Source of the DNA: a candidate division FCPU426 bacterium
GTDB taxonomy: Bacteria; Oederibacteriota; Muellerivitia; Muellerivitales; Muellerivitaceae
NCBI GenBank assembly: GCA_963738405.1
Contig: CAVTWJ010000020.1
Location: forward strand, 32,001-96,000
Direction: 5' to 3'
Length of the DNA stretch: 64,000 nucleotides
This document shows positions 1 to 64,000 of the stretch, one piece after another. The translations under genes and the position numbers were made by a program. Below the pieces are notes generated by a model, which saw only the letters and a program-made list of their open reading frames with translations, was not told the DNA's origin and searched no databases. Numbering within the stretch: position 1 is the first letter of the stretch; every line of letters begins with the position of its first letter.

Positions 1-1
1 G

Positions 2-1273
2 GTAGGGCTTCAACCGGTGGGCAATGCCCGTGGGGCTGTCGCTTTGACGGGAACCCCCAGCGATCTTTACGCGTACGAAGGCCTACCCGATCCGAACTCG
101 CCCTCCCCTATCCTGTGTTTAACCGCCCCTTCCCGCTCAGTGACTTTCGTTTCGGTTTGGGGCGAACCTATCGCGAACGCCACAAGCGTAATGCCTTATT
201 TTAAGAGAATGGATGCTTTTCGTTCGGTTGGGTTTATTGCCGATCCCCGATCGGAGGGCCGATTTTATGTCACGAATCCTCCTAATCACCTCATAGCGGC
301 TTTCCGTGACCTTGAATTTGCCAGTCACTTAAGTGATTGCCAGAATTTCAATTATCCCCAAAAGAAACCCTTTCGAACCTTCAGGATATTTATTGTCGGA
401 AGGTCTTATCCCTGCATTCAAGCCGATTGCAACTACGATGGGAAAGGGACACCCACCACCTCATACAACACGATGACGACATTCCCCGCAAAACTCGAAT
501 TGGAACTAAATACCCAGGCCGCCTTGGATGACGTCCCCGTTCATTTTGAAGTTATGAACGCCCATGTGGTTACGAGTGTGCCCATCTGGACTTGGCCTTA
601 TACCGTCGTGCCCCCGTTCGTCAAGTCGAGAAACATTGATTTGGTCCTTATCACGGTCGATCCGTCCCAGTCCGATCTCGAGGATTTTTATTTAGGGCCT
701 TTCACCCCGGATGGTCGGCCACCTGAAGAGGCGGACCCGGAATTTGTGTTAAAACCGGATTCGGAGAAGTTCGCGAAAGAACCGCTGCATTCATTTTTTG
801 AACTTTGCCGTAATAAGAAACTCCTCACGGTGGCGGAGGATAAAAAATGGACACTGGCGCCGTTTTCACAGTTGATCTCGGATGCTGAAGTTGAAATTAA
901 ATTGATTAGCCTGGTTGGGGCCTCCTTGGGAGGCCTGAAAAAAGAGTTGGATTCAATTTTGACCAGCGCGGGCGTTCCCTGCCGGTTGGGCATCTGCTAT
1001 TTTTTTACACCGGAGATGACTTATTTTCCCACGAAAATCGATAGGCGGTTTTGGCGGGACCTGTGCGCAACTACCGGAATGTCGTTCCTGGATATGACGG
1101 ATATACAGTTAGTAACCCGATTGACTTATTCCCCCTATTCGGACGTTTTTTCAAAAGGGGGGCATTTTAGTACGGATGGCCATGCTTTTTTTGGGCGTTT
1201 GCTGGCTCATGAGTTGATCAGGCAAAATTTGATTCCCTTTAAGAAAAAAGACCAAGATCTACTTCCTAAATGA
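2..1273 (+). CDS. Hypothetical protein, probably 5'-truncated by the window; C-terminal half SGNH/GDSL-hydrolase-like
   Basis: Frame open from the window edge (ORF track starts at GTG 17). IFIVGRSY resembles SGNH block I (GDS) and GGHFSTDGH resembles block V; both are degenerate. Confidence 0.45.
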   Translation, partial: VGLQPVGNARGAVALTGTPSDLYAYEGLPDPNSPSPILCLTAPSRSVTFVSVWGEPIANATSVMPYFKRMDAFRSVGFIADPRSEGRFYVTNPPNHLIAAFRDLEFASHLSDCQNFNYPQKKPFRTFRIFIVGRSYPCIQADCNYDGKGTPTTSYNTMTTFPAKLELELNTQAALDDVPVHFEVMNAHVVTSVPIWTWPYTVVPPFVKSRNIDLVLITVDPSQSDLEDFYLGPFTPDGRPPEEADPEFVLKPDSEKFAKEPLHSFFELCRNKKLLTVAEDKKWTLAPFSQLISDAEVEIKLISLVGASLGGLKKELDSILTSAGVPCRLGICYFFTPEMTYFPTKIDRRFWRDLCATTGMSFLDMTDIQLVTRLTYSPYSDVFSKGGHFSTDGHAFFGRLLAHELIRQNLIPFKKKDQDLLPK

Positions 1274-1337
1274 ACAACCTCGGTTGGGTCTTGGGCCTCT
1301 CCAAGTGGCGCCATGGCTCATGGGAAAAACCTGTTAA

Positions 1338-1364
1338 TAACCGATCAAGTTTAACCGCCGATTT
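1338..1364 (+). promoter_or_regulatory. Possible sigma28-type promoter upstream of cheA
   Basis: TAAC-N15-GCCGATTT versus the consensus TAAA-N15-GCCGATAA; position upstream of a chemotaxis gene fits. Confidence 0.25.
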
Positions 1365-1484
1365 CCCGGCTTTTCCCCTAAAATAAAGCGAAACCGGACT
1401 TTTCTTTTTGGGCCCTTCGTCTTGCCCGAAGCATGATTCCTTAACGGGTCAAAGTCCCGCGTTTCAAACGGGGGAAGCGGAAAA

Positions 1485-3545
1485 TTGAACACTCAGGACT
1501 ATAAAGATTTATTTCTCACCGAAGCCCGCGATTACCTCTCTACCTTGAACAACGCCTTGGTAGCCCTTGAAAAAGATCCTGCCCATTCGGAGGCGGTGAA
1601 GGAAATTTTCCGCGCCGCCCACACCCTTAAGGGCATGTCCGCCACCATGGGGTATACCCCCCTGACGACCCTGACCCATCAGATGGAAAGCGCCATGGAA
1701 CCCGTTCGATCCGGTTTAACCCCCCTTTCCCCCGATTTGGTGGACACCCTTTTTGCCTGTTTGGACCGGCTGGAATCCTGGGTAAAGACCCTCGAGTCGG
1801 GCGAGGAAATAAACGAAGAGTCCATTGGAAATCTAGTGGAGAGGCTTTCTTCCTCGTTGGGGGTTCCGGTTGCCCCCGGGTCGGGCTCGGCACCATCGGT
1901 AACCCTTCCTACCCCCTCTTTTGTTTTTGACGAAAATGAAAAGAGCATCCTGGCCCAGGCTAGGGTCAACGGTTTTTCGATCTTTCGAATCCTTGTCCGA
2001 GTTGAGCCGGGTTGTGTTTTCAAGGAAGTGCGGGCCTTCATGGTTTTGAAAAATCTTAATGACTTGGGGGAGGTGGTCAAGTCTAATCCCCCGGGGACGG
2101 TGGTGGAAAAGGGGGAGTTTGACCGGTCTTTTGAGTTGATCCTGGTCACGGAAAATTCCGCACAAAAGATTCAAGCGGCGGTTCTTTCGGTGGTTGAGGT
2201 GGAGGCCGCGGTGGTAACGCCCTTTGACCCTTCTGCACCCGAAACAGGGGCATCCGTCCTGGCCGCCGAGGCGCAGACACCGAAACCTTCCGAGTTCGGC
2301 GCCCCGGGGGAGGATAAAAACATCGCCTTCCCTACGATTCGTGTCCACACCAGCAAACTGGATAAGCTCATGACCCTGGTGCAGGAGCTGGTGATTTCCA
2401 AGATACGCTTTGAGATGGTGGCCGCCAACGGCGAGGTCAAGGAACTGCGGGAACCTTTAAATCAGCTGCACCATATCACCGACGAGCTTCAAGATGAAAT
2501 TATGAAAGTGCGCCTCATCCCCGTCAAACAGGTCTTTGACCGGTTTCCCCGCATGGTCCGGGATCTGGCGAAGAAACTTGGGAAACAAGTCAATCTTGAG
2601 ATGGACGGCGCGGAGGTTGAGCTGGATCGCACCGTGATTGATGAGATCGGGGAGCCCCTGGTCCATCTCTTGCGAAACGCCGTTGATCACGGCGTCGAGG
2701 ACCCGGAAGAGAGGGCCCGGGACGGTAAAGACCCCTTCGGCACCATACGGCTTCAGGCCAAGAGGGAAAGATCCTCGGTGGTTTTATCTGTCATTGACGA
2801 CGGAAAGGGAATCGACCCCGAAAAGGTGCGCCAGCGGTCGGTGAGCAAGGGGCTCATGACGGCGGAAGAGGCGGGGAAACTTTCCGATGAGGAGGCGGTC
2901 CGGCTCATCAGCCTTCCTGGATTTTCCCTCGCGGAAAGGGCCACCGAGGTTTCAGGGCGCGGGGTGGGCGTGGACGCGGCCAAGGCGAAGGTCGAATCGA
3001 TGGGTGGCAGTTTCCGAATCCAGAGCCGAAAGGGAGTGGGCACCACCTTCTTCCTGCGTTTTCCCCTGACCCTGGCTATCATCAAGGCTCTGCTTATCAA
3101 GGCCGGGGGCGAGACCTTTGCCCTTCCCGTGACGGGAGTTCTGGAGACCTTGGAGATCAACCCTTCCGAAAAACGCAGGCTCCAGTTGCAGGATACCCTA
3201 TTGCTGCGCGATGAGGTGCTGCCCCTCTATCACTTGGCGGAACTGCTCGAGTTAAAAAACTCGCCGCCCCCCCAGGATTTGGAATCGGTGGTAGTTGTTG
3301 AGGTGGGAGAGTCGAAGGTGGGTCTTCTGGTGGACGCCATTGTGAGCCAGAACGAGATCGCCATTAAGCCCCTGGACCGCTTTTTGAAAAAAATCCGGGG
3401 GTTTGCCGGAGCCACGGTTTTAGGGGACGGCCATATCGCCCTCGTGCTGGATGTGAACAGCCTCATTGAGGATTTACGTGAACGCCGTCATCGAGCCGAT
3501 TATTCTCTTCCAGGTAAGGAAAACGCCCATGCTCTTGAATCTTGA
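1485..3545 (+). CDS. cheA: Chemotaxis histidine kinase CheA
   Basis: Hpt IFRAAHTLKGMS, P2-like region, dimerisation domain, HATPase (HLLRNAVDHG, DDGKGID, SGRGVG) and C-terminal CheW-like domain. Confidence 0.96.
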   Translation: MNTQDYKDLFLTEARDYLSTLNNALVALEKDPAHSEAVKEIFRAAHTLKGMSATMGYTPLTTLTHQMESAMEPVRSGLTPLSPDLVDTLFACLDRLESWVKTLESGEEINEESIGNLVERLSSSLGVPVAPGSGSAPSVTLPTPSFVFDENEKSILAQARVNGFSIFRILVRVEPGCVFKEVRAFMVLKNLNDLGEVVKSNPPGTVVEKGEFDRSFELILVTENSAQKIQAAVLSVVEVEAAVVTPFDPSAPETGASVLAAEAQTPKPSEFGAPGEDKNIAFPTIRVHTSKLDKLMTLVQELVISKIRFEMVAANGEVKELREPLNQLHHITDELQDEIMKVRLIPVKQVFDRFPRMVRDLAKKLGKQVNLEMDGAEVELDRTVIDEIGEPLVHLLRNAVDHGVEDPEERARDGKDPFGTIRLQAKRERSSVVLSVIDDGKGIDPEKVRQRSVSKGLMTAEEAGKLSDEEAVRLISLPGFSLAERATEVSGRGVGVDAAKAKVESMGGSFRIQSRKGVGTTFFLRFPLTLAIIKALLIKAGGETFALPVTGVLETLEINPSEKRRLQLQDTLLLRDEVLPLYHLAELLELKNSPPPQDLESVVVVEVGESKVGLLVDAIVSQNEIAIKPLDRFLKKIRGFAGATVLGDGHIALVLDVNSLIEDLRERRHRADYSLPGKENAHALES

Positions 3546-4146
3546 TGATTTGACCCCATCCCAGGTGGATGCCCTAAAGGAGGTCGGCAATATCGGGGCG
3601 GGCCACGGCGCCACGGCCCTTTCCCAAATGCTGGGGAAAAAGATCAAAATTACCGTTCCCCGGGCGACCGTCCTTCCCTTAAGCGAAGTGCCGAATCTAG
3701 TGGGGGACCCCCAAACCCTGGTGGCGGGCCTTTGCCTCGCCATCCTGGGGGACGCGACGGGCAAGATATTCTTGCTCTTTCCCCGCACCTCGGCCCTCCA
3801 CCTGGCCGATTTGCTTTTGAAGCAGGAAGTGGGTACCAGCCAGATCCTTAACGAATTGGGGCATTCCGCCATTAAGGAGGCGGGCAACATCCTCGCGGGG
3901 GCTTACCTGAGCGCCTTGAATGAGTTTTTGGGGATGCTTCTTTTGATGTCCGTTCCCACGCTGGTTTTTGACATGGCCGGGGCGCTCTTGACCACTTTGG
4001 CCCAGGGGATGGAAAAAACCTCCAAAGTCATCGTGATTGAAACCCAATTTTTGGATGATAACGAGGTGGTGGGAGGCTATTTCATCCTTGCGCCCGATCC
4101 CGTTTCACTCCAGGCGATTTTCCAGGCTATCCGGGTCACTAAATAG
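3529..4146 (+). CDS. cheC: Chemotaxis phosphatase CheC
   Basis: Two CheC motifs, DALKEVGNIGAGHGATALS and SAIKEAGNIL; ATG 3529 overlaps the cheA 3' end. Confidence 0.92.
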   Translation: MLLNLDDLTPSQVDALKEVGNIGAGHGATALSQMLGKKIKITVPRATVLPLSEVPNLVGDPQTLVAGLCLAILGDATGKIFLLFPRTSALHLADLLLKQEVGTSQILNELGHSAIKEAGNILAGAYLSALNEFLGMLLLMSVPTLVFDMAGALLTTLAQGMEKTSKVIVIETQFLDDNEVVGGYFILAPDPVSLQAIFQAIRVTK

Positions 4147-4225
4147 GCTGTTGCCCATGTTAAGATAGTTTTGTTTTTTGGCACCCTTATCTAAATGAAT
4201 TCAAATCCCTGAAAGGATTTGTAGG

Positions 4226-5434
4226 ATGAATGAAAACCTTATTTTATTAACCCAAATCAACGAACTTTGTCTTTCTCCCCATCCCACCCCGGCCCATATC
4301 GCCTATGCCTGTTTGAAATGGCGTGAAAAGTACGACTTTGACACGGTATTCATGGCGGTTTCCGGCGCGCCAGAGGAACCTATTACCGCCTTAGCCTTCG
4401 ACGGCAAGGATGAACTGATGGATACGGGACTTTACCGTCTTGGTGTTGAGGAGCGTCTCGCCCTCAGCCGGGGCTCTTACTCTTATAAAACCTATTCGGA
4501 CATTACGGGCAAACCCGTTTTCAACAAATACGGGTCCCTCCGCATGCAAAAACCCAACGGCGGAACTTTTATCGCTGCCTTCCAGCCCCAGGTCCGCTTC
4601 ATCCTCTTTGGCTTGATGCACGAGGTGCCTAAACCCTACCCGGATGATCTGCTCAAGGAAATGGCGGCCCTTTGGAAGGATTGGCAGGAACCCCTCAATA
4701 AATCTTTGGACAAGATATTAGCCTCCGGGTATCCCTCGAGCGCGGTCAAGGCCGAATCGACGCCGCCGTCGAATGAACCGCCCGCCCCCATTCCCGCCGC
4801 GAAGCCCGATGATAAAAAGGCGGAGCATCCAACCGCCCAAATCCATGCCGCGGTTTCGCCTGTTCATCCGGAAACCAGAATCGTCGATCAACCTCTGCCA
4901 GTGAGCGTCCCTTCCGCGGAGGGGCCAATCCCTTCCGTTGAAAATAACGGCAAGCACCGCAGGCCCGTGATGCTGGTCGATGAGGTCACGAGGCTTTTTA
5001 ATAAGAGCTATTTTGAGGAAAGCCTTCTCATTGAGGTGGAGAGGGCTAAAAGATATGGTCGAAGCGTCAGCCTGATGTTCCTTGAGGTCACCCCCTTGGC
5101 GCCTCTGGGCCCTAAGGAAAACGAAGTCGCGACCCAAGTAGCCGAGATATTATCCAACAGCCTCCGCCGGGTGGATGTCATCTGCCGGCTGAGCGCCAAC
5201 CGCTACGGAATCGTCCTGCCCGACACCGCCAACCACACCTACGGCATCATCGGAAAAAGGATTTTTAAGTATTACAAACAACTGATGGGGGACCAGCCGC
5301 CGGTGTTTATCAATTTAAGCGCCTCTACCTATCCCGAGCACGTGGGGAACCACCTGGAATTATATGAGAATGCCGATAAACTTTTAGCGCAGGCCAAGGC
5401 CGCCGGCCCCAACAAAGCCGTTTTGCCGGAATAA
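4226..5434 (+). CDS. Degenerate GGDEF-domain protein with N-terminal GAF-like region and Pro-rich linker
   Basis: DEVTRLFNKSYF...EVERAKRY is the GGDEF N-terminal signature; RRVD I-site present; GGDEF replaced by SANRY. Confidence 0.8.
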   Translation: MNENLILLTQINELCLSPHPTPAHIAYACLKWREKYDFDTVFMAVSGAPEEPITALAFDGKDELMDTGLYRLGVEERLALSRGSYSYKTYSDITGKPVFNKYGSLRMQKPNGGTFIAAFQPQVRFILFGLMHEVPKPYPDDLLKEMAALWKDWQEPLNKSLDKILASGYPSSAVKAESTPPSNEPPAPIPAAKPDDKKAEHPTAQIHAAVSPVHPETRIVDQPLPVSVPSAEGPIPSVENNGKHRRPVMLVDEVTRLFNKSYFEESLLIEVERAKRYGRSVSLMFLEVTPLAPLGPKENEVATQVAEILSNSLRRVDVICRLSANRYGIVLPDTANHTYGIIGKRIFKYYKQLMGDQPPVFINLSASTYPEHVGNHLELYENADKLLAQAKAAGPNKAVLPE

Positions 5435-5436
5435 TC

Positions 5437-6549
5437 ATGGATGACCGCTCCGCCCTCCTTGCCCTCCATTTGACCGGTGTCATTGGACCCCGCCGCCTGA
5501 AATCCGCAAAGGAAGCCTTTCCCCAACTGGAAGATGTTTTTGGGGCGAAAGAAGAACGTCTTTACGAACTTCCCGATTGGACTTTAACCTGCGCGAAAAA
5601 AGTCCTAAGCCTTGAAAATCCCGCCCGGAGGGTTGAACAGGAGATGGAGGAGGCGGACCGGTTTGGCATCCGGGTTTTTGTGGAGGGAGATTCTGATTTT
5701 CCCTCCGTCTTTCAAAACCTCTACGACCCTCCATTTGTTTTGTGGGCCAAAGGCGAACTGTTTAAAGAAGATGAAAATGCCATCGCCATCATCGGCTGCC
5801 GCCGTCCCACCCCCTACGGAAAGCACGCGGCCTTGCATTTGGCGGAAGGCGTGGCAAGGGCGGGCTACCGGGTCGTCTCGGGGCTAGCCCGGGGTATTGA
5901 TTCTCTGGCCCATCGGGGAGCGCTTAAATTTCCCCAGGGAAGAACCTTGGCTTTTTTAGGAAGCGGACTTTTGAATATGTACCCGCCTGAAAACCGGGAA
6001 CTGGCCGAGGAAATCACCCAACGGGGCGCGGTTTTAAGCGAATATCCCCTCCACGCCAAGCCCCTGGCCCTTCACTTTCCCCAGCGAAACCGCCTCATTA
6101 GCGGGGCGTCCCGGGGAGTATTGGTGGTGGAGGCCAATAAGGACAGCGGGTCTTTTATTACCGTGGATCACGCCCTGGAACAGGGCAGGCCCGTATTCGC
6201 GGTGCCGGGTCCCATCGACCATCCCCAATCGGAAGGCACCCATGCCTTGATTCAGCAGGGAGCCCGGCTGGTCACGGGGGTGGAGGATATCTTTCACGAA
6301 CTGGGAGATTTAAGGGCGGAAACCCTTTTTAAATCGGGAGGCGGAAAGGGAAGGGTCCCGCCGAACCGGGAATTGCTTTCAGCGGAGGAACAACTTCTTC
6401 TCGAAAAAATGTCCCACGAGCCTCTGCATGTGGACCAACTGGCCCGTGAAACCCAGTCGGACCTGCGTAAACTCAACGAGCTTTTGCTTTTTTTGGAAAT
6501 GAAGGGCTTTGTCCAGCAGACCCCCGGGCATTGTTATTTCAAGTTATAG
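5437..6549 (+). CDS. dprA: DNA-processing protein DprA/Smf
   Basis: DPPFVLWAKG, VVSGLARGIDSLAH, FPQRNRLISG, VFAVPG and a C-terminal winged-helix region. Confidence 0.96.
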   Translation: MDDRSALLALHLTGVIGPRRLKSAKEAFPQLEDVFGAKEERLYELPDWTLTCAKKVLSLENPARRVEQEMEEADRFGIRVFVEGDSDFPSVFQNLYDPPFVLWAKGELFKEDENAIAIIGCRRPTPYGKHAALHLAEGVARAGYRVVSGLARGIDSLAHRGALKFPQGRTLAFLGSGLLNMYPPENRELAEEITQRGAVLSEYPLHAKPLALHFPQRNRLISGASRGVLVVEANKDSGSFITVDHALEQGRPVFAVPGPIDHPQSEGTHALIQQGARLVTGVEDIFHELGDLRAETLFKSGGGKGRVPPNRELLSAEEQLLLEKMSHEPLHVDQLARETQSDLRKLNELLLFLEMKGFVQQTPGHCYFKL

Positions 6550-6617
6550 TCGAAGATCCCGACTTAAGTGTGTTGATGCCAGAGGGTAAATCCATAAAAA
6601 CAACCTAATGAAAATGC

Positions 6618-8168
6618 TTAGGGTGTTTGTGTTTGGCTAGGTGTGGCCTGCTGGCTTGGTCCGGTTGTTTGAGACTGAGACACCGGGGCTTCTGAGGAAG
6701 TCGATTTATCTTTTTGATCCGGTGAAACCGATTCGTCCGGAGCCTCTTTGGAGGCCGGGCCCTTTTCATGGGGGTTGTCCCATTGGCGGTTGGGATTAAC
6801 CTGGGGAGCCTTTTGGTCGTCGCCTTCCGTGCCGTGCTGGTGCCTTGGGGATTGGTTTTTCGGGGAAGATGCGGTGTCGGGGGTGTTATCGGTTTGGGCC
6901 TGGTTTGGGTTGGCGTTGTTGGTTGCTGCGGGTTCCGATGCTGGCCCAGGCACTTGGTCGGAGCTGGGGTTTTCTTGGTTATGTCCAGCTCTCCGGCGCC
7001 CCCGTGTGAAATCGGAAGAAGACTGCCCTTTATTATTCATATCATGTTGGTTAGGCGATTGAGCCGCAGTCACAGGCGTGACTTCAGGGCGATGGTCCGA
7101 TGGGGGGGCAGTGGTCGGCTGGTTTGGGGCTGAGGGTTGGGGAATCGGCGTGGGAGCGAAGAGATGAGCCGGTGGAGCTTGGGGCATCGGGGTGGGAGTT
7201 GGGATGGGGGCTTGGACTTGAGGCAGGGGTGTGGCGGTCGGGATGATTTTATTCCAGCCGCGCGCCGGGGGATTGCCGCCCTGAGGCGCCGTGGAATTAT
7301 TTTGGGCCGAGGGTTGCCAGATTTGGCCGGCGTTGCGGGGCGGAGGGTAATTGCCTTGCGGGGCTGTGGAGGGGCGGGAAGTGTTCGCGGTCCAGGCGGG
7401 CGGCTGATTCCAGCTTGAAACATAAGGGTTGGGTTGTTGGTTCATTTGGGTATCCCAGCTGTCATAGTGGTCTCGGTTCCAATCGCTATGGGCGTGTCGG
7501 GCCCTGAAATCCATATAGCGGTAGTTGTCGTCGATCATCCGGCGTAGGTCGTAGATCTGGTCCGCGGTCAAATAGAGCCTGCTGTTTTGACGGTAATCGT
7601 CCATTTCCATATTCCGCACGATCTGGAGGCGTTCGTTGATGTCCTGCGCCTGATCGGGGGACCATTTACCGGACTCCACGGCTTGATCCAAGCGGGCCTG
7701 CTGCCGGCGGATGTGGATATCCAAGTAGCATTGGCTGAGGCTTTCGTTAGATCCCTCGAATTTTGAATCCCATTTGTTTTGGAAGGTTTGCGACCATTGG
7801 GTGTTGTTAGAAACAGCATCCCTGATCATGCCGGCGTTATCCCTCAACATGGCGGTGAGGATGGTGGTTTGGCCGGGATTGAGGTCTTGGGGCGGGTTGA
7901 CGGCGTTTTGATCCTGTTGGGCCAGCCATTGGATCCTCAAGTCGTTGTCCTTCAACACGGCGGCCATGTCCGCATTCAAGATGTTGTTTTGCCAGTCGGT
8001 ATTAATCGTGTTGATCTGGTTTCGAATTTGATTTTGGACCCATTGGGCGTTGGGAAAAGCGGAGGGCGTCCGCTGCAACTGCACAAAGGTCACGTTACAG
8101 CCCTGAAGACCAAAGAATGACAAACCGAGTCCCAGCGTGATGGAAAGATTTAAAAGATTTCTGTTCAT
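6618..8168 (-). CDS. Lipoprotein with two helical repeats and a long Pro/Gln/Asn-rich disordered tail
   Basis: Hydrophobic N-terminus ending in lipobox LQGC; low-complexity C-terminal half. Confidence 0.7.
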   Translation of the reverse strand: MNRNLLNLSITLGLGLSFFGLQGCNVTFVQLQRTPSAFPNAQWVQNQIRNQINTINTDWQNNILNADMAAVLKDNDLRIQWLAQQDQNAVNPPQDLNPGQTTILTAMLRDNAGMIRDAVSNNTQWSQTFQNKWDSKFEGSNESLSQCYLDIHIRRQQARLDQAVESGKWSPDQAQDINERLQIVRNMEMDDYRQNSRLYLTADQIYDLRRMIDDNYRYMDFRARHAHSDWNRDHYDSWDTQMNQQPNPYVSSWNQPPAWTANTSRPSTAPQGNYPPPRNAGQIWQPSAQNNSTAPQGGNPPARGWNKIIPTATPLPQVQAPIPTPTPMPQAPPAHLFAPTPIPQPSAPNQPTTAPPSDHRPEVTPVTAAQSPNQHDMNNKGQSSSDFTRGRRRAGHNQENPSSDQVPGPASEPAATNNANPNQAQTDNTPDTASSPKNQSPRHQHGTEGDDQKAPQVNPNRQWDNPHEKGPASKEAPDESVSPDQKDKSTSSEAPVSQSQTTGPSQQATPSQTQTP

Positions 8169-8319
8169 GTGAGATATCCTTGCCGCTTTAAACGTCTAAT
8201 GATTGGACGAACGACGGCGTTTATTTGTTTTCATCAACGGTCTTATTGTAATCAGGCTGGAGGGAGGTATGAAAATTCATTTCTTGAAGCCTTTTCAGGG
8301 GCGCGGGTATGATGCCCCG

Positions 8320-9114
8320 GTGCGTAAATACTTTGCAAAACTACTTCTTTTTATCTGCTTTTTCAGCCCATTAGCGCCCCTTTGGGCGGGAACCGAACTC
8401 AAGGCTTATGTGGAATGTTATGCCGATAAACAGGCCTGGGTGAATTTGCGGGTTTCCATCAGCGACGACCACTTGAAGATCCATTTTAACGGGCCCTGGT
8501 GCCTGGGGGCATTGGTTTACGACCGTGAAACATCTGAAATTACCGTGATGGATGACATCAAGAAAACTGTTTTTACCCTGACCCATGACAACCAAGCGGC
8601 CCTTAAGTTCATGGCCAACTTGGCCTCTGGAAAACTTATCGCGGGGATTGCCGGCTCCACCCCCAGCGCCAAGAAAACTTATGCCATGGTCACAGAAAAC
8701 GCCCGGTCCTTTTTTAATGGGGTTCCGGTATTGAAAGAAAAAGGCGATTCGAAGGGTAATTTTACCTGCGATCTATATGAAACTGATATCGACGGGGTCA
8801 AGGCCCGCGAGGTATGGGTGACGAGTCCAGAGGACGCTGGCATCGGCGGGGAAGACCTCGATACTTTCCGCAGTTTAGTCCACTTAATGGTGGATCTTTG
8901 CGGGGACGAATTATCCCAATTGGGCGCGGACACCACGACCTTTCAACAGGTCCTTTCCTCTTCCGCCCTGCCGGTTTACGCGAACCTTTACGCTAAGGGC
9001 AAGCGTTCCTGCAACTTTCAGATGCTGGGGGTCCGTACCCGTACTTTTGACCCCAACGATTTTGTCCCGCCCGCCAATTACCGCGTCCTGACCTTGTTGG
9101 ATATGATCAAGTAA
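8320..9114 (+). CDS. Secreted hypothetical protein (DUF4412/GLPGLI-like C-terminus); start uncertain (8269 or 8320)
   Basis: Signal peptide ending LWA-G; GNFTCDLYE...EVWVT...DFVPPANY pattern. Confidence 0.55.
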   Translation: MRKYFAKLLLFICFFSPLAPLWAGTELKAYVECYADKQAWVNLRVSISDDHLKIHFNGPWCLGALVYDRETSEITVMDDIKKTVFTLTHDNQAALKFMANLASGKLIAGIAGSTPSAKKTYAMVTENARSFFNGVPVLKEKGDSKGNFTCDLYETDIDGVKAREVWVTSPEDAGIGGEDLDTFRSLVHLMVDLCGDELSQLGADTTTFQQVLSSSALPVYANLYAKGKRSCNFQMLGVRTRTFDPNDFVPPANYRVLTLLDMIK

Positions 9115-9138
9115 GATTCTTGAATCCTCGGGATAAAA

Positions 9139-9843
9139 ATGATGCCCTTTAAATTTTCCCTCTTGTTGCTTTTGGTTTCCGTCCCTTGGCTTTCCGGTTG
9201 CGGGCCCCTCGCCAACCATTACAACGACCTGGGCGCCCAGGCTTTTGGTCTAAAGGACTTATCGGCGGCCCGGGAAAATTTCAAAAAGGCTGTTTGGTTC
9301 GACGGCGGTAATGCAACCTTTCATAACAACCTGGGTTATTGCCTCTACCAGTTAAAAGACTTCAATGGCGCGGAAGGGGAGTTTCAAAAGGCGCTTTTGG
9401 ATTCGCCTTCGGAAAGTTTGATCCGCCAAATCAAAATCAATCAAGTTCTCCTCTATTGCGACGGACCAATCAATAGGTCTCTCGCCAGTAAGGAGTGGGA
9501 CAACAAGGGGATTGGAATTCTTAACGAGCTATTAAAAGAAGACCCGAATAACGCCGAGTTCCATATGCGGTTGGGATTCGCTTATTTCCAGGCCGCCAAT
9601 CCGGGCGGAGGGTTCATCGAACTTGATAAGGCGGTTCAATTGGCCACTCCCGCTGTTGTTGCCGGATACACCCAGGACCCCTTGGCGGGAAGTCTCCTGA
9701 TCCTCCAGCAGATTCAGCAGTTTTATGTCGGTGTCCATTTTTTAAAAAAATCCACTGAGGTGAGTGACAAGATCGCCAAAATACTCAGAATGAGTAAAAG
9801 TCCTCCCAAGGCCGCCAAAACCCGCCCAAAACTACAAAATTAG
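9139..9843 (+). CDS. TPR-repeat lipoprotein
   Basis: Lipobox LSGC; TPR-like FHNNLGYCLYQLKDFNGAEGEFQKAL and DPNNAEFHMRLGFAY. Confidence 0.8.
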   Translation: MMPFKFSLLLLLVSVPWLSGCGPLANHYNDLGAQAFGLKDLSAARENFKKAVWFDGGNATFHNNLGYCLYQLKDFNGAEGEFQKALLDSPSESLIRQIKINQVLLYCDGPINRSLASKEWDNKGIGILNELLKEDPNNAEFHMRLGFAYFQAANPGGGFIELDKAVQLATPAVVAGYTQDPLAGSLLILQQIQQFYVGVHFLKKSTEVSDKIAKILRMSKSPPKAAKTRPKLQN

Positions 9844-9867
9844 CTCCCTTTTCACCATGGAATCGTT

Positions 9868-9896
9868 TTGACTGCCTTCGGTTTAAGCGTTAAAAT
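9868..9896 (+). promoter_or_regulatory. Sigma70-like promoter for the giant surface protein gene
   Basis: TTGACT-N17-TAAAAT. Confidence 0.55.
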
Positions 9897-10059
9897 TCAG
9901 TGCAAAATTAGCCAAAAGGCATTTGTCAATTTCTTGCTTTGAGATCAAACCTTTTGGCGCCGCTTTTTCCGGATGACCCCGGGTCTGAAAGCCGGTCTCT
10001 TTTCCTCAAAAAAAGTAACAAATCGCCGAATCCAATTTCGGTATAGACCCGGGGTTTGA

Positions 10060-13000
10060 GTGCGAAAATTCATTCGTGTCATAGGGCTGTTTTTGTTGAC
10101 CGCGGGCGCGGCGTTTCTTTGCGCCTTCGGGGGCAATCAAAGCGCGAATGTGGTCATCGGCCACCAGGTTTTTACCAACGGAAATTTCAACAACGTCTCC
10201 GTTAGCGGGTCCGGCTTGGGCAACCCGGTCGCCATGGATTACGACGGCACCAACCTTTATATCGCCGATTACACCACCAGCCGGGTCCTGGTTTATACCG
10301 GTATTCCCACATCCTTTAACGCCTCGGCGGCTTGGGTTTTCGGCCAGCCCAATTTGACCTCTTCGGGCGAAAATCAGAGCCTGGGGGCCCCGACCAACCA
10401 AACCCTCGACCTGCCCAACGACGTTTATAGCGACGGCACCAACCTGTACATCGCTGATACGGGCAACAACCGGGTGCTGGTCTACGGCCTGCCGGTAACC
10501 GCCAACGACGAGCCTGCCGGCATCGTGATCGGCCAATCCAGTTTCACGGCGGCGGTTACGGCCGCTTCCAAAAAAGGCCTGAACGGTCCTACTGGGGTTT
10601 ATTCCTTCGGCGGGAATCTTTACGTCACGGACGGCGATAACAACCGTGTCATGGTTTACACCATTTCCAGCCTGGCTACAACCAGCACGAGCGCCGCCAA
10701 CGAGTTAGGGCAGGCGAGCGGCGGAAGCGCCTTCACCTCATTCGCCCCTAACCAGGGGGGCACCCCCTCGGCGGGAACGTTGTACTATCCTACGGGCGTC
10801 TGCGCGGCGGGCACCACTTTGGCCGTGTGCGACGACGCCAACAACCGGGTGTTGCTTTACACCCTGCCCGTTTCCAACGGCCAAAACGCCTCGGTGGTCA
10901 TTGGCCAGGGCAGCATGGCCACCACCACTTTGAGCGCTCCCACCTCCACGAGCCTGGATTTTCCCGAAAGGGTCGCCAGCGACGGTACTAAAATTTTCAT
11001 CACGGATACCGAAAACAACCGGGTTCTTATTTTTAACAGTTTCCCCGCCTCCTCCGGGGCGGCCGCGAATGAGGTTGTAGGCCAAGGCTCCATGACGAGC
11101 AATTCCTTCAACCAGGGGACCCTCAGCGCCAGCGCCAACGAGCTTTACAAGCCCTTCGGCGCCTTCAGCACTGGAACCACCCTCATGATTGCCGATACCT
11201 ACAACAACCGGGCTTTGATTTACGGCGGTATTCCTGTCACCAACAACGCCCCCGCCGTTCTCGCCATCGGCCAGCCGGACATCGTCAGCAGCAACCAGTA
11301 TCAGCAGGTGCCCCAGCAGTGGTCTCCCGGTTCCATCATGGTAGACCCGAACAACAAAGTGATTGTGGCGGATAATTTCAACAACCGGGTTCTCATCTAC
11401 AACGGCATACCGGTCACCAATTACGCCCAGCCCAACGTGATCTTGGGCCAGCCCAACGGAACCTACCTGGGCACCGGGTGCAGTGTCAGCCAGTTGGACG
11501 GGCCGGTCGGCGCTTACAGTAACGGCAGTCAGCTGTTCGTGTCGGACACGAACAACCACCGCGTCCTTGTTTTCGGCCCCCCCTTTCCCACCTCCAATGG
11601 CGCATCCGCCAGCACCGTTTTGGGACAGACGAGTTTTACAGCAGGGCTCCCCAACCAAAACGGCTCCTCGACTTGCGGTCAAACGACATTGGATGAACCC
11701 AAGGGGATCTGGGCAAACAATAATGGAACCACGATCGCGGTGGCAGATTACGGGAACAACCGGGTCTTGATCTACGAAAACCCCGCCACCACCACCAACG
11801 CTCCGGCCGCCATCGAAATTGGAGAAAAGAACTTCACAGACAATACAACCGGTAGCACCGGTGCCGATACCGGTGTCACAACCCTTTACGCGCCGGATTC
11901 GGTTCAATTCGACGGCACCCGCCTGATCGTCGGGGACGCGGGCGACAACCGCGTCATGATTTGGAACAGCATGCCAGCTTCCAGTAACGCGCCGTCCAAT
12001 GTGATCCTTGGACAATCCTCGATCTCCGGTTTTAACCCCAACCAGGGCAACGCGGCCCCCACATCCCAAACACTGGCTTTTTGCAACGCGTCTTATGTCA
12101 TTGGGTCGTCGGTTTATAGCGATGGCGTCAGTTTGTACATAGGCGATTCAGTCAATAACCGTGTATTGATTTACAACAACCTTGCCACCCTGCCAGCGCT
12201 GAACGGGGCGGCCACCGCTGTTTTGGGCCAGGCCAACATGGGCGCCTCCATCTTGAATGCCCCATCGGGGCTCACCAACAGTCAGGGCTTTTACCAGCCT
12301 TCCGGGGTGAATTTCCACTCCGGGTACCTTGCCGTGGAAGACCTGGGCAACAACCGGTCCCTCATCTTTGACCCGCCTACGCCCGTTCCCAACAGCACCC
12401 CCTGCGTTCAAAGCCTGGTTTACGACAGCGGGGGTGCGGATACGGCCTCCGCCATCGCGGTGGATTCGAGCGGCAACGTTTATGTGGGCGGAACCTCCCC
12501 GAATGGGGCGAACACCCAGTTTAGGATCATCAAATACGGCCCCACGGGAAATACGGTCTGGAACAACACCTTTTATCCGGCGGCCAACGCCATTTTGAAC
12601 GGGCTGACCCTGGATTCCAGCGGCGACGTTTTCGCCGTGGGCTCCCAGCAGGGGGCCAACGGGCGTCTTTACCTGACGTTGAAACTTAATTCGGCGGGTG
12701 TATCCCAATGGGCCCAAACCTACGACGGCACCGGCAACGCGCACGATAACGACGCCTTCGGGGCCTGGGTGGACCCCACGAATACCTACGTCTACGTCAC
12801 AGGCCGGTCCTGGACCACCTCCAACTGGGACATCATGACCGTCAAATACAACATGTCCGGGACCCTGCAGGGCGGCTATCCGGTCAAATACGATTCGGGA
12901 GGCAACCATGACCAGGCTTTCGCCATCGCCGGGGACGCCGGCGGTAATTTTTACGTGGGCGGGGAATCGGACTTGGCCGGAGTTAACCAGGACCGGCTGA

Positions 13001-16000
13001 TCAAATACAGCTCGGCGGGGGCAGCGCTGTGGAACATGGAAGTGACGGCGTCAAACGGCGAAATGATCCAGGGCCTGGCCCTGGACCCCACCGGAACCTG
13101 GGTTTATTCCAACGGCTATTTCAACAACGGCGGCCACAACGTCGGGCGATTGCTGGAGTGGAACGCATCCTCAGGGGTCACCGTATGGGATACCGATTAT
13201 CCAGTTAACACCCTATCCACCTCCGGGACCGGCGTGGCGGTGGACGCCCAGGGCAATGTTTACACCGTATTGCAGGACAGCACGAACAACAAATTCCACA
13301 CCGTGAAATATGACCCCTACGGCAATTTGATATGGGACCTCCAATTTACCCGGGGCTTGGGGGTGGACCAATCGAACGCCCTGGCCTTGAACGGCTACGA
13401 CCTTTGGGTCACGGGCCAATCCTCCAATGGGGCCAACAATGACTTTTTAACGATGAAATATCAATTCAACAGCAGCTGCCCCTACACCGCTACCGTTACC
13501 ACTACCCCGACTGGCACGCCAACAGCCACGGCCACTTCCGTGCCCGTTTGCCCTGTTTCCCTGGTCAGCGCAGCCGCCACCTATACCAGCGCGGGCTCTG
13601 CCGTGACGCTCAACAGCGTCACCGTCAGCGGTACCAACCCTTTGCTTTTAGTCCAGGTGATTTTACAAACCAGTTCATCCATCGTGTCCTCGGCCAATTG
13701 GGGCTCTGCGCCGATGAGCCTGGTCCAGCGCAATTCGGCCAATGGGTTCGATCACGAGGTTTGGAAGATAGTGAATCCCAACCCCGGCACGGCCTCGGTC
13801 ACCATCCAATGCTCCAGCGGAGGGAATCCCTATGTGGGCGCCCTGGTTTACGCGGGGGTCAATGAAGCCAGCCCCATTGGGACCGTTAATTTTGTTACCG
13901 GAACCGGACCAAGCGCCACGGTCAACCTGACGGCCACCCAAAATTACAGCACTATCCTCGACCTTTTCAATTTCTATTTCGTCGGGTCCTCCACCCTGGC
14001 GGCGGGTCAAACCCAGCGTTGGACTGAGAATTTCGGGGGCTATACAAGCCTTGGGGACGACAAGTCCGCCGGGGTTTCCGGGGTTTATTCCATGGGTTAT
14101 ACCATCAGCGGCAGCACGCCCTGGGAAGCCCTGGCGGTCGAAGTTGAAGCGGCGGGCTGCGCAACCAACACGCCGACCCAAACACCCAGTCCAACAGTCA
14201 CCATTACTCCCACCATCACCCCAACCAGCGGCTCCAGTTGTTACGGCCCCATGGGCTATAACCAGCCTTCCGGAGGTTTTACCAATGCCGGCGGTTACAT
14301 CAATTGTTACGCGGTAAGCCTTTTGTCGGCTGTGACGGTGGTGGATTTTAATATCGATTTGGGACCCACGGTGCCGGCGACCATGGGGATAGGACTTTAC
14401 ACCAACGGGGCTTCCCAGCCCCTCAGCCTGCTGGCCAGTGTGGCCTTTGCGCCCAACGCCAATTCTTGGAATTCCGTTCCCATCGCCAACGTCACCCTTA
14501 ATCCGGGTCTTTACTGGTTGGCCTACAACATCACCAGTTCGGCAAGCGTTTCCTATGGGTCCTCGACTCCGGTGAGTGTTTACCAAATGTCCCAGTCTAT
14601 CTACGGCGCCTTGCCCACGACCATTTCCAACGGGGGTAATCCGGGTTTGATCGACCCGCCCGGCATTTACATGGATACCTATTGCTCCACCACGCCTACC
14701 CCCACCCTCACCAATACGCCTACTATCACCCCAAGTCCCGTAAACACCGCTACGCCGGGGTGTCCGGGCCCGATCGGGTTCAGCCAAACCCTCACCCCAG
14801 TGAACAATTTCAGCGGTAATTACATCGATTGCTACGCTGTGACGCTGGCCTATGGTGTGACCGTGACAGACTTTCAGTTTTACGTGGGCGCGACAGCCCC
14901 TGCTTCCATGATTTTAGGTCTGTACAACGACAACGGATTTTCCGAACCGCTCAACCTTCAAACAAGCGTGACCATCGCGCCTACGGCCAATTCGTGGAAC
15001 ACGGCACCCATTGGCAGTCTGACCCTAAACAGTGGTACTTACTGGCTAGCCTATAACGTCCCAAGTCTAGTCAATGATGACTATGGGGCTACCGGTTCCG
15101 TGACTTTCTATCAATTATCCCAGACTTTCGGTCCCGTCTTTCCCGCGACGATGCCGGTCACGGGAAATCACGGGTCAATCCAACCGCCTTCTTTCTATAT
15201 GGATACCTACTGCAACGTCACCGCGACCCCCACGCCGACGGTGACACTAACCGCTACGTTGACCCCCACGCTTACCCCCCTGCCGTCACTGGGCGTCAAT
15301 AACGCCTCCTCGAACGAGGGAAGCCCCCTGAATTTCATCATCTCCATTTTCCCGGCCGCATCGCAGGATGTGACCTTCCTTTGTTCTACAGCGGATGGGA
15401 CGGCTTTGGCGGGTACGAATTACACTCCCCTCAGTAATTTTCCGGTGACGATTCTGGCGGGGAACGCCAACGCTTTGGTGAACGTATTTACAACCTATAC
15501 GGCCGGGCAAAGCGCCCAATTGGCCATGACCTTGACCATTAGCAATGTCTCTTCCGACGCCTCCATCGGCACGGGAAGCGGGACTGGATTTATCAATTAT
15601 TTGGCGCCCACCGCCACCGGTACCCCCACGGTCACGCCGACCACAACGCCGACTGCAACCCTCACCCCCACCTGCGTCACAATGCCCCTTTCCGGCGTCA
15701 CTTATCCCAACCAGCCCTATGTCAACGTCATCACCTCCATCTCCGGCACGGGCACAGCCTATTGCGGGAGCCTGACCAACGTGCAAATCACGCTCCAGCG
15801 GCTTTCGGACAATTTTTATTGGAACCCGGTCATCCCCGGCTGGCAGTCGTCCCTCCTTTATTTGGCCACGTCGGGTTCTCCCTCCAACTGGAACTTTAAC
15901 AGTTCATCCATACCCTTCGTGAATGGCGCTTCCTATGAGGTCACTTCCCGGGCGCAGGACAGCTACAACAATACCCAAACCGTCTTCGCCCCCGTCAGCT

Positions 16001-18333
16001 TCACCCTTTGCAATACCCTGCCATTTCAAAACATCACCGCTCCCGTCAACGGCAATTCCTATTTGGCGTTGCTTTCCATTCAGGGCACGGCGGCCTCCTG
16101 CGCGCCGATCCCGACGCCCCAGATATTCATTCAGCGCCAAAGCGACGGATATTATTGGAACGGGGTCGCCTGGAGCCCCGCGGGCCCCCTCTGGAACCCA
16201 GTTTCCGGCTCAACCTCCTGGACCTACGGCAGTGTCCCTCTCTGGACACCGGATAATTACATTACCCAAACCAATATCTTGGTGGACGCGGCGGGGAATA
16301 CCGGTCCCCCCAGCGCGGCGGTGACCTTCTCCATCATCTTGCCGACAGCCACACCTACCGACACACCAACAGCGACCCTGACATTCACTCAGACCGCCAC
16401 GCCGACCTTTACTCAAACCGCTACACCGACGTTTACTCAGACTGCTACGCCCACCTTCACTCAAACCACAACCCCGACTTTCACGCAGACGGCAACCCCG
16501 ACTTTCACTCAAACGGCAACGCCGACCTTCACCCAGACGGCAACCCCGACATTTACCCAGACAGACACTCCGACCTTTACGCAAACCGCAACCCCGACTT
16601 TCACGCAGACGGCTACACCCACTTTCACTCAAACGGCAACGCCGACCTTCACCCAGACGGCAACCCCGACATTTACTCAAACCGCAACCCCCACATTTAC
16701 GCAAACGGCCACTCCGACCTTCACGCAGACTGCAACTGCAACCTTTACCCAAACTGCAACACCTACTTTTACTCAGACCGCCACTCCGACGTTTACTCAG
16801 ACCGCTACACCCACGTTCACTCAAACGGCCACACCGACCTTTACTCAGACGGCAACTCCCACCTTCACGCAGACTGCTACGCCTACTTTCACTCAAACAG
16901 CCACCCCGACCTTTACACAGACGGCAACTCCCACGTTTACACAAACAGCTACACCTACATTTACTCAGACCGCTACACCCACGTTCACTCAAACGGCGAC
17001 ACCAACCTTCACCCAAACAGCCACCCCGACCTTCACACAGACTGCCACTCCGACATTTACTCAGACCGCTACACCGACACAAACCCAAACCTTCACTCAA
17101 ACGGCCACACAGACCTTTACACAAACAGCCACACCCACCGCTACCCAGACCGCCACTCCGACGTTTACTCAGACGGCAACCCCCACATTCACCCAGACAG
17201 CTACACCGACACAAACCCAGACCTTTACACAGACATTCGTATTCACCGCGACGAAAACCGCGACGCTCACTTTCACGCAAACGGCCACTCCAACGTTCAC
17301 GCAGACTACTACCCCCACCTTTACCCAAACGGCAACACCTACTTTTACGCAAACAGCGACGCCAACCTTTACTCAGACCGCGACCACTACATCCACCCAA
17401 ACGGCGACACCTACTTTTACACAGACCGCCACTCCGACATTCACCCGGACGGCAACCCCCACCTTTACGCAAACGGCTACACCTACCTTTACTCAAACTT
17501 CAACACCGACCGCCACTCAAACGGCTACTCCAACCTTCACGCAAACGGCCACACCCACCGTTACCAAAACGGCGACCTTGACCTTTACCCAAACACAAAC
17601 CCCTACGGCTACCCAGACCGCCACAACCACCAGCACCCCGACTAACACCGGTACCGCCACCTCGACCTTTACCACTACTTCCACGCCCACGAATTCGCCC
17701 ACCGTGACTTCAACCAGTACGGTCACCTCTTCCCCCACGGTCACCCCCACGGCAACCCAAACCGCCACACTGACCGCGACCCAGACTCAAACCACGACCT
17801 TTACCCAGACTTCCACCTTTACGGCCGTTTTTTCTGCCACCCCCACTTGGACCCCGTCGCCCACCGGCACACCCACTCCCAGCTTTACGATTACACCTTC
17901 CCCAACTTACACCTCCACGGCCACGCCCACCGCCACTGGAACCCCGACCATTACCAATACTTCAACCTTCACCCCCACGATCACCTTTACGCCTACCATT
18001 ACCCTGTCGCCCACCGTTACCGGGTCGGTCACCAATACCCCCACGCCGGATGTGCCCATGTACCTGTCGGATAACTATTTCGACCCCAAGACGGGGGCGA
18101 CTTTGGGGATCGACGTGCTGATAACCCAGGGCGGGGGAGTGAAGATCATCGTTTGCAATATGCTGGGAGAAGAGGTGGATAAGCTGGTGGACCAGAGCCT
18201 GAGCCCCGGCAGTTTCCATTTCACCTGGGATGGGCGCAACCGCATGGGGGATATGGTGGGGAACGGCGTTTATCTGGTGGTGATTGAACAGCCTTCGGGC
18301 AATTTCATAAGAAAATGTATTATTTTGAAGTAG
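10060..18333 (+). CDS. Giant (2757 aa) secreted surface/adhesin-like protein: NHL repeats, SBBP-like propeller, tandem beta-sandwich modules, Calx-beta, Ig-like domains, Thr-rich stalk, FlgD-like/T9SS-type CTD
   Basis: Signal peptide; many [16 protein letters not shown] NHL repeats; [13 protein letters not shown] repeats; [13 protein letters not shown] (Calx-beta); C-terminal [16 protein letters not shown]...KCIILK. Confidence 0.88.
16381..17076 (+). repeat. Intragenic 24-nt tandem repeat, 29 consecutive units encoding TFTQTATP; degenerate units continue to ~17560
   Basis: Read directly from DNA and translation; synonymous positions vary between units. Confidence 0.95.
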
Positions 18334-18368
18334 GCTGGTACTCTAAAAGTCTCCGAATTAAAAATCTT

Positions 18369-18729
18369 CAAAAAATCCTTATTTTTGGTGCTTAGCGGCT
18401 AAGCATTAAAAATAAGGGAATTTGGGCTCTTGTCCCTAATTGTCCCCTAGGAAGACAATTCAAGGTCTCCTCGCGTCCAATTAAATCCTCCGGGCCAATT
18501 TAATTGGTCGGGAGATGGTTGAATTGTTAGTAATACTAACAATTCAAATAATGGAATTTGGCCATTTTCCAGCGACAGAACAAAACCCACCAGTACTTGA
18601 CCCCTAATTGATAGCATTGCTAGCAATTCAAGGTCTCGTCGCGGTCAATTAAATCCTCCCGGCAAACTTAATTGGCCGCGAGATCGTTGAATTGAAAGCA
18701 TTGCTTTCAATTCAAATAAGGGAATTTGG
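18369..18729. repeat. Intergenic palindromic tandem repeat: two ~128-nt copies 168 nt apart, preceded by a related hairpin
   Basis: Copies at ~18434-18561 and ~18601-18729 share caattcaaggtctc...aattaaatcctcc...ttaattgg...gaga...ttgaattg...caattcaaataa(t/g)ggaatttgg. Confidence 0.9.
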
Positions 18730-18807
18730 GGTGTATTTGGGAAACCAGGTCTGAAGCCGGGGGGGTGGCCAGCCGTTGGCCACCCTAACTTAGTTATGGG
18801 GGTTCAA

Positions 18808-19251
18808 TTACCCCTTTTCGGCCAGATCCTTGATCTTGGGAAGCACCATGGCCCAGCCCTTAAGGGTTTCCTGGTAGCGTTTCTCCCCATCCGCCACCCC
18901 CGCGAAGTCGCCTTGGCTGACCTCCAGGTAGGTGCCGCTATCCTTGGGGGTGAGGGTATAGACCACGGTCAGGTAGTTGGAGGGGATGTCTTCCAGCTTA
19001 CCGTTTGGGTCGAAGGTGGTGTATTCCAGAGTCTTTTCCTTCTCGATTCCCTTGATATGGCCTGAAACGAACACCCTTTCCGTGGCGCCCAGGGACCCTT
19101 TCCAAAGGATGGGGCTACCAACCTTCCAGTCGGTATCGGCCCGGCACCCAAACATATATTGGGCGGTCAAATCCGACCGGGTAAGGACATCCCACACTCT
19201 GGCGGTCGTGGCTTGGATTTGGACTGAGTTTCTAACGATCATTGTTTCCAT
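18808..19251 (-). CDS. SRPBCC/AHSA1-like (START superfamily) protein
   Basis: IQATTARVWDVLT, TDWKVGSPI, GWAMVLPKIKDLAE pattern. Confidence 0.85.
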   Translation of the reverse strand: METMIVRNSVQIQATTARVWDVLTRSDLTAQYMFGCRADTDWKVGSPILWKGSLGATERVFVSGHIKGIEKEKTLEYTTFDPNGKLEDIPSNYLTVVYTLTPKDSGTYLEVSQGDFAGVADGEKRYQETLKGWAMVLPKIKDLAEKG

Positions 19252-19428
19252 GGCTCCCCTCCAACTTGGCTTTCAACGGAACATATTTACCACGAAGGTA
19301 ACAAAGTCCCAAGGGGGACCAGATAAGTTGAGTAATTTGTTGGGGAAAAACAGCCGAAAGTGGACAATGTCTATCAGGCGCTTTTACAAAAATAAAGGTC
19401 TAAGGCTTCGTGATTAAGGGGGCTGGAT

Positions 19429-20208
19429 ATGGAAGGTTTCGCCAAATGGGTTCAGGATGAATTGACTGCCACCCCTCCACCCCGGAGTGTGCGATTAAGA
19501 GATTTCGGTGATGCCTGGAAGGAATGGGCTTGGGTCTTGTTTTTTCTCGGATACGCCGTTTTCCTTGGCTATTTCTTCGTGGAGAAAACCATCATGGCCC
19601 TGGCCCCGGATTATGGGCTTGCGGTTTCCGCAAAAATTAAAGGCCATTCGATTGGGGGTAGCAAGTCTGGCCGAAATTATTTCCTCCATGTCGCCTTTAC
19701 AGACCCGCATGGCAATCCGCAGGTTTCAGAGATGTGTGCTGGTCGCCCATTTTATGATGCGAATCCTGATGGGGGCTCCGTCTCCATCAAATATATCGAT
19801 GGATTTCCCCAGTGGGCTGTTTGGGACGGAGATGGAGCTGATCTATACGATATATGTGGAATGGGATTACTAGGCCTCCTGGCTTTATTTTTTGTTTTTA
19901 TCCCCGTAAACCTTTTGTACCGGGAGTACAAAATTTTTAAAAATGGAGTTTTTGTGGAGGGGACTGTGACGGATGCCCACGACAAGGCGAATGGCAGGAA
20001 CCCATTGGAAATCATAACCGTTCAATATTCCGTGGATGGAGTTCCCTACGAAAAGGTGGTCAAGCGAGGTGTTGCAAGTGGCGACTTGGAAAAAGATGCG
20101 GCGGTAGTTGTAATCCCAGGTCATCCAGGTAAAACCGGGGTTTATTTCAGCAACAGCAATAAGACTATATTTAAGGTCGGCGTGCCGGATAGTTACTATC
20201 AAACATAG
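19429..20208 (+). CDS. Membrane protein with two DUF3592-like modules
   Basis: Two TM helices, each followed by a small beta domain (GxxVxA/GxV...Y); RBS GGGGG upstream. Confidence 0.55.
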   Translation: MEGFAKWVQDELTATPPPRSVRLRDFGDAWKEWAWVLFFLGYAVFLGYFFVEKTIMALAPDYGLAVSAKIKGHSIGGSKSGRNYFLHVAFTDPHGNPQVSEMCAGRPFYDANPDGGSVSIKYIDGFPQWAVWDGDGADLYDICGMGLLGLLALFFVFIPVNLLYREYKIFKNGVFVEGTVTDAHDKANGRNPLEIITVQYSVDGVPYEKVVKRGVASGDLEKDAAVVVIPGHPGKTGVYFSNSNKTIFKVGVPDSYYQT

Positions 20209-20364
20209 GATTTATCCTGAAAAAGAATTTTAAACACGAGCTACGAATAGTTCACGTTAAAGCTTAAATCCTTCGAAATTTCCTGAAGCGTCTTAATGCG
20301 TGTGGTGCATATAATATCTCTATTGGTCCGAGGTTCTTCGTGAACCATTCATCAAGGAGGCGTT

Positions 20365-20991
20365 ATGAAACTCTGGAGCGACACCTTTAGTGAGGCTTCC
20401 CGCCTGCGGGACGAATACTGCTTTATCAAACCCCACCCCACCCAGCACGCGATCCTGTCCGGCAATAAAAATCCCCATTTCGCCTGGGGTGAAGTATCCC
20501 GCGACGCCAAATCCCTGGTCTTGATCATGCACGATAACGACGCCCCATCCAGCAAAGACACGGTGAACAAGACCGACAAGACTGTTCCATATGATCTGCC
20601 GAGAATTCGATTTATCCATTGGGTGTTGGTAGATATCCCGACCAGCGGGTCGCCGATTCACCCTGGCGAATTCAGCAAAGAAGTAACGGCCAAGGGAAAA
20701 CCCGGACCAGCCGCGCCGAGGGGCATGAGGCAGGGTTTGAATGACTACTGCGAATGGTTCAAGGGCAATCCCTCTATGGAAGGGAACTATTTCGGCTACG
20801 ACGGCCCGGCGCCGCCTTGGAATGACGAAAAAATTCATAAATACAATTTCACGCTTTTGGCCATTAAAGATAAGAAGTGCCCGGTGGAAGGAAACTTCAC
20901 CGGCAAAGACGTCTTGAACGCTCTCAACGGCAAGGTGATTGAGAAGGCCATGATGTCTTGCACCTATGCTCTGAACCCCAAGGCGAGATAG
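20365..20991 (+). CDS. YbhB/YbcL family (PEBP, Raf-kinase-inhibitor-like) protein
   Basis: GNKNPHFAW, LIMHDNDAP, FIHWVLVDIP, GYDGPAPPWND..HKYNF; RBS AAGGAGG. Confidence 0.9.
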   Translation: MKLWSDTFSEASRLRDEYCFIKPHPTQHAILSGNKNPHFAWGEVSRDAKSLVLIMHDNDAPSSKDTVNKTDKTVPYDLPRIRFIHWVLVDIPTSGSPIHPGEFSKEVTAKGKPGPAAPRGMRQGLNDYCEWFKGNPSMEGNYFGYDGPAPPWNDEKIHKYNFTLLAIKDKKCPVEGNFTGKDVLNALNGKVIEKAMMSCTYALNPKAR

Positions 20992-21000
20992 TCAAAAATA

Positions 21001-21033
21001 TTTTCACCACCAAGACACCAAGGCACCAAGAAA
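21001..21033 (+). repeat. Lone left arm of the CACCAAG REP-like element
   Basis: ttttcaccaccaagacaccaaggcaccaagaaa; no complementary arm seen nearby. Confidence 0.75.
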
Positions 21034-21082
21034 TCGGTTCAATTAAAGCTGAACCGTTAATTTCGAACACCCACCATAAACT

Positions 21083-21128
21083 GGGATTGCTTCGTCGCCA
21101 ACCGTCCCGATTGGGACGGCTCCTCGCA
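21083..21128 (+). repeat. Half of a GATTGCTTCGTCGC...CTCCTCGCA-type REP-like element with internal hairpin
   Basis: gggattgcttcgtcgccaa-ccgtccc-gatt-gggacgg-ctcctcgca. Confidence 0.55.
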
Positions 21129-21330
21129 TGCCGACCTTCTTCAAAGCATTTAAAGAGGTCGGTATAGTACCGATTTCCATTTTTGCTTTTAATTGTAAAT
21201 CGGCACAATGACATCGAAACTGAGACACCGTTGGCATTTTTTCTACACCTTGAAAGAACCGACGGTTTTAGGCCATAGTGCACCCATCTTTTTAGGCCGT
21301 TTCATATTTCATTGTTAGTAGGGGGAGCAG

Positions 21331-21687
21331 ATGGCGGAGACCTCAGGCTTTATTGAGAAAAGAGCCAATTCCCGGGTTGAAGTGAAGATCCCCGTCCAGT
21401 ACCGGCTGGTGGACGATAAAAAAGAATTGGAAAAGGTGCGTGGCCGCCACGCCCTGGCCAAAGACCTAAGTCTGAACGGCATGTTCATCAAGACCGACAA
21501 GGCCGTGAACAAGGGCGACGTTTTCGCGCTGGATGTTTCCATGCCCGACAAAAAATCCAAACACGTTTTCGCCTTCGCTGAGGTGGTTCGAATCACCAGC
21601 AAGGGCGCTGGGATTAAACTGTTGTTGATGCCGGATGAAGATAGGTCGGCCCTGCAGGATTATTTAGAGAACTCCGAAAAAGACTAA
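21331..21687 (+). CDS. Stand-alone PilZ-domain protein (c-di-GMP receptor)
   Basis: RANSR (RxxxR) and DLSLNG (DxSxxG). Confidence 0.88.
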   Translation: MAETSGFIEKRANSRVEVKIPVQYRLVDDKKELEKVRGRHALAKDLSLNGMFIKTDKAVNKGDVFALDVSMPDKKSKHVFAFAEVVRITSKGAGIKLLLMPDEDRSALQDYLENSEKD

Positions 21688-21703
21688 ACCCCGAAAACAA
21701 AGA

Positions 21704-21863
21704 TTTACCACCAAGACACCAAGTCACCAAGAAAACCATTTTATTGTTCCCCCAAAAAACGTAATTGGAACCACCTAAACCCCAAGAACAACGAAAAGCG
21801 TAAAACTTGAAATCCTAATTTTCTTTTGCCTTTCTTGGTGGCTTGGTGACTTGGTGGTGAAAA
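21704..21863. repeat. REP-like inverted repeat, (CACCAAGN)3 arms
   Basis: tttaccaccaagacaccaagtcaccaagaaa ... tttcttggtggcttggtgacttggtggtgaaa. Confidence 0.9.
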
Positions 21864-21936
21864 TGTTTTGCTTCAAAAAGCACCGTAAAATCAGCACAAA
21901 GACTGCCCCCACCGCTAGTGGCTAGACCCCCAAAAC

Positions 21937-21965
21937 TTGACAAAGGGTAGATGGCTACCTATTCT
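21937..21965 (+). promoter_or_regulatory. Sigma70-like promoter of topA
   Basis: TTGACA-N17-TATTCT. Confidence 0.6.
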
Positions 21966-22033
21966 TCCACCACGCAACAAATGGCGAGAGCCTTCTATAT
22001 ATACAGCTATCAAAAACATTTGGAGACCTATTC

Positions 22034-24604
22034 GTGGCAACCGACAATCTACCTGAAGCTCCAGTAACCGCCGAGAACCCGGTCATTACGGAGATTCCTC
22101 CCATCACCGAAACCCCTGCGGCCACGGAACCCTCCGAAACAGCCGAAACTCCCAAGAAAGCTAAAAAACCCAGGACGCCCAAGGCGCCTAAAGACCCCAA
22201 CGCTCCCGAGAAGCCCAAGGCCAAAAAAGCCCCGAAACCTAAGAAAAACGAAAACAAGAAACTGGTCATTGTGGAGTCGCCTTCCAAGGCGAAAACTATC
22301 AACAAGTACCTCGGGTCGGACTTTGTGGTTTTGGCCTCCAAAGGCCATTTGGTCGATCTGCCCAAGAGCAAACTGGGCGTGGATTTGGAACACAACTTCG
22401 ATCCCCAATACATCAATATTCGGGGCAAGGCCCCCATTATTCGGGAACTCAAAAAGGCCTCACAAAAGGCCGAAGTTATCTTCCTAGCCACGGACCCGGA
22501 CCGTGAAGGCGAGGCCATCAGCTGGCATATCAAGAATTTTCTGACCGGCCTGGCCAAACAGCCTCCCATGTACCGCCTTCGCTTAAACGAAATCACCAAA
22601 CCCGCGATTGAAGAAGCCATCCTCAACCCGCAGCAAATCGACCAGAACATGGTGGATGCCCAGCAGGCCCGAAGGATTCTCGACCGGCTGGTGGGATACG
22701 GCATTTCGCCCCTGCTTTGGCAAAACATCCGCCGGGGCTTGTCCGCAGGCCGGGTGCAGTCCGTAGCCCTGCGCCTCATTTACGAGCGGGAAAAGGAAAT
22801 CGAGGGGTTTAAGCCGGTCGAGTATTGGACCCTGGAAGCCGACTTCTTAACTGAAGCCAACAAGATCATCCGCACCAAACTGGCCAAGGTGAATGGGGAA
22901 AAGCCCGACCTGAAAACCCAGGACGAAACCCAGGCCCTTCTGGAAAAGCTGGAAAAGGCCGATTTCAAGGTTTCTGCCGTTTTGCACCGGGAAAAAAGCA
23001 AGAAACCCCCCATGCCTTTCACGACCTCCAAGCTCCAGCAGGAATCCTATAAACAACTGCGGTTCGGGGCCCGAAAGACCATGTCGATCGCCCAGGGCCT
23101 TTATGAAGGTATTGAAGTAGGCGAGTCGGCGCCGGTTGGGTTGATTACCTATATGCGTACCGATTCCAAGCGTATTTCGCCCGAAGCCAAAGCGGAGGCC
23201 ACCAAATTTATCGTGGAAACCTATGGTGAAAAGTACAAGGGCCCCGGGGACCGGGACACGTCGAGCAAGGGCAAGATTCAGGACGCCCATGAGGCCATCA
23301 GGCCGACTTCCGTTTTCCGTACCCCTGAAAAGATGAAGGGCTACCTGACCCCCGAACAGTTCAAACTTTACCAGCTCATCTGGGAAGACTTTTTGGCCAG
23401 CCAAATGTCGAACGCCCTCTACCGGGAAACCTCGGTTGAGATTTCAGGCGACATCGCGGTTTTTCGGGTTTCCGGCACTGAGACCCTCTTTGAGGGCTAC
23501 ACCAAGGTTTATGAGGAAGCAGCCGACGAGGACAAAAAAGAAGGCGACCCCGGCACGGATGGGGAAGTGACCGGAAAGGTCAACTCGAACAAGCTATCCG
23601 GCATCGAGGAAAACCAGAAGATGATCTGGAAAGAACCGATCAAGGAACAGCATTTCACCCAGCCGCCCCCGAGGTTTACCGACGCTTCCATGATCAAGAC
23701 TCTGGAAGAAATGGGCATTGGACGCCCTTCGACCTATGCCCCGACTTTGGAAACCATTCAGAACCGGCGGTATGTGAAGAAAGAAAGCGGAAGGTTCTTT
23801 TTGGCCGAATTGGGCAACCTGGTGCTGGGGCTTTTGATGAAAAATTTCCCCACGATCTTGGATTACGAATTCACCGCCAAGATGGAAGGTGAATTGGACC
23901 AGGTCGAGGCGGGGGAACAAGAATGGCGCAAGGTGATTGGCGAGTTTTACGTTCCCTTTAAAGACGTTTTGGCCGCGGCGGAAAAGCTGATGGGCGAGGA
24001 AAAGGCGAAGATTGAGATCGTCACCGACATCCCCTGCGAAAAATGCGGGCAGATGATGATTGTGAAGTGGGGAAGACACGGCAAATTTTTGGCCTGTTCC
24101 AAATACCCCGAATGCCAATCCACCAAGAGCCTGAAGGAAACCGCCGATGGTTCGATTCAGGTGGATGCCGATACCGTTACCGATGAAAAATGCCCCAAGT
24201 GCAGCGCCCCGATGATTGTGAAGATGGGACGGTTTGGAAAATTTTTGGCCTGTTCCAAGTATCCCGAATGCAAAACCGCCAAGCCTATACCTTTGGGCAT
24301 CAAATGCCCCCTCTGCCCCGACGGGCAGGTGGTTTCAAGAGGTTCCCAGCGGGGCGTGTTTTACGGATGCAACAACTACCCCAACTGCAAATTCATTTCC
24401 TGGTACAAACCGCTAAACCGGCCCTGCCCCCAATGCGGAAGCCCCTACCTGACGGACAAGTATTTGAAGACGCTGGGGCCGCATGTTTCCTGCCCCAACA
24501 AGGAATGCGACTACAAGGAAATGCCGAATTCCGAAGGCAACCCGAACGCCCCGGCTGTGGCCGCGCCCCCTGCGATGCCGCCCCCAGCACCGAGCTTTGA
24601 TTAG
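22034..24604 (+). CDS. topA: DNA topoisomerase I with N-terminal Lys/Pro-rich extension and C-terminal zinc ribbons
   Basis: LVIVESPSKAKTI, ATDPDREGE, SAGRVQ, LITYMRTD, GIGRPSTY and CxxC ribbons. Confidence 0.97.
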   Translation: MATDNLPEAPVTAENPVITEIPPITETPAATEPSETAETPKKAKKPRTPKAPKDPNAPEKPKAKKAPKPKKNENKKLVIVESPSKAKTINKYLGSDFVVLASKGHLVDLPKSKLGVDLEHNFDPQYINIRGKAPIIRELKKASQKAEVIFLATDPDREGEAISWHIKNFLTGLAKQPPMYRLRLNEITKPAIEEAILNPQQIDQNMVDAQQARRILDRLVGYGISPLLWQNIRRGLSAGRVQSVALRLIYEREKEIEGFKPVEYWTLEADFLTEANKIIRTKLAKVNGEKPDLKTQDETQALLEKLEKADFKVSAVLHREKSKKPPMPFTTSKLQQESYKQLRFGARKTMSIAQGLYEGIEVGESAPVGLITYMRTDSKRISPEAKAEATKFIVETYGEKYKGPGDRDTSSKGKIQDAHEAIRPTSVFRTPEKMKGYLTPEQFKLYQLIWEDFLASQMSNALYRETSVEISGDIAVFRVSGTETLFEGYTKVYEEAADEDKKEGDPGTDGEVTGKVNSNKLSGIEENQKMIWKEPIKEQHFTQPPPRFTDASMIKTLEEMGIGRPSTYAPTLETIQNRRYVKKESGRFFLAELGNLVLGLLMKNFPTILDYEFTAKMEGELDQVEAGEQEWRKVIGEFYVPFKDVLAAAEKLMGEEKAKIEIVTDIPCEKCGQMMIVKWGRHGKFLACSKYPECQSTKSLKETADGSIQVDADTVTDEKCPKCSAPMIVKMGRFGKFLACSKYPECKTAKPIPLGIKCPLCPDGQVVSRGSQRGVFYGCNNYPNCKFISWYKPLNRPCPQCGSPYLTDKYLKTLGPHVSCPNKECDYKEMPNSEGNPNAPAVAAPPAMPPPAPSFD

Positions 24605-24682
24605 TTTCACCCGCCTGGTCAAAGCCTTGCAAAGTGAAACTTTGAACCGCATTGTCTAAGACACAAACCAAAGGCATCTATA

Positions 24683-24755
24683 GCCACAGATACATGGGAT
24701 TCATGGGATGTTAAAGCCTTAAATCTTATCTGTGTGCATCCAATGCATCTGTGGC
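24683..24755. repeat. REP-like inverted repeat of a second family (GCCACAGAT...ATCTGTGGC)
   Basis: gccacagatacatgggat ... atccaatgcatctgtggc between topA and argB. Confidence 0.7.
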
Positions 24756-24849
24756 AAAATCTTGTTTCTGTTTTCCTTGCGGTTTTTGGTTGAGTAGCTT
24801 CTGAGCTATAATTGCCGTGCTTATCTATTTTGTTTCGCGAGGAAGTCAC

Positions 24850-25713
24850 TTGGTTAATCCAGCCCAAAAAGCCCAAATCTTAGTCGAGGCCTTTCCCTTT
24901 ATCCGCAAGTGGTACGGCGCCACGGTGGTGGTGAAGTACGGGGGAAGCACCCGAAGCGGCGACGCTGAACTAAAACAAACCCTTCAAGACATTGTGTTGA
25001 TGAAATTCGCCGGGATGCGCCCGCTGGTGGTGCATGGCGGGGGAAAAGACATTACGAAAGTCACCGAAAAGCTGGGAATCCATTCCCGGTTCGTGGACGG
25101 CTTAAGGGTGACGGACCTGCCCACCATGGAAGTGGTGGAAATGGTTCTGGGCGGGAAGATTAATAAAGAACTGGTAAGCACGATCCAGCAGTTGGGCGGG
25201 CAGGCGGTGGGCTTGTCCGGCAAGGACGGTGGGATGCTGGAAGCCTCACGGGTGAAATCCAAGACCGGCAAAGACATCGGCTTCGTGGGCAAGGTTTCCA
25301 AGGTCAACACGGCCGTTTTGGACATTTTAGATAAAGAACAATTCATCCCCGTGATCGCTCCCTTGGGGCTGGGGAAAGACGGCAAGACCTATAACGTGAA
25401 CGCGGATGAGGCGGCCGGGGCTATCGCGGGCGCATTGAAAGCCGAAAAGCTGGTCTTTTTGACCGATGTGCCGGGAATTTGTAAGAAGAAAGAAGACCCC
25501 AAGAGCCTCTTTTCAACCATCAAGGCTAAGGAAGTGGCCAAACTCATTAAAAGCGGAGTGATTTCGGGGGGCATGATCCCCAAAGTTCAAGCCTGTCTGC
25601 ATGCCTTGAAGGCGGGTGTTCGAAAGACTCACATTATTGACGGCACCCAGCCCCACGCCCTTTTATTGGAAATATTCACCCCCGAAGGCATCGGAACCGA
25701 ACTCATACCTTAG
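24850..25713 (+). CDS. argB: Acetylglutamate kinase
   Basis: VVKYGG, VHGGG, GLRVTD, YNVNAD, GGMIPKV; TTG 24850 follows RBS GAGGA. Confidence 0.96.
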   Translation: MVNPAQKAQILVEAFPFIRKWYGATVVVKYGGSTRSGDAELKQTLQDIVLMKFAGMRPLVVHGGGKDITKVTEKLGIHSRFVDGLRVTDLPTMEVVEMVLGGKINKELVSTIQQLGGQAVGLSGKDGGMLEASRVKSKTGKDIGFVGKVSKVNTAVLDILDKEQFIPVIAPLGLGKDGKTYNVNADEAAGAIAGALKAEKLVFLTDVPGICKKKEDPKSLFSTIKAKEVAKLIKSGVISGGMIPKVQACLHALKAGVRKTHIIDGTQPHALLLEIFTPEGIGTELIP

Positions 25714-25800
25714 TTTTTCACGCTTGTCTCTCTGCGTTTCATTGCCCCTACCTATGGTATAATCCCGCCCGTTGTATTTATTTTCCCAAGGAGCCTCTGG

Positions 25801-26256
25801 ATGAAGTGTCCTTTTTGCGGTCACCAAGAAGATAAGGTGATGGATTCACGGCCTTCCAAGGGCGGCTCGGCCATCCGCCGTCGCAGGGAATGCTTGAAGT
25901 GCGAGAAGCGTTTCACGACCTACGAACAAATTGAAGAAATTTTACCCATGGTTGTGAAGCGGGACGGGCGCAGGGAACCTTTTGACCGTTTGAAAATCGT
26001 CTCAGGCATACGAAAAGCGGTAGAGAAGCGTCCGGTTTCCTCCGAGAAGATTGAGGCGGCGGTGGACGATATCGAGAGTATGTTGATGGAGCGGGCGGCC
26101 AAGGAAATTAATTCCACCGAGATCGGCGAAATGGTGATTGGGCGCTTGAAAGACATGGATGATGTGGCCTATGTGCGCTTCGCCAGCGTTTACCGGCAGT
26201 TCAAGGATATCGGCGCCTTTATGGATGAAGTAAAAAAGCTGATGGCGAAGAAGTAA
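25801..26256 (+). CDS. nrdR: Transcriptional repressor NrdR
   Basis: MKCPFC, DSR..IRRRREC..C..RFTTYE, ATP-cone and [10 protein letters not shown]. Confidence 0.97.
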
Positions 26257-26278
26257 TTTAAGAGACTTAAAACAAATA

Positions 26279-26386
26279 TTACCACCAAGACACCAAGTCA
26301 CCAAGAAAATCGAAAACAAACCGGGATTTACGGAAGTCTTTTTAAAGTTTTGCCGTTCTTGGCGTCTTAGCGTCTTGGCGGTGAAA
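26279..26386. repeat. REP-like inverted repeat, (CACCAAGN)3 arms
   Basis: ttaccaccaagacaccaagtcaccaagaa ... ttcttggcgtcttagcgtcttggcggtgaa. Confidence 0.88.
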
Positions 26387-26410
26387 AAATTCTTAATTGA
26401 AAGGTAAAAA

Positions 26411-27721
26411 ATGGCAAAGATTCGAGCCTATCGTGCTGTTCGTTATGGTTTATCTTCCCCGCAAGCCCTCAAAAAAGTGGTGGCCCCTCCCTACGACGTC
26501 ATTTCAACCCAGCAAAAAAAAGAACTCTTGGCTGCGGACCCCAAAAATGTGATCCGCTTGATCTTGGGAAACCCCAGCCACGAAACCCACAGCGCCTCCG
26601 ACTACTCAAAAGCCAAGCAAACTTTCCTGGCCTGGCAAAAGTCCAATGTGCTTAAGCGGGAGTCAAAGCCCGCCGTTTACATTTACCGCCAGTCCTTTGA
26701 CCTGGACGGCCGGGTGTTTCACCGTAGTGGATTTATCGCCCTCTCCCAACTGACCCCCTTCGGCAAGAAAAAGGGCGGCATCCTGGCCCACGAACATACC
26801 CTGGCAGGCCCTAAAGCTGACCGCTTGAAATTGACCCAGGCCACGAAGGCCAACTTCAGCTGTATCTTTTCCCTCTATCCCGACAAGAAGGGCGCGGGCA
26901 CCCTTTTAAAGAAAGCCTCTTCCCGCAAGCCGGACATGAGCGTGGAATACCCCAAGGGTATTCAAAACCAGGTTTGGGCCGTGACCGATGAAAAGTGGGT
27001 CAAGGGACTTCAGGCCAAAATGAAGGACGCCACCTTGTTTATCGCCGACGGGCACCACCGCTACGAGACGGCCCTGAACTACCAGGCGATCCAATCGAAA
27101 AAAACTAAGGGCGCCGTTGGAAGCAGGCCCTTTGATTTCGTGCAGATGATGTTTGTGGCAATGGAAGACCCGGGGCTTGTGATTTTGCCGACTCACCGGA
27201 TGCTGCCTTCCCGCATTGTTACCTCACCCGCTTTGCTTTTAAGCCGCCTGTCGTCCCTTGGTGAACTGCATGCCTACCCCAAAGCCATCGCCGGATCGGC
27301 CCCCTGGAAATGGATGGAGAAACTGGGGAAAACCCATTCCACTTTAGGAATATCCTTCGACGGGAAAAAACTCTACGCCCTTCAATTCTCCAAAGCCGTG
27401 GAAAAGAGCCCCTTGCTTCATGACGTTTCATCCGCCCAACGAAAACTGGATGTCACCCTCTTGCACCGCCTGATTTTGGAACCCTTTTTCGGCATCACGA
27501 AGGAAAAGGTGGAGCATGAGATTTCCTTCACCAGCCGGGCTGAGGAAGCGGTACAACGGCTTAAGAAAAAGGAATTCGCGGCGGTGTTTTTCTTGAACCC
27601 CACGCGCATTGACCAACTACGGGAAATCGCCATGAACCAGGAGCGGATGCCGCAAAAATCCACCTATTTCTACCCGAAGCTTGTCACAGGTCTTGTTTTC
27701 AACCGGTTGGATTCGTTTTAA
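26411..27721 (+). CDS. DUF1015 family protein
   Basis: APPYDVI, HEHT, FIADGHHRYETA, PTHR, MPQKSTYFYPKLVTGL. Confidence 0.92.
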   Translation: MAKIRAYRAVRYGLSSPQALKKVVAPPYDVISTQQKKELLAADPKNVIRLILGNPSHETHSASDYSKAKQTFLAWQKSNVLKRESKPAVYIYRQSFDLDGRVFHRSGFIALSQLTPFGKKKGGILAHEHTLAGPKADRLKLTQATKANFSCIFSLYPDKKGAGTLLKKASSRKPDMSVEYPKGIQNQVWAVTDEKWVKGLQAKMKDATLFIADGHHRYETALNYQAIQSKKTKGAVGSRPFDFVQMMFVAMEDPGLVILPTHRMLPSRIVTSPALLLSRLSSLGELHAYPKAIAGSAPWKWMEKLGKTHSTLGISFDGKKLYALQFSKAVEKSPLLHDVSSAQRKLDVTLLHRLILEPFFGITKEKVEHEISFTSRAEEAVQRLKKKEFAAVFFLNPTRIDQLREIAMNQERMPQKSTYFYPKLVTGLVFNRLDSF

Positions 27722-27752
27722 GGTTTTCAACAAAATCTCTTAGCAAAGACAA

Positions 27753-27845
27753 TTTTCACCACTAAGGCACAAAGACACCAAGAAAACCCTTTGTTTTTTA
27801 ACCTGAGTTTTTGCTTTCCTTGGTGACTTGGTGTCTTGGTGGTTC
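27753..27845. repeat. REP-like inverted repeat, (CACCAAGN)3 arms
   Basis: ttttcaccactaaggcacaaagacaccaag ... cttggtgacttggtgtcttggtggtt. Confidence 0.88.
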
Positions 27846-27897
27846 AAAGGGTTTGGTGGCGGGTTCATTAGTCCAACCGCAATTAACATGGAAAATC

Positions 27898-27926
27898 TTG
27901 CGGGTGTTTCAGGCCCAGCGTAGAAT
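27898..27926 (+). promoter_or_regulatory. Sigma70-like promoter of eno
   Basis: TTGCGG-N17-TAGAAT. Confidence 0.45.
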
Positions 27927-27965
27927 TTCCGCCTGTCATTCCCGTTTTCACCTTTATTACCTTGA

Positions 27966-29264
<1,299 letters not shown>

Positions 29265-29283
29265 TAGGCAGTGGCTTTAGGGT

Positions 29284-29318
29284 AAAAAAGGCGGGCCCCA
29301 AAGGGGCTCGCCTTTTTT
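29284..29318 (+). terminator. Rho-independent terminator after eno
   Basis: aaaaaaggcgggcccc-aaa-ggggctcgcctttttt. Confidence 0.85.
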
Positions 29319-29335
29319 ATTGACCGAGGTAATCC

Positions 29336-30244
29336 GTGGCCGAAACGAAGACCATTTTCGATAGCGTGACCGAACTGGTGGGAAAAACCCCGCTGATCGA
29401 AATCCATTGCCATGGGGTTTCGGGCGTCACCATCCTCGCCAAATTGGAAAGCTTCAACCCGGGCGGGTCAGTGAAGGACCGGCCGGCCCTGCGCATGATT
29501 GAGGAAGGCATCCGGCTGGGGAAATTGACAAAGGATAAGGCGATTCTTGACGCCACTTCGGGCAATACGGGAATCGCCTATGCCATGATCGGAGCAGCCC
29601 TGGGGTACAAGGTGGTCTTGGCCCTGCCCGCCAACGTCAGCGAAGAACGCAAACGCATCCTTGAAACTTATAACGTTGAGGTTCATTACTCCAGCGAGAT
29701 GGAAGGTTCGGATGGGGCCATTCGCTTGGCTCAGAAGTTGGCCCGGGAAAATCCGGACAAGTATTTCTTGCCGGATCAGTACAACAACCCCGAAAATCCC
29801 AAGGCCCATTACCTTTCAACTGCCGAGGAAATTATGGAACTGGCCGGGGACAGGATCACCCATTTCGCGGCAGGGATAGGCACCAGCGGAACCTTAATGG
29901 GAACGGGCAAGCGCATCAAGGAAATCAAACCTTCGGTCAAGCTGGTGGCGCTGGAGCCCGCGGAACCCTTTCACGGTTTGGAGGGTTGGAAACACATGGC
30001 TTCTTCCATCGTGCCGGGCATTTACGACAAGAGCGCTTATGACGAGAAGATCGCCATCGACACCGACGAAGCCTACGAGTGGGTGAAGGTTTTGGCCCGC
30101 AAGGAGGGACTGCTTCTTGGTTTGTCCTGCGGCGGGGCGCTTTCGGGCTGCGTCAAACTTGCGAAGAAAATAGGCTCCGGCTGTATCGTTACGGTTTTTC
30201 CGGATTCGGGGGACAAGTACCTATCCACCCGGGTGTGGGAATAA
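29336..30244 (+). CDS. PLP-dependent cysteine synthase family protein (CysM/CysK-like)
   Basis: KLESFNPGGSVKDR, ATSGNTG, GIGTSGT, FPDSGDKYLST. Confidence 0.92.
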   Translation: MAETKTIFDSVTELVGKTPLIEIHCHGVSGVTILAKLESFNPGGSVKDRPALRMIEEGIRLGKLTKDKAILDATSGNTGIAYAMIGAALGYKVVLALPANVSEERKRILETYNVEVHYSSEMEGSDGAIRLAQKLARENPDKYFLPDQYNNPENPKAHYLSTAEEIMELAGDRITHFAAGIGTSGTLMGTGKRIKEIKPSVKLVALEPAEPFHGLEGWKHMASSIVPGIYDKSAYDEKIAIDTDEAYEWVKVLARKEGLLLGLSCGGALSGCVKLAKKIGSGCIVTVFPDSGDKYLSTRVWE

Positions 30245-30254
30245 AGGAAAGAAA

Positions 30255-30665
30255 ATGGTCCGTTTTACCCAGAAGGCTCAAACTGAAATGGTTGGAATTG
30301 GGGAAAGGGGCTACCCCCATGAGATTTGCGGATTGATGTTCGGCAAGGCTGGCGAAATCCGCGAGGTGACGGAGGTTTTTGAGTGCGGCAACCTGAACAA
30401 GCTCAAACCCGAGACTCGCTACGACATGGACCCCCATGATTACATGAAGGGAGAAGCCCTGGCCCGGAAAAAGGGGTTGGACGTCATCGGCATATTCCAT
30501 TCGCACCCAGACCATCCGGATAAGGCTTCGGAAACCGACCGGCAGGCGGCTTGGCAGGGTTTTTCCTATGTCATCATGTCCATTCAAAAAGGAAAGTTTG
30601 CCTCGATGAAGTCCTGGGTGCTGGATGGCCTGGAACAATTTCATGAGGAACCTATCGCGCCCTAA
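30255..30665 (+). CDS. M67/JAMM metallopeptidase (Mec-like)
   Basis: YPHEICG and FHSHPDHPDKASETD (HxH-x7-S-x2-D). Confidence 0.92.
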   Translation: MVRFTQKAQTEMVGIGERGYPHEICGLMFGKAGEIREVTEVFECGNLNKLKPETRYDMDPHDYMKGEALARKKGLDVIGIFHSHPDHPDKASETDRQAAWQGFSYVIMSIQKGKFASMKSWVLDGLEQFHEEPIAP

Positions 30666-30719
30666 CGAAAATCGGCGGCCCCGCTTCAATTGGGCGGGAA
30701 TTCAGTTGAGGAGGTCCCT

Positions 30720-31133
30720 GTGAAATTCCACACCGAACACCTATGGTTTCAAACGAAAAAACACCGGGAATACATCAACATTACCGGTGATGTGGAAAAG
30801 GCCCTTCAAAAAAGCGGGATCAAGGAGGGGATGATATTGGTTTCCGCTATGCACATCACGGCGGGTGTCTATGTGAATGACGCGGAAGACGGCCTGATTG
30901 CCGATATCGACGAGTGGTTGGAAAAGCTGGCCCCCTTCCGGGAGGACTACCGCCATCACCGCACCGGGGAAACCAACGGCGATTCCCATTTGAAAAGTCT
31001 GCTGATTCATCATGAAGTCATCGTTCCCGTCAGCGATGGAAAACTCGATTTTGGACCCTGGCAGCAGGTCTATTACGCCGAGTTTGACGGGCAGAGAAAG
31101 AAACGCCTGCTCATTAAAGTCATGGGGGAATGA
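30720..31133 (+). CDS. YjbQ/UPF0047 family protein
   Basis: [29 protein letters not shown] 30720 follows GAGGAGG. Confidence 0.92.
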
Positions 31134-31429
31134 TGGAATCCTCAAAGCCGGAATTTGAAAAATACCTCTTCGTCTGCGTCAACGAAAGACCGGAAGGGGA
31201 GAGGGTCTCTTGCGGGGGGACCCATTGCGGCAAGGAGCTGGCCGCCCGCCTGAAAGAGGAGGTTAAAAGGGCCGGGTTGGCCGGGAAGATCCGGGTTTCT
31301 AAGTCCTATTGCCTGGATGTCTGCGAGGAGGGGGCCAATGTGATTCTTTATCCCGACAATATCTGGTTTAAACATACCGAAATAAACGATGTTCCCGCCA
31401 TTCTTGCCAAACTGGGAATAGAGCCGTAA
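31130..31429 (+). CDS. Thioredoxin-like [2Fe-2S] ferredoxin
   Basis: FVCVNER...SC...[17 protein letters not shown]. Confidence 0.88.
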
Positions 31430-31461
31430 AGTAAGCCGTTGTTAGTTATTTTTGAGAAAGT

Positions 31462-31804
31462 GGGGGTGACCGGTTTCGACTGGGAAGCTGAACTTTTGGG
31501 AGCGTGTCGAGGCGCCATCGCTCGTCAAACATGGCAACGGTTTAACTGCCGACAATCAGTTAGCTCTCGCCGCTTAAAGCGGCTAGCGTTTTACCCTTGA
31601 TGCCTATTAAGGGGATAAAACGTAAGCAGTAGGCTGGTCCGGATCAGGGTTGTTCCACCGATGGCCGGACGAGAAACAAAGGGACTGGCTCTCCGCCGGC
31701 GGCTCGGGAGCGAGCGGGGGGTGAGATACTTTCCGGAGCTACGCACGTAGGGCCCATTATGGATGTTTTTCAGGACGTGGGTTCGATTCCCACCACCTCC
31801 ACCA
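31462..31804 (+). ncRNA. ssrA: tmRNA; tag peptide (A)ADNQLALAA at 31548-31577
   Basis: 5' GGGGGTGACCGGTTTCGAC; 3' T-arm GTGGGTTCGATTCCCAC-CACCTCCACCA; tag ORF ends LAA-stop. Confidence 0.97.
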
Positions 31805-32119
31805 TTTTTTTAGTGAACCGGTTTCTTTGTTTACTTGGACTGGTTTCCAATCTCCACTTCCCAAAACGGTCTATGATATTCGGCATAGTCCGGCCTTTAC
31901 CGCGATGTTTTCTTTTTAATCCCTGGAGCACTTAGAACTGCAGGATGTATTGAATGGTTTGTAAAATGAAACCTCCCGATGGATTTGTGGCAGAAGGCTG
32001 ATCGGGTTTTAACGTTTAATGGTTTCCATTTCACCATTTGGCAATTTAAACTTTCCAATTATTATTGGTTTTGTTAGACTTAACCTCAGTTTTCACTCTC
32101 TCATCAGAGGCAACCTTCA

Positions 32120-33145
32120 ATGAAACTTCGCCACGCCTTAACCGCTGTTATTTTCCTTTTGGGTTTCACAAATACAGCGAAGGCGGTGGGCCCCACTTAT
32201 GTTCGGGACGCGATCGCGGTTTCTACCGAATGGACCCAAGCCAACAGCCCCTACATACTTCAAAATGACATCGTGGTAAACAAGGGAGCGATCCTCACGA
32301 TTGACCCAGGGGTCACCGTTCAATTTATGGCGCCTACTACCGGCAAACCCGGTTCCGGACCCAACCTGGTGATACAGGGTGGATTACGGGCCGTTGGAAA
32401 TTCAGCGACCCCCATCTCGTTCGCCCCCGCGGTGACGGGTTCCCTTTGGGGAGCACTCTATTTCGCGGGTGCCGACTCCATTAATTCAATCCTCCAGGGA
32501 TGCTTGGTCAAGGGCGGGCGCATTATTTTTAACGACTGCTCGCCTACGATTACCCAATGCGCCATCTATGGCTCAAAAACCGGTGTGGAAGTTCTATCCA
32601 ATTCCCAGGCCCAGATCGTTGGGAACCGGATCACGGCCAATGGGGTTGGTATCGCCCTTTTATCCGACACGTCCAGCCCTGTTATTTCCAAGAATGAAAT
32701 TTACAACAATAATTTCGGGATTTACTTCAAGGACTTTGGGATGCCCATGATTTCCAACAATCAAATTTATAATAATTTAAAGTACAACATGGTCAATTAT
32801 TCGGCTAAAACTTTGGCGGTTCCCAATAACGATTTTCGTTTCGCGGACGCCCAGCAAATTATGCGGACCATTTATGACGGCGCCTACAACCCAAGCTACG
32901 GGCGGTTGAATTTCCTGCCCTATGTTGGAATGGCCGCCGGCCAAGCGGCTCCCGCCGTGGCTTCCGCCGCGGTAAGCCAGGCCCAACCCGAGGTTCAAGA
33001 GGAAGATTTCTGGAGTTATGGCCGGCCCTTCGATGCCATGAAGGTCAGCAACCTGGATTCCAAGAAACAAAAACCCTCGAGCGCCATCAAAATTCTTGCT
33101 GTCGGGGCCACGGCGGTTGTAACCGTCGTTCTCCTTTTCCTCTAG
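32120..33145 (+). CDS. Secreted right-handed parallel beta-helix protein with C-terminal hydrophobic tail
   Basis: Signal peptide; WTQANSPY..LTIDPGVTV; repeated I.NN.IY.N rungs; C-terminus AIKILAVGATAVVTVVLLFL. Confidence 0.8.
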   Translation: MKLRHALTAVIFLLGFTNTAKAVGPTYVRDAIAVSTEWTQANSPYILQNDIVVNKGAILTIDPGVTVQFMAPTTGKPGSGPNLVIQGGLRAVGNSATPISFAPAVTGSLWGALYFAGADSINSILQGCLVKGGRIIFNDCSPTITQCAIYGSKTGVEVLSNSQAQIVGNRITANGVGIALLSDTSSPVISKNEIYNNNFGIYFKDFGMPMISNNQIYNNLKYNMVNYSAKTLAVPNNDFRFADAQQIMRTIYDGAYNPSYGRLNFLPYVGMAAGQAAPAVASAAVSQAQPEVQEEDFWSYGRPFDAMKVSNLDSKKQKPSSAIKILAVGATAVVTVVLLFL

Positions 33146-33328
33146 CCCGCCCGATTCGCCTGGGCGTCTAAAAGACAGGCTTTTTCCTTTGGCCGGGAAG
33201 ACTCCCGGCCACCCCATAAAAAATGTGTAACAGAGGCGGGCGCATTGATCCTAACGCTGGTTTTAACCGTTGGTTTAAAACTAGTTTTGGATGAATAAAG
33301 AGAATTAATTCATTTTTTGGAATTCCAT

Positions 33329-33694
33329 ATGTACCTGGAAAAACGCAAAGAAAACAGGGTTCTATTATCCCTTCCCGTTCGGTTTAAAACATTCAATCTC
33401 GAGCGTCTGCCCGAGGAAGTGAAAGACGACCAGCTGGATCAAAAGGCCCAGATTCAGGATTTAAGTCTGGGGGGGCTCCAGGTGCTTTCGGCGGTCCGTT
33501 TAAACGAGGGGGATGTCTTGGAACTAGAAATGGATATCCCCGGCAAAAAAACAGCCCGGTCGGTGGCGAAGGTGATGTGGAGCCGGGAAGTGCCCCCGGG
33601 AGGGTCCTGGTATTGCGGAATCCATTTTATCCCGGTCAACGATGAGGATTTGTCGGACGTGCGTGATTTTTTTGAGTCCGGAAAAGGTGTTTGA
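33329..33694 (+). CDS. PilZ-domain protein
   Basis: RKENR (RxxxR), DLSLGG, AKVMW, GIHF. Confidence 0.88.
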   Translation: MYLEKRKENRVLLSLPVRFKTFNLERLPEEVKDDQLDQKAQIQDLSLGGLQVLSAVRLNEGDVLELEMDIPGKKTARSVAKVMWSREVPPGGSWYCGIHFIPVNDEDLSDVRDFFESGKGV

Positions 33695-34068
33695 TGTTCT
33701 CTCCCTCGGAAAAACCCAGGGCTATTCGGGTTCCAGTCCGCATCCCCATGAGGGTGCGCTTGTTGAGCTCGCCGATGGGGGAAAAGCCCGAGCTTGAACT
33801 TCACAATGGGAATAATTTGATGTCCAACCTGAGCCGGTCCGGTTTTTTCCTTTCCACCAAGAATTTTTTTGAGATAGGGTCCCATTTAGAGGTGGAATTC
33901 CCATTGGAAAACCTGGAAGAGGTGCTTCGAGCCGAAGTGGCGGTGGTTCGGGCCAACCATCAAAATTTCCCCAATCAGGGGCGCTTCGAATATGGTTTGA
34001 AGTTTTCAGGGATGCACCCCCATTTCCGGGAAGTCTTGAACAGTTATTTGACCGTTTTTGGGGCGTAA
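33694..34068 (+). CDS. PilZ-domain protein with atypical first motif
   Basis: NLSRSG, AVVR, YGLKF; RAIR in place of RxxxR; TGATG overlap with the upstream gene. Confidence 0.8.
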   Translation: MFSPSEKPRAIRVPVRIPMRVRLLSSPMGEKPELELHNGNNLMSNLSRSGFFLSTKNFFEIGSHLEVEFPLENLEEVLRAEVAVVRANHQNFPNQGRFEYGLKFSGMHPHFREVLNSYLTVFGA

Positions 34069-34103
34069 AAACGGCGATTCAGTCGCCGAAAGGCATCCTT
34101 TCG

Positions 34104-34132
34104 TTGCCTGCCGATACCCCCCGTGCTAGAAT
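34104..34132 (+). promoter_or_regulatory. Sigma70-like (extended -10) promoter of the skp-lpx operon
   Basis: TTGCCT-N17-TAGAAT with TGn before -10. Confidence 0.5.
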
Positions 34133-34162
34133 CCAGCCTTAATTTTTTCACAAGGAGATTCC

Positions 34163-34681
34163 ATGCGTTTCATTTCGATGTTTTTAGCCGCTTTCCTCGC
34201 AGCTGGTTTGTCTTTCGCTGGAGATGTCAAAATCGCGACTGTCGATCTGTCCAAACTTCTAAAGGATTATCCCGGAAGCCAAAAGGCGATGGATAAGCTT
34301 CAGGACATTGGCAAAAAGAAATACAAAGAATTGGTCCCGATGCAGGATGAGTTGAAGGATATTCAAAACGAGCTTCAAAACAACAGCTCGGTTCTTTCCA
34401 AAAAGGATAAGGAACAAAAGAAGGAGTTGCTGGAGATGAAATACGAGCAATTCCAGAAGGCCAAGTCCCAGGTGGATGTGGAGATCCAGGGCAAAGAGGA
34501 TGAGATGACCCAGGAAGTGCTGGGTGAAATCAAGGATATCGTCGGTAGCGTGGCCAAGGACAAGGGTTACGATTTGGTGATGGACGCCAAAACCACGGCC
34601 TATGCCAAGGGCGGGGTGGATTTAACGGACGAGATCGAAAAAGACTCCAAGTTTACGGCCGACAAGGCGGACTCCAAGTAA
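34163..34681 (+). CDS. skp: OmpH/Skp periplasmic chaperone
   Basis: Signal peptide, KIATVD, coiled coil, VAKDKGYDLV...DLTDEI; upstream of lpxD. Confidence 0.9.
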   Translation: MRFISMFLAAFLAAGLSFAGDVKIATVDLSKLLKDYPGSQKAMDKLQDIGKKKYKELVPMQDELKDIQNELQNNSSVLSKKDKEQKKELLEMKYEQFQKAKSQVDVEIQGKEDEMTQEVLGEIKDIVGSVAKDKGYDLVMDAKTTAYAKGGVDLTDEIEKDSKFTADKADSK

Positions 34682-34703
34682 ACGGGGAGGGTAGGGATAT
34701 TCC

Positions 34704-35741
34704 ATGGCTTTATCCTTCACCCTTGAGCAATTAGCAAAAGAAATTGGGGCGGCCTTCACGGGAGATGGTTCCATCTCCCTTCATGGTTTGGCTCCCCTGG
34801 ATTCGGCGCAGGAGGGATATTTATCCTTCCTGACGAATCTGAAATACTCAAAACTGGCTGAGACCACCCGGGCCTCAGCCATTCTTTTAGAAAAACCCCT
34901 CGCGGGCGTTTCAAAGCCGTTCCTCCTCATCCCTAACCCCTACGCGAAACTTCCCAGACTCATCCAAATGTTTTATCCCCCTTCTCCTCAAGAACCGGGG
35001 ATTCAAGAAGGGGCCTGGGTTCATCCGAAAGCGACGGTGGATCCCTCCGCTACCCTCTATCCCGGAGTCGTAGTGGCCGCGGGGGCCAAGGTGGGAGCCC
35101 GAAGCTTGCTTTATCCAGGGGTTTTCCTTGGGCAGGACGCTCAGGTAGGTGAGGATTGCATCCTTTATTCCAACGTTACCGTGCGGGATAGATGCCTGTT
35201 GGGAAACCGAGTGATCCTCCAGCCGGGGGTGGTCATCGGCGGGGATGGGTTTGGTTTCGCGCCGGATAAGGGAAGCTATGAGAAAATACCCCAGGTTGGG
35301 AATGTGGTTTTAGAGGATGATGTTGAATTGGGATCAAATACCTGTGTGGATCGTGCGGCCCTGGGTTCCACCCGTATCGGCAAGGGCACCAAACTGGACA
35401 ACCTGGTTCAGATTGGGCACAACGTGGTGATCGGTGAAAACACGATTATTGTTTCCCAGACCGGAATTTCGGGTTCTACCCAAATCGGCAACCATGTCGT
35501 CATGGGCGGCCAGGTGGGCTTGGCAGGCCACCTGAAGATCGGGGATCACGTGACCTTGGCCACGCGCACGGGGGTGATGGAAGACATCCCGGAAAAGGGC
35601 GTCTATTGGGGTTCGCCCTCCGGCCCCATGGCCGTTGAGATGAAAAATGTGGCGGCTTACCGTCAGCTTCCTGATATGGTTAAGCGCCTACGCCGGCTGG
35701 AAAAAGCCATCGAAAGAATTGAGAAGGGCGAAAAAGCATGA
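34704..35741 (+). CDS. lpxD: UDP-3-O-(3-hydroxyacyl)glucosamine N-acyltransferase
   Basis: Hexapeptide repeats, IGGDGFGF, KIPQVG, DNLVQIGHN. Confidence 0.96.
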   Translation: MALSFTLEQLAKEIGAAFTGDGSISLHGLAPLDSAQEGYLSFLTNLKYSKLAETTRASAILLEKPLAGVSKPFLLIPNPYAKLPRLIQMFYPPSPQEPGIQEGAWVHPKATVDPSATLYPGVVVAAGAKVGARSLLYPGVFLGQDAQVGEDCILYSNVTVRDRCLLGNRVILQPGVVIGGDGFGFAPDKGSYEKIPQVGNVVLEDDVELGSNTCVDRAALGSTRIGKGTKLDNLVQIGHNVVIGENTIIVSQTGISGSTQIGNHVVMGGQVGLAGHLKIGDHVTLATRTGVMEDIPEKGVYWGSPSGPMAVEMKNVAAYRQLPDMVKRLRRLEKAIERIEKGEKA

Positions 35742-37045
35742 GACCCCAGAGAACCCTTGCCAAGCCGGCTCGGTTCGAGGGCCGGGGCCTGCATACCGGT
35801 AAAACCGCCCAAATTACGGTCTTGCCGGCCCCGGAAGATTCCGGCATATCCTTCTATCGGACCGATCTTCAGGCTCTTATCCCCCTGACCCCCATGGGAG
35901 TTACCAGCACCGCGAGGGGAACCACCTTGAGCGGCGAAAAGGGGGCCAGCGTCCATACCGTGGAACATCTTCTTTCGGCGGTCAAGGGGATGTTTTTGGA
36001 CAACCTAACGATTGAGATTGATTCGGAGGAAGTGCCGATTATGGACGGCAGCGCGGAGCCCTTTTACCGCGGGATGGAAGCCAGCGGTGTGGTGGATCAG
36101 TCGAAAATGACGGACCCGATAAGGGTCACGGAACCTTTTGAGATGTCCTTTGGTGATATTCAAGTGATGGCGGAGCCCGCTGATGAATTGGAATTGAATT
36201 GCCATGTTTCCTTTCCTTCGCCGGGGCTGGAAAACCAATTTTTTCGTTTCCGTCTCGAAAAGGGATCCTTTGAAAGCCAGTTATCCCGCGCCCGAACCTT
36301 TTGTTTTGAGGAAGAGGTGGAGGCGCTCCGCCGACAAGGATTGATCAAAGGCGGGGACTTAAACTGCGCCCTGGTCATCGGTAAAACCGGGATTTTGAAC
36401 CCACCGCTTCGTTTTGAGGACGAGATCGTGCGCCACAAAACGCTCGACCTCCTGGGCGATTTGGCGTTGTTGAATAGGCCCCTTCTGGCCAAGATTACGG
36501 TTAAAAAGGCCGGCCATCGGTATCACGTGGAGCTGGCGAAGGCTATTTTCCAAAAATTCGGCAAGGGACAGGAAGCGTCCGGCGCCCCTAAGGGAGAAGC
36601 GAAGATGCTCAATATTATGGCGATTCAAAAGGCCCTGCCGCACCGGTATCCTTTCCTTCTGATTGATCGGGTGTTGGAACTGGAAGAAAAAAGGGTTGTG
36701 GCGATCAAGAATGTGAGCATCAACGAACCCTTTTTCCAGGGGCATTTTCCGGGACACCCCATCATGCCGGGCGTGCTGGTCATCGAGGCGATGGCCCAAG
36801 CGGGAGGGATGATTTTTCTTCATAACAGCGACGGCAAGAAAATCCTTTATCTGGCGGCGGTGGACAAGGCGAAATTCCGAAAACCCGTCGTTCCGGGGGA
36901 TCAAATCCGCTTCGAGGTCGAGGTGCTGGTGTTGAAATCCAAAGTCGGAAAAATAGCGGGCAAGGCCATTATTGACGGGAAAGTGGCGGTTCAAGCTGAA
37001 CTCACCTGTGCCATCGTGGACAGGGACGAAATACCCCAGGAATAA
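35738..37045 (+). CDS. lpxC/fabZ: Bifunctional LpxC-FabZ fusion
   Basis: Lpx[30 protein letters not shown]. Fab[30 protein letters not shown]. One continuous frame. Confidence 0.95.
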
Positions 37046-37048
37046 ACC

Positions 37049-37834
37049 ATGGCCGATCCGCAAACTGAAATTCACCCGACCGCCCTTGTTCACCCAAAGG
37101 CCCAGTTAGGATCGGGCGTGAAGGTGGGACCCTACGCCATCGTTGATGAACATGTGAAAATAGGGGATGGAACCACGATTGGGCCCCATGCCATTGTTAC
37201 AGGCAGGACCACCCTAGGGCGAAAAAACCGAGTTTTTTCCGGCGCGGTGATTGGAAGCGAACCCCAGGACGTGAAATTTCATGGGGAAGAAACCTTTCTG
37301 GTCATTGGCGATGAAAACCTCTTTCGGGAACATGTCACGGTCAACCCCGGGACGGGAGAGGGCAGCAAGACGGTTATCGGCGACGACAATTGGTTTATGA
37401 TTCAAACGCATGTGGGCCATAACTGCGTTATTGGAAGCCATAATAAGCTGGCGAATTTGGCCACCCTGGGAGGCCATGTGGTCATTGAAGACTATGCCAC
37501 CATCGGGGGCGTGACCCCGGTTCATCAGTTCTGCCGGGTGGGTTGTTACGCCATGATCGGCGGGGGATTCCGCGCCGTCCAAGACGTCGTTCCCTACATG
37601 ATCGCCGGGGACGAACCTCTCAGAATCCATGGGATCAACCAGGTGGGTTTGGAACGCAACGGGTTTACGAAAGAAACGATCGAAGTTCTCAAGAAGGCCC
37701 ATAAGGTCATTTTTCGAAACAACCTCATCCTGAAGGAGGCCCTAAAGGCCCTCCAAGAGGATTTTCCACAACTGCCTGAAATCAAGCACTTGATCGAATT
37801 CCTTGGCTCCTCCCAACGCGGCATTGTCCGTTAA
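37049..37834 (+). CDS. lpxA: UDP-N-acetylglucosamine acyltransferase
   Basis: IHPTALV, PQDVKF, HVGHNC, LGGHV, VHQFCRVG, QDVVPY. Confidence 0.96.
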   Translation: MADPQTEIHPTALVHPKAQLGSGVKVGPYAIVDEHVKIGDGTTIGPHAIVTGRTTLGRKNRVFSGAVIGSEPQDVKFHGEETFLVIGDENLFREHVTVNPGTGEGSKTVIGDDNWFMIQTHVGHNCVIGSHNKLANLATLGGHVVIEDYATIGGVTPVHQFCRVGCYAMIGGGFRAVQDVVPYMIAGDEPLRIHGINQVGLERNGFTKETIEVLKKAHKVIFRNNLILKEALKALQEDFPQLPEIKHLIEFLGSSQRGIVR

Positions 37835-37837
37835 GCC

Positions 37838-38647
37838 GTGAAATCCATCGAACCCATCGGTTTGGTCGCAGGAGCGGGCGGTCTTCCTCTTTACTTCGCG
37901 CAAGCGGCTCAAAAGAATGCCCAGCCCCTTTATCTGTTCGCAATCAAGAATGCGGCTGACCCCCGGCTAGAAGCTTTTTCCGAGGAAACCCGATGGGCTT
38001 CTCCCGGCCAGGTCGGATCCCTGATTTCCTTTTTTAAAATAAATAACGTCCATCAATTGGTTTTTCACGGCAAGGTTCAACATGCGTCTTTTTTTAAAAA
38101 CATCCGCTTGGATTGGAAAGGACTTTCTCTTTGGTCCAAATCGGCGGACAGGTCCGGGCCGGGATTGCTGAAAAGGCTTGGTGAGGAACTTGAAAAAGAA
38201 GGTCTGCGGGTTTTGGATGGCCGATACGAAATGGGTGATCTGTTGGTGAAAAAGGGATTTTTGACCCGAACCCGACCTCCGAAAAATGCAATTCCACATT
38301 TAGATAAAGGGCTTGGTCAAGCACGGGCCCTCGCCAAACTGGGGATTGGACAGTCCATTGTGATCAAATCCGGGGCTGTGGCGGCCGTGGAGGCCATGGA
38401 AGGCACGGACGAAACCCTTTTACGGGCGGGGAAATTGTCGGGCAAGGGAACGGTTTTGGTAAAGACGGCCAGCCCGAATCAAGATTGGCGCTTTGATGTT
38501 CCGACCATCGGGTTGGAGACCCTTCAAAATCTCGCGAAGATCAAAGCTTCGGGTTTGGTTATGGAAGCTGGAAGAAGCTTTCTTTTGGACAAAGAAAAAA
38601 CCCTGCAATTTGCCGAGTCTAAAAAAATATTCATTTTTGCAGTCTGA
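37838..38647 (+). CDS. lpxI: UDP-2,3-diacylglucosamine hydrolase LpxI family
   Basis: IGLVAGAGGLP, IGQSIV, AVEAMEGTD, QDWRFDVPTIG; directly after lpxA. Confidence 0.9.
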   Translation: MKSIEPIGLVAGAGGLPLYFAQAAQKNAQPLYLFAIKNAADPRLEAFSEETRWASPGQVGSLISFFKINNVHQLVFHGKVQHASFFKNIRLDWKGLSLWSKSADRSGPGLLKRLGEELEKEGLRVLDGRYEMGDLLVKKGFLTRTRPPKNAIPHLDKGLGQARALAKLGIGQSIVIKSGAVAAVEAMEGTDETLLRAGKLSGKGTVLVKTASPNQDWRFDVPTIGLETLQNLAKIKASGLVMEAGRSFLLDKEKTLQFAESKKIFIFAV

Positions 38648-38722
38648 GAAAAATCGGGTAAAAGTCAGTTTTGGGGAATTGGAAGAAGCCCTTTTTCTCT
38701 TAAGGGTTCCAACGGTATTCGG

Positions 38723-39811
38723 TTATTGGTTTCGCCTTAAGATCAGCACCGGTCCCATGATTCCAAAAACCAGATTGATGCTCCAAATCGCTATAAAGGG
38801 GGGGACCACCCCCGAGTCCCCGAGGGTGTGACCGATCTGCATCCCGCCGATGTAAGCCAGACCCACCAAAAGACAAATCCCGAAACTGGCAACCACCCCG
38901 CTGTATTTGCCCATGGACCAGCCCCATGGAACTCCCAGGAGAGCTAAGATCAAGCATCCGAATGGAAAGGCCAGCTTGTTGTGCAGTTCCACTAGTTCTT
39001 TGTGGCAATCCAATCCGTTGCGTTTCAATTGCTGAATATGGACGGCCAGCTCGGCGATGGATAATTCGGATGCGTCTTTTTGATCCTTCATGAAATCGGA
39101 TGGTTTTTCGGGCAAATCCATCGAGGTTTGGTCGAAAGATTGCGCTGAAATTTCGTCATCGTTTCCGTTAAAGGTTCGAAGGTAGCCGTTTGTGAAAATC
39201 CATTTGCCGTCCTGGTAATGGGCGCTTGCCGCGTCAAGCCGTGATTTTAAGTGAGACGCGTTATCGAACTGAAGAATCAACACATCTGTCATTTGGTTCT
39301 TAGAACCATCGAAGGTGCCAATGTGGTAGAGGGCGTTTTCCCCGCCCCTGAGGGATAGGTTTTGTTTGAAGGTTTCCATGGAGGCTTCGGTTTTATGCTC
39401 AATCTCGACCTCTTTCGTTTGGCGCTCCATTTGATTGGCCTTCGGCACCACCACTTCCGAAAAAAGAAGGCTGCCGATACAAATGGCGATTCCCATGAAG
39501 AAAAAGGGTATGGCGGCATGGTAGATGCTGGCCCCGCCGGCTCTCATGGCGATCAGTTCGCTGGTTTTGGCCAAACCGCCCAGTGAGATAAGGACCGCGA
39601 AAAGAACGGCCAGGGGGAAAATCATCTGTATCAGCGATGGAACCTGGAAAATGAAATATTTGAAAGTGAGCCAAAGGCCTGGGTGGGAATTCAGTATAAA
39701 GTTGATATCTTCCAATACTTTCGCGATCAAGATCAGAACCGTGAACCCGGTGAGCGCCAGGAAGAGCCAGATTAAAAATTGATGAAGGATATATCGGGTA
39801 AGGATTTTCAA
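38723..39811 (-). CDS. lptG: LPS export permease, LptG-like (LptF/G family)
   Basis: MKILTRYI, SELIAMRAGG, 3+3 TM arrangement around a periplasmic domain. Confidence 0.85.
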   Translation of the reverse strand: MKILTRYILHQFLIWLFLALTGFTVLILIAKVLEDINFILNSHPGLWLTFKYFIFQVPSLIQMIFPLAVLFAVLISLGGLAKTSELIAMRAGGASIYHAAIPFFFMGIAICIGSLLFSEVVVPKANQMERQTKEVEIEHKTEASMETFKQNLSLRGGENALYHIGTFDGSKNQMTDVLILQFDNASHLKSRLDAASAHYQDGKWIFTNGYLRTFNGNDDEISAQSFDQTSMDLPEKPSDFMKDQKDASELSIAELAVHIQQLKRNGLDCHKELVELHNKLAFPFGCLILALLGVPWGWSMGKYSGVVASFGICLLVGLAYIGGMQIGHTLGDSGVVPPFIAIWSINLVFGIMGPVLILRRNQ

Positions 39812-39815
39812 TGAC

Positions 39816-40979
39816 TTAATGTCCCTTTTTTAAATGCTTTTTTTGACGGCCCCGGTTCGGTGAGGCTTGCGCCCGGAAAGCGGATTGCTCTGAAACAACC
39901 AAGTAATAGATAAAAAAGCCCGCCCCGACTAAGAGGATATTGCCGCCCCAAATTCCGGTCATGAGGCTGATGTAATCCTTTTGGGCCAAAATATCCCCCA
40001 AGGTAAACATGAGGTAATAGACGAAGATCATGACGAGTCCAAGAACAAATCCGATAAAACCCTTGGACCGGATCCACAGGCCCAGGGGAGCGCAAAACCA
40101 GGTGAGCGCAAGGCAGGCAAAGGGCAGGGAAAGGCGTTTTTGGTACTCCATTTGCATCCGCTTTTTTAGGACCGGGTCCGGGGTGGTGTCGATGGAGCGT
40201 CCTAATTCACTTAAATCTTGATCTTCATATTCCTTTTTAACGTCCGACATTTGGGCGAGTTGATTTTCCAAATTGAGGCGGATGATGTAGCGGTCAAAGT
40301 AGAGTCGGTTGTAGGTTTGCCCATTGGTGTTGACCCAGGTCATCAAACCATCGTCCAATTGAAATGACATCTGCTGGGTTTTGGGGTTCGGGACAAGGAG
40401 GCCATGCTGGGCCAGGGTGGTTTGGACAGGCGCGTGGGGTGAAACACGGTTGAACATATGCACGTTGGCGAAGGTGCCGTTGGGGGCGAGTTGGTCAATG
40501 TAAAACTGGTACCCCTCAAAAAGATCGATGAATACTTTTTCTTTGATGGCCATGTCGGCGCGGTTTTGAAGGATTTTGAAATGGATTTTCTTAAAGGTGA
40601 AGTTGGCCGCGGGAAGCAGCTTGTCGTTGAAGAATATCAGCAGACAAGTTAAGAGGGCTCCGAAAACCAGCAGGGGAAGAATTAAGCGGAACAAGTGAAC
40701 CCCCGCGCTTTTGAAGGCTGTCACTTCCATATCCGAGCTCATTCGGCCGAAGGCCAAGAGGGTCGCCATCATCAGGGACATGGGGACGGTGGTTGAAAAA
40801 ACGAATGGAACCAAACTGAGATAAAGCAACAGGGTATCGCCAAGAGGGGCTTGTTTATTGATCACCAGATCCAGAAGGACAAATACTTTATTGGTCATGA
40901 AAAGAAGAGTGAGGATGGTCACGCTTAATGCGAATGGAGGCAGGGTTTCCAATAAGACATAACGATAAACGGTCTTCAA
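39816..40979 (-). CDS. lptF: LPS export permease, LptF-like (LptF/G family); TTG start at 40979 preferred over 41081
   Basis: YRYVLLE...FGRMSSDMEVTAFKSAG, EYQKRLSLPFAC. Confidence 0.85.
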   Translation of the reverse strand: MKTVYRYVLLETLPPFALSVTILTLLFMTNKVFVLLDLVINKQAPLGDTLLLYLSLVPFVFSTTVPMSLMMATLLAFGRMSSDMEVTAFKSAGVHLFRLILPLLVFGALLTCLLIFFNDKLLPAANFTFKKIHFKILQNRADMAIKEKVFIDLFEGYQFYIDQLAPNGTFANVHMFNRVSPHAPVQTTLAQHGLLVPNPKTQQMSFQLDDGLMTWVNTNGQTYNRLYFDRYIIRLNLENQLAQMSDVKKEYEDQDLSELGRSIDTTPDPVLKKRMQMEYQKRLSLPFACLALTWFCAPLGLWIRSKGFIGFVLGLVMIFVYYLMFTLGDILAQKDYISLMTGIWGGNILLVGAGFFIYYLVVSEQSAFRAQASPNRGRQKKHLKKGH

Positions 40980-41328
40980 AAAGGCACCTTTGGAGGAAGG
41001 CTCTCGATAAAAAGGCGCCTTCGGAATTGGAAAAGAATTGAGCGGGCCCTCCAAGAGGGGTCTCGAAGGGCAGTATAACATGCCGCAAGGATGGTGAACC
41101 GGATGAGGAGTTAGGCGTCCATTCGGGGCCGCTATCCGACGAATGGGTCGAAGTCAGCGGTTCTGAACCCGAGAGCAAGATATGCTTATATTATGTGAAA
41201 AGCTGGCGGCTTAAATCCTATCGAGGAAACGCCGGGGGGTTGTTATGATTTTTGCTCGGCATCGAGGAGATATTCCGGTTCAATGGACCGTGAAACCGCG
41301 CTTTTATTTCAAGGGTCTGGAAGAGTTC

Positions 41329-42477
41329 ATGAGTGAAGCCTGGAACCGTTTTTTTTCTCTCGACTTTGAGGAGCATTTTGCCCGTTCCTCGCTGAGATTG
41401 CTGGGGGTTTGGAACCCCCTTTGGACTTTCTTCGTGGGGCTTTTTTGGGGGGAGTGGGAGTTAGGTTCTTTTTTATTCCGCTGGGTCTGGGGGTTGGCCG
41501 AATCAACACTCGCCACCCTTGTCGCTTTACTGGTCATGGCACTATTCCGCTGGGCGGACCGCCGGGGATGGTGGAAAGCCCTGCCTTTCTTGGGACATCC
41601 TGGGGGCGGGCGGTATCTCATCCTCATGGCGGCCCTGGTTCCGCCTGGAATTATCCTGGCCCTGAGCGGAATGGTGGGGGCGATTAACCTGTTTTTTCCC
41701 GGGGATCCCATGGCCGCCCAATTCCACTGGGGCTATTACGGGAAGGGGGTTTTTGGCGGCTGGCTGTTGTTGCTGGTGTTTTTCCTTTTTAAATCCTGGC
41801 AGGACACGAGGGACGAGGCGAGGCTCAGTCAGTTGAGGGCCAGGGAATTGGAGAAAGAGCGTCTCCAAGCCCTATTGAACCAACTCAAGGATCAGATGAA
41901 CCCGCATTTCCTCTTTAATACGCTCAACACGGTCGCGGCGCTGATTCCTGAAAATCCCGCCAAGGCGGAACTGGTGGTGGTGAAACTTTCAACCCTCTTT
42001 CAGGGCATATTGGCCTCAACCCGCAGGACCCACCATCCTCTCGCCAAGGAATTGGAGTTTTGCGGGGATTACCTTGAGATTGAACAGGTTCGGTTTGGGA
42101 CCCGATTGAATTGGAAGGTGGAGCTGGACCCGAATTTGGACGCTCAAAAAATCGAGATTCCGGTGCTCTTACTTCAACCGATCGTCGAAAACGCCGTCAA
42201 ACACGGCCTTTCCTCCCTAGCGGCGGGCGGGACGGTTTGGATCAAGGCTTTGATCCATGAAGAATCATTGGAACTAACCGTTGAGGATGATGGCGTGGGT
42301 TTTGGGAAGTCGCCTTACTCAGGCTCCGGAACCGCCCTAGGCAATTGCCGTAAGCGGCTTGAACTCGCCTATGGCCCACAGGGCAGTTTGACGATTCAAA
42401 CGAGGGAAAGCGGCGGCACCCAAGTAACAATGAAATTGCCCGCCTTATCCGCGGGAAAGTTTGGAGGGGAAATATGA
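41329..42477 (+). CDS. LytS/YehU-type membrane sensor histidine kinase
   Basis: Multiple TMs; QMNPHFLFNTLN, LQPIVENAVKHG, DDGVG; start 41329 preferred (ORF track 41245). Confidence 0.93.
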   Translation: MSEAWNRFFSLDFEEHFARSSLRLLGVWNPLWTFFVGLFWGEWELGSFLFRWVWGLAESTLATLVALLVMALFRWADRRGWWKALPFLGHPGGGRYLILMAALVPPGIILALSGMVGAINLFFPGDPMAAQFHWGYYGKGVFGGWLLLLVFFLFKSWQDTRDEARLSQLRARELEKERLQALLNQLKDQMNPHFLFNTLNTVAALIPENPAKAELVVVKLSTLFQGILASTRRTHHPLAKELEFCGDYLEIEQVRFGTRLNWKVELDPNLDAQKIEIPVLLLQPIVENAVKHGLSSLAAGGTVWIKALIHEESLELTVEDDGVGFGKSPYSGSGTALGNCRKRLELAYGPQGSLTIQTRESGGTQVTMKLPALSAGKFGGEI

Positions 42478-43223
42478 TTCGTGTTCTTTTAGTGGATGAT
42501 GAGGCGCCTGCCCGCGCCCGGCTGGCGAGGCTCCTGGCGGATATTTCGGATATACAGGTCGTGGGTGAATCTTCCAACGGCCTGGAGGCTCTGACGGCGG
42601 CCCAGGAACTCAAGCCGGATTTGGTGTTTCTGGATATTGAGATGCCCGAACTGAACGGCTTGGAAGTGGCCGAGACCTGGGCAGGGAACGGACCCGCGGT
42701 GGTTTTTGTGACCGCCTATACAGAACACGCCTTGAGGGCTTTCGAGGTTTCGGCCCTCGATTATTTGGTGAAACCCGTGGCATCCGAAAGATTATTGGAG
42801 GCTTTGGAAAAAGTGCGCAAGCAGAAGGCGCAACCGGGTTTGGAACAATTCCAATCTTTCTTGGAAAAATTCCAAGAGAAAAAAGTGAAGCGCCGTATGG
42901 CGATCAAATGCGGCTCCAAATACCGGGTTTTGGACCCGGAAAAGGTGACGGCTTTGGTGGCGAAGGACCATTACGCCGCCCTGTTGGTGGAAGGTCAGGA
43001 AATATTTTGCGACGACAGCTTGGATCATCTGGCTCAAAGACTGGATCCCTCCCGTTTTTTGAGGATTCACCGCGGAGCCGTGATCAATCTGGATTTTCTT
43101 AAGGAACTGGAGCATCAAGGGGACCGGAAATACTTGGCGGTCCTTTCCGATGTCGCTAAAACCAAGCTGCCCGTCAGCCGGGAAAGGCTGGACGAGTTAA
43201 AGGAAAGGCTGGGTCTTGGATAG
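42474..43223 (+). CDS. LytTR-family response regulator
   Basis: VDDE, FLDIEMP, FVTAY, DYLVKP; LytTR FLRIHRGAVIN and PVSR. Confidence 0.95.
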   Translation: MIRVLLVDDEAPARARLARLLADISDIQVVGESSNGLEALTAAQELKPDLVFLDIEMPELNGLEVAETWAGNGPAVVFVTAYTEHALRAFEVSALDYLVKPVASERLLEALEKVRKQKAQPGLEQFQSFLEKFQEKKVKRRMAIKCGSKYRVLDPEKVTALVAKDHYAALLVEGQEIFCDDSLDHLAQRLDPSRFLRIHRGAVINLDFLKELEHQGDRKYLAVLSDVAKTKLPVSRERLDELKERLGLG

Positions 43224-46200
43224 GATTTTTTTTTCTCATGGCTCCAGACCCTTCAAGTGGGCCCTGCTTATCTTTTTGGCGGTGGTTCCGCCGGGGTTTG
43301 CCCAAACCCCGATTTCAACCCCGGCCACACCTGATCCCAACTTAAAAACTTTAAGTCCAGGGGAAGAAATCCAGATTCTCCAAGCGATTGATTCCCAGAA
43401 TAAGGGCTCGGGGTCAACGACCCTCGACCCTTCCGGCCCCATTACGACCGTGCAAAACCAAACCAGCCCGGTTTCCACTCCCGGGGCCGGTCAGCCGATC
43501 GCCTCGCCCGTTATTCCTTCATCAACCGTGACGGTCTCCGCTCCCGCAGGACCGCCCCCGATTCCGACGGGTCTCAGTGTTTTGGTCCTAAAAGAAGGCG
43601 TTTATCTCGCGTGGGACGCGTCCTCTCCTTCCGCTAGCACGGTTTCTTACAATGTTTACCGTTCGACAACCCCTGGTACGGGGTACCGGCAAATCAACCT
43701 GAGAACCCAGACTGCGCCCTATTTTCTCGACGGGGTCCCCTCCAGCAGTTCACCCCCTAAAAACGGCGAGAATTATTTTTACGTAGTGGCGGGCGTAGAT
43801 TCACAGGGGCGGTTAAGCGATTATTCGGATGAGGTTTTCGTTGCGCCCCTGGGAATGGAAATTCCCGAAACGGCGGAAGAAAAGGCCGAAGAGGCCAAAA
43901 ATGGTGCCGTGACCGGGGCGCCTAAGGAAACGGAACAAGAACTCAATATCCCTGAGCAAAAAATCGTAAATCTACAGCTTCCGGCCGATACCCAGCTTTC
44001 CATTCAGGGCTATAAGAAGATCGAGGCCGATTTTTCGTTCCAACACTTCACCCACCCGCAGGGCAGCAGCGCGTCCGACAACAATACCACCCTGGTGAAC
44101 CAGGAGATGGTTGTGAACTTGGAAGGGAAGGTTGGGAAAAATGTGGATGTGCATGTCGACTACAGTGATGTCAACCGGGCGGGAGGGGTGGACCAAAGCA
44201 AACAGGAAATTTCAATCGTGTACCACGGTGAAAGCGACAGCCCAGTTCAGGAAGTGGCTTTTGGCGATTTGCAGATGAACCTTCCCAACACGGAATTCGC
44301 GGGTTTCAGCAAACAGCTTTTTGGGCTTCAGGCCAAGTTGAAATTTGATAATTTCCGGGTCACCTCCTTTTTCGCCCAAACCAAAGGTATCGCGGAGACC
44401 CGGGTGTTCAACGGCAACACGGGGCAGGTGGATAAGGTTTTCAACGACATTGATTACATCAGGGAAAGATATTTTCTGATTACCAAAGAATTCATTCCGA
44501 GCGTCAACGCGGGGGTCACCCAAAACCTGGCCCTGCCCCAGCCGAACAGCGAACAAATTTGGGTCAATGCCGGGACGGGTCAGTCCGTTTTTGCCATTGG
44601 GAATAATTTTATCGGGCCCTATGAGCACTGGCTTCCGGGCCGGGACTACACCATCGATTACAACACTGGCATCATTACCTTTATTAGGGCCTTATCGACC
44701 AGCGCCCAGATTGTGGTGGGCTTTACCAACAAGAATAACGTCAACCACGGCTTGAACGTTTATGGGACGACCCCCGCGAGCATCACTCCCATTTTAAGTA
44801 ATTCCAATGATATTGCCCAATTCCAGGTTCCTCCAACAGGCATCATTGATGATCCCAAATTCGCTCCCTTCGACATTTTGATCAAGAACAACAACAACAC
44901 CACCAGTTCCCTTTATTTGGTGAATTATTTCGACTTGGGCCGGGACAAGATTATTCCCCCCCAGCAAGACCCTAATTTCGTTTTTCAAGTCGTGGATCAG
45001 GGCACTAACAACGTGCTGCAGACCGGGCAGGGAGGTTTGGGAAGTTCTTCGGCACCCTGGGCCTTTGTCATGAATCAGGATTTCAACTACCTGGTGGTCA
45101 GCAATATGAACAACGCTAATGTGACTGTTTCCGCAGGGGTGACGGCCAATTTCGCGGAAAGGGCTTTCGTGGACCCCAACGTCGACCCCGCCCTTGGCAC
45201 CTCCGCGAACGGCATTTACGATGAAGTGACGGTTCCCAACAGCCTCAAGCGGATTCACTTGGTCTATAAAACCCAGCTCAATTATTTTCAGCTCAATCGA
45301 TTTAACATTATCCGCGGTTCGGATACGGTCTTTTTGGACGGGCGAAGATTGCGCCGGGATGTGGATTACACTTTGGACTATACTTCGGGTTTTCTCGATT
45401 TTCCGGATAAAAGCATATTGCGCCCTGACAGCCAATTGGTGATTTCCTATGAATACGCCCCTTTTGGTTCCTTTAACCAAAACAACATATTGGGAACTCG
45501 GATCGAATACGACGTCAACGATCACCTGTTTATTGGGTCCACCTTTTTGAATTCCACAAGCCAACAACCCCAGGATATGCCTCAAATCGGCTCCACTCCT
45601 GATTCGCTGACGGTACTCGACGCGGATTTCAAATACGATTTAGGCCAAGATGATTTGCAGAACATCACTGGTCTTATTCCCGGCCTTTCTGATTGGAAGC
45701 CGCCGGTGAGTGTCAAGATTTCCGGTGAAATTGCCGAAAGTTATTTCAATCCCGATACCTATAACATGCAGGGGGAACAAGGCGTTGCCATGGTCGATAA
45801 CATGGAGGGCATCGATAATAACAGTGGGCCCAATATGAATTCGGCCAATTGGATCGCCTCCTCCGAACCCCAACCGGTGGGCTTTTTGGGGAATACGACT
45901 TATGACAGCAGTGACACCCCGGCCAATAACCGTATCCGTTTCAGAAACGGCCCCGTCACTTTCGGGACAGCTCCTGTTACCTCAACTATACCTGGCGCGG
46001 GCGGCCATATTTTCGCCGGAGTTTTGGGTGGTTCGGGTACCAATAATGAACCGGACGCCATTCCAGTGCTTCAGGTGCCCTATGCCAATCTCACGAATCA
46101 GACCTGGGGGGGTGTCAGGCAGACCCTCTCTGCCACGGGCCTGGATCTTTCCAACACCAATTACATGCAGGCTTGGGTCTATAACGACGGCAACCCGAAG

Positions 46201-49122
46201 TGGATCATGATGGATTTTGGCGTCATGAGCGAAGCCAATAATGTGGACCAGAGCGAAGCAATCGAGGCGGAGCAGCTTCCCCTGACACCCGCGACGGATA
46301 TAGGGCTTTTAACCAATTATTTCATCCCGGGAGGAGGCGTTTCACAAGTGGGAGGTTCCGGAATTTCGATCACTGACGAGCCCAATGGAACCCAGGAGGG
46401 AGCCAATAACAACATCCTCGACACGGAGGACACCAATGCCAACGGAATTTTAGATACCCAAGACGCCTATTACGAATATGGAATTCAAGCGAACTGGAAG
46501 GGATGGCAGATCGTCAAAATACCCGTTAATTTCACCCAGCCGGACGGCATCTATCAGACGGATCAACAGGTGAATTATTTTTTTCACACCCAAAGCCCAT
46601 TCGCGACTCCTTCCTTGATTCGGACGATTAGGTTTTGGATGACTGGACAATCGGCCGCTCCCACGAGCGGTTACGTTCTGTTTGAAAACATCCAATTCAA
46701 CCGAAATCTCTGGCAGTTACAGGTCGACCCGACAGCCAATATCAATCAGGGGGTGACGGTTAATACCAGTAAATTTGACGTCAATTCCATTAGTCAGGAC
46801 CAGGACCCGGGGTATGTTGCCACTGACCGGTTCATAGTTATTCCCCAAGGGACGTCTGATTCTTCCATTCTCGCAAAAGAAAAAGCCCTAAAAATCACCT
46901 ACAACCTTTCCTCCGCGGACTTTAATCCACCCGGTGACGTGTCCGGGGAACCCATTTATTACGCGACCCGCTATTTCAACCAGGGTGTGGATTTTACGGA
47001 TTACTCAAACCTTGCCATGGATATTTATGTCCGGACCCCCAATGTCCAACCTGGTGAAATCCTTTTTATGCGTATAGGAAATGACCAACAGAATTATTAC
47101 CAATACAACATGCCCCTTTTGTCCCAGTACGCGGGGGGATGGAATACCATTTCGGTGCACATCGACGGCTCGGACGGCAACCGACAGACCGTCGGCACCC
47201 CCTTCATTAACCGTGCAACCCAGATCAGTTTTGGCGTCCTTTCTCCCAATCCCCCCAACGGCCTGACAAAGGAAATTTGGATCAATAACCTGCGGACAAA
47301 TAACCCGAACCAGAGGTCCGGCTTGGCCCGTCGTGCCAACGCCGCTTTTGTACTTGGCAACAACTTTGCGACGGTTAATACCCGATACCGGGAGGTGGAC
47401 TCGGGTTTCACCCAAATCGACCAAACTTCAAATCATTTTCAACATTCCACTCAATATGGGGTGGACTATACTTCTAACGCAGTAAGCGTTTTTGGGCAGC
47501 CCTTGGCGACCCAAATGTCCTACACCAACCAAGACAACTACACCGAAGCGGCTCTTCTGCAAAACCCCTATTACAGCGCTTTGCCCCATACCCAATCGGA
47601 AAATACAACGGGGTCCATTACCTATACAAAAGACTTAGGAGCCGCTTGGGGCCGTTTGACGAATGTTCGTGTCTCCGAAAGCACCTACTCGGAGAACGAC
47701 ACCTACCAATCCGCATACCTTTCTCAGCCTGGCATTCAGGGGGACACACAAAAAGGGAATCAAACCTATACGGTTGCCTCTACCTACGACGCTCCCACCC
47801 AACTGTTCGGTTTTCCGGTTGGTTCCAACCAATTTTCGGAGACGGATATCCTAACCATCGATACTCAAAACTTTTCCAATTCCTCTCAGCCCCTTGTGCC
47901 CTACAGTCGAACCACAAAAAATCAGACCTACGGCTGGACCAACACCACCGAAATATTCAAGAACCTCATTTTTACGCCGGGATATAACCTAAATCTGGTG
48001 GACGCAGTGGGGAACACGAATTCGCCTGGCGTGGCCGGTAGCGTGACTCAATTCACCAATTTCCAGGAAAGGGACCAGCCCAAGGGAGGGTTAACCTACC
48101 GGGGAATTCCCGGGGTCATACCGGCTGTGAACTATACCGGTTCGGAGCAGATTGACAATGTCAGCTACACGGAGGGTCCCCGGCTCAACAATTCCAACAG
48201 CATCAATTATTCCCTGAATCTTTCTCCGTCACTTTGGTGGGATCCCTTCCAAAAGATTGGGTTGACGGCCTTTGCGGGCCGAACGGAAAGCGCGTCAGCG
48301 GCGATCCCCAATTTCCGGGCGGTCCGACCCTTGAGTTTTCAGGAGATATGGCTGATCGCCCCGCCGAACGATATCGCCTTGAATTCGACCAAATCCCTTA
48401 CCGATCAGATCAATTTCAGTTTCAGGCTTTTTGATTTCTGGGACTTCAAACCCACGGGGTCCTGGACCACCCAGTTCAACCTGTTGTCGGCCGGAACCAA
48501 CCCGGTGGAACAAGACAGTGATACCCTTGGTTTTACAACCGTCTTCAACCATAAACTCGCCACTTTGCCTTACCTAAACTTTGGGTTGGATTCCGCCCAA
48601 TTCCAGTACACCCGCACCGATTCAACGCAATGGGACACCCAAAGCCCGCCCCAGATTTCAGGCCAGACGACCAATGAAACCTATTCTTTTACGGTTCCCT
48701 ACGACATCGCCCAATTAGCCACTGGGAATTTTCATTATCAGCATATGGACGGTTTTACCAACACCAGCGGTATTCTGACGACCCAGTTGGATGACCAAGC
48801 CTCGGTGGAGTACAACCAAAAATTTCTCGAAAACACAATTCTGCACATTCCCTTTACCCATTGGAAAATAAAATTTGATCAGGCGATCGAATTGCGCCTC
48901 GTGTTTTTGACGGAGATCGTGAATAACGAAAGCCCGGCCTACCAGCTCAACGATCTTCAGACCGAAAGGTATCGTGGTACACTCACGTTGAATTACAACG
49001 CTTTGAAGAATTTAAGGGTCGGCTTGGGCGGGGTCTACGAGGTATTTGACGAGGACAAACCCTATCAATACTTAAGTTACGACATGTGGCAGATTAATAT
49101 TTCCGGCGAAGCGAGATTTTAA
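43216..49122 (+). CDS. SprA-like giant outer-membrane beta-barrel (T9SS translocon homologue) with N-terminal FN3-like domain
   Basis: Signal peptide; SprA-like blocks VNLEGKVG...ISIVYHGESDSPVQEVAFGD...LFGLQAKLKF, GSDTVFLDGRRLRRDVDYTLDY, GEIAES...AMVDNMEG, DTEDTNANG, EIWINNLR; amphipathic strands; terminal Phe. Confidence 0.75.
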   Translation: MDRIFFSHGSRPFKWALLIFLAVVPPGFAQTPISTPATPDPNLKTLSPGEEIQILQAIDSQNKGSGSTTLDPSGPITTVQNQTSPVSTPGAGQPIASPVIPSSTVTVSAPAGPPPIPTGLSVLVLKEGVYLAWDASSPSASTVSYNVYRSTTPGTGYRQINLRTQTAPYFLDGVPSSSSPPKNGENYFYVVAGVDSQGRLSDYSDEVFVAPLGMEIPETAEEKAEEAKNGAVTGAPKETEQELNIPEQKIVNLQLPADTQLSIQGYKKIEADFSFQHFTHPQGSSASDNNTTLVNQEMVVNLEGKVGKNVDVHVDYSDVNRAGGVDQSKQEISIVYHGESDSPVQEVAFGDLQMNLPNTEFAGFSKQLFGLQAKLKFDNFRVTSFFAQTKGIAETRVFNGNTGQVDKVFNDIDYIRERYFLITKEFIPSVNAGVTQNLALPQPNSEQIWVNAGTGQSVFAIGNNFIGPYEHWLPGRDYTIDYNTGIITFIRALSTSAQIVVGFTNKNNVNHGLNVYGTTPASITPILSNSNDIAQFQVPPTGIIDDPKFAPFDILIKNNNNTTSSLYLVNYFDLGRDKIIPPQQDPNFVFQVVDQGTNNVLQTGQGGLGSSSAPWAFVMNQDFNYLVVSNMNNANVTVSAGVTANFAERAFVDPNVDPALGTSANGIYDEVTVPNSLKRIHLVYKTQLNYFQLNRFNIIRGSDTVFLDGRRLRRDVDYTLDYTSGFLDFPDKSILRPDSQLVISYEYAPFGSFNQNNILGTRIEYDVNDHLFIGSTFLNSTSQQPQDMPQIGSTPDSLTVLDADFKYDLGQDDLQNITGLIPGLSDWKPPVSVKISGEIAESYFNPDTYNMQGEQGVAMVDNMEGIDNNSGPNMNSANWIASSEPQPVGFLGNTTYDSSDTPANNRIRFRNGPVTFGTAPVTSTIPGAGGHIFAGVLGGSGTNNEPDAIPVLQVPYANLTNQTWGGVRQTLSATGLDLSNTNYMQAWVYNDGNPKWIMMDFGVMSEANNVDQSEAIEAEQLPLTPATDIGLLTNYFIPGGGVSQVGGSGISITDEPNGTQEGANNNILDTEDTNANGILDTQDAYYEYGIQANWKGWQIVKIPVNFTQPDGIYQTDQQVNYFFHTQSPFATPSLIRTIRFWMTGQSAAPTSGYVLFENIQFNRNLWQLQVDPTANINQGVTVNTSKFDVNSISQDQDPGYVATDRFIVIPQGTSDSSILAKEKALKITYNLSSADFNPPGDVSGEPIYYATRYFNQGVDFTDYSNLAMDIYVRTPNVQPGEILFMRIGNDQQNYYQYNMPLLSQYAGGWNTISVHIDGSDGNRQTVGTPFINRATQISFGVLSPNPPNGLTKEIWINNLRTNNPNQRSGLARRANAAFVLGNNFATVNTRYREVDSGFTQIDQTSNHFQHSTQYGVDYTSNAVSVFGQPLATQMSYTNQDNYTEAALLQNPYYSALPHTQSENTTGSITYTKDLGAAWGRLTNVRVSESTYSENDTYQSAYLSQPGIQGDTQKGNQTYTVASTYDAPTQLFGFPVGSNQFSETDILTIDTQNFSNSSQPLVPYSRTTKNQTYGWTNTTEIFKNLIFTPGYNLNLVDAVGNTNSPGVAGSVTQFTNFQERDQPKGGLTYRGIPGVIPAVNYTGSEQIDNVSYTEGPRLNNSNSINYSLNLSPSLWWDPFQKIGLTAFAGRTESASAAIPNFRAVRPLSFQEIWLIAPPNDIALNSTKSLTDQINFSFRLFDFWDFKPTGSWTTQFNLLSAGTNPVEQDSDTLGFTTVFNHKLATLPYLNFGLDSAQFQYTRTDSTQWDTQSPPQISGQTTNETYSFTVPYDIAQLATGNFHYQHMDGFTNTSGILTTQLDDQASVEYNQKFLENTILHIPFTHWKIKFDQAIELRLVFLTEIVNNESPAYQLNDLQTERYRGTLTLNYNALKNLRVGLGGVYEVFDEDKPYQYLSYDMWQINISGEARF

Positions 49123-49162
49123 GATGGCTTTTTCACTGGGAAAGGGAAGGGGATATGAAGTG

Positions 49163-52100
49163 ATGGGGCGTAAACGAAATCTACTTACCGCGAATGCGGC
49201 CCTTTGGGTGGCGCTTTTGGCCCATTTTGGACAGTGCCAATCCCTTCCCGCCCCGACAGGTCTTGCGGCAACTCCTGGAAACGGGGTGGTCAATCTATAT
49301 TGGAACCCTCTGCCATCGGCCACGGCCTTTTTCATTTATCGGGACGAATATGGAACACCGACCTATAGCTTTACCCCAACGCCCAGTTTTACCCCTACTT
49401 TTACGGGTTCGCCAACCGATGCGACGACCGACACGACGACCCCGACCTATTCTCCGACCGGAACTCCCACTCCGCTGGCCACGGTTTTGGCCTCGGGCCA
49501 AGCTTCCTTAACCGATTTTCAGGTAGTGAATGGTGATTCCTATGTTTATACCGTCTTGGGGTTAGATTCTTCCGGTAATTTAGGCGCTCCCGCCACAACG
49601 GTCGTTAACCCTTTCGCGCCGCCCCAGGCCATCTCAACTTTAACCGTCCAGCCGCTCCATGCAGGGGCTTTGGATCTTTCCTGGCCTCTCCCTCTTTCTT
49701 CATACCCTGTGACAGGTTACGCCATCTATCGCTTGGCCATCACCTTTACTCCGAATCCATCGGGCACGCCTACGCCCACACCCAGCTTTACTCCAACGCC
49801 CTCTTATACCCCGACCGTCACCTTTTCCCCGACCCTTACCCTGCCCGCAGGAACCTATACCTCCACCCCTGGCAATACCTATACCTTTACCAATACCTTT
49901 ACCCCCACCATAACTTCATCGCCAACGCCCAGCTTTACCCCCACCGCAACTTTTGAACCGACGCGCATACTTGCTTCGGATGTTATTTCCCAAGGGGCAT
50001 TGATCGGAAATTCCTCAGGCACATCTTTTTCGGACCAGCCTCAGCCCTTGGGCCCAGGGGAATATTATTACGTGGCAATCGCGGAAGACGCGAACGGTAA
50101 CCCCGGGGCTATCCCAACCTATTCCAGCATTCCTAATTGCCCTCAATTGTCAAAACCCTTTGCCCCGGCCTTGTCGGGGAATTTAATCTTATCGGTTACC
50201 CCGACGCCCACCAATGGAATGCTTTATGGGGTTAGGCTTCAATGGACGGGACCCTTGGCTTCGGAAGGAGTGACGGCTTACCAGGTGTTTGCAAACGGAA
50301 CGCCCCTTGCGACGGTGGTGGTCAGCCCAACGCCTCAGGTGACCTGTGTTTATGACGATCAAAGCGTCCCCTATTCAGCAAGCCAGGCCAACCAAACCCA
50401 ATACTCGGTAGCGGCGGTTAACGGTAATGGGGCGGTGACATCCAATTCCATTTCAGAAAATATTTATGAGCCTATTCTTTATGGGCCGATCCAAGTCACC
50501 CCGGTAGCTGCCGCCAATAACGTCACCATCAGTTGGAATCAGGCCCTGCCGGGGACCTATGGACTGGCCGGGTATCAAATATTCAAAAGCTCAAACGGTA
50601 TCCCTGGGACAGGCACCCAATCACCCACTCCCTTGCCCATGGCCAATATTGGCATTACGCCGGGAGTCACGCCGACTTTGGTTTATGTGGATTCGCCCGT
50701 TACCAACGCCTGGGGGCTCAGTTATTGGGTTCAGCCCTATGCGGCCGTGACAACCGGAGGTGTTTTTGCGGGGGCGACACCCTCTTTATTAGATATCGGC
50801 CCTACTCCTGTCGCGACGGTATCCGTTGCGGTAACCACTGGAAACAATGCATTCGCGGTGACTTGGTCTGGGGCTGAAACCGGTTTTTACGGAACTCCGG
50901 TGGCTTACAAGGTCTACCGGGAATACACAAACGCCTCCAGCCCCACGCCGGTGGCGACAGTGTCTTATTCCCAAACAAACTATACCGATTACGCGAATGG
51001 GGTTTCCCTGAGCACCAGCATGAACTATCAGGTATCGGTTTTGGATCATTTAGGAAATCCATCCGATCTTTCACCATTTTCTAATGCTGTGGTTTCATCC
51101 TCCGCTTCCGCGCCGGGTCTTCCCTTGCAGCCCTTTGGGTTGCCGGTGCTGGGTGGCCCCATTACTCTGACTTATTCCTGGCTGTTGAACCCTCTTTCGG
51201 ACGGGGTAACGGCTTACAACCTATATGGGCCTGATTATTTAACTCCAGCCCCCAACACCCCTACGCCCGTGGCTATCTATGCCCCAACCACCACTCCCAC
51301 CTTTGAGGTTCCGGCCACGCCTTGGGCGGTGAATAACTATTATGTCGTGGCGCAGAATCAAACAGGGAATAGCACGCCCACGAACCTTTCAAGCCTTGCC
51401 GTATCCCAATACTCGGTTTCGGCGGGTGTTCCTGTTCCGACCCAGGCCGTGACCCTCTCCTGGAATTTTACCGTACCTACGACTACCCCGGCGCCTCTTG
51501 ATAGCTTTGATGTTTACCGATCGGTGACCCAGGGGTCGCAGTTTACTTCTCTGGCGGTTGTTCCTTATCCAACCATGGTTTATACGGACAATACGGCTTC
51601 GGCGGGCCAATCCTTTTATTACCGGGTAACCGCAAGGTCAAACGGGGTTGAAAGCTCTTTGTTTCCCGACATGACACCGGCACCCGAGGCAGGGGCCTTT
51701 ACTTGGCCCAACGCTCCGGCCAGCCTATTGGCCAATGGGGCGGTTTCTGAAACTACTCTTACCTGGGTTTCTAACCCTGTAACAGAAGGAGTGCAATTTT
51801 ATACGGTGTACCAAAACGGAACGCCTGTCGCCACGGTGACTCCGGCGCCTGTTTCGGTCCTTAATTCGGTAACCGTTCCTGATTTTCCGGGCGCTGGAAC
51901 GGGATATCAGGTTGTGGCTCAAAGTCCAGAGGGCAATTCATCAGCGGCCCCGGCTTCCGTTTTGCTTTCTTTTAGTTCGGGGCCGATCCTCGACCTGACG
52001 CCCCCTCCAGGATTTACCCCGACGCCTAATGTCACCCCAGCTTATCCACCGGGCGTCTGGGTTTCGGGCTTCACTTTTAGTTCAAATCCGGCTGACGGCG

Positions 52101-53923
52101 GAGTGAATTCCTATACCATTTATCGAAGCATTAATCCTACACCCACCTCCACCTGCGTGACTTGTTGGAGCAATGTAGGTTCTGTTTCTGCGCCGACCTC
52201 TTTAACCGCTGCCACGCCCGTATTTGTGGATACAAACGCAGTCAGTGGCTTTACCAATTACTACCAGATCGTTCCCCAGAATGGTTTCGGATTGCAGGGA
52301 AATCCCAATCCGCAAACCGGGGTTTCAATCACTTATTTTCCAGCCGCTCCCGCAAGCTTTATAGCTCAACCCTCTGCATCTGCCATCAGCCTGGCCTGGG
52401 CTCCGGTCGGAAATGCTCCCGTGACCGGTTACGACATTTATCGAAGCACGGCTGCTTTCGCCCATATGACCCAACTAGCGGGCCAACTGGCCGTAACAAC
52501 CTATACCGATAACGCTGTGACTTATGGTTCAGCCTATTTTTATTGGGTGGATGCGGGAGCCCAAGGGGTTACCAGCGCTCCGGCCAGCGTGACCGCCCTA
52601 GCTGTATCCGCGCCCACCCTCTTTTTAACACCTGGCGCCGCCATGAATAACTTGGCCTGGAACCCGGTCGAGGTGCCCACCGGAAGCCCTGTGTCGGGCT
52701 ATTCCATCCAAAGCGAGACCTTTCCCGCTACACCGGTTCCCAGTCAGACTCCAGGATTCACTCCCATCGGTCCCGCCATTGTGGAAGGATTGAATAACAC
52801 GACCTATGCCGACACAAGCGTGTCCGATCCCAATTCTTACGCCTACCAGGTCGCTGTAGCGGCACCCAATCCCTGGGGAGGAAGACCCATTTTGGGACCC
52901 TTTTCCAACCCGGTGAGCGTGATAGTGTTGCCTTTGCCGGTCGCCAATTTGGAGGCGGTGTCTGGAGATGGCTTGGTTCAATTGCGTTGGAACTACCAAG
53001 GCAACCAAAAATTTACTTATACCATTCAACGAAAGTTGGGTTCGGCTCCTGTTTCGGCTTATCAAACCATCAAATCCGGGTTTCAAGGCATCAATTACAC
53101 CGACACGGGAGTTTTGAATAAAACACTTTATGATTACCAGATTTATAGCGTGGATGCCTCGGGATTGTCCTCCTCCGCCGCGATGGTTCAGGCCCTGCCC
53201 GCCGAGCCGCCCTATGTTGGAAACACAAAAGTATCTCTCGCTCAAAGTCAGCAGGGGGATCAAACGGGGAATCAATTGACTTGGGCTCCAGCAAATAACC
53301 CCGCCACTTATCCATACTTTGATCCGACCAAAATGTATCCCTTGGGAGGATATTATGTTTATCGGTCTTCCGATGGGGGGGGGACTTACCAGTTGGTTAC
53401 GGTGGTGCCAAGTTCCCAGGGAACTACCCAAACCTCTATTAGCTATTTTGATCCGGTTCAACTGGTAAACGGTTCGGCCTATACCTATTTGGTCTGGGCT
53501 TTTGACCAACCGGCGGGCGTGAATACGAGTGAAGTCAATATGGTTCACGAGACGCCCTATACCCCCATAACTGCTTTTCCATTGACGGCTGGGGCGGCGC
53601 TGGATCGTAATGCAATAAGGCCCAATGGCGCTTTGGATGAACAGTCCGTCGGGATACGGTTTGTGGTGACAAGTCCAGGTAAGGTGGAAATAAAAGTTTA
53701 TTCCCTGTCGGGGACTTTTATCAAAACTATCTTAAGTGACCCTAATGTTCGTGTTGGAGTTTGGGGCACCTATCGCATTAATGGAACCTTGAATGACAGT
53801 GACTATCATGCTTCCTGGGACGCGCGCAATATGCAGGGGAATCTGGTCGCGTCAGGTGTCTATCTGATAACGGTGGAAATGAACGGGCACCAAGAAATTG
53901 ATAAAGTGGCAGTTATTAAGTAA
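49163..53923 (+). CDS. Secreted fibronectin type III repeat protein with Thr/Pro linkers and FlgD-like/T9SS-type CTD (alternative start 49124)
   Basis: Repeated P..L.A...V.L.W...Y.IYR...YTD...Y.Y.V modules; C-terminal VYSLSG...WDARNMQGNLVASGVY...KVAVIK. Confidence 0.85.
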   Translation: MGRKRNLLTANAALWVALLAHFGQCQSLPAPTGLAATPGNGVVNLYWNPLPSATAFFIYRDEYGTPTYSFTPTPSFTPTFTGSPTDATTDTTTPTYSPTGTPTPLATVLASGQASLTDFQVVNGDSYVYTVLGLDSSGNLGAPATTVVNPFAPPQAISTLTVQPLHAGALDLSWPLPLSSYPVTGYAIYRLAITFTPNPSGTPTPTPSFTPTPSYTPTVTFSPTLTLPAGTYTSTPGNTYTFTNTFTPTITSSPTPSFTPTATFEPTRILASDVISQGALIGNSSGTSFSDQPQPLGPGEYYYVAIAEDANGNPGAIPTYSSIPNCPQLSKPFAPALSGNLILSVTPTPTNGMLYGVRLQWTGPLASEGVTAYQVFANGTPLATVVVSPTPQVTCVYDDQSVPYSASQANQTQYSVAAVNGNGAVTSNSISENIYEPILYGPIQVTPVAAANNVTISWNQALPGTYGLAGYQIFKSSNGIPGTGTQSPTPLPMANIGITPGVTPTLVYVDSPVTNAWGLSYWVQPYAAVTTGGVFAGATPSLLDIGPTPVATVSVAVTTGNNAFAVTWSGAETGFYGTPVAYKVYREYTNASSPTPVATVSYSQTNYTDYANGVSLSTSMNYQVSVLDHLGNPSDLSPFSNAVVSSSASAPGLPLQPFGLPVLGGPITLTYSWLLNPLSDGVTAYNLYGPDYLTPAPNTPTPVAIYAPTTTPTFEVPATPWAVNNYYVVAQNQTGNSTPTNLSSLAVSQYSVSAGVPVPTQAVTLSWNFTVPTTTPAPLDSFDVYRSVTQGSQFTSLAVVPYPTMVYTDNTASAGQSFYYRVTARSNGVESSLFPDMTPAPEAGAFTWPNAPASLLANGAVSETTLTWVSNPVTEGVQFYTVYQNGTPVATVTPAPVSVLNSVTVPDFPGAGTGYQVVAQSPEGNSSAAPASVLLSFSSGPILDLTPPPGFTPTPNVTPAYPPGVWVSGFTFSSNPADGGVNSYTIYRSINPTPTSTCVTCWSNVGSVSAPTSLTAATPVFVDTNAVSGFTNYYQIVPQNGFGLQGNPNPQTGVSITYFPAAPASFIAQPSASAISLAWAPVGNAPVTGYDIYRSTAAFAHMTQLAGQLAVTTYTDNAVTYGSAYFYWVDAGAQGVTSAPASVTALAVSAPTLFLTPGAAMNNLAWNPVEVPTGSPVSGYSIQSETFPATPVPSQTPGFTPIGPAIVEGLNNTTYADTSVSDPNSYAYQVAVAAPNPWGGRPILGPFSNPVSVIVLPLPVANLEAVSGDGLVQLRWNYQGNQKFTYTIQRKLGSAPVSAYQTIKSGFQGINYTDTGVLNKTLYDYQIYSVDASGLSSSAAMVQALPAEPPYVGNTKVSLAQSQQGDQTGNQLTWAPANNPATYPYFDPTKMYPLGGYYVYRSSDGGGTYQLVTVVPSSQGTTQTSISYFDPVQLVNGSAYTYLVWAFDQPAGVNTSEVNMVHETPYTPITAFPLTAGAALDRNAIRPNGALDEQSVGIRFVVTSPGKVEIKVYSLSGTFIKTILSDPNVRVGVWGTYRINGTLNDSDYHASWDARNMQGNLVASGVYLITVEMNGHQEIDKVAVIK

Positions 53924-53952
53924 GCCCTTTCGGGTTCTTATGGGAGAACAGA

Positions 53953-54660
53953 TTGAGCACCCCGCTCTGGAATAAAAAGTTAAAGTGCCCTTTTTGCGCG
54001 TTTGAATTTGAGACGACCCGGTTACGTTCCTCCGTCATCAAGATTAAGGAAAAACAAACTGATTTCGGAAACGTCTATGATGGGGAATGCGCCTATCTGT
54101 ATGCCGTTACGGTTTGTCCCCAATGCACCTTTGCGGCTTTAAATAAGGATTTTGATACCGTCCGCGCCGGGGCCGAGCCAATGATTATGGAAGTCTGCCG
54201 GCAGATAAGCCAATCGGCCAAAAAGAAACCTGAAATCTTCGCCTTAGGATCCTCCACGCCCGAAGTGGCCATTAAACGGCATGAAATGGCTATCACCTTC
54301 ATGAAGATACGAAAATATGGGGATTTAAGTACCCTGGCGGGTTTGTCCCTTCATTTGGTCTGGATATACCGGTTGATGCAGGATTACGACAATGAAAAAC
54401 GGGCCTTGGCTCAGGCAGCTAAAGCCTACGAGGAATATTTTGACAAGGGAAGCCGGTTGCCGGAAAACCTGGGCGAGCCTGGGGTGCTTTATTTAATTGG
54501 CGAATTGTACCGGCGGCAGGGCTTATTTAAAGAAGCCAGACGTTTTTATGAAAGGGCATTGGCCAGCAAGGAAATTAAAGCCTTTCCCCGCATCGCTGAA
54601 ATGACGAGGGATATGATGTTTGCCGCGAAGCAGCAAATGGAAATGACAGGTACGGATTAG
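53953..54660 (+). CDS. DUF2225 family protein (zinc ribbon plus TPR-like helices)
   Basis: CPFC...VCPQC; YLIGELYRRQG..EARRFY. Confidence 0.85.
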   Translation: MSTPLWNKKLKCPFCAFEFETTRLRSSVIKIKEKQTDFGNVYDGECAYLYAVTVCPQCTFAALNKDFDTVRAGAEPMIMEVCRQISQSAKKKPEIFALGSSTPEVAIKRHEMAITFMKIRKYGDLSTLAGLSLHLVWIYRLMQDYDNEKRALAQAAKAYEEYFDKGSRLPENLGEPGVLYLIGELYRRQGLFKEARRFYERALASKEIKAFPRIAEMTRDMMFAAKQQMEMTGTD

Positions 54661-54665
54661 TCCCT

Positions 54666-55430
54666 TTGCGGGGGATCGTCTTGAACTCATGGAAACCTTT
54701 CAAATCAATATCTAAAGCGTTAATTGACAATCTTTTCCCAAAGCTGTGTGAATATTGCGGTTTGACATTTGAAGAAGGTTTTTCGAATGTCCTGTGTGGT
54801 TCCTGCTTTCGTTCCATGCCGCACTACCGAGATCCGGTTTGCTCCCACTGTGGTGAATCCTTGGAACCGGGAAGTTTTGAGGGTGCGTTACTATTCCGTT
54901 GCGTGGAATGTGGAGAGGGAGCCTATTTTTTAGACCAGGTTCGGACCTTTGGGGAATATGTTGGAGCCTTGAGATTGCTCCATCACGCGTTTAAGTTTGA
55001 AGGGATGGAACATTTAGGGTTGGCTATAGCTGAAAGAATGGCGAATAACATTCCAGCGGGGTTCCTACAACCTGAAACCATCTTATGCCCTGTTCCTTTG
55101 AGCCCAGAGCGGGAAAGGGAACGGGGATATAATCCGTCCGAAAATTTATGCCGTCATCTTTCCGACGGAAAAGGTGTTCACTGGGAAAATCTCTTAAGAA
55201 AAATGAAGTCGATTCCACCCCAGATGTCGTTGACGCGTAAGGAGAGATTAATGAACCCTGTGGGTGCCTATGAAGTATTGAGGGGAAAGGCCGTGCCGGT
55301 TCGAGTTGTATTGGTTGATGATGTCTTTACCACTGGGGCAACGCTGGAAGAGTGCGCAAAAATATTGAAACAATCTGGCTGCCAATGGGTTGGTGCTGTT
55401 CTTTGGGGTCGGACACCACGTTATTTTTGA
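54666..55430 (+). CDS. comF: ComF family competence protein (double zinc ribbon plus PRTase)
   Basis: LFPKLCEYC, CSHC, PVPLS..RERERGYN, LVDDVFTTGATL. Confidence 0.92.
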   Translation: MRGIVLNSWKPFKSISKALIDNLFPKLCEYCGLTFEEGFSNVLCGSCFRSMPHYRDPVCSHCGESLEPGSFEGALLFRCVECGEGAYFLDQVRTFGEYVGALRLLHHAFKFEGMEHLGLAIAERMANNIPAGFLQPETILCPVPLSPERERERGYNPSENLCRHLSDGKGVHWENLLRKMKSIPPQMSLTRKERLMNPVGAYEVLRGKAVPVRVVLVDDVFTTGATLEECAKILKQSGCQWVGAVLWGRTPRYF

Positions 55431-55498
55431 AAAACTACACAACAAACCTTTTCGGCAACGAACCTTTTTGTCAGCTAGTTCTATATGATCCTTATCTA

Positions 55499-55528
55499 TT
55501 GACCCCTTTGGCCCCCTTCTGATAGCTT
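55499..55528 (+). promoter_or_regulatory. Sigma70-like promoter of the gap operon
   Basis: TTGACC-N18-TAGCTT with TGn extension. Confidence 0.4.
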
Positions 55529-55696
55529 AACCGAACTTTAAACCCCTGATTTTCAAGGAAAAACCAGGTTTTCATCGATCGGATCACACAATAGGTTGTG
55601 AGGGTGATTCCCGATACGAATAGGGGTTACGGTTTTCCTGGAGGCGGTGAAGGCCCGCTGAAAAGCGGTGAATTAAGTTAAAACCCCCGGTTCTAA

Positions 55697-56728
<1,032 letters not shown>

Positions 56729-56748
56729 AGCTGCCCTTTAACATTATG

Positions 56749-56818
56749 AGCCGCAGGTGAAAGCATGACCCAAAATCCGCTTAAGTTTTTCGGGGAATGA
56801 TTTTGCCTGCGGTTTTTT
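56749..56818 (+). terminator. Long hairpin with U-tract after gap (possible terminator or processing site)
   Basis: agccgcaggtgaaa ... ttttgcctgcggtttttt. Confidence 0.45.
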
Positions 56819-56825
56819 ATTTGAG

Positions 56826-57296
56826 GTGATCGCATTGGATTTGCACCCGGCGGTTTGGTGGACTGTGGTGGCGCTGGTATTCTTCATATTGGAAATTACC
56901 ACTGCGTCCTTTTTTTTCCTGTGGATCGGGGCGGGGGCATTGGTCACAGTGGTGGTAACCTTTTTTTCCGTACCAGCCTGGGTGGAATACGCCGTATTCG
57001 CGGTTTCTTCGGTGCTGTTAGTGGCCCTGAGCCGGCGTTGGGCGGGAACCTTTTCAGGGAAATCGCCCCAAAAGGCCAATGTGGACGCTCTTGTAGGTCA
57101 AATCGGCCAGGTCACGAAGGTCTATTCCCACGCACCCTGGCAGGGTTACGCGAAATTTGGCGGGGAAGTTTGGCGAGTGGAATGCGAAAACGAAACGCCG
57201 CTGCGGTTGGAAGAGGAAATAAAAGTTTTGGCGGTTAAATCGAACATTTTGGCGGTCCAAAAAATCGCACAAAATCAAGGCCCGGAGAAAACATAG
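56826..57296 (+). CDS. NfeD family (short, NfeD2-type) membrane protein
   Basis: Hydrophobic N-terminus; LVGQIG.V...G.AKFGGEVWR OB-fold; adjacent to an SPFH gene. Confidence 0.88.
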   Translation: MIALDLHPAVWWTVVALVFFILEITTASFFFLWIGAGALVTVVVTFFSVPAWVEYAVFAVSSVLLVALSRRWAGTFSGKSPQKANVDALVGQIGQVTKVYSHAPWQGYAKFGGEVWRVECENETPLRLEEEIKVLAVKSNILAVQKIAQNQGPEKT

Positions 57297-57372
57297 TAAA
57301 GCAAGCCCTTGCGCCCAGCCGGACGGGCGTTGGGAGCGTCGCAACCTTCAAATGACTTTAAAGGAGTAATCT

Positions 57373-58302
57373 ATGCCAGAATCCGTGTCAGGATTTTTCT
57401 TGCTGGTTCTTGTTGTTTTCGCCTTGATCTATGCCTCCCGGGCTATCCGGATTGTCCGCCCCTTTGAAAAGGGCTTGATTGAACGCCTCGGAAGGTTCAC
57501 CCGCACCGCCGATTCAGGTTTAACCGTTCTTTTCCCGCCCTTTGAAAATATGCGCAAAGTGGATATGCGCGAGCAAGTTATTGAGGTTCCTCCCCAGGAA
57601 GTCATCACCAAGGACAACGTGGTGGTGACGGTGGACGCCATTATTTATTTTCACGTCAGCGATCCATTCAAAGTGGTTTACAACGTGGCGAGGTTTGAAA
57701 TGGCGGCTTTGAAACTGGCCCAAACCAACCTGCGCAATACCATCGGTGAGTTGGACCTGGACCAGACCCTCAACAGCCGCGAGCGTATCAACACTCAGCT
57801 CCGTGAAATCATGGATGAGGCGACGGACAAGTGGGGCGTTAAAGTGACCCGGGTTGAAATTCAAAAGATCGACCCCCCTAATGACATCGTGAGCGCCATG
57901 AGCGCCCAGATGAAGGCAGAACGTACCAAGCGGGCCGCCATTATTGAGGCGGAAGGCATTAAACAAGCCGCCATTACCAAGGCTGAAGGTGAAAAACAAT
58001 CGGCCATTCTTAAGGCCGAGGGTGAGGCTGGAGCGATCGAACGGGTAGCGACCGCTAATAAATTCCAAAAAATTGCCCTGGCGGAAGGTGAATCCCAGGC
58101 CATCATCACGGTGTTCAAGGCCATCCATGACGGAAACCCTACCCAGGATTTGTTGGCTTTGAAATACATGGAAATGCTTGGCGTCGTCGCGGACGGCCAA
58201 GCCACCAAAATCTTCCTTCCGCTAGAAGCCTCGGGTACCCTTGGTGCTTTGAGCACCATTGCCGAAGCCTTTAAAACAGACTTGAAGACGAAGCAAAAAT
58301 AG
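57373..58302 (+). CDS. SPFH/band 7 (QmcA/stomatin-like) protein
   Basis: ERLGRF, QEVITKDNVVVTVDA, LRNTIGEL, QMKAER. Confidence 0.93.
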   Translation: MPESVSGFFLLVLVVFALIYASRAIRIVRPFEKGLIERLGRFTRTADSGLTVLFPPFENMRKVDMREQVIEVPPQEVITKDNVVVTVDAIIYFHVSDPFKVVYNVARFEMAALKLAQTNLRNTIGELDLDQTLNSRERINTQLREIMDEATDKWGVKVTRVEIQKIDPPNDIVSAMSAQMKAERTKRAAIIEAEGIKQAAITKAEGEKQSAILKAEGEAGAIERVATANKFQKIALAEGESQAIITVFKAIHDGNPTQDLLALKYMEMLGVVADGQATKIFLPLEASGTLGALSTIAEAFKTDLKTKQK

Positions 58303-58378
58303 TTTTTTGGGGGGCGTACGGAGAGGTGAGGTTTTCCGTCACGGCAGGTTAGTTCATTCTCTTGTGAAAGGACGACCA

Positions 58379-59584
58379 GTGGCCATCTACAACAAAATGA
58401 GCGTTGAAGATATTAACCCGTCGGGAAAGAGGATTTTCGTCAGGGTGGATTTCAACGTGCCCCAGGATGAACAACTGCGGATCACCGACGACACCCGGAT
58501 AAAGGAATCGCTCAATACCATCCAATATCTCGTTGATAAGGGGGGGCGGGTTATTTTGTGCTCTCACTTGGGGAGGCCCAAGGGTAAGAAAAACGAAAAA
58601 TTCACTTTGAAGCCGATTGCGGCCCGTCTTTCGGAATTGCTGAAAAAGCCAGTTGCAATGATGCCGGATTGCGTGGGGGATGCGGTCAAGGCTGAAGTGT
58701 TAAAAATGAAAAATGGCGATGTGGCCTTGCTGGAAAATGTCCGCTTTTACGATCAAGAAGAGGGAAATGACCCGGTGTTCGCCAAACGACTGGCGGAGCT
58801 AGCTGAAATTTATGTCAATGACGCATTTGGAACGGCCCACCGGGCTCATGCTTCCACCGAGGGGGTTACGAAATTTCTGAAACCCTGCGTGGCGGGCTTT
58901 TTGATGATGAAAGAGATCAAGTACCTGGGCGGAGCCCTTTCCGAGCCTCAGCGTCCCTTCGTGGCTATCATCGGAGGCTCCAAAATTTCCACGAAGATCG
59001 ATGTCATCAAGCACCTCATGGAGATCGTGGATATCCTTATCATTGGCGGGGGCATGTCCTATACCTTTCTTAAATCGGAAGGTCATGGAATCGGGAAGTC
59101 CATTGTCGAGGACGACAAAATGGAACTAGCGCGCGAACTGATCAAACAATCCATCGAAACCGACGTTCCGATGCTTTTGCCGATCGACCATATTGTTTCG
59201 GACGCCTTTGACGCCAAGGCCAATGTCAAGACCGTTCTGCGGGGCGAGATTGGCCCGGAATGGGAAGGGATGGACATAGGCCCCAAAACCCTTGAAAAAT
59301 ACACCACCTTTATTAAGACGGCTAAAACGATCTTTTGGAACGGTCCTGTTGGCGTCTTCGAAATGGAGCCTTTTGCGGGTGGAACTCTGGCCATCGCCAA
59401 ACTGCTTGCGGAAGCTTCCGAGCAGGGCGTGATCACCATTGTGGGAGGGGGGGATTCGGTAGCGGCGGTGACCCAAATGGGCTACGCCTCCAAAATATCC
59501 CATATTTCTACAGGCGGCGGCGCTTCGCTGGAATTTATGGAAGGGAAAGTCCTGCCTGGAATCGCGGCTCTAACGGATAAGTAG
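58379..59584 (+). CDS. pgk: Phosphoglycerate kinase
   Basis: RVDFNVP, SHLGRP, LLENVRF, DAFGTAHR, STGGGASLE; GTG 58379 follows GAAAGGA. Confidence 0.98.
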   Translation: MAIYNKMSVEDINPSGKRIFVRVDFNVPQDEQLRITDDTRIKESLNTIQYLVDKGGRVILCSHLGRPKGKKNEKFTLKPIAARLSELLKKPVAMMPDCVGDAVKAEVLKMKNGDVALLENVRFYDQEEGNDPVFAKRLAELAEIYVNDAFGTAHRAHASTEGVTKFLKPCVAGFLMMKEIKYLGGALSEPQRPFVAIIGGSKISTKIDVIKHLMEIVDILIIGGGMSYTFLKSEGHGIGKSIVEDDKMELARELIKQSIETDVPMLLPIDHIVSDAFDAKANVKTVLRGEIGPEWEGMDIGPKTLEKYTTFIKTAKTIFWNGPVGVFEMEPFAGGTLAIAKLLAEASEQGVITIVGGGDSVAAVTQMGYASKISHISTGGGASLEFMEGKVLPGIAALTDK

Positions 59585-59646
59585 GTCATCGAGGACTCTT
59601 CTTCCCAAGTTTGTCTAAGGGGAAAATAATACCTTTGGAGTAATCA

Positions 59647-60396
59647 ATGCGTATACCGATCATCGCTGGCAATTGGAAAATGTACAAAGGCGTCCGGGAA
59701 TCAGTGACCTTTGTTCAGCAGTTGGCTGAAACCCTGAAGGATGTGAAGGACAGAGAAATTCTTGTGTGTCCCACTTTTCTGTCGGCCGCGAGCGTGGTGG
59801 ACTCGCTTCGATTTTCTAATATTAAAGTTGGCTGCCAGGACGCCCATTGGGAAAACGAGGGAGCCTATACAAGCCATGTAAGTCCCGCCATGCTGAAAGA
59901 CGCGGGAGTGACCTATGTCATTCTTGGACACTCCGAACGCCGTCAATATGACGGCGAAACAGACACCACCATCAACCGAAAGCTTAAAAATGTTCTAAAG
60001 ACGGGCCTGAAGGCCATTGTTTGCGTTGGGGAAACGCTCCATGAACGTGAAGCGAGAAAAACAGAAAAGGTAGTTGAATCCCAAGTGGCGGGCTGTTTCG
60101 AGGGAATCGGTTTAGGGGATCTGGCCCATATTGTCATCGCCTATGAGCCTGTTTGGGCCATTGGAACCGGAAAGACCGCGACACCAGAACAGGCCAATGA
60201 AGTTCATGCCTTTATTCGAGCCAAGATATCGTCAAAATATAACGCTGAGGCGGCACAAGCCATTAGGATTCAATACGGGGGAAGCGTCAAACCGGACAAT
60301 GTGAAACAACTGATGAGCCAACCTGATATCGATGGCGCTCTTGTGGGCGGGGCGAGCCTGAAGGTGGATTCCTTCGCGGCCTTAGTGAAGTTTTAG
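59647..60396 (+). CDS. tpiA: Triosephosphate isomerase
   Basis: AGNWKM, GHSERR, AYEPVWAIGTG, YGGSV, LVGGASL. Confidence 0.99.
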   Translation: MRIPIIAGNWKMYKGVRESVTFVQQLAETLKDVKDREILVCPTFLSAASVVDSLRFSNIKVGCQDAHWENEGAYTSHVSPAMLKDAGVTYVILGHSERRQYDGETDTTINRKLKNVLKTGLKAIVCVGETLHEREARKTEKVVESQVAGCFEGIGLGDLAHIVIAYEPVWAIGTGKTATPEQANEVHAFIRAKISSKYNAEAAQAIRIQYGGSVKPDNVKQLMSQPDIDGALVGGASLKVDSFAALVKF

Positions 60397-60521
60397 ACCT
60401 CTGGCGGGTTATTTTCGGGTCCTTTTGAGCTGAAAACACCTTTGGTTTAAAAGATTTGTTGGATAAACCTAACCGGTTTCAATTAAAATAAACTTAGTTT
60501 CAAATTCCAGAGAGGGTACCC

Positions 60522-60905
60522 ATGAGCGTCCTATTTACCGTACTTTTTGCTTTAACATCAATTTTGTTGATTCTTGTTGTTTTGATTCAACAACCCAAGA
60601 CTGCCGGCGGCTTGTTTTCCGGTACAGGTCAAAGTCTATTGGGAACCAGCGGAAAGACCTTTTGGACAAAAACGACCGTTATTATCGCGGCCGTGTTTAT
60701 GGCTCTTTGCCTTATCCTAGGTGTTTTGCCTCGTTTGGAACAAACTTCCAATCAATCCGCGGTAACGGACCTGATTCAGAAACAGCAAGCCGCTCAAAAT
60801 CAAGCCGCCAACAGCCAGGCACCCGCCCCGGCTCAGGCCCCCCAACCCCAAGCGAAACCTGTTGCACCTTCCGGGGCTCCAGCGCCGGCGCAACCCAAGA
60901 ATTAA
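60522..60905 (+). CDS. secG: Preprotein translocase subunit SecG
   Basis: Two TMs with VLIQ..K..GG linker and TKTT; position after tpiA. Confidence 0.88.
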   Translation: MSVLFTVLFALTSILLILVVLIQQPKTAGGLFSGTGQSLLGTSGKTFWTKTTVIIAAVFMALCLILGVLPRLEQTSNQSAVTDLIQKQQAAQNQAANSQAPAPAQAPQPQAKPVAPSGAPAPAQPKN

Positions 60906-60956
60906 ACTTTAGTTCAATATTCGAAGATCACTAAAAGTTAAGGTTGTGAAAACGAT

Positions 60957-62021
60957 ATGATTACCGGCGGAAAATCCAGAGCGACCCTTAAACAAATAGC
61001 AAAATATTGCGGTGTGTCCCATACGACCGTTTCAATGGTCATTAACCAGAACCCGAGGATTTCGGCGGATACCCGGGAAAAGGTGATGGCCGCCATCAAG
61101 AAGTACAACTACTACCCTAACGTTGCAGCCCGAAGTTTGGTGATGTCACGAACTAATACTATTGGAATTTTCGGGACCATGTTCGATTCGCCTTATTACA
61201 ACGAGATTATCCGGGGTATCGAGATGGAGTGCCGCCACGCCAGCGTGGACTTAAAAATTTACAATTGCAATGGAAGCCTGGAAGATTACAACGAAATCAA
61301 TGAACGCATCCTTGGGGAACGCCGTATCGATGCTGTCATTGCCCTGTCCGTGCCTATGGAAGACGCCGTACTGGAACGTTTTCAAAACGAGGAACTGCCC
61401 CTGATTATTCTTCAGCCTGTCGCCATCGAGGGGCCCAACCACATTCTCGAGAAGATACCGACCCTTCAAGCTGAGGACCGGAAGGGAATCTATAAAGCGG
61501 TCGCCTACCTGATTTCCTTAGGGCATAAAAAGATCGGCTTCGTCAACGGCCCTGAGCACCTCAAGATTTGCCAAGACCGGCTTGCAGGCTACCGGGATGC
61601 CCTGCGGGATAACAACCTTCCGTTTCAGGAACAATTTGTGGCCTATTCCCATTTCCGTCCCGATGCCTTCACTATGGACGCTGGGTATCAGCTGGGAAAA
61701 GAACTCATGGACCGGATTCCCGAAATCACTGCTATTTGCTGTGTCTCTGACACCATGGCCATCGGGGTTATCAAGGCCGCCCGTCAAAAAGGGAAGCTTG
61801 TACCCGAGGATATTTCCATCATCGGTTTCGACGATACCTATGTGGCCCGCTTGGCCGATCCGTCTTTGACGACCCTTCATCAGCCGCTTTTGGAAATGGG
61901 TAAAGCCTCGGTGATTCTGGCCCACAACTTCCTCAACAAGAAACCCATTGAATATCTTCACCGGGGTTTCGATGTGGAGTTGATCATTCGCGAATCCACG
62001 GGTAAGCCGCGTAAAAAGTAG
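60957..62021 (+). CDS. LacI-family transcriptional regulator
   Basis: TLKQIAKYCGVSHTTVSMVIN, YYPNVAARSL, VPEDISIIGFDD, LIIREST. Confidence 0.96.
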   Translation: MITGGKSRATLKQIAKYCGVSHTTVSMVINQNPRISADTREKVMAAIKKYNYYPNVAARSLVMSRTNTIGIFGTMFDSPYYNEIIRGIEMECRHASVDLKIYNCNGSLEDYNEINERILGERRIDAVIALSVPMEDAVLERFQNEELPLIILQPVAIEGPNHILEKIPTLQAEDRKGIYKAVAYLISLGHKKIGFVNGPEHLKICQDRLAGYRDALRDNNLPFQEQFVAYSHFRPDAFTMDAGYQLGKELMDRIPEITAICCVSDTMAIGVIKAARQKGKLVPEDISIIGFDDTYVARLADPSLTTLHQPLLEMGKASVILAHNFLNKKPIEYLHRGFDVELIIRESTGKPRKK

Positions 62022-62064
62022 CCTCCCCCCTCCCCGGACTGAAACCCTCGCCTATAATGCCCTC

Positions 62065-63696
62065 ATGTTCAACAGGCTTAACATCTTTCAGCGTTTTGGG
62101 CTTTGCATGCTCAGCGCTTTCCTGGTTTGGTTATCTTTTCCCAATTGTTTCGAAAAAAGTCTTACCCCCTGGGGGGCGCCTTTAGCCTGGGTTGCCCTGA
62201 TTCCTTTTTTTTTGGCCCTGGAGGGAACGACCCCTCGCCAGGCGGCTTTTTTAGGTTATCTTTTCGGTTTTGCCCAATTGGGTTCCATCCTTTATTGGAT
62301 AGCGGTATTGGAGGAAGCCAAGTACCTGGGACCGCTCGGTTGGGCGGCGCTCGTGGGATATTTAAGTGTTTATTACGCCCTCTTCGCCTGGATTTTACGA
62401 AGGGCCACGGCAATGGGATTCTCCTCCCTTTGGATCACTCCCATCCTTTGGTTGGGTTGCGAATATTTACGAGGCTCTCAACCTTGGGGAGGGTTCAATT
62501 GGGGCGAGATCGGCTATAGCCAGCTCCCATATCCTAATTTGATTTTTTGGGCGGGCTTGGCGGGAGAATATGGAATCACCTTTTTCATCCTTCTCGTCAA
62601 CGCCTATTGGGTGAACGTCCTTTTGAAGAGGTTCAAGGGGTTTTCCATGCCGGCGGGTGAATGGGCAAGACTTTTTTTCCCGGTGATTTGTATTTTCACC
62701 TTCGCTTCTATAGCGAATTTCATAATTTCCTCCACTCCTCTTCATTCTGTGGGAAGGGTCGCCCTATTACAGCCCTCGGTGAATCAGGAAGAAAAATGGA
62801 CCAAGGCCTTTGAAAACGAGACTTACGACCGGTATGAAAACCTCATCCGAACCTGCGCGAAATCCAATCCGGACCTCATTTTATGGCCCGAAACGGGAGC
62901 TCCGGATCTTCTAAAACTCAATCCCGCTCTCTTATCCCGCGTCTCCCGTATGGTGGTCGAAGGAGGCGCGCCAGAGTTGGTCGGCTGCTTGGACGTCAGT
63001 AAAGAGGCCCAAGGCGGGTTGGATTATTTTAACGCCGCGATGGAATTTGATGAAAAGGGGCGGTCGGGAATGTTGTATCACAAGCGCCACTTGGTTCCCT
63101 TTGGGGAATTTATGCCTTTTCAAAAGTATCTTTCGTTCCTTGGGCCTATCGTTTCCGATTTGGGGAATTTCACTCCAGGGGACCGATTTGAAAAGCTTTC
63201 CGCCCGCTCCTTTACCTACTCCCCCACCATTTGTTACGAGGCGATTTTTCCAGGAGATATGCGAAGAGCCTCTCAAACTGGGGCAGACGCTCTGGTTAAT
63301 ATCAGCAATGACGCCTGGTACGGCCACACCGCTGCGGCTTTCCAGCACGCGCAAATGGGAATCATGCGCTCCGCTGAGCTGCGCAGGCCCCTTTTGCGGG
63401 CCGCCAATACCGGAATTTCCTATATCACTGACCCCTTTGGAAGGTTGCTCATCTCCACCTCCTTTTTTACCCAACAAACCGTGATCGGGGATGTTTTGGT
63501 TGTTTCTCATCCCATGACCTTTTATGCCGCCTGGGGAAATTGGCTTCCCGAACTATGCCTTTGGATGACAGGGATATTGCTGCTATTGGGGATTCTTCGT
63601 AAACCCCCAATGATAAAAGATATTGTGGAGTCCCCGGTTTCCATGCCGTCGGTGGAACCACTCGCATCGGATCCGCCCAAGACGGTATTGGAATGA
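62065..63696 (+). CDS. lnt: Apolipoprotein N-acyltransferase
   Basis: WPET, YHKRHLVPFGE, ICYEAIF, ISNDAWY, RAANTGIS. Confidence 0.96.
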   Translation: MFNRLNIFQRFGLCMLSAFLVWLSFPNCFEKSLTPWGAPLAWVALIPFFLALEGTTPRQAAFLGYLFGFAQLGSILYWIAVLEEAKYLGPLGWAALVGYLSVYYALFAWILRRATAMGFSSLWITPILWLGCEYLRGSQPWGGFNWGEIGYSQLPYPNLIFWAGLAGEYGITFFILLVNAYWVNVLLKRFKGFSMPAGEWARLFFPVICIFTFASIANFIISSTPLHSVGRVALLQPSVNQEEKWTKAFENETYDRYENLIRTCAKSNPDLILWPETGAPDLLKLNPALLSRVSRMVVEGGAPELVGCLDVSKEAQGGLDYFNAAMEFDEKGRSGMLYHKRHLVPFGEFMPFQKYLSFLGPIVSDLGNFTPGDRFEKLSARSFTYSPTICYEAIFPGDMRRASQTGADALVNISNDAWYGHTAAAFQHAQMGIMRSAELRRPLLRAANTGISYITDPFGRLLISTSFFTQQTVIGDVLVVSHPMTFYAAWGNWLPELCLWMTGILLLLGILRKPPMIKDIVESPVSMPSVEPLASDPPKTVLE

Positions 63697-64000
63697 AGTC
63701 TAAACCGGAACAGGGTTATGTCCCCATCGCCAAGGCAAAGGATTTTCGTAATGGAAAAACATTCAAATTTAAGCTCAAGCGGCCCGACCGGGTGACGGAG
63801 GCTTTCGCCTTCAAGAGGGGAGAGTCCTATTTCGCCTATTTAAACCTTTGCCGCCATTGGAGTGTCGGCCTAGATTACGACGACAACGATTTTTTCTCGG
63901 AGGATGGGAAGTTCCTGGTCTGTAAAAACCATGGGGCGGTCTACGATCCCTTGACGGGCGCCTGCGGTGGCGGCCCCTGCGGGGGGGCGGCGCTTTATAA
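63693..64000 (+). CDS. Rieske [2Fe-2S] protein, 3'-truncated by the window end (not in ORF track)
   Basis: Own translation: MKSKPEQ...YLNLCRHW...LVCKNHGAVYDPLTGAC.GGPC, giving CxH...CxxH; ATGA overlap with lnt. Confidence 0.88.
   Translation, partial: MKSKPEQGYVPIAKAKDFRNGKTFKFKLKRPDRVTEAFAFKRGESYFAYLNLCRHWSVGLDYDDNDFFSEDGKFLVCKNHGAVYDPLTGACGGGPCGGAALY

Follow-up and report, generated by a model that had tools for sequence, protein, structure and literature searches.

A divergent, shorter SprA/Sov homologue encoded between a LytS/LytTR system and a cargo-like Fn3-array gene

The closest described system is SprA of Flavobacterium johnsoniae (6H3I, 6H3J, 8GL6 and 8GL8), the 36-strand translocon of the T9SS (type IX secretion system). 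As reported in PMC10994853, SprA's extended N-terminus is gripped by SkpA and needed for transport, and the release of substrate from SprA requires energy input. In TXSScan, four of the T9SS components are treated as scattered loners (PMC4793230). Here, we consider an SprA-like gene in a 64-kb stretch of DNA, referred to as the window, and compare it with the F. johnsoniae protein.

Homology to SprA and the short clade

43216..49122 (+): SprA/Sov-family outer-membrane translocon homologue of the short clade (TIGR04189, phmmer, hhalign, Foldseek)

The open reading frame begins with a TTG codon and encodes 1968 amino acids ending in ...GEARF, with the terminal F1968 invariant in all 31 family sequences, so that the length and terminal Phe given in the first-pass annotation hold. 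The NCBIfam model TIGR04189 (equivalog "T9SS outer membrane translocon Sov/SprA", 2319 positions) scores the protein at 238.1 bits (E 1.4e-70), above its curated cut-off of 200 bits, the match being made up of four separate stretches that cover only part of the model. With phmmer, the protein aligns in collinear blocks to the solved F. johnsoniae SprA (6H3I/6H3J; E 1e-20), and the family profile finds the same structure at E 9.7e-26. Given the TIGR04189 and phmmer E-values, chance similarity to SprA is excluded. In a profile–profile comparison by hhalign, the short-clade family matches 26 canonical SprA proteins with a probability of 100 and an E-value of 1.6e-56 over 1086 columns, positions 235–1392 of the family corresponding to 168–1571 of canonical SprA.

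The first-pass annotation had recognized SprA by a series of motif blocks, and every one of them is present: LEGKVG (residue 302), YSDVN (316), EVAFGD (346), LFG (368), GSDTV (701), GRRL (709), DVDYTLDY (715), GEIA (837), VDNMEG (860), DTEDTNANG (1069), and EIWINNLR (1353). In a 45-row superfamily alignment, they coincide with the conserved blocks of canonical SprA. The HMM search that the annotation called for thus agrees with its motifs and, since HMM score, profile–profile comparison, and predicted fold concur, its view of a divergent, shorter SprA is confirmed: the product is a true SprA/Sov homologue, shorter and deeply divergent. A Pfam scan of the protein returned no family at E ≤ 0.01, SprA_N (PF14349) included; PF14349 is precomputed for only 2 of the 36 listed close relatives (P0002–P0037), namely P0030 and P0032.

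The gene belongs to a distinct clade, whose members are shorter than canonical SprA (about 1,880–2,210 against 2,300–2,510 aa) and carry an Fn3-bearing N-terminus in place of the SkpA-binding one. A branch of support 100 parts this clade from canonical SprA, within which it is not nested. The TIGR04189 cut-off is exceeded by all eight close family members tested (203.6–252.4 bits); of 12 tested members that lie further off in the short clade, only three reach it (P0358, P0359, and P0351). Two family members are named "hypothetical protein" at their source.

Domain layout and predicted fold

43216..43305 (+): predicted signal peptide, residues 1–30, cleavage GFA|Q (by inspection)
43555..43845 (+): Fn3-like domain, about residues 114–210, a family-specific N-terminal module (profile against PDB)
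43918..47391 (+): core with homology to canonical SprA, residues ~235–1392 (hhalign, AF2, Foldseek)
47269..49113 (+): C-terminal β-strand series, residues 1352–1966, followed by the invariant C-terminal Phe (DSSP of AF2, Foldseek)

The signal peptide noticed in the first-pass annotation is predicted by eye from a basic n-region, a WALLIFLAVV core, and the GFA|Q site; cleavage there would leave Gln at +1, and a Gln follows the predicted site in most family N-termini. In the next segment, the SkpA-binding region of F. johnsoniae SprA is undetectable (hhalign of family positions 1–262 against canonical 1–185, probability 0.3%), and an Fn3-like domain with linkers is found instead; profile positions 91–189 match the Fn3-like protein 3MPC at E 6.2e-6. 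Within the SprA-homologous core lie the cap domains and the barrel's first strands, as well as every motif listed above. The last ~550–575 residues (~1393–1968) have no sequence similarity to the canonical C-terminus (hhalign probability 0.2%), and this segment found only 38 matches among 1.84 billion representatives. By comparison with its canonical counterpart, the C-terminal third shows strong remodelling and has about 250 fewer residues.

The protein was modelled by AF2 as two separately folded pieces, A (residues 235–1434, pLDDT 76.7) and B (769–1968, pLDDT 82.4, with the C-terminal strand region mostly at 85–96). DSSP assigns about 26 long strands to residues 1352–1966 of piece B, and elsewhere four to residues 756–846 and four long plus five shorter ones to residues 259–410. 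Altogether there are 34–39 candidate strands, a count from halves folded separately in which barrel closure and the lateral opening are not visible. When the pieces were compared with the PDB by Foldseek, the first four matches of each were SprA chains: for piece A, E-values run from 9.8e-47 (8gl6_A, TMq 0.43) to 4.7e-34, the fifth match being at 1.5e-6; for piece B, from 8.9e-41 (8gl8_A, TMq 0.50, 1660 columns) to 8.3e-32, with TMq of 0.47–0.50 and the fifth match at 2.9e-5. F. johnsoniae SprA is thus the best structural match of both halves by at least 27 orders of magnitude in E-value. The structure prediction proposed in the first-pass annotation therefore points to a very large capped β-barrel fold like that of 6H3I. 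Since the matches carry no residue ranges, their coverage of the C-terminus is taken from alignment length; so read, the last ~550–575 residues are an orphan by sequence and SprA-like by predicted fold.

Gene order, candidate cargo, and proposed pathway

41245..42477 (+): LytS-type sensor histidine kinase, which opens the conserved block (His_kinase PF06580 E 3.3e-23, HATPase_c E 8.9e-11)
42474..43223 (+): response regulator with LytTR DNA-binding domain (Response_reg E 1.1e-22, LytTR E 7.9e-20)
49124..53923 (+): candidate for the principal cargo, a 1599-aa secreted protein in which an array of Fn3-like repeats and Pro/Thr linkers precedes a CTD-like tail of T9SS type A
53564..53920 (+): CTD-like sorting tail of this 1599-aa protein (TIGR04183 22.2 bits, E 1e-4)
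53953..54660 (+): DUF2225 (zinc-ribbon/TPR) protein, downstream (PF09986 E 9.1e-39)
10060..18333 (+): second candidate cargo, a 2757-aa NHL-repeat protein (NHL E 4.3e-25) with a CTD-like tail at 17974–18330

The genes around the SprA-like gene are tightly packed. The LytTR regulator gene runs 8 bases into the SprA-like gene, a Shine-Dalgarno-like GGAAAGG precedes the TTG codon, and the ATG of the Fn3-array gene lies one base past the SprA-like stop. The order of kinase, regulator, SprA-like gene, and an Fn3-array protein of ~1400–1640 aa is conserved in eight related MAG loci, although their SprA proteins are only 44–77% identical. An ORF of ~430–480 aa occupies the kinase position in nine related loci (L001–L005, L007, L009, and L011; partial in L010), and these ORFs have counterparts in the window. 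One of 248–250 aa lies immediately upstream of the SprA-like gene in L001–L004, L007, L010, and L011, and one of more than 1400 aa directly follows it in L001–L006, L011, and L012, where the Fn3-array orthologues measure 1408–1635 aa. The ORFs of 235–254 aa that come after the latter in L001, L005, L011, and L012 are matched to the DUF2225 gene by size and have counterparts somewhere in the window.

Both candidate cargo tails fall just below the curated TIGR04183 cut-off of 23 bits, that of the 1599-aa protein at 22.2 and that of the 2757-aa protein at 19.8 bits (E 5.8e-4), so that the window holds two CTD-bearing candidate substrates, each marginally sub-threshold. Both also match PorZ and PorU at the C-terminal end of those proteins. 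A profile of nine aligned tails, all of which match TIGR04183 at E ≤ 0.01 (best 5.9e-7), finds residues 666–758 of the 758 of PorZ 5M11 as its best solved match (E 3e-7), and PorU 6ZA2 at E 1.4e-3. As in known type A CTDs (TIGR04183, 5M11, 6ZA2), the window tails align to the very C-terminus, and we take their final motifs to resemble the type A pattern. Unlike curated type A CTDs, they are sub-threshold and score equally on models of the FlgD Ig-like domain, which has the same fold; FlgD_ig gives the whole 2757-aa protein 27.0 bits (cut-off 27) and its tail alone 31.5. The atlas neighbours of the 1599-aa protein are proteins that combine fn3 with FlgD_ig, Por_Secre_tail, or CHU_C. At the distant locus L014, the protein preceding the SprA-like gene has a CTD above the cut-off (27.9 against 23 bits). 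Given the adjoining proteins with CTD-like tails and the conserved pairing, the SprA-like protein very probably serves T9SS-type export.

From the homology and fold, the structure of the clade, the conserved order of the genes, and the CTD-like tails, we propose, with a probability of roughly three in four, that the protein acts as outer-membrane translocon in a type IX-like secretion pathway. The protein would be exported by Sec to the outer membrane and form a capped β-barrel of roughly 36 strands of the SprA/Sov type. The gene would be co-transcribed with the upstream LytS/LytTR system, which may control the operon, and with the downstream Fn3-repeat surface protein. The Ig-like C-terminal sorting domain of the latter would direct it, by way of the pore, to the cell surface, and the pore may export both of the CTD-tailed proteins of the window. 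The remaining machinery, that is, the carrier PorV, the motor GldLM/PorLM, the ring, and the attachment complex, would be encoded elsewhere in the genome.

The divergence of both termini, the lack of a match to SprA_N, and the sub-threshold CTD tails could instead suggest a giant outer-membrane protein that descends from SprA but has given up moving CTD proteins and now serves, for instance, as an uptake pore or a structural one. We consider such repurposing very improbable: the cap and core motif blocks are retained, and the SprA-like gene keeps a CTD-tailed protein as its partner in eight loci and has one again at the distant L014.

Counted against the translocon reading were the unmatched PF14349, the undetected SkpA region, the sub-threshold scores of both tails, the C-terminal ~550–575 residues that lack sequence similarity, and the T9SS partners not found nearby.

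Partner components, lineage, and comparison with SprA

1485–3545: CheA (Pfam)
3466–4146: CheC/CheX (Pfam)
4226–5434: GGDEF (Pfam)
35738–37045: LpxC-FabZ fusion

Where are the other T9SS components? Among 44 window ORFs (38 scanned with Pfam and six further small ones with NCBIfam), none matched porV, porK/L/M/N, gld, porU, or porZ, as the first-pass annotation had said of the first three. Likewise, the flanks (up to 10 kb) of 15 related loci, with 126 ORFs of which 109 are counterparts of window genes and 17 are others, contain no T9SS component except the CTD protein of L014. The annotation took the absence to mean that the machine may be reduced or energized differently. This does not follow: since T9SS genes are scattered around genomes, their absence from 64 kb says nothing. 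One might still imagine that the short-clade SprA and its adjoining cargo can dispense with the canonical GldKLMN/PorKLMN motor-ring, or else with PorV and SkpA. The Fn3 module replaces the SkpA-binding one, the C-terminal third is remodelled and some 250 residues shorter, partners are absent from the window and the related flanks, and the operon includes a conserved cargo gene, in contrast to the loner sprA of model organisms. We hold this to be unlikely, because the scattering of T9SS genes (PMC4793230) makes the absence uninformative, F. johnsoniae SprA is reported to need energy input to release its substrate (PMC10994853), and positive evidence for an alternative energizer was not found.

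The genome is, in the narrow sense, supported as not Bacteroidota proper by its chemotaxis genes, its Shine-Dalgarno-like motifs (upstream of 18 of 41 ORFs, against a background of 12%), and its TopA matches. The CheA, CheC, and GGDEF context of the first-pass annotation holds, and the three PilZ-type TIGR02266 ORFs in the window are all sub-threshold. Among the 120 listed TopA matches, there is no Bacteroidota or other FCB name; the organism-named ones outside the lineage are Thermodesulfobacteriota, Schekmanbacteria, Nitrospirota, Oligoflexia, Anaeromyxobacter, and Nitrospira. The annotation's claim of a lineage other than Bacteroidetes therefore stands in this sense. On a position outside FCB the markers conflict, TopA and the record labels pointing away from FCB, and LpxC-FabZ and the atlas neighbours towards Gemmatimonadota and Cloacimonadota.

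The ordinary case deserves weight, namely that the lineage lies in or near the FCB superphylum, has a complete canonical T9SS elsewhere in the genome, and carries a lineage-specific SprA orthologue. An LpxC-FabZ fusion is known from Chlorobium (PMC516016), and the nearest organism-named relatives of the fusion outside the lineage are a member of a Gemmatimonadota cluster (47% cluster) and a Cloacimonetes MAG (45%), both of phyla that NCBI includes in its FCB group (the latter as Cloacimonadota). For the SprA C-terminus as well as the Fn3-CTD protein, the neighbours in the atlas, which are leads only, come mostly from Gemmatimonadota, Eiseniibacteriota, and Bacteroidota, and T9SS genes have been reported in several FCB phyla (PMC11285876). 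Against this, FCB names are absent among the listed TopA matches, of the 13 family loci, 3 bear the label "proteobacterium" and none an FCB one, and the sub-threshold TIGR02266 paralogues are of the Geobacter/Myxococcus PilZ type, each of these points being single-gene or label-level. We give this case an even chance; were it true, the mechanism would be the one proposed above, and taxonomic novelty alone would be lost.

The same conflict between a non-FCB-like TopA and the FCB-like neighbours of SprA, CTD, and LpxC-FabZ, together with the compactness of the block of SprA, cargo, and regulators, might reflect ancient horizontal acquisition of an SprA-plus-cargo cassette by a non-FCB lineage from an FCB donor. 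We think this unlikely. The block sits between lpx/lpt and glycolysis genes in the same order in eight loci, its composition is not anomalous (GC 0.50–0.53 over 40–52 kb against 0.50–0.57 for the whole window), and the clade stands on its fully supported branch rather than within canonical SprA. Since the order is shared while the SprA proteins have diverged so far, any transfer would predate the diversification of the lineage.

Returning to the translocon reading, the protein is collinearly homologous to F. johnsoniae SprA in the cap domains, the first strands of the barrel, and the beginning of the C-terminal strand series. Also shared are a predicted signal peptide, many membrane-length strands in succession, and nearby genes for CTD-tailed proteins. 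The protein differs in being ~435 residues shorter (1968 against 2403), in having its Fn3-like domain where the SkpA-binding segment would be, in a C-terminus unrecognizable by sequence, in its place in a separate clade, and in the setting of its gene, which shares an operon with a cargo-like gene and the genes of a two-component system.

Identity and predicted fold of the SprA-like protein

The ORF at 43216-49122 (+) is real and encodes 1968 aa from a TTG start. The first-pass annotation took the product for a divergent, shorter homologue of SprA, a reading that stands on a TIGR04189 score above cut-off and on profile-profile and fold matches. The motifs quoted at that stage were all found, and they coincide with blocks conserved in canonical SprA in a 45-row alignment. 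The terminal Phe is likewise present, and 31 of 31 sequences of the family share it; the signal-peptide-like N-terminal segment is recognized by eye only.

A search against SprA models supports the same identity: NCBIfam TIGR04189 (SprA equivalog) matches in four stretches (E 1.4e-70), and its 238.1 bits exceed the curated cut-off of 200. Pfam returns no family at E<=0.01. The sole PDB protein that phmmer matched, in collinear blocks, was F. johnsoniae SprA (6H3I/6H3J, E 1e-20). A profile built from 31 family members found the same protein at E 9.7e-26 and, towards the N-terminus, an Fn3-like domain (3MPC, E 6.2e-6). When the family was compared, profile to profile, with 26 canonical SprA proteins, the probability was 100 (E 1.6e-56, 1086 columns), with family positions 235-1392 corresponding to canonical positions 168-1571. 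The two ends do not align: family residues 1-262 against canonical 1-185 gave a probability of 0.3%, and residues 1380-1968 against 1540-2385 an hhalign probability of 0.2%. In addition, the matches of a family C-terminal HMM to 29 canonical and near-canonical proteins are confined to its first ~65-80 positions.

The predicted signal-peptide cleavage, between GFA and QTP (window 43216-43320), is followed by Gln, as it is in most members with an intact N-terminus in the family alignment (...GWGQT, ...ARGQT, ...FAQT). This recalls the "Q-rule" of Bacteroidetes (PMC5837995), which the window's Skp and beta-helix protein do not obey.

To our knowledge, SprA is the largest single-chain outer-membrane barrel known. 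The SprA-like protein was folded as two overlapping pieces, with input alignments of 35 and 41 sequences. The model of residues 769-1968 has a mean pLDDT of 82.4, with the last 600 residues mostly at 85-96 by block, and DSSP assigns to it 26 strands of 10-19 residues each, at protein residues 1352-1966. The model of residues 235-1434 (pLDDT 76.7), consistent with the other in the region of overlap, has four long strands within 259-337 and then, as far as residue 410, five shorter ones; another four lie at 756-846. SprA chains take the first four places among the Foldseek matches of either piece in the PDB. These have E-values of 8.9e-41 to 8.3e-32 (TMq 0.47-0.50) for piece 769-1968, the next match standing at 2.9e-5, and of 9.8e-47 to 4.7e-34 (TMq 0.39-0.46) for piece 235-1434, with the next at 1.5e-6. 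Since the Foldseek alignments span 1600-1660 columns, the models imply that the C-terminus, an orphan by sequence, would superpose on the C-terminal barrel of SprA, as read from alignment size and not from residue ranges. The 34-39 candidate strands, counted over two separately folded pieces, are compatible with a barrel of 36 strands, the figure given for SprA in PMC10994853. A crude scan for amphipathic strands, whose count varied with the threshold (12-27), was replaced by DSSP on the models.

A separate, shorter clade

The homologue search returned 36 close relatives at 44-100% identity, of 1087-2045 aa (1820-2045 aa when full-length), followed by a gap and then by canonical SprA proteins of 2300-2517 aa. 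All 36 are metagenome-derived, and those with a name stand as "hypothetical protein [bacterium]". A search of 1.84 billion representatives gave no more than 38 matches to the C-terminal module, and these are the family itself, its fragments and a set of intermediates of 2084-2207 aa, in which the module is also C-terminal. TIGR04189 matched 15 of the 15 proteins tested among those carrying the module, at 152-562 bits.

Trees of 45 proteins were made from a fast alignment, with FastTree on 1499 columns and IQ-TREE (quick) on 1224. A split with support of 100 sets 17 rows, the canonical SprA proteins and the homologues P0038 and P0039, against 28 rows, comprising the family, the intermediates and the proteins of two distant MAG loci, L014 and L015. 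We conclude that the gene encodes a genuine SprA-family translocon from a distinct, shorter clade. In our literature search, which covered few subscription journals and no supplements, no such clade was described.

Only 3 of 12 more distant short-clade members reach the curated TIGR04189 cut-off, and therefore such proteins easily go unannotated. Because many members score below the HMM cut-off and carry the name "hypothetical protein", T9SS-like systems are probably under-counted by surveys of uncultured soil lineages. The short-clade proteins of L015 (SBAY01000072.1) and L014, 2017 and 2019 aa long, are nearly identical (tree distance ~0.13); they come from MAGs labelled "Nitrospira sp." and "bacterium", on contigs of only 7-8 kb.

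The operon, its candidate cargo and other T9SS components

The SprA-like gene is preceded by genes for a LytS-type kinase and for a LytTR response regulator, and the stop of the regulator overlaps the SprA-like start. The ATG of the next gene lies one base past the SprA-like stop; its product is a 1599-aa protein of Fn3-like repeats and Pro/Thr linkers. With its last 119 residues this protein reaches 22.2 bits on TIGR04183, the T9SS type A sorting-domain model (cut-off 23); these residues also match PorZ and PorU at the very C-terminal end of each. Another protein of the window, 2757 aa long and with NHL repeats, ends in a comparable tail, with 19.8 bits on the same model. TIGR04183 matched nine of nine tails at E<=0.01, and the profile of these nine tails matches the C-terminal sorting domain (CTD) of PorZ in the PDB (E 3e-7; 5M11, residues 666-758 of 758) and that of PorU (E 1.4e-3); it also matches FlgD Ig-like domains, whose fold is that of the CTD. 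In the atlas, the 1599-aa protein has as neighbours fn3 proteins that end in FlgD_ig, Por_Secre_tail or CHU_C, which we take as a lead only.

Related MAG loci share one gene order (lpx genes, lptFG, kinase, regulator, SprA-like gene, Fn3-CTD protein, small protein, glycolysis genes), and the SprA-like and Fn3-CTD pair is present in L001-L006, L011 and L012. In the distant L014, a protein with an above-cut-off CTD precedes the SprA-like gene. The SprA-like gene is thus encoded with a probable regulator and a probable principal cargo and, for this reason, T9SS-type export is its best-supported predicted function, to which we would give a probability of about three in four. In L007:9860-20719, the SprA-like and downstream genes are split into ORFs of 944, 756, 181, 182, 147 and 1137 aa, which could reflect assembly frameshifts or real decay. 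Two loci (L002:3811-5049, L003:3956-5203) have a 412-415-aa ORF between lpxI and lptG with no Pfam or NCBIfam match and no counterpart in the window.

The first reading saw no porV, porK/L/M/N or gld gene in the window, and a scan of 44 window ORFs found no further T9SS component. The same holds for 126 flanking ORFs in 15 loci, 109 of them counterparts of window genes, except that the other 17 include the L014 CTD protein. The ORFs 17-1273, 6618-8168, 8203-9114 and 19429-20208 were considered as PorV/PorP barrels; none resembles such a barrel or has a family match. One of them is the following:

6618-8168 (-), predicted lipoprotein of 516 aa with an LQGC lipobox-like motif and no Pfam/NCBIfam match

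Its long C-terminal half is of low complexity and rich in Gln, Pro, Asn and Ser. Since four T9SS components are treated as scattered loners in the models of TXSScan (PMC4793230), the parts missing near the SprA-like gene are no argument for a reduced machine.

The host lineage and the range of T9SS

The window contains CheA, CheC/CheX, GGDEF and PilZ-like ORFs, as described at first. The genome does not look like Bacteroidota, as also proposed: chemotaxis genes are present, and 18 of 41 ORFs have a Shine-Dalgarno-like motif ahead of them (background 12%). Bacteroidota, as far as we know, lack both features. The other features considered here are these:

Further features of the window
21331-21687, 33317-33694 and 33691-34068 (+), three small PilZ-type ORFs (TIGR02266, 35-42 bits against a cut-off of 68.7)
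22034-24604 (+), TopA ORF of 856 aa with a GTG start, as called mechanically
29336-30665 (+), PLP-dependent cysteine-synthase-like gene, then a JAMM "desampylase"-like gene (the latter 82 bits against a cut-off of 130)
31462-31804 (+), tmRNA with tag peptide ADNQLALAA (Rfam RF00023, 173.9 bits)
35738-37045 (+), fused LpxC-FabZ (NF009667, 445 bits, just short of the 465-bit cut-off)

The tmRNA is the only RNA gene detected in the 64-kb window, where no rRNA or tRNA turned up. TIGR02266 is a Geobacter/Myxococcus paralogous family, and two of the three PilZ-type ORFs stand in tandem. The TopA ORF exceeds most of its close relatives (777-815 aa, 88-92% coverage) by ~75 residues, and the true start is probably further downstream than the mechanical GTG. 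The cysteine-synthase-like and JAMM pair is reminiscent of sulfur-carrier-protein-dependent cysteine synthesis.

Is the host inside or outside FCB? Within the lineage, relatives of TopA are 78-96% identical to it, and its organism-named matches, at 46-53%, belong to Thermodesulfobacteriota, Schekmanbacteria, Nitrospirota, Oligoflexia, Anaeromyxobacter and Nitrospira, with no FCB name among the 120 matches listed. By sequence similarity, then, the TopA relatives would point away from FCB. LpxC-FabZ points towards it: such a fusion is described in Chlorobium (PMC516016), and the named sequences closest to the window's fusion, beyond the lineage, come from Gemmatimonadota and Cloacimonetes, both in the FCB group of NCBI. 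The fusion is also found in all relatives among the 120 matches listed for it. The atlas neighbours of the SprA-like C-terminus and of the Fn3-CTD protein, mostly Gemmatimonadota and Eiseniibacteriota (the latter incertae sedis in NCBI), point the same way, as leads.

T9SS is said to occur only in Bacteroidota and in a small number of FCB phyla (PMC11285876, PMC4793230, PMC11205867) or is given as a Bacteroidota or FCB trait (PMC11205867; PMC10994853). In one survey, 60 of 97 Bacteroidetes genomes had it, and no other group did (PMC4793230). PMC11495043 does not mention T9SS, and our literature search, with the coverage already described, met no report that places T9SS or SprA outside FCB or in a candidate phylum. 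It is tempting, if rather doubtful, to see in the short-clade SprA a type IX-like pathway of a deep non-FCB lineage, a self-contained regulated operon of kinase, regulator, pore and cargo, with a relative in a MAG labelled Nitrospira. Its translocon would be ancestral or independently simplified, because it lacks the SkpA-docking N-terminus. If true, this would overturn the claim that non-FCB phyla have no T9SS genes and give a handle on T9SS origin; a host outside FCB would in itself widen the phylogenetic range of the system.

As for the SprA-family translocon itself, the conserved operon, in which a LytS/LytTR system goes with a single dominant candidate cargo, the Fn3-array protein, is a compact unit open to testing, and a second, well-separated clade separates the indispensable parts of the translocon from the replaceable ones. 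Compared with canonical SprA, the short clade keeps the motifs of the cap and core and the series of strands, but not the N-terminus that binds SkpA, nor the sequence of the loop-rich C-terminus.
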